Translations under genes and position numbers: made by a program | Notes under the pieces: model-generated | Told to the model about the DNA's origin: nothing | The model's input: the letters and a program-made list of their open reading frames with translations, nothing else | Databases searched by the model: none | Shown here: in pieces, positions 1 to 35,365 of the stretch | How positions within the stretch are numbered: the stretch's first letter is position 1 | Layout of the letters: every line of letters begins with the position of its first letter | DNA from: Octopus bimaculoides | Lineage: Eukaryota | Reading direction: 5' to 3' | Assembly (NCBI RefSeq): GCF_001194135.2 | Contig: NC_069002.1 | Span: 244,994 to 280,358 of the forward strand | Length of the DNA stretch: 35,365 nucleotides

Positions 1-35
1 CACACAAACACACTAACAGATAAACTACCAAACCA

Positions 36-76
<41 letters not shown>

Positions 77-127
77 TCTCATATTCTCATGCACACACAT
101 ATAAACTGAAAGGTGTAGCCATGGCCA

Positions 128-295
128 CAACTGCAAGTATAGCTGTATGGTTTAGAAGTTTGCTTCCTGAAAACAAGGTTTTGGATTCAGTCCCAATGAG
201 TGACACCTTGGACAAGTGTCTGGTCGGTCCCAGGCTGACCAAAACTTTGTGAGTGGATGTGATAAGTGGAAGCTGAGAAAGTCTAAAGTATAGAT
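128..295 (+). mobile_element. tRNA-derived SINE, family B; other copies at ~15680-15830 (-), ~25610-25705 (+), ~26045-26105 (-)
   Basis: A-box/B-box-like head (GCTGT.TGGT..AGAAG...GGTTC.G.TTCAGTCCC) followed by a shared body CACCTTGGACAAGTGTCT...CCAAA.C.TTGTGAGTGGAT in several copies. Boundaries approximate. Confidence 0.7.
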
Positions 296-305
296 ATATA
301 TACAT

Positions 306-862
306 CAGGGGTGGGGAAACTTTTTAGAGCGGCGGGCAAAATATTCCTAGGAAAAAGGTCCGTGAGTAGATCACAGGTTCTAACTGTTATATCTGTGTAA
401 ATCTTGTATATATCTATGTATAATTTGATATACATTAATAAAGATAAGTTTAACACATTAAATTAACGCATAACATCTTCGTTAATGCCACCACTGAATT
501 TATATTACTTATGAGATATTCTATTTTTTTTTTCAGTTAAAGTGTAGTTGGGTCTCAAGGGAGTGGTACAACCCTAGCAATATGTGTTTTACAGTGAAAA
601 CAAAATTTCCATTCAAATGGCAATTACCGGACGATTTCTGACCATTTTAAGTAAGTCGTAGTGGCTGGATGCTCTTCCTAACACCAACCACTTTGTGTGT
701 ATATATATGTGTGTGTGCATGTATGTGTGTGTGACCTATGTCGCAAATAGGTAGACGAATATTGTATAAAGTTTGATTGAAAAATTTGCTATGTTTTGTA
801 CATACGAGTATATCAGCCCGCGGACACAATAAAACGGGTTCGCAGGGGTTTCCTCACCCCTG
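306..862. mobile_element. Non-autonomous hAT-type DNA transposon (MITE) with a retroelement fragment inserted at ~600-730
   Basis: TIRs CAGGGGTGGGGAAAC (306-320) and GTTTCCTCACCCCTG (848-862), 14/15 match. Degenerate 8-bp TSD ATATACAT/ATGCACAC (5/8, all differences transitions). GC-rich subterminal GCGGGC/CCCGCGG motifs. Confidence 0.65.
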
Positions 863-1146
863 ATGCACACTTGCACACATAGTATTCACACTTCTCCCTT
901 TGTTAAAAGACCTTTTCACACTCCAACAGATTCTTCTGGTACACTTGCACACACACCATTTAACACCTTCCACATTGCTGCTGTTATCCCATTTGCTTCA
1001 CCATTAATTTATTCCTTACACCTGCACCCACTCTCACCTCCTCATATACTCATCACGCACTTCATAATTACACACACACACACACACCTCACAACCCAAC
1101 TAATCCACATTTTCACACCTCTATACACACATACAAACACACACGC

Positions 1147-1337
1147 ATGAATGTGTATGTATATATATATATATATNNNNNNNNNNNNNNNNNNNNNNNN
1201 NNNNNNNNNNNNNNNNNNNNNNNNNNNNNNNNNNNNNNNNNNNNNNNNNNNNNNNNNNNNNNNNNNNNNNNNNNNNNNNNNNNNNNNNNNNNNNNNNNNN
1301 NNNNNNNNNNNNNNNNNNNNNNNNNNNNNNNNNNNNN

Positions 1338-1375
<38 letters not shown>

Positions 1376-1498
1376 TGTATATACATATATACATACATGC
1401 ATACATACATACTTACACACGCATATATATACACTCACACACACATAAAATTGTATATTCATATACAGAGGCACACACACATATGTACATGTATATGT

Positions 1499-1544
<46 letters not shown>

Positions 1545-2014
1545 GTATGTATATATATATATGTATGTATGTATGTATGTATGATACAACATCACCGTAT
1601 CTCTACACTTAGATCCTTAAAGAATATCGAAATGAAAATGAGCAAAGAGCCAGCTGTAGCATATAAATCTATCATCCTGCAAATTTATAAATTATGACTT
1701 GACCCTTCCATACTCATCTGCACATCCACAGCTGCCAATACACAGAAGAAGACAAATACCTATACTTAATTATGTACAGGTCAAACAATAGCTTTCTGAA
1801 CCAAGCATTCATCTTCGGCTGTAATGCTACATACATAATGATTGCTTAAAATATAAATAGTGTCATCCATTGATATTTAGGGGTCATTTCAAAAATTTCT
1901 GGAAAAGTAATATATTGCTATTTCATCAGCTTTCTTTTTATTTTCTTGGACAATGTCTTTCATTTTTTAATGATTGTCTTTGTATGTGTGTGTGTATATA
2001 TAAATATATACATG

Positions 2015-2056
<42 letters not shown>

Positions 2057-2095
2057 TTAAACTTAATATATTCATAGTACTGCGTTTGTGTGTCA

Positions 2096-2183
<88 letters not shown>

Positions 2184-2308
2184 TTATGTACATGTATATA
2201 TGAATGTAATATTAATACCATTAAGAATAATAATATATCAATCAAGTTAATATACATACATATATACATACACACACACACACACACATATGTATATATG
2301 TATGTATG

Positions 2309-2341
<33 letters not shown>

Positions 2342-2345
2342 ATTT
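1147..2345. repeat. Compound (TA)n/(TG)n/(TATG)n microsatellite field
   Basis: Direct inspection. It generates the YIYIYI/VCVC ORFs in the track; unique sequence intervenes at ~1585-1975. Confidence 0.9.
1177..1337. other. Assembly gap (161 N) in a TA microsatellite
   Basis: Run of N. Confidence 1.
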
Positions 2346-3409
2346 ATAGATCAATATGTACATGCCTGCATATTCATAAATACTTAAAGATAGGCAAATT
2401 TATACACACATAATAGTAGAGGGAGGAGAGAGAAAGGTAATATATGTGTTTACATATATATATATATAAAGAGAGAGAGAGAGAGAGAGAGGGATGCAAT
2501 GAATGAGGGGGCGAGACATCTATAATATATACCTGTGTTTATATGTGAGTGTATCATTAAATTTTGGCATGCTTAAATCATGTATAATCCTCAAGTCATC
2601 AGGGTACAAACCTATATACATACATATATGGACAGACAGACAGACATATGTATATATATATATATATAGACAGATAGATTGATTGATAGATAAACAGACA
2701 GATAGATGCAGATCTACACCTATGCATTTGAATACATCAAACTGATATACATGCCCTTACGCATGTAACACACACACACACACATACATATATACATACA
2801 TTATGTATATGTGCATACATTATGTGTGTATTAGAGTGTGTGTGCAGTCAATCACATGCACACCTCTAAGAGTTGCTGCCTCAGTATTCAGCCCTCTACT
2901 CTTAATTTTTTTTTTTTTATCCTTCCCACTTTCGATTTCCAAATCATAATGAAGGAATGACAGAAGTAAAAAAAAATAATAACAAAACGGTGAGGCGGAA
3001 GCAAATCAGAGAATGTGAATGAGAAATAGAAAAAGCTGAAGCGAAAATTGATAATTAAATAAGATGGACTGTTACACTGTATGGTCAGATAAAGAAAATT
3101 AGGTTATATATTATATTATATTATATATATATATTATATTATATTATAGGAAAACGTACCTTATTTGATGGTAAGGTTGTTTCAGTCTCTCAGTAATTTT
3201 AAAATTCGTTTTGGTCTTTATGTTATCTTTTTTTTTCTGTTCAAATCAAACCCTAAAATACAGTAACTGCTAAAGCTCTAGTAGCCTTTTCTGTGTTAAT
3301 AGTATGACAAACGAAGATGACTGCATTCGTTTGTCCATCTTGCTTAAAATACCTTTGGCCGCACACAGAACTGCAAGTTGCGAACAGGAAGAGATTTATC
3401 GTCTGTTAT

Positions 3410-3620
3410 GTTATAGTTGCTGCTACTGTTGTGGTGGCGGTGGTGGTGGTGGTTGGCGTCGCTGCTGTTGCTCCTACTACTACTACTGCTGTTGCTATTG
3501 CTGCTGCTATTACTACAACTACTGCTGTAACTATTGCTGCTGTCGTTGTAACTGTTGCTGTTGCTTCACTCCCACTATCGCTGTTGCTGCTATTACAGCT
3601 GTTGTAACTGTTGCTGTCAT
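3410..3620. repeat. Compound trinucleotide repeats (GCT/GGT/ACT/GTT)
   Basis: Direct inspection; explains the poly-C/G/Y/A/T/V ORFs at 3304-3705. Confidence 0.9.
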
Positions 3621-4099
3621 AGACACCCACTATTGCCGTCGCTTCTGCTGTGTATCGAATGTGGTGGAGGGGAGATCACTCTCTCTAAAAGATATTTTTA
3701 ATTAATTTCGCTTTTTTTCCGTTCTTCCTCTTGGGAACCCTTGTCCAGGAAGGACTGGACAGGTCTAAACACCGTGACTCTTCTGCGGGCTCAGTGATGA
3801 TTGCTAACTACAAGAGCTTTCTAGAGCGACACCCCAACAACTAGGTGCGCCACTCTCGGGAATGTCATTGATTAGTAGAAGTGGTAGTGGTGGTGGTAGT
3901 TGTCCCCTTTCTGCTCTGATTCCGAAGACTTGACGCTTTCGCCTCTTTTATTTATATTTATACTGTGTTTAAAACGTATGTAATCTGTCATCTATATGTA
4001 TGTATGTTAAACTGTACGGTGTGATTTTTTAGAAAGATTCGGCTGCTAATTACAGCGTATCAGGCGACTTCATTGAGACTATCGTGTTGGCTCATTTTC

Positions 4100-4236
<137 letters not shown>

Positions 4237-4425
4237 TAGGCACGTTTCTTGTTTACCCGAAACGAGCAGGTATGTGATCTATCACGTGACCGTCCCGTAC
4301 CCCGCTCTGGCACCGTGCACCTCCAAACATATTATCCAACGCGTTCTTTTCTAAACGAATAGTGTGTGATTTGAGGGATATCTTATGTTTTTGAGCTCGT
4401 AATATATGTAATTAAAACTGTGTCT

Positions 4426-4610
4426 TGTGGTAGAATCGGTAGAGCAAACGTCGGACAAGATGCCCTTGAGGTATTTAATAGCATGTGAGTTCAAATCCCG
4501 CCAAGGTCGATTTAGTTTTTCATCCTTCATGGATGATAAACTGCTTGGACATAATCCATTGTACCCTGTCCGAAAAATGTGTGGCCTTGTATCTAAATTA
4601 GAACGTATTC
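4426..4610 (+). mobile_element. tRNA-derived SINE, family A (degenerate)
   Basis: TGGTAGAATCGGTAG...GTGAGTTCAAATCCCGCCAAGGTCGA...TTTCATCCTT, shared with other copies in the window. Confidence 0.6.
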
Positions 4611-6468
4611 TTTACCTTTGCCATTAAGAGGTTGTTGAACAAAACACGTGTATTTAGTTAAGGTGCGCCGGGGTCAGTTTTTGCTAGTCATTGCCTGGGT
4701 TAGATAAAATAAGTCCTCTAAATCAAATGCGTATATTCTTGTACTTAGATTAGTAATCAGTGTATGTGTTTGGCAGTTGTGTCATTGTTATGTGTGTGCT
4801 GTTTGGCTGTGTATTTACCATACGTTGTGTGCTTCTGTATATGTGTTTGTGGTCAAACCTGCTTTTATTCAGTTACATATGCTAAACGCTTATACATATC
4901 CACATCTGGATGTGAATGCGTGTACTTTTGCACAACTACCTGTTGCATTCAGGATCAAAAAAGTTATACATATGTCAATGTGAATGGTTATGTAAATAAT
5001 ACACAGATATGAAAATGTTAATGTCCGTGAAATGCTAAGCCATGTGTAAAGAAGTATGGTGAATCCATCCTTCATACTGTCTCTCATTCATTTTCTCTTA
5101 TCTAACATATTTTGCTTATCTACCAATATATTTCTGTTCACTTATCATCATCTAGTGTTTTAAATCCAGGTTTTGTCCCCGTCTCTAAATAGCAAACTAT
5201 TTATCTTTAGCTAGATATGTAGATAAATAACACTTTATCTCACTTTTTATCTCACAGTTTATCAAGAGCCAACAACACACAAACAAATACCATTTTCAGG
5301 TTTGGTTGTAAGCAATTTCAACAGTTTAAACGAGGAACATTAATAGTGCTGGACGAGTCAATAGAACACTGGCTAATTGTGATTCTCTTCTCGTTAATCT
5401 GACAAACAGGGCAACGTCTGAACACTCCCAGAGTCGTTGCCCGTACATGCCAAGATCATATTAAAATAATATTAGACATTGAGATTTCGTTGTCTTCTGT
5501 AAATATTGTATAAGTTTTGTTATTATCAGTATTTTTATTAATAAATTAGATTATTATCTTTCATTACATTAAGTATTATGTAATTTCTATGTTCCAAAGG
5601 TAATTAGTTTACAATGATCTAGTCTAATAAAACAGAAAGCAAAGTCCGTTTTAGAAGTAGCGGAAGCAATGCTTAACTAATGAACATTTAGAATATTTTC
5701 AATACTTCGTTTCTATTTTCACCAACCCCTGACAACAAGCAGAGTAACTAGACGCGAGTTGGTCCGCAGAGAAGGGACTTCCGGAGATTTAAATGACCGA
5801 CCGTGCTCGCTTTTATAACTGATTAAAACGAAATAAACAATACGCCGAACACACTTTTATTCCTGATTATTTTTATGCATAGATTAACAAAGCTACACTG
5901 CCAACTCACAGAGTTGTTTGTGGTTATCAAATAATACAAATGTGCGTCTGCAAATAAATAACAAACATCGGTGGAAGCAGAAACACTCACATAATATTCA
6001 ATATTGCAAACTCTGCCCTCAAACACGTTGACTACGTGTTTGTTATTTATACATTCAATGTCTCTGTGATAATAAAATTACATAACCTTAAATTTCTTTA
6101 TTAGTAATTTCAACAGAATAGAAAACTACATCAGTGATACATTTTTAAATAAAAATAACGGGGTAAAAATTTGAAAAACTTCCAAGTGGTTGGAAGAAAT
6201 TTATCGTGATCCTATTTCTGGGTAAAATACTTGTGAATTGTTATGTGGACAAAGTCTGTCTCAGTGGGTATTTAAAATCGAAAAAACAAACACAAGACAC
6301 CAGTTACGGGAGAAAGACTCCCTTAATATGAACCAAATCAATAGTTAGTTGTATTTCTCGGTTCGAAGACTGTGTTAGCATCGAATCAACAGATCAGGCA
6401 ATGACAGACAAGACACACCTCCCACCCAAAAGTTCTTTCTTTCTCTTTCCATTTCTCAGCTGTTCAAC

Positions 6469-6486
6469 CAGCGCCGCCTGGTGGAC
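6469..6486 (-). promoter_or_regulatory. CTCF-like binding motif
   Basis: Minus strand GTCCACCAGGCGGCGCTG versus canonical CTCF core CCACCAGGGGGCGC (13/14 match), isolated in AT-rich non-repeat DNA. Confidence 0.45.
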
Positions 6487-7254
6487 TTGTTTCTCTTTTC
6501 CCGCAACATTTTTACATTTCACTTTCTCTGCATTCATTAAAGGTAAACACACATAGATTATATATATATACATATAAATATACACACCCATATATATACA
6601 TACAACACACACACGTATATTTATGTATGTATATATCTTCTTTATCGTCTTATTTGTGTAAGGGACCCCTTCAGATCGTTTTGCCACGAAGAAACAAGAC
6701 ATTTCTTTTGTGGAATCTGTTTGCAAAATTGACGAATGTTTTTCTTGTCTAAACTCCAGGAAGTTTCAATTTCTCCACTATTTTCTTATCTGATAACGAA
6801 TTAATAATCCTGATTTACCAAAGTTCGGGCTTCAATGTGTATGTATATATACACACACATATATATATATATATACTCTCGCGCGCATTTATTTATATTT
6901 TTGTATACATACATATTCATATTCTACGTGTCGAGTTCGTTTGTACCCCTATTTGTATGTATGTTTGTGTGTTTCCTGTCCTGATTGACTTGTGAGGACC
7001 CGTGTATTTTCAAATTATAATCTCAAATACTGTGATTCGAGTGTTTGTGACAATTCGGAAGAATTTTAATTTGGATAAAGTTTTACCATTTATAAATACT
7101 GTGTATTTTGTGTGGGTGTATATGTAATGTTTACAAAAATCGTGAAAGAAAATCTTGCCTACGAAATGTATGGTTATCTGGTGAATTAGTTGTGATTTCT
7201 AGGATGCCAAGCGGTTGCTCTGTCGCGAAGTTAAAGCATATTAGAATTTAATTA

Positions 7255-7915
7255 ATAATTGTTTCAATTTTGGGGTGGTACTTATTTTATCGACCCTGAA
7301 AGAATGAATGACAAAGTCAATCTCGGCAGGATTTGAACTTAGATTTTCGAAAAATAATAATTTTAAGCAAATGAAGAAACTATTGTCAATATGTAATTAT
7401 TTTAATTTCAAACGAATCACGTTTTAGAAGAAGGGTCAAAGCTGGATCCCTGTCAGACTTGAAAAATCAGAGGAATTTTATATTAACGATAAACAAATCT
7501 ATGAAATAAACAATCAGAGGAACGTATTGTTTACGAAGACTATCATAAATAATGTTTTTAAATGATCGAAGATCGATCATATGTATCACACAATCATAAC
7601 TACAACCCTTTCGGGTTCGATAAATTAAATACTAGTCAAGTACTTTGATGTGATTGACTTTCCCCCTCCCCCAAAATTTCAGGCCTCGTGCCTATAGTAG
7701 AAAAGGTTATTATTATTATTATTGCAGCAGTGAGCTTAGTAACATTTCGTTTGTTTCCATGTTCTGAGTTCAAATTCCGCTACAGTCAACTTTACCTTTC
7801 ATCCTTTTGCGGGGTCAATAAAATAAATAAGTACCAGTTGACTACTGAGGGTCAATGTAATTGCCTTACCCCTCTCACAAAATTTCTGGCTTTGTGCCAA
7901 ACTTTGAAATCAATA
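7255..7915. mobile_element. Cluster of family-A SINE fragments (~7255-7345 -, ~7600-7720 +, ~7721-7915 +)
   Basis: Shared core TTCTGAGTTCAAATTCCGC...CTTTCATCCTTT..GGGGTC.ATAAA...AAGTACCAGT...CCCCTC...AAAATTTC.GGC.T.GTGCC. Confidence 0.7.
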
Positions 7916-8018
7916 TTTTTTCAAACCAGATTCAAATTATCTTGTTTTTTTTTTTGGTTTTTTTCGTTTTTTTCGTTTTACTTTTTCTTCTATACTTTTT
8001 TTTCTCTCCTTTCTTTAG

Positions 8019-8048
8019 ACTCAAACAATTGGCTTCTGAAACAAAATG
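8019..8048 (+). other. DPM2: DPM2 exon carrying 27 nt of 5' UTR plus the ATG; its upstream acceptor implies a further non-coding 5' exon (not located)
   Basis: Long polypyrimidine tract ending in TTTAG at 8017-8018; ATG at 8046-8048 is followed directly by donor GTACGT. Confidence 0.7.
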
Positions 8049-8927
8049 GTACGTATGCATGATCACATCTTATTTCATTGTTATTGCTACATTTTTCTAT
8101 TTTTCTTTACACACACACCTAATGTGCACTCAAACATACACACACACACACACAAACATGCATACACACAAACATGCACACACACACAAATTTACACAAA
8201 CTGAATGTGTGATTATTATTTTGTTTTAAATATTCCGCAGGTCACAAGCTTGGATCAAACCGTTGGATGGGGGCTGATGTTTCTAGCAGCCACAATTTTC
8301 GTTTATTATTCCATTTGGGTTATTATTCTGGTAAGTAACCATCTTTTATCTTTTACTTGTTTCACTCATTAGACTACGACCAGGCTGGGGCACCACTTTA
8401 AATTTTTATGAATTGACCCCAGCTTTGTCACTTGAATTTTAACAGCAGGTACCTGGAAGTACTGGCCCATAGTTACTAATCACTTTGAAGATGTGTCTGA
8501 TGCTAATGTAATTAAGTAATTAGTAGAAAATCATTTGAAATTAGTATTCATTTATGTCTGGGGGGGGGTGTAGTGGAAGGTGGGATGGGTGAGGATTTGG
8601 CTTATTGTTTTGTTGTCATTGTAATGAAACCATTTTCTTTTTTTCAGCCTTTTCTGGGACCAAACCAGAAACTCCATTCCTTCTTCCCGCCTCAGTTTTA
8701 TGCAGTGGCCTTTCCATTGGTATTGATGTCAGTAGCCCTTGTCATCATTGGTCAGTATTCTGCCAGTTGTTTTTTTATATCTTTACCCTTCTATGTTGCT
8801 GTTATCATTGTTGAGCCCCATGTCAAGCCTACTTAAAAGGTCCTAAGATTTGAAATTGCTCAAAATATAGAGGGACAAAAGGATCAAAGGTTGAGAAATT
8901 ATCAGAGACACACACTTCACAGTCTGC

Positions 8928-8963
<36 letters not shown>

Positions 8964-9825
8964 ATAAACATACATTGTTTACACTAGGTGCACTGTATAA
9001 AATTCCTACCTACTCCTTTTCTACTGAATGAGCAAAGCCATTTCCCTGGTGGTAGCGGTGTCCTATATGCTTGACTACTTTCTAACATTTTAGTCTTTGC
9101 TAAATTCACTCAGAGGACTTTTGTTTTCATGCCTGGAATTTCTATTTTGATTAGCTTCAGCTATAACAGCCTGGTCATCAGATTAAAGGTTGTCCTCCAG
9201 GCATGTGTGTATGTATGTATGTATACACACACACGTCATCATCAACATCATTTAATGTCTGTCTTCCATGCTAGCATGGGTCAGACAGTTTGACAGGAAC
9301 TGGCCAGCCAGAGGACTGCATCATGTTCCAGTGTCTGCTTTGGGATGCTTTTTACATGGCACTAGCACCAGTCATTCGCTGTACAGAGTGGAATGGGTGC
9401 TGGCAATTCATGGTGCTCCTCCAAACCAGTACAAAGTCACTCTTATATCTCTTCTACTGATTTTCCAAGACAAATTTCAATCTCATTAGTGAAGTGATTC
9501 CAAATAAATAAATACATAGAAAAACATGATCAATAAACTAAATAATATATGTTTAAAAAATGATGTTGGTTGTTACTGCTTTCAGAAAGCCATCATCATC
9601 ATCATCATCACATAGCTTCATTCATGTTCTGTTTACACTGGTGACTTTAATACACTTATTAGCATAAAACCATTGATATTTTGAGACATATCTCTGTAGA
9701 TGCACAAACCTTATATTAAACAACACAAGTATATCTTGAAATTATTGCATTTCTCTTTTCCAGGTTTAACTATGACAGTCATTATAGTCAGAAGTAAATT
9801 GAAAGCAAAACCTAAAAGTGAATAA
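8046..9825 (+). CDS. DPM2: Dolichol-phosphate mannose synthase regulatory subunit 2; join(8046..8048,8241..8330,8648..8750,9764..9825), 85 aa
   Basis: All introns are GT-AG and phases are consistent (258 nt). Spliced product: MVTSLDQTVGWGLMFLAATIFVYYSIWVIILPFLGPNQKLHSFFPPQFYAVAFPLVLMSVALVIIGLTMTVIIVRSKLKAKPKSE*. Two TM helices; matches the recalled DPM2 pattern (DQxVGxGL...IFxYYxxWVxxLPF...HxxFxPxxYAVAxP). Not in the ORF track as a single ORF. Confidence 0.93.
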
Positions 9826-10355
9826 ATTTTATTTTTTATATTTTTATGGAGTTGTTTTTGAGTGGTTTTTTTCCTTTCTAAGTTATTCTAACCTTTTCAT
9901 GTTTTAAAAATATCTTTTATATCGGGTAGTCTCCCTTGCTCTGTTTTTAAGTTTTTGTCTTTTTTTGAGGTAACATAATCTACCTGGATCAATTAGTCAG
10001 ATGAGGTGGGAGAGAGCTGTGCCTGAGAACCTCTATGAGCTTTTCAGGCCCTCCCAATATTGTTGTGGATGATGTTCAGTTTCTACTAAATATCACTAAT
10101 TCACATAGTTCAGAGCCTCTGGTTCTAGAATACAAAATCTCTGTTATAAAATAAATCTAAATTAAAATTTCAAAATCCATTAACATTTAGCATTTTATTT
10201 TCATTTTCTGCTTTAATTTCATAAAGGGAGAATAATTATACATAGACTAAAACTGTAAAACATGAAAAACAATAATAATAAAAATATGAGATTTGGATGA
10301 TAAATCTGAAATTGCACAAAAAAAAACCCCCCAAAAAAATAGAAACACTAGGCAT

Positions 10356-13300
10356 TCACGTAAATAATGACAGCAGTCGGTCACAGTAGATGGTAGTTCG
10401 GTGCTTGTGTTTCACTTTATTTATTTCACTAACTAACATGGCTGGTTTTAAATGACCTGCTTTTTTCAACACATCTGAAAAAAAAACAATAAAAGTAACA
10501 AAATTGTAGACAGCATTATTAAATGATGTGTTTATGTGCAAACATACACATATATATAAAAATTAATGTAACCTATACAGTCATTTTTATGTGCTAGGCC
10601 ACCGATATAGTCATTTAATTCCTCTGCCAAAGAAATACAAATCTCAGAAGATGCTCAGATAAAGAAGTTTTGCCTTTTCAACCTCGTTCCATCTACTTTT
10701 CTATTTCTGCGCAGATCATAAACCCCTTATTTAGTTCTTTGCATTATTCTCTCTATTTCATTACCATGTCAACATGTAAATATAGTTTCAATAGTCTCGT
10801 TTTCTTCGTTGTTGCCTCAAGATAACCTTAAGTTCACGCATATCCTTTAATTGCCACATATTCATTTATTCAAGTTTATCACACAGTCACTTATTTGGAA
10901 GTGCTGCCCCAGCATGGCCACAGTCTAAAGACTGAAACAAGTACAAAAGACAGAAGATCATAAAGCAGTATGTTAATGACAAGAATGCACCAAAGAAAAT
11001 GGCCTTCAAGACTTGTGGAGGAAGAGAGAAAGTTACTTTCAAAGACTTCACATGAATGTCACCCTCAACAGGGTACTGTGTCAAAGGTTACCAAGGACCA
11101 GGGTAGGGGTGTTAAACCATGCAACAGAGAAAGTGTAGGGTATCACAGAATTTGATATGTTAACAATTCTGCCAATTCACTGCCAACCTCGAGGAGCTGC
11201 TATTTTATTGTACAGACCCAGGAGGAAAGGATGAAAAGCTGAGGGGGTCAGAGAACCAGAATGAGTGTCACAAGGCATCTTGGACTACAGAGTCTAATAA
11301 CTCTGCCAATTCAGCAACTGGTTTGAAATGGACACTGAAAAGACATTTCTATATGTGCCTTCCTCCTGTATTACCTTAATTATAAGTCTTATCTCTACCT
11401 TTTTCCCTTCTGTGTCCCTTTAAATAAAGGCTCTATCTTCCACACATCGGAATACTTCCCACCGTGGACTTTTGACCTTTTTACAAAACTCATGACAGAA
11501 TAAACTTACTTAATATGGCGTCCTGTATTGACTTCTCCGAGTCGTCAAGATGCAGCAGCAAGCCTTGGTACATCACTTCTAAATGGGCTTTATAGAGATC
11601 TGTGTCGTAGTCATCAGAGAAGGCATCAAAATAAGCCAGGAAGGTTGTGGCCACAACAACACGAATGTCGTCACAGGCATCATCTAGACGTTTCAGAAGA
11701 TGAGGGTAGATCTTGTGCAATGTGTCATAGTCAATCTGCTGACAGGCAGTCATGTTCTCCAACAGCCGTGTCAGCACTCGACAACTGATCAAACGTGTGC
11801 TTTTGTTATCATCCTCCATTGAAGACAGAATCTGGGGTAACAGCTCTGACGACACCAATATCAGCTGGAAACAAAGAACAGGGTTTTGAAGATTTAATTA
11901 GATTTTTATTCTTCTACGTATGTTGTTTAACCCTAAGTCAACCCTGATTGTACAGACCTGTAGTCAAAGACAACCCTACCATGACCATCTAAACCTCTTT
12001 TATTGTAGCCTAGTTAATCAATGGAATTTAGAGGCAAGAAGCAGGCATGTTACTCTGTGCAGTTCAACATAACTTCTAGGCCCATGGATGTCTTTAACAG
12101 ATTTCACTCGGTCACAAGCATTCAAACCAGATCACCAGAAGGTTAATGCAACTTCACAGAGCACCAACAACATCTACACTTCCCCAGTAGCCAAAACCTA
12201 AAACTAAACCCCCTGGACAATCCTTCTGCTTCTCAAACATCTATGGACCCCAAAGACCTCAGCTCTTCAGCCTTCTCTAAATCTGTCCAATCCGTTCAGA
12301 CAACACTCTTTCTTCAAACTTCACTCAGTAAGGTGGTCTCTACACATATGTCGATTCTACTCTCTCCTGCCAGTCACAACTCCCACCTGGATACGAGGAA
12401 CAAAGACTAGACGAGCAGTCATTCTGGCTCAATCTTCTTCCCCCCTCACCACCACTCCTTCAAATACAACTGCTCCCTTTATGATTCCTACACTCGTTCA
12501 TCTACTACCAACACTTCACACCATACTACCTCTTTCTGTACTAAAGAATGCCCTAACCCTCTCGTTCTCCTGCCCTCAGCAATTTCAGTGCTCATAACCC
12601 TTCTTGGCTTTCATTCTCATCCCTTTTTGACTGATGCTGCCAGATGCAGAAAATGAATCTTTTTGTAACCATCGTCAGCACTGACCCCTGGGACTAAACA
12701 ACAACAACACAAAAACAAATTAATGCATTCATATGTAACACAGTGACGAGAGAGAGAGAGACCCAAGGAATCGGAATTACCTCTTCATTTGACACAGCTT
12801 TGCTCTGCAGCAGAGCCCAGATTGCAGACGTGGCAGAAGTCCTAATCGCTGCGGCAATCCTCCCTGCTTTCCAGATAAGGTTTGGTACAATCATCTTCTG
12901 AACCATCTTGAGTGCATTACTACTGAATGGGTGAGGCACCTCTGTACTTGGTTTATGCTCAATGATCGCACAAGACAGCAGGGTCATCATCTTCAGTCGG
13001 AACTCTGCGTTTTTCTCAACATCTAAACACTCACTTAGAATTTCTGTTATATCGTCTATCAATAATGGCAATGCAGATTCTGTAAGAGAAACATTCTTTT
13101 ATTAGAAAATTTGTAGCATTTTCCCCTTTTCTCTGTTTTCCTAAATACATAATCTATTTCCACACATATAACAAAAACAAAAGAAAAAGTAAAATTAAAG
13201 AACTTACCATTAGCTTTCATTATAAGAGTCTCAAAGATATTCCTTTCAAATGACTGACTTGTCCATTCTTTGTGTGTCTCTTTCAGTTTGACCAGTAGTA

Positions 13301-16300
13301 GTGGACTATGTTCTTTAAAGAGTTGCTTTGAGGCACCAGGTAATTCTTGGACACCAGCTAACTCTTGGAGACAGTTCTGATACTAAAGGGTGACAAAATA
13401 AGAAACTGAAGTTTATTTAAAAAAAAAACATTCAACTTACAACAGTTTTAAATGATACGATCAAATTGTTACTTTAGTTTATTTCTGGTCACACAAAGTT
13501 TATCAAGGTGTGTTTTAATGAACACAGAAGTTGACTGAGCAGGATTTGAAAAGAAGAACATAAAGGCGTATAACTTTGCAAGCTGGCATGTCTTGGATGG
13601 TTTGACATGGAGCTGGCTAGCAGGCAGCTGCCCAGATTCCAACTGTTTGTTGTAGCAGGGTTTCTATGGCTGGATGAACCACTTAACAGATATATATATA
13701 TATATATGTATATACACACACACACACATTTATATATACCCATGTATACATTCATACAAAGAAGAATAACTTACTTGTTCGGTAAGCTGACTGTTTTCAG
13801 TTGAATTCAAAGACAAGATAGTAATAAGTACAGTAAACAACTGGAAGCTAACTGCTGAGCAATCTTCCTTGGCAACAGACAATATCGATTGGACACAGTG
13901 ATACAATTCCACCAATATATTCACCTGAAAGACAATATTCAAACAATAGCAATCACATTTGTTAGGTTAGTCCACATTACTCAGGTTGGAGCAGAGGGGT
14001 GGTTACCTGGTTTCCCAGTTTCTGTGGCTTATGTATATTCCTTCCTGGATGGGACGCCAGTCCCTTGCAGGGTTACTCATTTTTACCAGCTGAGTGGACT
14101 GGAGCAATGTGAAATGAAGTGTTTTGCTCAAGAACACAAACACATCACCTGGTCCAGAAATTGAAACCATAATCTTATGATCAAGCACTTTTCGAGTGTT
14201 GGGCCTCACAGAGGCAAAGACTGAGTCCTTTTGGAATTCTGCTGTGCTTGAGAGGAAGAACCCATCAAGCCAAGTAAAAATGAGTTGTGGCAGATACCAG
14301 TGTCATGCAAATGGCACCTGTGCCAGTGGCACATAAAAGCACCCATTACACTCTTGAAGTGATTGGTGTTAGGAAAGGCATCCAGCCATAGAAAACCCTG
14401 CCAAATCAGAACTGGGGTCTGGTGCAGCCTTCCAGCTTACCAGCCCTGGTCAAACCGTCCAACCCATACCAGCATGGACAACAGACGTTAAATGATGATG
14501 ATGTTGATGATATATATATGTATGTGTATACACACACACACACATTTATATGTATTTATCTCTGTGTGTGCATCTTTGTGTTTGTCTCAACCACTGCTTG
14601 ACAACTGGTGTTAGTTTGTTTACATCCCTGAACTAAACAGTTTGGCAAAAGAAACAATAAGTACTAAACTTAAAAAGTAATAAGTACTGAGCTCAATATA
14701 TTTGAATAAACCTTTCAAGGTGGTGCCACAGCATGGCCACAGTCCAATGATTAGAACAAGTAAAAGATAAAAACTATCTCTCAAACTTTCTAAATTCTTA
14801 GAATGTAAACAATTTTTTTGTTAGATTTACATCTGCAGTATTTTGTTTTTTTATCTCCACTTAGTAGGGTGGTGCATTCTTACACAGTATATAGTTTAAA
14901 TCCAACCTGCCCATCCCTCTTGACTGTCACATATTGGTGTTTATAATATCAAGAATTGTAACTGGCCAACAAAACAAAAAAAAAATTGAAAAAATACCTG
15001 TAAATGATAAGAGACATCTGGTAGAATCAATGTATTACAGATTGGTTCCAGGTGGCCGTGGAGTTCTCTGCGGTCACAGCCTTTGATGATTGCAGCGAGA
15101 ATCATCAATGAAGCTGCATCAGGGTTTTTGCAAATGTGATCCAAAAGAAGGTGACTCCAAGTTTCTATTTGGACAAAATAACCAACTAGTTTGGCAGATT
15201 TTAGCACCTGTGGAGAAGAAATTAAGTAAAAATTACAAAGTGGAAATAAAATGGAGTTCAATACCCAAATGGACAGTAGTTCTAATCTCACGATAGCCAT
15301 TGTGCTGCAAGGCAAAGCACAGTAAGCAGCTAAGAAATGAAATGACAATGTTACTTCCCAGTCAAGTGGTCAGTGGTAGGAGAAAGTAGCTGGGACACTG
15401 AGCAGTTAAACCACTGGATGAGAAGGTCTACATGGTTGCTTCACTTGCTAAAAATAGCAGCCAAATCTGCCTTATAACCTACACTGTCTTCTGAATAATG
15501 TAGTCTTATATAGGGCATGGCTGGAGCACCTTTGATAAGAAACCTGCTCTGGGAGTAAAATCAATAACAAAACCAACAAGGCAAGGAGAGTCAAACACAC
15601 ACACACACACACTTATTTTCTCAATATTCAATTTCTGTACATCACACCTAACACTCTATACATACAACTAGCTTCTTTAAGTTTTCATCTACCAAATCCA
15701 CTCACAAGGCTTTGGTTGGCCTGGGGCTATAGTAGAAGATATTAGCCCACGGTGCCATGCAGTGGGACTGAACCTGGAACCATGTGGTTGGGAAGCAAAC
15801 TTCATGACAACATAGCCATGCCTGCACCTATGAGCCATGTTAAAAAACACATTCTATCCTTACTAGGGAATTAAAGACCGCAAATTGAAAAAAAAGGTAA
15901 AAAAAAAATGCAAATCAAAAAGTGACTAACATTTGATACGACTTGTTTTTCTTCATCTTTGCAAGCTGTAACCATCCCAGACAAGAGAATCTGTAAGTGT
16001 TGTGTTATACTCCTCTCAGCATTCAACAGAAGTACACACAGCAAACTTGATGCTTGGATGCGAGTAGCTGGAACCCAGTCCTTCAGATCATTCATTAATC
16101 CAGGTAGTATCTTGGATAAGTGACGATTCACAAGAACACGACATCCCAAATTTGGTCTCTCAGCTAAAAGCAAAACAAAAATAAATAAAGAAAAAAGAGG
16201 AAATACGAAAAGAAAACTGAAGATTTTGGACAGAAATATTGTGTAATATTGCAAAAGAAAATAAATTTATCTCTGAATTATTTGAATATATTTTGTTAAC

Positions 16301-19300
16301 TCTTTAACATTCAGATTATTCTATCGAATGTAATGTTTATTTGATCAAATTGTTTTGAATTAATCCTGCATTGCATCATAGCTTTGAGATTTCAATGAGG
16401 TGATTGTTTATTTTTAGAATGACATTGTAGGGTAGGTGTGAGAGGCTGCATCTGGCTGGTTCCAACATAAAACAGTGTATAATGATTTAAGAGGAAAACT
16501 GGGTATAAGAAGCATCCGATGCTGTGTGCAAGAGGGAAGAAGGCTGTGCTGGTTTGATCACGTGATGCATATGGGAGAGGACAGCTGCATAAAAAAGTGC
16601 CAATCTCTAATCATTGAGGGAACTTGTGGAAGGAGTAGACCCAGGAAGATGTGGGACAAAGTGGTGAGTAAGGATCTTTAGACATTGGGCCTCACTGAGG
16701 GAATGACAAGGGACTGAGACTTCTGGCGATTTGCTGTGCCTGAGAAGACATATTTTGATATTCTCAATCACACTCTGTTTTATATAGACACAGCCCTTTT
16801 CTCAGATCAAAAAAAAAAAGATCAATTAACTTACTGTCAGGAGGGAAATGCTTTGGTTCTTCCTCTGGAAAGTCTAATTGGTCTTTTAAATCACTTTCAT
16901 TTTCTTTTTCATATTTTAAACCTATTGCAATACAAAGAATAAAGATCGATTAGGATCACTCCATGAACAACTTGATTTAATAAGAAATGGTGTACCTAAA
17001 TCACATTTTACTTGAATTAAAACACTTTAATTCCAGAAAAATAAGCACCAACAACAAAACTAACAATGTATTATGCTATGGTTTAGCTCCAACCCAAGCC
17101 TGATTGAGACAGTTCTTAACCAAAGACCTTCCAGAAGTGACCATCTGGATTAACAGAATTGTTAGAGCATCAGACAGGATGTTTTGTGGTATTTGGTTTG
17201 GATCTTTGCATTCTGAGTTCGTGTATGACATAACCCATTATTCAGGTCGATGCCACCACCTGGCAGGGGTACAGTGGGCAATTGCCCTGGGTCCCCACAA
17301 GTCTAGGACTCCAATGTTAATCTATGTATGCAGTGGCTTGGTGTTAAAAATGCTATCTATTCGAAGGCATTACTTTGTTTGGTGGCCAAAAACAAGGCTA
17401 AGGTGGCTCTGCCACCTGCGCCTTGAGTACCTTTAGCAGAGTTCACTCTTTTGCAAGCATTCAGGTTGGATTTCTAGTTTGATGATAACTTCCACCAGTC
17501 CTCCCACCAACTCCCCCAACATGTAACTGCCCATACATGCTACAAGGCGTTTTCTCTCCCAGCAACACACTTACCTATGTCATGCCAAAAAGCAATGGCT
17601 GATTCTTGTATTGATGGCTGGCTGTCATTGATACTTGTCAACAGCAACGGGATGAGTTTGTGATGGTAGGAATATCGATCTAGCAAGTATAGGAGCCAGT
17701 TGCCAACCACGTTTGTGACAGCAGCTCTGACGGCAGGGACCTGGTCAAAAAGACGTTGAGCCAAATGGGATCTGACATCATCAACACTTTTGCCATTACC
17801 ATTTTGGATAACATCACCTAGAGAAAGAATAATGATAATAATAATAATAATAATAATAGGCCTAAACTTCCAAGGGGAGAAGGGCCTTTTTGAGTCTGTT
17901 TAGACAAACCCTTCTAGAGATGGTGTCTCGATAAAAATACTGGTGGGTGTGACACCTTATCAACCCTTCCCATGGCATGAGAGTAATGGATAACAAAATA
18001 ACACAAACAATGGTACAAATGAGGATCAAACAACAGGTGACAGACTTTTGTCCAGCAGGAGCCCCGTGGGTGAGCAGCACCGGCCCAGTCATCGTTATAC
18101 ATTTGCCAGAACTAAATGAACCAAGATGATGATAATGTGCAGAAAGAGACCCTGTGAGATCTCTGACAGAAGGCTGCTGTCTGCTTTCACAGAATCTACC
18201 AGAACAAACAAGATTGAGCGTTCTGAGAAGTAAAGCGACGACGACGACGACGACAACTCAGCAGGAAGACACTCGGCAAGAAATGGAGGCAGAATTGAAT
18301 GATGATAATAATAGACAAAGAGAATAAAAAGTATAGAGAAAATAGCAAAGAACCAGGACGAAGCCATTGAGTTACAGAGACTATGAAAAGTGCGGGTAAA
18401 AGGTATCTCTGTAGTTATGGGGTCGACCCGTGTGACACTCGCAGATCCTTCCAGAGAGTGGTGGAGGAGAAAGAGAGAAAGCTTTTTTTAAAATCATTTA
18501 GACAATTCATCATGTTCCACCTTTGTTCATTGTCATGACAAATAATTCGGTGGCCTTCCAATGATATTTATTTGAGAGAGAGTGGCGGGGGGCGGAGGGT
18601 GCAGTTTAGGTAGAAAAGGTCGAATGGGTTTAAGTATGGGGTTTGAATGCAAAGCACAGAAGAGATGATACGGGAAGAGGACGAATGCACAGCGCTTGGA
18701 CAAGGGTAGGGATGGAACGAAGCACAGAAAACCAGGAGTGACGATAGTAAAGTCGAACACTCAAACACGCTGCAACCAGCAGCGTCTGTCGGTTGGTGAT
18801 TTGCCTAACAGGACGGTCCCCCTTTTTTAAACACCTTCCTTGTTTGCATATATACGGATATAACAGAAATAATAAAAACACTCGAATAACAGGCAGTATA
18901 AATATATTTGTATTAACCAATATAAAAGTCCACTTACCGATCGCTTCTAAGACACAGACACGCACCTTTGAATGTTGATGAGTAAGATTCTGTAAAAGAG
19001 GATTAATCAAAGACTCTGATTGCATATGGAAAACATCGGGAACAGTGTTTGCCAATAACGAAGCAGCCACACAACTATCTTTTTTGATTTGAGGATAATT
19101 ATCTATAATGGTTCTTTGTAAAATCTTTATAACGTCATTTAGGTAAACTCCGATCTTCTTTCCATTCAGTTCCATTGCTTTGATTAATAATCGAACGAGA
19201 ATCAAACGAACTTCTTCCGAATTCTCCATTATTTCTTGCTGTCCTAATCTCTGGACCAAAACAGGTATTAAGTAAGGTAAATATTCACACTGACCGGGCA

Positions 19301-19556
19301 CCATTGTTAACAATTCACTCATCAGTTCTATGGCTTGTTCGCGACAACTCTCGGCAGGATCGCTGAATTCTTTCAACAAAGGTTTAAGAAGTTCGTTAAA
19401 AATCCTTTGTAATTCTGAGCTTTCCAGATCATTCTTTCGTCTATTTATATCTTTACTGATGTCTTGCAGCGCTTTCCTGCGAGTTATCTTGTTACTTTCA
19501 TTCAAAAAGTTTATATTCCGTGCCAAGTTCGGAAAGCTCTCCTCCACAACCGCCAT
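10356..19556 (-). CDS. DNAAF5: Dynein axonemal assembly factor 5 (HEATR2); complement(join(19556..18938,17817..17575,16921..16835,16163..15931,15207..14998,13924..13775,13382..13208,13079..12781,11864..11510,10474..10356)), 829 aa
   Basis: Ten GT-AG exons with compatible phases sum to 2490 nt without an internal stop. HEAT-repeat sequence with recognisable DNAAF5 segments: [134 protein letters not shown]. Confidence 0.95.
13990..14215 (-). mobile_element. tRNA SINE with a CORE-like central domain
   Basis: Reverse strand contains TTCTTGAGCAAAACACTTCATTTCACATTGCTCCAGTCCACTCAGCTGGTAAAAATGAGT downstream of a B-box-like GGTTTCAATT.CTGG head. Confidence 0.55.
14265..14510 (+). mobile_element. RTE-tail repeat (family C) in the same sense as the RTE at 24245-24810; opposite-sense copies at ~9238-9450, ~13590-13690, ~20400-20520, ~26900-27060, ~28150-28260, ~29570-29790
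   Basis: Recurrent motif GGCATCCAGCC.TAGAAA...GTC.AACCCAT.CCAGCATGGA.AAC.GA.GTTAAATGATGATG, or its reverse complement CATCATCATTTAAcGTC.G.TTTCCATGCTGGCATGGGTTGGAC. Confidence 0.75.
14555..14780 (-). mobile_element. Abundant interspersed repeat (family E, SINE-like); other copies at ~8340-8420, ~10888-10970, ~21425-21520, ~34640-34760
   Basis: Shared motifs TCATTGGACTG.GGCCATGCTG.GGCACC.CCTTGAA and TTGTCAAG..ATGGT.GGG..ACAA.CACA.ACAC. Confidence 0.65.
16300..16474. mobile_element. Truncated copy of the same piggyBac-type MITE family, in opposite orientation
   Basis: TTAA + CTCTTTAACATTCAG end. Internal sequence is the reverse complement of motifs in 28623-28804 (e.g. GCTTTGAGATTTC vs GAAATCTCAAAGC). 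Cut off by the RTE fragment. Confidence 0.55.
16475..16745 (+). mobile_element. RTE-clade LINE fragment (ORF C-terminus)
   Basis: Track ORF 16475-16681 ([34 protein letters not shown]...[17 protein letters not shown]) follows the RTE C-terminal pattern RRLRWFGHVxRM...GxRxRGRPRKxW. Confidence 0.75.
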
Positions 19557-21595
19557 GATGTTTTTTTAATGTGTTGTTTAGTAGACTTTCTACCTCACTT
19601 TGCTAAAGAGTTTGTTGTCCTTAGATACGGGTTTTATTTTAAAATTTGTCTCTCTTAGCAGAGAATTATTAATAGTTTAGAATGATATTTCTTAAATAAC
19701 ATTTTCTAGTTCTCTTTCAACTCCACCGATAAATTATTATTGTGGTTAATTATCGTTATCGTTATTATTGTAAACTTTTAACTACTGAAAAATCATTTGT
19801 TGAAACCACGTCTTTCAGACTGACCTGTTCCAACATGAATTTTCGGTGGACAGAAATTAAAGTTACAGGAAAAAATGTCATGTTTTATTTAAATATCATA
19901 AACAATAAAGTAAAACATACTTATTATCTGACAATACGTGACTTGTACACAAAGGTAACACAATATTTAAGATGAAGAGTCGTTGAGGGTGGGAACAGCC
20001 ACTCCCTACCAGGCACGGGTGTAAATAAAGGATTGCAACATTTCGTTTGGCCTTTCCTGTCTGTTGATTAAGATAACAATTTCTTTGTCCCAAGGCAAGG
20101 GAAACCCTTGCTATGTCACTGTTTAATTTCCTTCAATATCTTAATTAAACTGGGTCAGCTATTCATAAAATTTTCCTGTGACTTATTTTATTGCAATTTT
20201 ATTTATTCATGAATTTGCTACATGTTTTCATTGTGAGCCAACAAGGAACCTTTTGATGTAGTTACTCAACATACTAGAGATAACAGCTAAATCTCTCAAA
20301 TTGCACCCTACAATCTTCAACAACAGAGAGTGTGGGACAAGCTGCATTCAGGTGCCACTCTCTTTGATCAATCTGATCAATTTTCAAGGTATCATCTACT
20401 TTCATCATCATCGTCGTCGTCGTTTAACGTCTGCTTTCCACGCTGGCATGGGTTGGACGGTTTGACTGAGGTTTGGCAAGCGGGGAGGCTTCACCAAGTT
20501 CCAATCTGATTTGGCATGGTTTGAGGTCAGTATGATCAATTAAATTTTTGAAGGTGATGCCCCATCATGGCGACAGTTGAAAGACTAAACCCAGTATGAT
20601 AATGTTTAAAGACTAAATAGCTTCAAACCTAAGGTAATGGATCACTAAGCACAAGATAATGAGTTCAAAACTTTGTTATGAACTTCCACTCTATACGATA
20701 ACATTATATGTACATCTCAGTCTAATTGACTTCCAATTGTAATTTGAAGGTGAAAGGTTGGAAGGAAGAAAGATGTCCAGATTTCTTTAAAAATTGTGCA
20801 AAATATTCTGAGAAAAGTTATCAACAAACAATACTTTGTATGAATGGTGAGACTTGTGCTTTACAACCAGCACATACACAGTGCTGGCATGTCTGTGTGG
20901 CAAGAAGTTTGTTTAAAAATATATTTATTTGTAACAGATATACTATTTTTAATCCTTTGTTATTTTCAGGTGCAAAAAAATTTCTATGTTTGAACAAAAT
21001 CTTTATTTAAAAAATATTTATAATACTATCGTTTTTTTCAATTATAAAGGTAAATATAATTATCATAACAATAGAAGTGTCGCTTGGAAAAAAGCAAACT
21101 AAAATTTAAAAAATGCAGGCACAAAATCTTAGAATATTGAACCTGGAAAAGTACAGAACAAGAAAAAAGAAAACCTTTTATTATTATTGCTAAATAGATT
21201 TATGAAATTGTTCATCAAAAAGCATTGTGCACTTTTTGTTTTTTTTTATATTTTTTGCTTTTTATGGCAGATTATTTTAATTTAATATTTTTATTTAAAA
21301 ATGTCTTTGTATTACATTAAATCATTTCTGTTTCCTTTCTTCTTGTACTTTTCCAGTTTTGATACATAAGCGTATTCTTGCAATCTGCTCTGCATTTTTT
21401 ATTCTAATATGTATGTATATATAACCTTTCTCTTTTATTTTTTACTTGTTTCAGCAACCAGACTGCAACCATTGTGAGATTGTCAAGTGATGGTAGGGGA
21501 CAAACACACACACACACACACATGTGTGACATTAGTTCCTTTAAGTCAACATGCTATGATGAGTGACAGAGTATTTGGATAGACTTTCCCTGATG

Positions 21596-24500
21596 CTAAT
21601 CCGTAAATTTAGAGGATATGTGGTAGTAATTCTGATCTTCAGCAGAAACTGTTGCAGGAGCTTTACTCATAGGATCTTTACCATCATGTGATTTGGGGAA
21701 TGCGATGACGTCACGAATGCTTGGCTCATCACACAAAATGGCTAAGAGACGATCAAGACCTAGAAGATAAATGAAAAGCAAAAAAAAAAAAAAAAATGAT
21801 AATTCATTTAAGAAATTAATTAGAATAAATTTAATAATCAGATGGCTGAAGTATTATCTTGGTTTTTAATATAAAATGCATTTAATGAATGGAATAAACT
21901 GTTTGAAAATTTATATTTTCTGACAATACAAGAGAGTGATGTCTTTTTCATCCTTAAACATCATAAGGTGTAAATTCTGTGATAAATATGACTGCAATTT
22001 AGTGTTTGTTGTTAAAAACTCAGGTTAGTGATGAATAATAATAATCCTTTTTTTGCTATAGGCACAAGGGTAACTGAAATTGGAAGCATCAATATACTGA
22101 GTTTTTCTCAGGCCAAAGACCTGGTCCAAATGATTTGAAAGAGTGGACTCTGCTAAAGACAGCCAAGTGTCATAACTTCAATCTCTTTCACTTGGTACCA
22201 GCTAAAAATAGCACTGAACCTCATTAAGGATTCTGCCTCTACTTACCCAGAGCAATTCCTCCGTGAGGTGGGCAGCCACTGTCCAAAGCATGTAAAAGGT
22301 GTTGCAGCTGACGGCTGTCTTCCTATTAAAAGAAAAAACAAAAAAGATAATCAATTATACAATTCACAAAAGAAACACAGTTTCTTATAAACAGTTCTAG
22401 AATCCAAGTATAAAACCCAACGGGAGTTTGTAGTCTTGATGCTTTCTGTCAAGAGTATTTGCATTTGCAATGCATGTAGGATAAACTTGAAACTGAGTTA
22501 CAATCATGTCACACACAAGTTACATCTATGACGTCACACAGTTGATTAGATCAACCTCAGTATGCAACTGGTACTTAATTTATTGATTGTGAAAGGATGA
22601 AAGGCAAAGTCAACCTCGGCAGAATTTGAACTCAGGATGTAAAGACAGATGAAATACTGCTAAGCATTTCGCCCGGCGTGCTAACGGAACCGCCAGCTCG
22701 CCACCTTGAGAACAGCTAGAATCATGTGAAACGTATGTCTTTCAGATGAGCATTTAGCTATCTCAATGAAAGGAAATGTCTGTGACAGTCTCAAAGCCAC
22801 ATTGCAGACAGTATTGAATAGGATTCACTTTAGTTTAGGTTTGCTTTTTTGTGCTATTCAGATGGTACAGTGGTAACATTATGTCAGACCACTTGTTGCA
22901 GTTCAAAGTTCATTGCTTTTACTTGATAGAAACAGAATATTACTGGTATTATTTTATCAGTGGGGTGAAAAATCAACCTCAATTTTGAAAGAACTTCAAT
23001 TAATCAAGGCAAAGCAATAGAACAATCTTTAGAAACAGCTTTCTGCTATATAACTTTCCTACTGCTATATAAATTCACTTCTCCTTGAACCAACAAGTCC
23101 ACCACCACCACCACCAACACACACACCTCTATGTTGTCACTCAACATACTAGAAATAGCAGTCATATATCTCCTTCAAACCATCACCTACTATCTTTTAA
23201 AAATGGAATGTTTACCTTAAGTATCTGCTCCAATATATAAAGTTGTTCTTTAGCTGTGTGAATACGAATCGAACCGCCTCCAATCTCATGTCCATTTAAC
23301 ACCAGATCATAATGCTGACCCTTCACCTAACAGGGAAATAAGAGATAAATGGAGAGCAATGAACAATATATTGTAATCATTGTATTTAATTAACTTTTTC
23401 TTCTTTTTTTATACTAACCCATTGCAATTATACTTATCACTACTTAGCACTCCCCCTCCATAGCTAACCCATCTGAAATTAACTCTGGTTCTATCATCTG
23501 AAAATCCACCAGTTTTAAAGTATATATACCAATGTTAAAACCTACTATTATGATTTTATACAAAACCTCATTGTACATTCCAGTTTAATTTAATAATTCA
23601 AAAGGTTTTGCATTTGACCAAGGTCGATGCAGAGCTTAACACAACCACCACCACCACCACTATCATCTCCATCATCATGTACCTTAAGTGGATCTGTATA
23701 TAAGAGTTCAACATCTTCTGGCATTGGGGCAGTGAACGGGTGATGGGCTGATTCCAAGCCGTCTAGAATAAAACAAAAACAACAAAACATGTTTAAAATT
23801 AATGAAGTCATTATGGATATAATATGTGAGAGTAACAATGATGATAAGAATAAGAATAATAATAATAATAATAATGATTTCTTATATTTGCCACCAGGGC
23901 GAAGAATGAAGGGGACAATACAAAGACAGACATAAAGTGTTGGGGTTTACATATAATGGAATGATTTACAAAAAACAAAACAAACAAAACTCTACAAAGT
24001 ATACATTAGTAGGGAAGTAAACAACTATTATACAACAGTAAGAGAAAGAAAAGAGTAGAGACTTACCACAATCTTCTTTTGGTAGGAAAAGCGGGAAATC
24101 TACAACCCAAAGAAAATTGAACGCTTCAGTGTCCCGCAGTTTCATACCTAAGGAAACGAGGGGGAAAAAATGTTATTAGTATATTGTATAAACACTCATA
24201 TACACTCTCTCTTGCACACACACACAAGTACTCTCCCTCAGAGTGACAGGCTGATTGTATGATGCCTGTGTACAAATAGTCATACTACGTGGTAGCAAGA
24301 CATGGGTTGTGACTATTGAGGACATGCGAAGGGTTGAAAGAAATGAAACTCTGCTTAGTGGGTAATGTCAGTGTGCATGTAGATAAAACAGTGCTGATCT
24401 CTAATTGTGAAGGGAATTAGTGGAAGGAGTAGACCCAGGAAAACATGGGATGAAGTCGTGAGAAATGATCTTCAGACATTGGACCTCACTGAAGACATGA

Positions 24501-26475
24501 CAACAAATCGAGACTTCTGGTGATTTACTGTACTTGAGAAGATATATCAAGCTATAAGTAAAACGATGGTCATCTCTACATAGTCATGTGCCTCTGTCAG
24601 TTGCGAGTTGTACCACATGAAAAGCACCCAGCAGACACTCTGTAAAGTGGCTGGCATTAAGAAGAGCATCTAGCCATAGAAGCCATGCAAAAACAGACAA
24701 CTGCAATCTTGGATAGATCTCCGGCTGGGCCAGCTCCTATCAAACTGTCCAATCCATGCCAGTATCACAAACAGACTTTAAATGATGATGATGATGATGA
24801 TGATGATGATTATATATATATATATATANNNNNNNNNNTACATATATATATATATATACCATCATCATCACCATGATGTGCAGTTCTCTGAAAATTAGAA
24901 GAGAAAGTCATGGCAGGAATGCCTTTGACCATAGGTTGGCTGTTGCAAGGGGAGGTGTTCTCAGCAGCACAAACACACACACATAGGCATAAAAGCTCTT
25001 CTATTATTGACTTACCATTGGACTCCATCATGTTAGCACATTCCAGGCGTAATTTACCAAGTAAAGAATACTGAAAGAGAAGAATAAAGAAGAGTAAAGA
25101 AGGGGAAACTAGAGAAAATGTTAGGGTTAGGATTAGGGTACCTAAGACCTGAGCTCCCACTTCTGTTCTATGGCCTTTCTCACTAACATGAAGTAAATTA
25201 ACAAGTTTTACTTACTGGATGTTCATGGATTCCAGCAGCTAAGAGGACAACATCTCCAGGTTCCAGTCCAAGACTGTCTGTTAGTTCTTCTTTTAGGTTC
25301 TGTTGTAAAACGTTAGAAATTGGTGATTGCCATTGATTGTTGTCTTTGATGACAATGATGGTTAATCCCTGGAATAGATAATCAAATGATGGTTAATCCC
25401 TGGAATAGATAATCAAATATTTAAACAGTTTTTCTTATTAACATTTCTTAATGTTGTACAGTTGTGACACAGGGGCAGTGAATATGTAAAAAGGTTCACG
25501 GTTGTTGTTGTTTAACCTCGTTATATATAAGAAAAGACAATCCAACAATGGCCAACCTGTATTTTTTTATCAAACATTTTCTATTATTTATGAGAAAAGA
25601 CATAGGTACAAGCATGGCTGTGTGGAAAGAAGCTTGCTTCTCGACCACATGGTTCCGAGTTCAGTCCCACAACGTGGCACCTTTGGACAAATGTCTTCTA
25701 CTTTAGAGGTAGAAGTAGGGGGGGGGGGGAATGGAAAGAGAAAGAGACAAACTTTAAGAGATAAGCTGTTTATCAGAGGAAATTACAAAAACAAATCTTG
25801 CTTCAAAACAACAACACCACCATCAGCAACAACAACAGTGATATTGTAATTTGAGTCTCTCTTTTGAGTATTTATCTTCAACATTAATGCTGTTAATAGG
25901 GAGTGTTGGGGACTAATTGAGTGAGAAGACACTGCTTTTATCTGCCCACTGACAACAATAGAATCTCAGGGGGGCGGGGGAGATTTTACACAAAAAGTTC
26001 ATCAAACAGAATTACTTGTGTGTGTTTGTGTGTATTGTGTATGTGTGAATCCAGAACCATGTGGTTGGGAAGCAACCGTTTTAACTACACAGCCATACCA
26101 GGACCTGAACATAGTTTTTTTTTTTTAAATATAAAATGTATTTTCATTCGCCAAGAGAGTGAAAATTCATTTGTAAGTGAAACAAATAAGTGAGGGTTTT
26201 ATGAAAATAAGGAACTGTTGTAAAGCCCCAGGCCAACCCTGACAGAGCAGAGACTATGATCGAAAGCATTCCATCTTTGACCAACATGTCTTTTGTGTGT
26301 ATCAGAAACTACATTGCCTTACGTACCCTTCTGTATTTAAGATGGTTGGTTGTTCAGGAAAGTATGACTGCTATTTCTAGCAGGTCAAGCGACCATGTAG
26401 ATGCCTCTGTTACTGGATTAGTGACAGAGCAGATGGGAACTATCTTCTTTTTTTTTTTTTCTGCTGCTGCTGCTG

Positions 26476-26517
<42 letters not shown>

Positions 26518-26899
26518 ATACTACTGCTGTTGCTGCTAGGAAATAATGAAGAAGTCAAGCCACACTAATGAAGAAATACTGAGAGAGGTAAGTGGGAAGG
26601 GACAGGGAGTTAGTTGTCAACAATGACAAATGGTTGGCATTCTTTCAGCCCAGAATTGTCACTAAATCAAGTGGTACCACTGGGTACCATCTTTTGGGAA
26701 GACTAACGCAATACAACAGAATATCTTTTCATTAATTACTAATTACTAATGAATTGGCACAAATTGGTGCAGAAAGCCTAAACATCAAATAGTTTTTTGT
26801 TTTTAACACTCTGCATTTTGAGTTCTAATCCTGCCATGGTTTGGCAGTGACTTTTAATCCCCCCTCCCCGCCCAGATCAATAAAGTAAGCAACAGTAAC

Positions 26900-26930
<31 letters not shown>

Positions 26931-29289
26931 GTTTTCATGTCTACCTTTCCAAGCTGGAATGAGTTACATAGAACATGTTGAGGCAGGTTTGCTATGGTTG
27001 GATGCCCTTCCTGTCACCAACCCTCACCTGTTTCCAACCAAGATAATGTTTCCCTGGGGTCAGGCAAGTTTTTCACAGAAGACTGGAGATGATTGGCTCA
27101 CAGCTTTGTGGTTTCCAAGAAAATTTTTGGCAACTTCAACAGAAGATGTCTCTGCTCCGAGTTCGTTCTCATTAAGATGGAAATGATGAGTCATGGATGA
27201 CACTGCGGATCTGTGGTCCACTGAAAACTCCAGCTTCCAGTTTAGCATCTGTCAATGTTCCCTTGAATTTATCCTTTGAATATTGGAAAGCACTACCTTG
27301 GTGATCCATACCCTTCCTGAAATTTTTAATAGAGCCGAATTTAATGTGAAGTGGTAGAAGATGTACTTTCTAAAGGTCAATAAGTGCTGGCTGCTATTGC
27401 TAGCAGGGCAGATGACCATGCAGAGGTGCCTTCGTTAAGTGGGTTGCAGTGGCAGGGGTTAGATGGTGGGGTTGACACGAGATGTTGTGTGCTGATTGTT
27501 TCTTTAGCAATTTATTCCCGATGGGAATACTACAATCTTGATAACACTGTACAGACTAATTATCTCCTTCTCTTTATGTATTCTCCTATATTCATGCACA
27601 CTCACACACACTCACACACACACACACACACATGCTCTCTCTTTCTCTCTCTCTCTCTCTTACTCTATCTATCTATCTCTATCTAGCTTCATTCATTTAT
27701 CTTCACACACACACACACGCATATACAACCACAGAAGACTCCTTACTATTAATCTGACAAACACACACACACAAATACTCAGACACATGCATGCACCACT
27801 ACACACACTCATTCACACATACAGAGTGTGTATGTGTGTGAATGTAGACTGAGGTGAAACCAGTGACAGAGTGATGGTCTGGGAAAGAAGAAGAGATAGA
27901 AAACAGCAGCAGCAGCAGCAGTAACTTTCACAGTGAAAAAGAAAAAAGCAAACTTTGAAGAAAATCTTCTCCAAAACCTGTCTTGAAAGAATGTGAAGCA
28001 AAGAGTGGAGTTTTTGGTGCACAAATAACCTGAGCCAAAATGTGAGTAAAATAACCTGTTATTTTGTAATTTTAAAGATTTATTTTCTTCTCATTACATG
28101 ACCCCACTTTTATGAGTGGTAGGAGGGCACAACCCCTTCCTCGAGAGTAATCATCATCATCATTTAATGCTTGTTTTCCATGCTAGTATGGGTTGGACCA
28201 TTGCCTCAGTCAGGAATGGTATTAGTCCAACCCATACCAGCATGGAAAACAGATGTAAACTCTACATAAAAAAATTGAAATCCCCACTCACCACACACAA
28301 TCCTTTGTAGCATACAAAGGTCAACTTTGATCCAGTAAACTTTAGGGGTTCAATCCCAGATTGTTTATGGCTACCCCTGTCTCTTAACAAATTTCCTGAA
28401 ATTCCCCAACATTATTCCTAATCTACCGATGTACTCCTTCCTCTTTAGAGTTCTTTTACTGTTCACTTTCTTATATCTTTTGTATTTCCTCTTGTGTATT
28501 GTTCTATCTTCCATTGCTGTCTTTCTTTACTTCAATCATTGCCACTTTCTGTCCCTAGTTGTAGAGCACCAAAGCACTGTATACAACAAGCTCATCATCA
28601 TCATCATCATCATTATTATTAACCCTTTAGCATTTAAACCAGTCATATCCAGCCATGTGTGGCCCAAATATTCTGTTTTATGATCAAACTAGCCACATCT
28701 TGCCTATCACATCAGCGAAATCTCAAAGCTTTGAGATAATCCATGATTAATTCAAAAGAACCCGAATAAATAAGCATTGACAGAATTATCTGAATGCTAA
28801 AGGGTTAGGGCAGCGAGCTGGCAGAATCATTGCTGTGCTGGGCAAATGCTTATCAGCATTTCATCTGTGTTTATGTTCTGAGTTCAAACTCTGCCAGGGG
28901 TGACTTTGCCTTTCATCCTTTCAAGGTCGTCGATGAAATAAGCAACAGCCAAGTACTGGGGTCAATGTAATCCACTAAGCCCCTTCCCCCACAATTTCAG
29001 GTTTTCTACCTATTGTAGGAAGGATTACTATTATTATTATTATTAGGGAGCAAGCTGGCAGCACCGTTAAAGCACTGGAAGATATGGCTTTAGGGTCTAA
29101 ATTCAAATACTGCTGAGATCCACTTTATCTTTCTTTCCTCTGCAGCCGACAAAATAAAGAACTAGCCAAGTCCTGAGGTTGATGGGATCAAATAATCCCT
29201 TCCCTTCAACATTGCTTCATGAGTGAATACAATAGACATATACTGTGCAGAAGTTCATAGTGCATATGTGTGTGTGTGTGTGTACCTAG

Positions 29290-29340
<51 letters not shown>

Positions 29341-32300
29341 AAACTGTTATGCAATTTCACATTCCCGATTGTCGGAGAGTATGTTTAGAATATAAACAAA
29401 CTGTCCGACGAATGGGAACGTGAAACTTTGAGAAATACATTTTGTGATATTTTTGCGGCTTTATAATAAAAGCATAATCCTAATTTAAAAAGTGCAATCC
29501 AATATGGTTTCAGTTATTGAAATTTTCTGGACTGCAAATTCTCATATTTGGTTGTTATTCTGTTTATTTTAAATCATCATCATCAACATTTAACGTCTGT
29601 TTTCCATGCTGGCATGGGTTGGACAGCTTGACAGGAACTGGTAAGGCCAGGGGCCACAGGAGGTTCCCTAATCTGTTTTGGCTTGGTTTCTACAGCTGGA
29701 TGCCCATCCTAAAGCCAACCACTTAACACGGGGTACTGGGTACTTTTTATGTGGCACCATCATCAGTGCTTTTTACGTGACACTTCTGCTGTGGGTGATG
29801 GGTCTTCTTGAGCTTCTGCTGTGGAGGACAGGTCTTTTATTAAAACTTTGTAAGTCCTGTAAATTTTATCAATGCTTCATATCTGTTCTTATAATTCTGT
29901 TTTTATTTTTCTCCCTCTTACAGATTTTTCAATCAAGAATGAAGTTGGTATATATCTACTATGTCTTTGTTGTCTTTTCTATAAGACAAGGCCAGTTATT
30001 AATTGGAGCCACAACACAAAACTGTCCAGCTATTTGCAAATGTACACAAAAACCAACAGTCGCTTGGTGCAGAGAAATACCAACCAATATGACGAATTTT
30101 ACTTCAACACTCACAGAACTTCACCTGACCAATATTAACCTTGGCCCCACACTTTCCCAAAATTTTCCTCCAATGCCTAAGTTGGAATTACTAGATCTTT
30201 CCAAAAATGGTATCTACCTCTTAGGCAGTAAAATTTTACACCACCTTCCTAACTTGAAAACTTTGATCTTGAAAGAGAATATGGTATCCACATTGGCACC
30301 ATCATTTTTTGAGCAGAATACAAAACTGGAATATCTTGATTTGAGCAAAAATAAATTTTCAGCACTACCAGACCATTGTATGAAATATCTGAGAAAACTG
30401 AAGGTTTTCAATATTAGTTACAATATACTGACAAGCCCTTCTCTTATGCTGGGATTTCAACAAACTAAAAATTTACAAGTCATTGATTATTCTCAAAACA
30501 AATTCCACTACTTTGCCCCTGACACTTTCCTTTTCTCTGACCAATGGAATAGAGGTATAGGGAGGCATATCAATCTATCATACTGTAACATCAAAAACAT
30601 ATATCCAAAAGTCTTTGAAAATTTTCCAGATCTAGTCTCCCTTTCTCTGTCTGGAAATCCATTAATTCTAAGGGAAAACTTAACATTGCTCTTGGCAAAC
30701 ATACAAAACAGCTCGTCACTTAAGAAACTGGATTTGTCTTTTCTAAATTACCCTACTATCACCTCTGCATTTGCCGACTTGCAACAGATCACCATCAAAG
30801 AACTTGATTTGTCAGGGAATAAAATAGATTCTATAGAAGCAATTTCTTTGCAGTATTTGTCAACACTGCACATTTTCAAAGTCAACAGAAACAAACTGAA
30901 AACTCTAAATGGATTGGTTAGACTTGGTAATTTACGCTACCTTGATATCTCTTATAACCAAATAAACAAACTGCACATAGATTATGTTAAAACTTTCTTC
31001 AAGATGGAACATTTCATTGGTCACCACAACAAGCTGCTTACAGTAAGCCGTGAGGAACTCTTAGAGTGGAAAGGTCTGCGTTACTTGGATATTAGCCACA
31101 ATAAATTGGAAATGTTGAATCTGCCTATGGTGTCCAGCCTAGAAACTCTGTACGTTAGCCACAACAAACTGAGATCTCTGTTGTTCCCTGTCGGAACAAT
31201 GGCACTGAAGACTATTGATGCCAGCAACAATAAACTAACATCAATGGTGCCATTTCAGTTCTCTGGAATGCAACATATACATTTGGTTAATTATAGTTGT
31301 AATGATATTACGATGATACATGAACAGACGTTTAAGGGATACACACCAAAGAAAATAGATTTATCAGGAAATAAAATAACAAAACTTGATCATTATGGTT
31401 GGGAATTTGCAACTGAAGTTTACTTAAGAAATAATCCTCTGAAAAAGATTAGCATCCAAGCATTCTACCACATGTTCAGTTTGGAAATCCTGGATTTAGG
31501 TCACAATAAAATCAAAGAAATTGTACCAGGTACCTTTAAGCATTTGAAAAATCTGACAACTCTCCTTCTCTCTGATAATGACTTTGGCTCAAATACAGAT
31601 TTTGGAAGGGTCTTTAATCCTTTACTTCAGTTAAAACATTTGGACCTGTCAGCAAATGCCTTAACAGTATTGAATAATGCTAGTTTGAAAAAAAACCCAA
31701 ATTTGAAAAGTATCTATTTGACATTTAATAACCTAACAAAAATCTCACCAGCGATGTTTTCAGCCATAGCAAAACTAGAACGAATAGATTTTTCATTGAA
31801 CCCCTATGTGTGTGACTGTAGTCTTCTCCCACTCAGAGACTGGTTGCGCAAGACTTCGGCAGAACTTCACAATGTCCATGTTAAACGTGCTTATGCATGT
31901 AATAACCCACCTTCCAGAAAGGGAATCAACATATGGGATTTTGAAGTGGAAAATTTCGAATGCCACAAAAATTTGTTATATCTAATAATATTTGGATCGT
32001 TTACTATTTTTGTGGTGGTCAGCATAACTATTTTGGCGATAGCAAGGTACATCCATGAAAAATGTAAACAAAGAAGGATAGCCAAAAATTTCAAGATGCT
32101 AAATCGATATACAATAGACTGGGTTCAATCAAGGGATCAGATTAATCCCCTATTGACTGAAAACTTAAAGAAGAAATCACCTTCGGTTTGCAAAGAGGAA
32201 CAACCAAAGCTAAAAGACAAGCTGCCACAAGAGAATCCCACAGAGGCTGAACAAGTCAAAAAAGAAAATGGCAAAGAGAATATTTATGTGAATTGTCAAG

Positions 32301-34963
32301 AATTACAGCAGATGAGACAAAATATGCAAAGTAAGATCAATCGACGAGCAATGACACCAGATCCATATTCTGGAACGAAATATAACTCGAATGTTCACAA
32401 CCATCGACGTCACAGCTTTGCTGGAAATAATGGTGAAAACTATGAACGTTCATGGCAATATGGACGTAGAGCACATGGAATTCCAGATGACCGAAGCCTA
32501 ACACAGTGGAGGAATCAAAACCAAAACAGGTCGTCAGCATCAATGTATCATATATATCCAGATTTTGGCTATAGTACTCTTCCTACCAGGTATCCTACTT
32601 ATGTAGACTCTTGGCCAAACAGATACTCCAAAAAGATCAGTGACTCTGTTCTTGTACATAGACCTTATCAAGGTTACCAGTATCTTCAACAATATCCTTA
32701 CTATTTGCCTCAGTATAACCGACATTTAGCCAGAAGCCACTTGAGACGTAATGTTCCAATGAGAAGAAGTGCAACAGCACAATGGTTGTAGATGAAGAAT
32801 GAGAGCTCTGGGTTTTAATGCTAACCGTAATAAAAATTATAAAGAATTTAGTTCACCTTTTTCATACCAACCTGCCTCAAACTGCTTCTGGTTTTGTCAA
32901 CGATAAATCAATATTTTAAAATTCATATTTCAATTAGAATTGATTGCCACGATTTTACTGAAGAATCTTAATGTCAAGTTATGTCCCAAACACTGGTTTA
33001 ATATAGTGTAGTGAAACCTCTCTCTCGGGCATTCAATCACAAATGATAACGAAGCGGCTAACATCTAGCCTTCGGCTGCCTTGGACCCTTGTGTCCACCA
33101 CCCTGATTGGTTCTCATTTGCGCTGCAATCATCACCAGTTCTGTTTCGTGCCAGGGTGCATACAGTCCAATCGTGGTCTTCTAATAAGGTCACGTGAGAG
33201 AGTTTTTTCTGCCTGTTTTCTGGAGTCCCCTGTTCGTCTATAAATAAGCTTGTTTGAACTCGCCAGTCGTCGTGATTTCAGTCCTCTCACAGCTCTGGTC
33301 GCTGACCACATACAGAACACAGCTCCAGCCAGTTTCCAGTGACGACGTCTTCACCACCAATGTACTATCTACCACAATGTCGTCGCCAGCAACACCACTA
33401 CCAGAGTACAAACCACCATCAACAAATAAAGAAAATTGTCAATAACAACTCACTGCCAATGTTGTGTTTTCATTTCCCAAATCTTTCACTTTCCGAAGAT
33501 CTTTGCTCGTCAAATATTTCTGAAACATTATAAAGGATACATAAATGTCTTTTACTCAGATTATGATAACAAATGCTTATTATTATTATCATTCAGTAAT
33601 CTTATTTTTATCACGTGCTTTCACTACACTACCGAGCACAGCTCTGTGTGCCTTGGGTATGTGCTGTGGTTTGTTGTGATGCTCTTATTTTTACCCTGAC
33701 TACTTCTGCTCATGATCAGAGATGCACATATCATCAGCCACCAAGGGACATGCTCAACTGGTTAAGGTCAAGCAACTGACAAGCAAATCTGTGGTATTGA
33801 ACAGAATATTTGCTGTAGTCCCATCTTTTTATTTCAAGACAAAACAATGTACATGATAACACTTCCAGTCAGTTAAGATCAGAAGCCATGAGAGCCACTG
33901 CCTTACGTTTTGTGTATCTAACAGTTAGATATTAAATGGTTCAGATATTTCAGTTAGGGAACAATCAACAAAACAGAAGCATACATGATTATAAAAGAAT
34001 TAAATAAATAAATATACTAACCGTTCCTTGCTTTAGGACAATTGTCTGGACAGAACCCGCTGGAGTTGATAAGACAGTGTTTAAAAAATCAATGCCACTG
34101 TCTTGTAGGATATGAGAAATATCATTCAGCTAGATGAATGAAAATTCAATTAGACAAAAATAAAAACATATAATTTGATAACAATATTTATTTTTTTACA
34201 TACTAAAGTTTAATTTTGGCTAATTCTAAATTGTAAAATGTTAGGATCTGTTTGGGTTAAATCATAGTTTAAACACCAAAAATCAGTGAAAAGTAAAAAA
34301 TTTTTTTCATTTTTGCATCTGGTTTACAAGATTCTTGATGTGGATTCATGTATTGAAACAAATTTTGTTGTGTGTAGGGAGAGTCATTATGCCAATATAA
34401 TTAACACTCACACTCGTTCAATTCTACTCCAACAAATGAAACAATCAATTAGTTAAGTGGATGGATATTTAACTAATTGACTAATAATAAAGGAATGGAA
34501 TTGAACCAGTGTGTGTGTTATCAATATTGGCACAATGACTCTCCCAAGACACACCAGAATGATAAATTTGTTATTTTTGATTTTCCTTATTTTTCACTGT
34601 TTTAATATCCTCTTTCCCATGCTTACATGCATCACGTAGAAAAATCTAAATCTATTGTATCAATCTTTTTTGCTGAACCGCTAAGTTATGGGAACATATA
34701 CACGCCAACACCAGTTGTCAAATGGTGGTAGGGAACAACCACAGACACACAGACACGCATAGTAAAACGTTTCAACTTACTTCCATACCGAATCGAGTGT
34801 CAGGTTTGTCTGAACCAAAACATTTCAAGGCTTGGTGGTGGGGCATACGAGGAAAAGGTGTGCAGAGTTTATGTTGTTTGGAATCAGGCCAGGAAGCTGC
34901 CAACATATCTTCTGTGAGAGAAAGAATACCATCCATGTCGACAAAAGACATTTCTAAATCAAC
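21596..34963 (-). CDS. DARS2: Mitochondrial aspartyl-tRNA synthetase, 5'-partial (continues beyond window); complement(join(34963..34781,34129..34022,25368..25216,25070..25016,24147..24067,23762..23683,23326..23216,22322..22247,21759..21596)), C-terminal 336 aa
   Basis: Nine GT-AG exons in frame: VDLEMSF...[13 protein letters not shown] / LNDISH...QGT / GLTII...[14 protein letters not shown] / [12 protein letters not shown] / [12 protein letters not shown] / [11 protein letters not shown] / [21 protein letters not shown] / [14 protein letters not shown] / LDRL...[11 protein letters not shown]. Contains bacterial-type/mitochondrial AspRS motif 3 and the GAD insertion. Confidence 0.95.
22535..22712 (-). 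mobile_element. Family-A tRNA SINE, well preserved
   Basis: Reverse complement reads GGTGGCGAGCTGGCGG...TTAGCACGCCGGGCGAAATGCTTAGC...CTGAGTTCAAATTCTGCCGAGGTTGACTTTGCCTTTCATCC. Confidence 0.8.
24245..24810 (+). mobile_element. 5'-truncated RTE LINE 3' end with (ATG)n tail
   Basis: Near-identical to 16600-16745 (GGAAGGAGTAGACCCAGGAA...GATCTT.AGACATTGG.CCTCACTGA), followed by the 3' UTR and an ATGATGATG tail. Confidence 0.75.
24829..24838. other. Assembly gap (10 N) in a TA microsatellite
   Basis: Run of N. Confidence 1.
25354..25418. repeat. Perfect 31-bp tandem duplication spanning a DARS2 intron/exon boundary
   Basis: AATGATGGTTAATCCCTGGAATAGATAATCA occurs at 25354-25384 and 25385-25415, followed by AAT. 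Confidence 0.95.
26460..26540. repeat. (GCT)n(ACT)n trinucleotide repeat
   Basis: Direct inspection. Confidence 0.9.
27102..27378 (-). pseudogene. Degraded DDE transposase fragment, Chapaev3-like (CMC group)
   Basis: Minus strand reads [55 protein letters not shown], then after a frameshift ...[12 protein letters not shown]. This matches the recalled family pattern LPPLHIKLGLMKxFVKAxD...FxYLxxKF..LSxAKLKEGIFxGPQIR...VxNFLGNHK. Transposase origin is clear; the family name is from memory. Confidence 0.7.
27845..28041 (+). other. Probable non-coding first exon of the nested LRR gene (5' boundary approximate)
   Basis: Strong donor AAAAT|GTGAGT at 28041/28042 on +, a (CAG)n-containing leader-like sequence, and an otherwise unpaired + strand acceptor at 29923 upstream of the LRR ATG. 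Confidence 0.45.
28623..28804. mobile_element. piggyBac-type MITE
   Basis: TIRs CCCTTTAGCATT...AATGCTAAAGGG flanked by TTAA (28619-28622) and TTAG (28805-28808). Confidence 0.7.
28808..29220 (+). mobile_element. Two tandem family-A SINEs
   Basis: Heads GGCAGCGAGCTGGCAGAATC (28808) and GCAAGCTGGCAGCACC (~29050), each with the shared body, separated by an (ATT)n tail. Confidence 0.75.
29939..32791 (+). CDS. Intronless leucine-rich-repeat single-pass membrane receptor (TLR-like ectodomain, no TIR domain), 950 aa, nested antisense in a DARS2 intron
   Basis: Open 2853-nt frame. True start is likely ATG 29939, just after a polypyrimidine tract and AG at 29922-29923; the 87 extra N-terminal codons of the track ORF are intron/SINE. 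Signal peptide [14 protein letters not shown]..., LRRNT CPAICKC, ~23-24 LxxLxLxxN repeats, LRRCT NPYVCDC...YAC...FEC, TM helix 31973-32044, ~248-aa cytoplasmic tail, AATAAA at 32829-32834. Confidence 0.93.
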   Translation: MKLVYIYYVFVVFSIRQGQLLIGATTQNCPAICKCTQKPTVAWCREIPTNMTNFTSTLTELHLTNINLGPTLSQNFPPMPKLELLDLSKNGIYLLGSKILHHLPNLKTLILKENMVSTLAPSFFEQNTKLEYLDLSKNKFSALPDHCMKYLRKLKVFNISYNILTSPSLMLGFQQTKNLQVIDYSQNKFHYFAPDTFLFSDQWNRGIGRHINLSYCNIKNIYPKVFENFPDLVSLSLSGNPLILRENLTLLLANIQNSSSLKKLDLSFLNYPTITSAFADLQQITIKELDLSGNKIDSIEAISLQYLSTLHIFKVNRNKLKTLNGLVRLGNLRYLDISYNQINKLHIDYVKTFFKMEHFIGHHNKLLTVSREELLEWKGLRYLDISHNKLEMLNLPMVSSLETLYVSHNKLRSLLFPVGTMALKTIDASNNKLTSMVPFQFSGMQHIHLVNYSCNDITMIHEQTFKGYTPKKIDLSGNKITKLDHYGWEFATEVYLRNNPLKKISIQAFYHMFSLEILDLGHNKIKEIVPGTFKHLKNLTTLLLSDNDFGSNTDFGRVFNPLLQLKHLDLSANALTVLNNASLKKNPNLKSIYLTFNNLTKISPAMFSAIAKLERIDFSLNPYVCDCSLLPLRDWLRKTSAELHNVHVKRAYACNNPPSRKGINIWDFEVENFECHKNLLYLIIFGSFTIFVVVSITILAIARYIHEKCKQRRIAKNFKMLNRYTIDWVQSRDQINPLLTENLKKKSPSVCKEEQPKLKDKLPQENPTEAEQVKKENGKENIYVNCQELQQMRQNMQSKINRRAMTPDPYSGTKYNSNVHNHRRHSFAGNNGENYERSWQYGRRAHGIPDDRSLTQWRNQNQNRSSASMYHIYPDFGYSTLPTRYPTYVDSWPNRYSKKISDSVLVHRPYQGYQYLQQYPYYLPQYNRHLARSHLRRNVPMRRSATAQWL
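33007..33628 (+). mobile_element. Probable solo LTR (Gypsy-like), 622 bp; alternative reading is a TA-flanked TIR element 33006-33629
   Basis: Perfect inverted termini TGTAGTGAAA...TTTCACTACA (TG...CA). In LTR order: CCAAT-like boxes (~33104, ~33167), E-box TCACGTGA (33190), TATAAATA (33239-33246), AATAAA (33425-33430). No adjacent PBS/PPT; no clean 4-5-bp TSD. Confidence 0.55.
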
Positions 34964-35075
34964 CTGTATTAAATAAGAAATTGGAAAAAATTAAATTAAC
35001 AAAGTCACATTTTGTTTTTTTTTGTTTTTATTCAGACACTTTTGTTTCTCATTATTGATCTTTCTATTAATTTCA

Positions 35076-35365
35076 AGTTTTGGTACAAGACCAGCCATTT
35101 TGGGGGAGCGGGGTAAGTTACATTGACCCCAGTATTTGACTGTACTTATTTTATCAACCCCAAAAGGATGAAAGGCAAAGCTGACCTCAGTGGAATTTGA
35201 ACTCAGAATGTCATGACAAACAAAATGCCACTAAGCATTTTGTCTGGCATGCTAACAATTCTGCCAGTTCACTGCCTTCCTAATAATAATGGTTTCAAGT
35301 TTTGGCACAGGGCCCGCCATTTCAGGGGCAGGAGGGGCATAGGGGTAAGTTGATTCCATCGACCC
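35076..35365 (-). mobile_element. Family-A SINE plus a partial second copy at the window edge
   Basis: AAAGGATGAAAGGCAAAG.TGACCTC...GGAATTTGAACTCAGAA...CTAAGCATTT...TTCTGCCAGTTCACTGCC is the reverse complement of the family-A body and head. Confidence 0.75.

What the first reader, a model, noticed from the sequence alone, without database searches (positions are those of the whole stretch)
29939..32791. TLR-shaped but TIR-less LRR receptor hidden antisense in a mitochondrial tRNA-synthetase intron
Seen: intact intronless 950-aa gene with signal peptide, LRRNT, ~23-24 LRRs, a single juxtamembrane LRRCT cluster and a TM helix. This is the architecture and size of a single-cysteine-cluster TLR ectodomain, but the ~248-aa tail has no TIR fold (no YDAFxSY-type box 1) and no Ig/FN3 domains. 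Known: TIR-less LRR-TM proteins act as TLR co-receptors or decoys (e.g. RP105/CD180) or as neuronal wiring molecules (Tartan/Capricious, LRRTM, Slitrk). Inference: a lineage-specific immune or neural recognition receptor with a non-TIR signalling mode. This is the best candidate in the window for an uncharacterised system.
Basis: partly seen in the sequence, partly recalled or inferred. Interest (0 to 1): 0.75.

Follow-up and report, generated by a model that had tools for sequence, protein, structure and literature searches.

The report
Ancient TIR-less LRR receptor inside DARS2
This is a real, transcribed octopus gene for a Toll-like-shaped cell-surface protein with no Toll signalling domain. 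It belongs to an unstudied family found in molluscs, brachiopods and ribbon worms that has sat backwards inside the same mitochondrial tRNA-synthetase gene since before these phyla split, and its tail looks built to dock on scaffold proteins rather than to signal like an immune receptor.

Summary
Window 29939-32791 (+) encodes a 950-aa type I membrane protein: signal peptide, LRRNT, about 24 LRRs, LRRCT, one TM helix, and a 247-aa tail with no TIR, Ig or FN3. It lies antisense in an 8.1-kb intron of the mitochondrial AspRS gene DARS2 (Octopus bimaculoides).

- **Correction:** only the coding sequence is intronless. An octopus RNA contig shows a 5'UTR exon (27933-28041) spliced GT-AG onto 29924.
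- **Not cephalopod-specific:** I found about 65 family members in cephalopods, gastropods, bivalves, chitons, a brachiopod and a nemertean. None is characterised, and they carry misleading names (LRRC15-like, slit-like, CD180-like, artichoke, IGFALS).
- **Old nesting:** the position inside DARS2 recurs in six mollusc loci (same intron) and in Lingula.
- **Shape versus kinship:** the ectodomain folds as a TLR3/TLR8/RP105-like horseshoe, but by sequence it is no closer to TLRs than to chaoptin or IGFALS.
- **Tail:** predicted disordered, basic and under purifying selection (dN/dS 0.22). Its one family-wide feature is a C-terminal Trp-hydrophobic end (54 of 65 members), a PDZ-ligand-type motif close to the Mint/X11 PDZ-1 optimum.

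Most likely it is a scaffold-anchored adhesion or recognition receptor, not a TLR-pathway component. It is a new member of a known kind, and its function is untested.

The parts
27933..28041 (+). 5'UTR exon 1 of the LRR gene (minimum extent)
   Evidence: Bases 3-107 of octopus RNA contig L011 align here at 78% identity. A GTGAGT donor follows at 28042. A (CAG)6 microsatellite lies just upstream at 27904-27921.
28042..29923 (+). 5'UTR intron (1882 nt, GT-AG)
   Evidence: The transcript alignment jumps from 28040/41 to 29924. The acceptor is ...tttttctccctcttacAG. Haliotis has the same polypyrimidine-CAG 15 nt before its ATG.
29924..33006 (+). Exon 2: 15 nt of 5'UTR, the whole coding sequence, and at least 215 nt of 3'UTR
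   Evidence: L011 bases 109-3186 are colinear with the window at 85.8% identity.
29939..32791 (+). Coding sequence, 950 aa plus stop
   Evidence: An identical protein is on record in GCA_001194135.2.
29939..30013 (+). Signal peptide (about residues 1-25; cleavage site not predicted with a dedicated tool)
   Evidence: Hydrophobic N-terminal helix at residues 3-18, followed by the LRRNT.
30014..30109 (+). LRRNT cap (Cys29, 33, 35, 44)
   Evidence: All four cysteines are invariant in 29 family members.
30110..31810 (+). About 24 leucine-rich repeats (residues 58-624)
   Evidence: Repeat register by regex and by AF2 strands. Pfam LRR_8 E=1e-65. Concave-face conservation is highest in LRR4-9 and LRR16-18.
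31799..31966 (+). LRRCT cap (Cys625, 627, 654, 675; Trp635)
   Evidence: These residues are invariant across the family.
31973..32047 (+). Transmembrane helix (residues about 679-703)
   Evidence: Kyte-Doolittle peak of 2.6. AF2 helix at 677-719. A basic stretch follows, fitting a cytoplasmic side.
32048..32788 (+). Cytoplasmic tail (residues 704-950): disordered, basic (pI about 10), rich in Tyr/Gln/Asn/Pro
   Evidence: pLDDT about 28. No Pfam domain. dN/dS 0.22. pI.
32144..32155 (+). NPLL island, invariant in five cephalopod sequences
32276..32296 (+). ENIYVNC island, invariant in cephalopods (contains a YxN, a Grb2-SH2-type site if phosphorylated; inference)
   Evidence: Bivalve tails carry a separate conserved SYVNSLPR island, which aligns with octopus YVDSWPN at residues 888-894.
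32777..32788 (+). C-terminal AQWL: the family-wide Trp(-1)/hydrophobic(0) motif, a candidate PDZ ligand
   Evidence: 54 of 65 family members end in W-[V/L/I/M]. No unrelated LRR hit with a cytoplasmic tail does.
32829..32834 (+). First AATAAA after the stop codon (the transcript extends beyond it)
25369..33453 (-). Host intron of DARS2 (8085 nt) that contains the whole LRR gene
   Evidence: It is bounded by the two exons listed next, each with canonical splice sites.
25216..25368 (-). DARS2 exon just downstream (in DARS2 sense) of the host intron; equivalent to human residues about 354-412
   Evidence: Alignment to 4ah6. Homologous exon found next to the LRR gene in Argonauta, Patella, Liolophura and Haliotis. 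Splice sites.
33454..33519 (-). DARS2 exon just upstream of the host intron (22 codons; conserved among cephalopods; fills the gap at human residues about 338-353)
   Evidence: CAG acceptor and GTGAGT donor; phase-0 junction with the next exon. Conserved in L002 and L004.
33992..34129 (-). Open-frame fragment containing the DARS2 exon for human residues about 307-337
34775..34990 (-). Open-frame fragment containing the DARS2 exon for human residues about 240-305
   Evidence: Conserved in Argonauta and Patella.
21599..24172 (-). Five further 3' DARS2 exons, within fragments 23969-24172, 23593-23946, 23186-23326, 22242-22322 and 21599-21853; human residues about 420-593

Best explanation
The gene encodes a glycosylated type I cell-surface protein of the extracellular-LRR superfamily. 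Its horseshoe of about 24 LRRs binds an extracellular partner, inferred to be conserved and endogenous. Binding is most likely through the concave face of LRR4-9 and/or LRR16-18.

The cytoplasmic tail has no catalytic or TIR domain. It is an intrinsically disordered, basic region that works through short linear motifs. The one motif kept across all phyla is the extreme C-terminus, Trp at -1 and Val/Leu/Ile at 0, often with Asp/Glu at -2. I interpret this as a PDZ-domain ligand that tethers the receptor to a submembrane scaffold. Candidate partners are Mint/X11 PDZ-1, or other PDZ domains that prefer Trp at -1, such as Erbin or Dishevelled. Lineage-specific islands (ENIYVNC, NPLL and RRxS in cephalopods; SYVNSLPR in bivalves) would add phospho-dependent docking.

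Functionally it would therefore work like the scaffold-anchored LRR adhesion or wiring receptors (LRRTM, NGL, SALM, Drosophila 2mit), not like a TLR.

**Shown:** gene structure, transcription, architecture, absence of TIR, disorder of the tail, purifying selection, phyletic spread, the nested position, and conservation of the motif.

**Inferred:** PDZ binding, identity of the scaffold, ligand site, tissue, and adhesion or wiring role.
For: - **Real, expressed gene.** A spliced RNA contig covers it. dN/dS is 0.23 for the ectodomain and 0.22 for the tail.
- **Architecture and absence of TIR.**
- **Family extent.** About 65 members with collinear ectodomains in cephalopods, gastropods, bivalves, a chiton, Lingula and Lineus.
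- **C-terminal motif.** 54 of 65 members end in W-[VLIM]. Position -2 is E/D in 28, Q in 9 and V in 9. The motif persists even where the tail shrinks to 36-53 aa, and it is absent from unrelated LRR hits.
- **Literature on the motif.** Class III PDZ ligands are D/E-x-hydrophobic, and Erbin and Dishevelled PDZs prefer Trp(-1) (PMC2891790). Rat Mint-1 PDZ-1 selects E/D-W-L-COOH, Nematostella Mint prefers W(-1)/V(0), and Trp(-1) occurs in 5 of 16 PDZ specificity classes (PMC11405698).
- **Conserved ligand face.** Concave-face conservation peaks in LRR4-9 and LRR16-18.
- **Positional orthology.** The same position recurs in six mollusc loci and in Lingula, and no octopus paralogue is among the 120 hits listed. 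This fits a housekeeping developmental or structural role rather than an expanding immune repertoire.
- **Precedents.** Antisense intron-nested LRR-TM neuronal genes are known: LRRTM1-3 in alpha-catenin introns (PMC3933685) and 2mit in timeless2 (PMC3786989).
Against: - No binding, localisation or expression data were available, so the PDZ reading rests on motif resemblance alone.
- Position -2 is variable (E, D, Q, V, G, A, P, S), and cephalopods have Gln rather than Asp/Glu. No single PDZ class is pinned down.
- A C-terminal aromatic-hydrophobic pair could instead be an ER-export or sorting signal (own knowledge).
- Eleven of 65 members lack the motif. At least four of these are truncated models, two have Y-I, and three have D-x-L.
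- The structural best matches are TLRs and RP105, so an immune partner cannot be excluded.
Confidence: 0.5

Rival explanations
1. It is an 'LRR-only TLR-like' immune component: a co-receptor, decoy or ligand-binding chain that pairs with a TLR or a TIR-only membrane protein. RP105/CD180 pairs with TLR4 in this way, and Hydra HyLRR-2 pairs with HyTRR.
For: - Foldseek's top hits are TLR8, TLR3, TLR9, RP105, TLR4 and TLR13 ectodomains.
- The best sequence relatives all belong to the 'LRR_Tollkin' group, which includes TIR-less CD180.
- LRR-only TLR-like proteins are proposed immune players in invertebrates (PMC8609888).
Against: - TLRs score lower (E about 1e-31 to 1e-33) than chaoptin/artichoke (1e-41). 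CD180 (3e-20) scores lower than IGFALS and LRRC15.
- The tail is 247 aa, under purifying selection, with a conserved C-terminal motif, whereas RP105 has a very short tail (own knowledge).
- No octopus paralogue is among the listed hits. Positional orthology is stable across phyla and dN/dS is 0.23. Mollusc TLR repertoires, by contrast, vary widely in size between species (PMC8609888).
Confidence: 0.15
2. It is a membrane-tethered binding or 'milieu' protein that presents or sequesters a secreted factor, as LRRC32/33 do for latent TGF-beta or IGFALS does for IGF complexes. On this reading the C-terminal Trp-hydrophobic end serves ER export or sorting rather than scaffold binding.
For: - IGFALS (7wrq, 1e-31) and LRRC32/33 (about 1e-21) are among the best solved-structure sequence hits.
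- C-terminal hydrophobic or valine signals are known ER-export motifs (own knowledge).
- The short-tailed brachiopod and nemertean forms keep little more than the C-terminal motif.
Against: - These similarities are partial, generic LRR matches.
- The long tails of molluscs are under the same constraint as the ectodomain and hold several conserved islands, which a pure trafficking signal does not explain.
- The invariant Trp at -1 is more typical of PDZ ligands.
Confidence: 0.15
3. The ORF is a non-functional relic or annotation artefact inside the intron, for example a retro-copy decaying neutrally.
For: The coding sequence is a single exon lying antisense in an intron, which is the usual look of a retro-copy.
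Against: - The frame is open for 950 codons (P about 1e-29).
- It is spliced and transcribed.
- dN/dS is 0.23.
- Orthologues are collinear in three phyla, in the same genomic position.
Confidence: 0.01

Closest known systems
'LRR_Tollkin' group of extracellular LRR proteins (TLRs plus TIR-less CD180/RP105, IGFALS, LRRC15, CPN2, GP5, TRIL, LRRC32/33, fly chaoptin cluster; Dolan et al. 2007, PMC2235866)
   Same: Typical 24-residue LRRs with LRRNT and LRRCT caps. The best sequence and fold matches all fall in this group. It has one cysteine cluster next to the membrane, as in single-cysteine-cluster TLRs.
   Different: No TIR, so it is not a TLR. It does not cluster specifically with TLR4 or CD180. 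It has a long disordered tail with a C-terminal Trp-hydrophobic motif that none of the named members in the hit lists shares.
LRRTM1-3, and by extension NGL and SALM synaptic LRR adhesion proteins
   Same: Type I LRR-TM proteins whose tails work through a C-terminal PDZ ligand (own knowledge). LRRTM genes are nested on the opposite strand of a large conserved intron of a host gene, alpha-catenin (PMC3933685).
   Different: These have only about 10 LRRs. There is no specific sequence relationship (LRRTM 5a5c gives a partial match, 9e-21). The host gene differs, the motif differs, and the family is vertebrate-restricted.
Drosophila 2mit (PMC3786989)
   Same: An LRR-TM protein modelled on TLR3, with a predominantly disordered cytosolic tail carrying conserved linear motifs. 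It is nested antisense in an intron of a housekeeping-type host (timeless2), and the nesting is conserved between flies and the honeybee. It is neuronal and needed for short-term memory.
   Different: Different host gene. 2mit has a long mucin-like disordered stalk between its LRRs and the membrane. No PDZ motif is reported for it. Orthology to the present family was not tested, as no 2mit sequence was at hand.
Chaoptin and artichoke (arthropods, nematodes)
   Same: These are the best-scoring non-family sequence relatives (E about 1e-41, 24-28% identity over about 60% of the query). They are long arrays of typical LRRs with adhesion or morphogenesis roles.
   Different: Chaoptin is GPI-anchored with about 40 LRRs, and artichoke is secreted (own knowledge). 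Neither has the TM plus tail, and the bit-score gap to true family members is large (881-1258 against 614 or less).
CaV2 channel C-terminal DDWC motif binding Mint/X11 and RIM PDZ domains (PMC11405698)
   Same: A short C-terminal motif with an invariant Trp at -1, sitting at the end of an otherwise divergent, disordered tail and conserved across phyla. The optimal Mint-1 PDZ-1 ligand, E/D-W-L, is nearly the consensus of this family.
   Different: An unrelated protein. CaV2 ends in Cys. Binding of the present motif to any PDZ domain is untested.

Membership tests
Toll-like receptor (TLR) | Extracellular LRR domain with a juxtamembrane LRRCT, and a single TM helix | tested here: met
Toll-like receptor (TLR) | Cytoplasmic TIR domain | tested here: not met
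   No TIR in Pfam at E up to 1. The tail is disordered in AF2. No domain in the downstream plus-strand frames. The transcript is colinear through the stop codon. The stop position is conserved across phyla.
RP105/CD180-type TIR-less TLR paralogue | Ectodomain specifically related to TLR4 | tested here: not met
   CD180 scores E about 3e-20 and TLR4 about 4e-18, below IGFALS, LRRC15, LRIG1 and TLR3. The fold match to RP105 is no better than to TLR3 or TLR8.
RP105/CD180-type TIR-less TLR paralogue | Very short cytoplasmic tail | tested here: not met
   The tail is 247 aa.
RP105/CD180-type TIR-less TLR paralogue | Obligate MD-1/MD-2-like partner | not testable with these tools
   No interaction data available.
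'LRR_Tollkin' eLRR group (Dolan 2007) | Sequence clustering with TLRs, chaoptin, IGFALS, LRRC15, LRRC32 | tested here: met
   These are the best non-family hits. Group definition in PMC2235866.
Chaoptin | GPI anchor instead of TM plus tail; about 40 LRRs | tested here: not met
   A TM helix plus a 247-aa tail, and about 24 LRRs. The chaoptin hits end in hydrophobic GPI-signal tails.
PDZ-anchored LRR-TM adhesion proteins (LRRTM, NGL, SALM type) | Type I LRR ectodomain plus TM plus tail | tested here: met
PDZ-anchored LRR-TM adhesion proteins (LRRTM, NGL, SALM type) | Functional C-terminal PDZ-binding motif | tested here: inconclusive
   A conserved W-[VLIM] C-terminus in 54 of 65 members fits PDZ ligand classes. 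Binding itself is untested.
PDZ-anchored LRR-TM adhesion proteins (LRRTM, NGL, SALM type) | Sequence homology to those families | tested here: not met
   Only partial, generic LRR matches: LRRTM 9e-21 and LRRC4 about 1e-18.
PDZ-anchored LRR-TM adhesion proteins (LRRTM, NGL, SALM type) | Neuronal or synaptic expression | not testable with these tools
   No tissue-resolved expression data. The only RNA evidence is a whole-animal or meta-transcriptome contig.
Lophotrochozoan DARS2-nested LRR-TM family (defined here) | Collinear LRRNT, about 24 LRRs, LRRCT, TM | tested here: met
   Alignments A1 and A2. Family members score 881-1258 bits against 614 or less for others.
Lophotrochozoan DARS2-nested LRR-TM family (defined here) | C-terminal Trp(-1)/hydrophobic(0) | tested here: met
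   The protein ends in AQWL.
Lophotrochozoan DARS2-nested LRR-TM family (defined here) | Antisense position in the DARS2 intron preceding the exon for human residues about 354-412 | tested here: met
Drosophila 2mit | Sequence orthology | not tested
The resemblance is architectural and positional only.

The most novel reading that the evidence does not exclude
The family is a lophotrochozoan-specific, Mint/X11-type (or other Trp(-1)-preferring) PDZ-anchored synaptic or polarity adhesion receptor. Its gene has stayed locked antisense in one DARS2 intron since before molluscs and brachiopods diverged. On this reading it is both a previously unrecognised wiring molecule of mollusc (including cephalopod) nervous systems and one of the oldest conserved host-nested gene pairs, possibly kept by shared regulation with DARS2.
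Probability: 0.2. Interest if true: 0.55.

Novelty: new member of a known kind. Interest (0 to 1): 0.38.

Why it matters
- **A mis-named family.** The work identifies a coherent, uncharacterised receptor family present in all large mollusc classes, in a brachiopod and in a nemertean. Public records label it 'LRRC15-like', 'slit homolog', 'CD180-like', 'artichoke' or 'IGFALS'. Anyone mining mollusc genomes for TLR-like immune genes or for slit/artichoke orthologues would mis-assign it.
- **A testable handle on function.** The invariant C-terminal Trp-hydrophobic motif on an otherwise fast-diverging disordered tail can be tested directly.
- **A positional orthology marker.** The nested position in DARS2 is an unusually old marker and a further case of an antisense intron-nested LRR-TM gene, alongside LRRTM/alpha-catenin and 2mit/timeless2. 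It is useful for studying why such nestings persist.
- **Limits.** It is not a new kind of mechanism, and no function has been shown.

Tried and rejected
- **TIR exon downstream.** I scanned all three plus-strand frames of 32792-35365 against Pfam and found nothing. The transcript shows no splice before the stop codon.
- **Non-lophotrochozoan orthologues.** Three searches found none: a single-sequence search, a profile search, and an exhaustive profile search of 1.84 billion representatives. Everything outside the family is either a giant multi-LRR protein or of chaoptin/artichoke/TLR type.
- **Taxon of the unnamed short-tail contigs (L007, L009, L010).** Cluster look-ups gave no names, and a paper search for the assembly accession found nothing. 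Shared repeats gave only microsatellite matches. This was resolved only partly, later, through named Lingula and Lineus representatives.
- **DARS2 exons near other loci.** None lie within 10 kb in L007-L010. In Lingula L012 none is clear, although the gene call spans the locus. So 'same intron' is shown only for the six mollusc loci.
- **Ectodomain net charge as a hint of heparan-sulphate binding (as for LRRTM3/4).** It is not conserved, ranging from pI 5.6 to 9.2.
- **ITIM/ITAM reading of the tail tyrosines.** ENIYVNC does not fit I/V-x-Y-x-x-L/V. Only a YxN (Grb2-type) reading is possible, and that is speculative.
- **Literature.** Searches by accession numbers, and for DARS2 with 'nested' and 'LRR', found no prior description.
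- **RNA genes.** Rfam and tRNA scans of the window found none.
Full report
**1. What is there**

The window is a stretch of Octopus bimaculoides chromosome (GCA_001194135.2, CM046622.1). At 29939-32791 on the plus strand an ATG-started frame stays open for 950 codons. Given the window's base composition, the chance of this is about 1e-29 per start position.

The product has this layout:

| Element | Residues |
|---|---|
| N-terminal hydrophobic helix | 3-18 |
| LRRNT cap | Cys29/33/35/44 |
| 23-24 typical leucine-rich repeats | 58 to about 620 |
| LRRCT cap | Cys625/627/654/675 |
| Hydrophobic TM segment, then a basic stretch | about 679-703 |
| Tail | 704-950 (247 aa) |

Pfam reports only LRR families (LRR_8 E=1e-65) and no TIR, Ig or FN3 domain, even at E up to 1. 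An AlphaFold2 model built on a 17-sequence family alignment is confident for the ectodomain (pLDDT mostly above 90). It shows one long helix at 677-719 and leaves residues 712-950 at pLDDT about 28, meaning disordered.

**2. Gene structure and expression**

A 3455-nt contig assembled from run SRR3401912 encodes the orthologue from a related octopus, at 86% nucleotide and 82% amino-acid identity. PMC11662614 describes that run as an octopus meta-transcriptome.

- Contig bases 109-3186 are colinear with window 29924-33006.
- Contig bases 3-107 match window 27933-28040.
- The window has a GTGAGT donor at 28042 and a polypyrimidine-CAG acceptor ending at 29923.

So the gene is transcribed and spliced. 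Only its coding sequence is intronless: a 5'UTR exon lies 1.9 kb upstream. Haliotis has the same acceptor-like site 15 nt before its ATG.

The transcript runs straight through the stop codon into the 3'UTR. No protein domain is encoded in any plus-strand frame of the remaining 2.6 kb. Together with the conserved C-terminus (section 5), this rejects the idea that a TIR is spliced on.

Nei-Gojobori dN/dS between the two octopus sequences is 0.23 overall, 0.226 for the ectodomain and 0.221 for the tail, with dS 0.41. The disordered tail is therefore as constrained as the folded part.

**3. The host gene**

Minus-strand open fragments at 21599-24172, 25201-25392, 33992-34129 and 34775-34990 align in order to human mitochondrial AspRS (DARS2, 4ah6) at E=3e-68. 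The public gene call around the LRR gene carries tRNA-synt_2, GAD and anticodon-binding domains.

With splice sites resolved, the host intron is 25369-33453 (8085 nt). It lies between a 66-nt exon (33454-33519) and the exon for human residues about 354-412 (25216-25368).

**4. Relatives and phyletic spread**

A sequence search gave a sharply bounded family:

| Group | Identity or score |
|---|---|
| Another octopus | 82% |
| Argonauta | 64% |
| Two more distant cephalopod sequences (taxa unnamed) | 51-53% |
| Patella, Haliotis, Arion, the chiton Liolophura | 30-32% (E 1e-102 to 1e-80) |
| Chaoptin/artichoke | E about 1e-41 |
| TIR-bearing TLRs | E about 1e-31 to 1e-33 |

A profile search added nothing between the family (881-1258 bits) and outsiders (614 bits or less).

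A search seeded with the most divergent member exposed a short-tailed subfamily of 750-820 aa, with tails of 36-53 aa and often tandemly duplicated. An exhaustive profile search of 1.84 billion representatives found about 29 further full-length, single-stretch members.

Cluster look-ups named several of them:
- Lingula anatina, a brachiopod ('protein artichoke')
- Lineus, a nemertean ('IGFALS')
- The bivalves Ylistrum, Mercenaria and Dreissena
- The gastropods Gigantopelta, Babylonia, Lymnaea, Biomphalaria and Physella

A neighbour-joining tree of ectodomains separates a long-tail clade, which holds every member named as a mollusc (99% bootstrap), from the short-tail sequences. The short-tail sequences in the tree were all unnamed, and their own grouping is weakly supported (50%). 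The named short-tailed members, Lingula and Lineus, were found later and are not in the tree.

The family is thus at least Mollusca, Brachiopoda and Nemertea, not cephalopod-specific. No member appears in the searchable literature under its accession.

**5. The nested position is ancient**

The orthologue lies on the opposite strand inside the DARS2 gene call in Argonauta, Liolophura, Haliotis and Lingula.

Exon-by-exon tblastn shows that the same DARS2 exon (human residues about 354-412) is the immediate neighbour in Octopus, Argonauta, Patella, Liolophura and Haliotis. The upstream exons sit on the other side in Octopus, Argonauta, a third cephalopod contig and Patella. DARS2 was simply not called in Patella.

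Four loci show no DARS2 exon within 10 kb: one bivalve and three short-tail. In Lingula the intron is larger than the 20 kb retrieved, so 'same intron' is not shown there.

The nesting therefore predates the mollusc-brachiopod split. Precedents exist. LRRTM1-3 are nested antisense in alpha-catenin introns, and the authors note that most such nested genes they examined encode LRR domains (PMC3933685). Drosophila 2mit, an LRR-TM gene with a disordered motif-bearing tail and a role in short-term memory, is nested antisense in timeless2 (PMC3786989).

**6. How TLR-like is it?**

Foldseek against the PDB returns TLR8, TLR3, TLR9, RP105/CD180, TLR4, TLR13 and TLR7 ectodomains. E-values are about 1e-20 to 1e-18, TM-scores by target 0.5-0.66, and rmsd 7-9 Å. 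The shape claim holds at the level of 'a long LRR horseshoe'.

By sequence, however, the best solved relatives are IGFALS, a TIR-domain protein (8suf), LRRC15, LRIG1 and TLR3. All are partial matches. These are the members of the loosely defined 'LRR_Tollkin' group of Dolan et al. (PMC2235866).

The protein fails the defining TLR test because it has no TIR. It also fails the RP105 tests: it has no specific TLR4 affinity, and its tail is long rather than very short. In the terminology of PMC8609888 it would count as an 'LRR-only TLR-like' protein, but that is an architectural label, not evidence of immune function.

**7. The tail and the C-terminal motif**

Outside close relatives the tails cannot be aligned. 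They share only a basic composition (pI about 10) and the extreme C-terminus.

- 54 of 65 members end in Trp followed by Val, Leu, Ile or Met.
- Position -2 is Glu or Asp in 28, Gln in 9 and Val in 9.
- Position -3 is most often Ser, Thr or Lys.
- Of the 11 exceptions, at least four are truncated models, two end in Y-I and three in D-x-L.
- The motif survives where the tail is reduced to about 40 residues.
- It is absent from every unrelated LRR hit that has a cytoplasmic tail.

A short motif at the free C-terminus of a disordered tail is the classic form of a PDZ ligand:
- Trp(-1) occurs in 5 of 16 PDZ specificity classes.
- Rat Mint-1 PDZ-1 selects E/D-W-L-COOH, and Nematostella Mint prefers W(-1)/V(0). 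The Lymnaea CaV2 DDWC end depends on its Trp for Mint binding (PMC11405698).

Cephalopod tails also keep invariant islands: NPLL (736-739), ENIYVNC (780-786) and an RRxS patch before the C-terminus. Bivalve tails keep SYVNSLPR, which aligns with octopus YVDSWPN. These are candidates for phospho-dependent docking, but that is inference only.

**8. Ectodomain conservation**

Across 29 members, the variable concave-face positions are most conserved in LRR4-9 (0.58-0.74 identity) and LRR16-18 (0.50-0.61). They are least conserved at both ends. Ectodomain charge is not conserved. Together with the purifying selection, this points to a conserved endogenous partner rather than diversifying recognition. 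This is inference.

**9. Conclusion**

But it is an old lophotrochozoan family, not a cephalopod novelty, and nothing found here favours an immune role.

The best-supported mechanism (confidence about 0.5) is a scaffold-anchored adhesion or recognition receptor acting through a C-terminal PDZ-type ligand and other linear motifs. Rivals are an LRR-only TLR co-receptor (0.15) and a factor-tethering protein whose C-terminus is a trafficking signal (0.15).

It is a new member of a known kind. Its main points of interest are the testable motif, the very old nested position, and the correction of misleading database names.

Noticed in passing
window 11490-19556 (-): Exons of DNAAF5 (dynein axonemal assembly factor 5/HEATR2): TPR_DNAAF5 E=8e-73 and HEAT_DAAF5 E=3e-34. 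The gene lies tail-to-head downstream of DARS2 on the same strand.
   Followed up: partly
window 1177-1337 and 24829-24838: Runs of N (assembly gaps). The first 5 kb are dominated by (TA/CA)n-type microsatellites that produce spurious 'IYIYIY' ORFs.
   Followed up: no
window 25010-25086: A 77-nt block 88% identical to Argonauta (L002 5134-5210), lying between two DARS2 exons. It is either a DARS2 micro-exon or a conserved non-coding element.
   Followed up: no
window 14447-14512, 20399-20469, 29573-29632: A short interspersed repeat of about 65 nt, with many copies in the Argonauta locus L002 on both strands. One copy lies in the 5'UTR intron of the LRR gene.
   Followed up: no
window 27904-27921: A (CAG)6 microsatellite immediately upstream of the first base of the LRR gene's 5'UTR exon covered by transcript evidence. 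The true transcription start is undetermined.
   Followed up: no
window 25369-25420 (-): A 31-nt tandem duplication of the acceptor region of the DARS2 exon (ATTTGATTATCTATTCCAGGGATTAACCATC, twice). Only the second acceptor keeps the frame open.
   Followed up: partly
L011 1-300 (P0002): The database protein P0002 starts at Met48, without signal peptide or LRRNT. This is a gene-calling artefact: the transcript encodes the full N-terminus in frame.
   Followed up: yes
L007 and L009: In the short-tail subfamily the gene is tandemly duplicated: a second LRR gene lies 6-10 kb upstream. About 540 nt immediately upstream of the ATG is 76% conserved between the two species, which suggests a promoter or 5'UTR.
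   Followed up: no
database names of orthologues: The same orthologous gene is labelled 'LRRC15-like' (Argonauta), 'slit homolog 1/2-like' (Liolophura, Mercenaria, Gigantopelta, Physella), 'CD180 antigen-like' (Haliotis), 'artichoke(-like)' (Lingula, Biomphalaria, Ylistrum) and 'IGFALS' (Lineus).
   Followed up: yes
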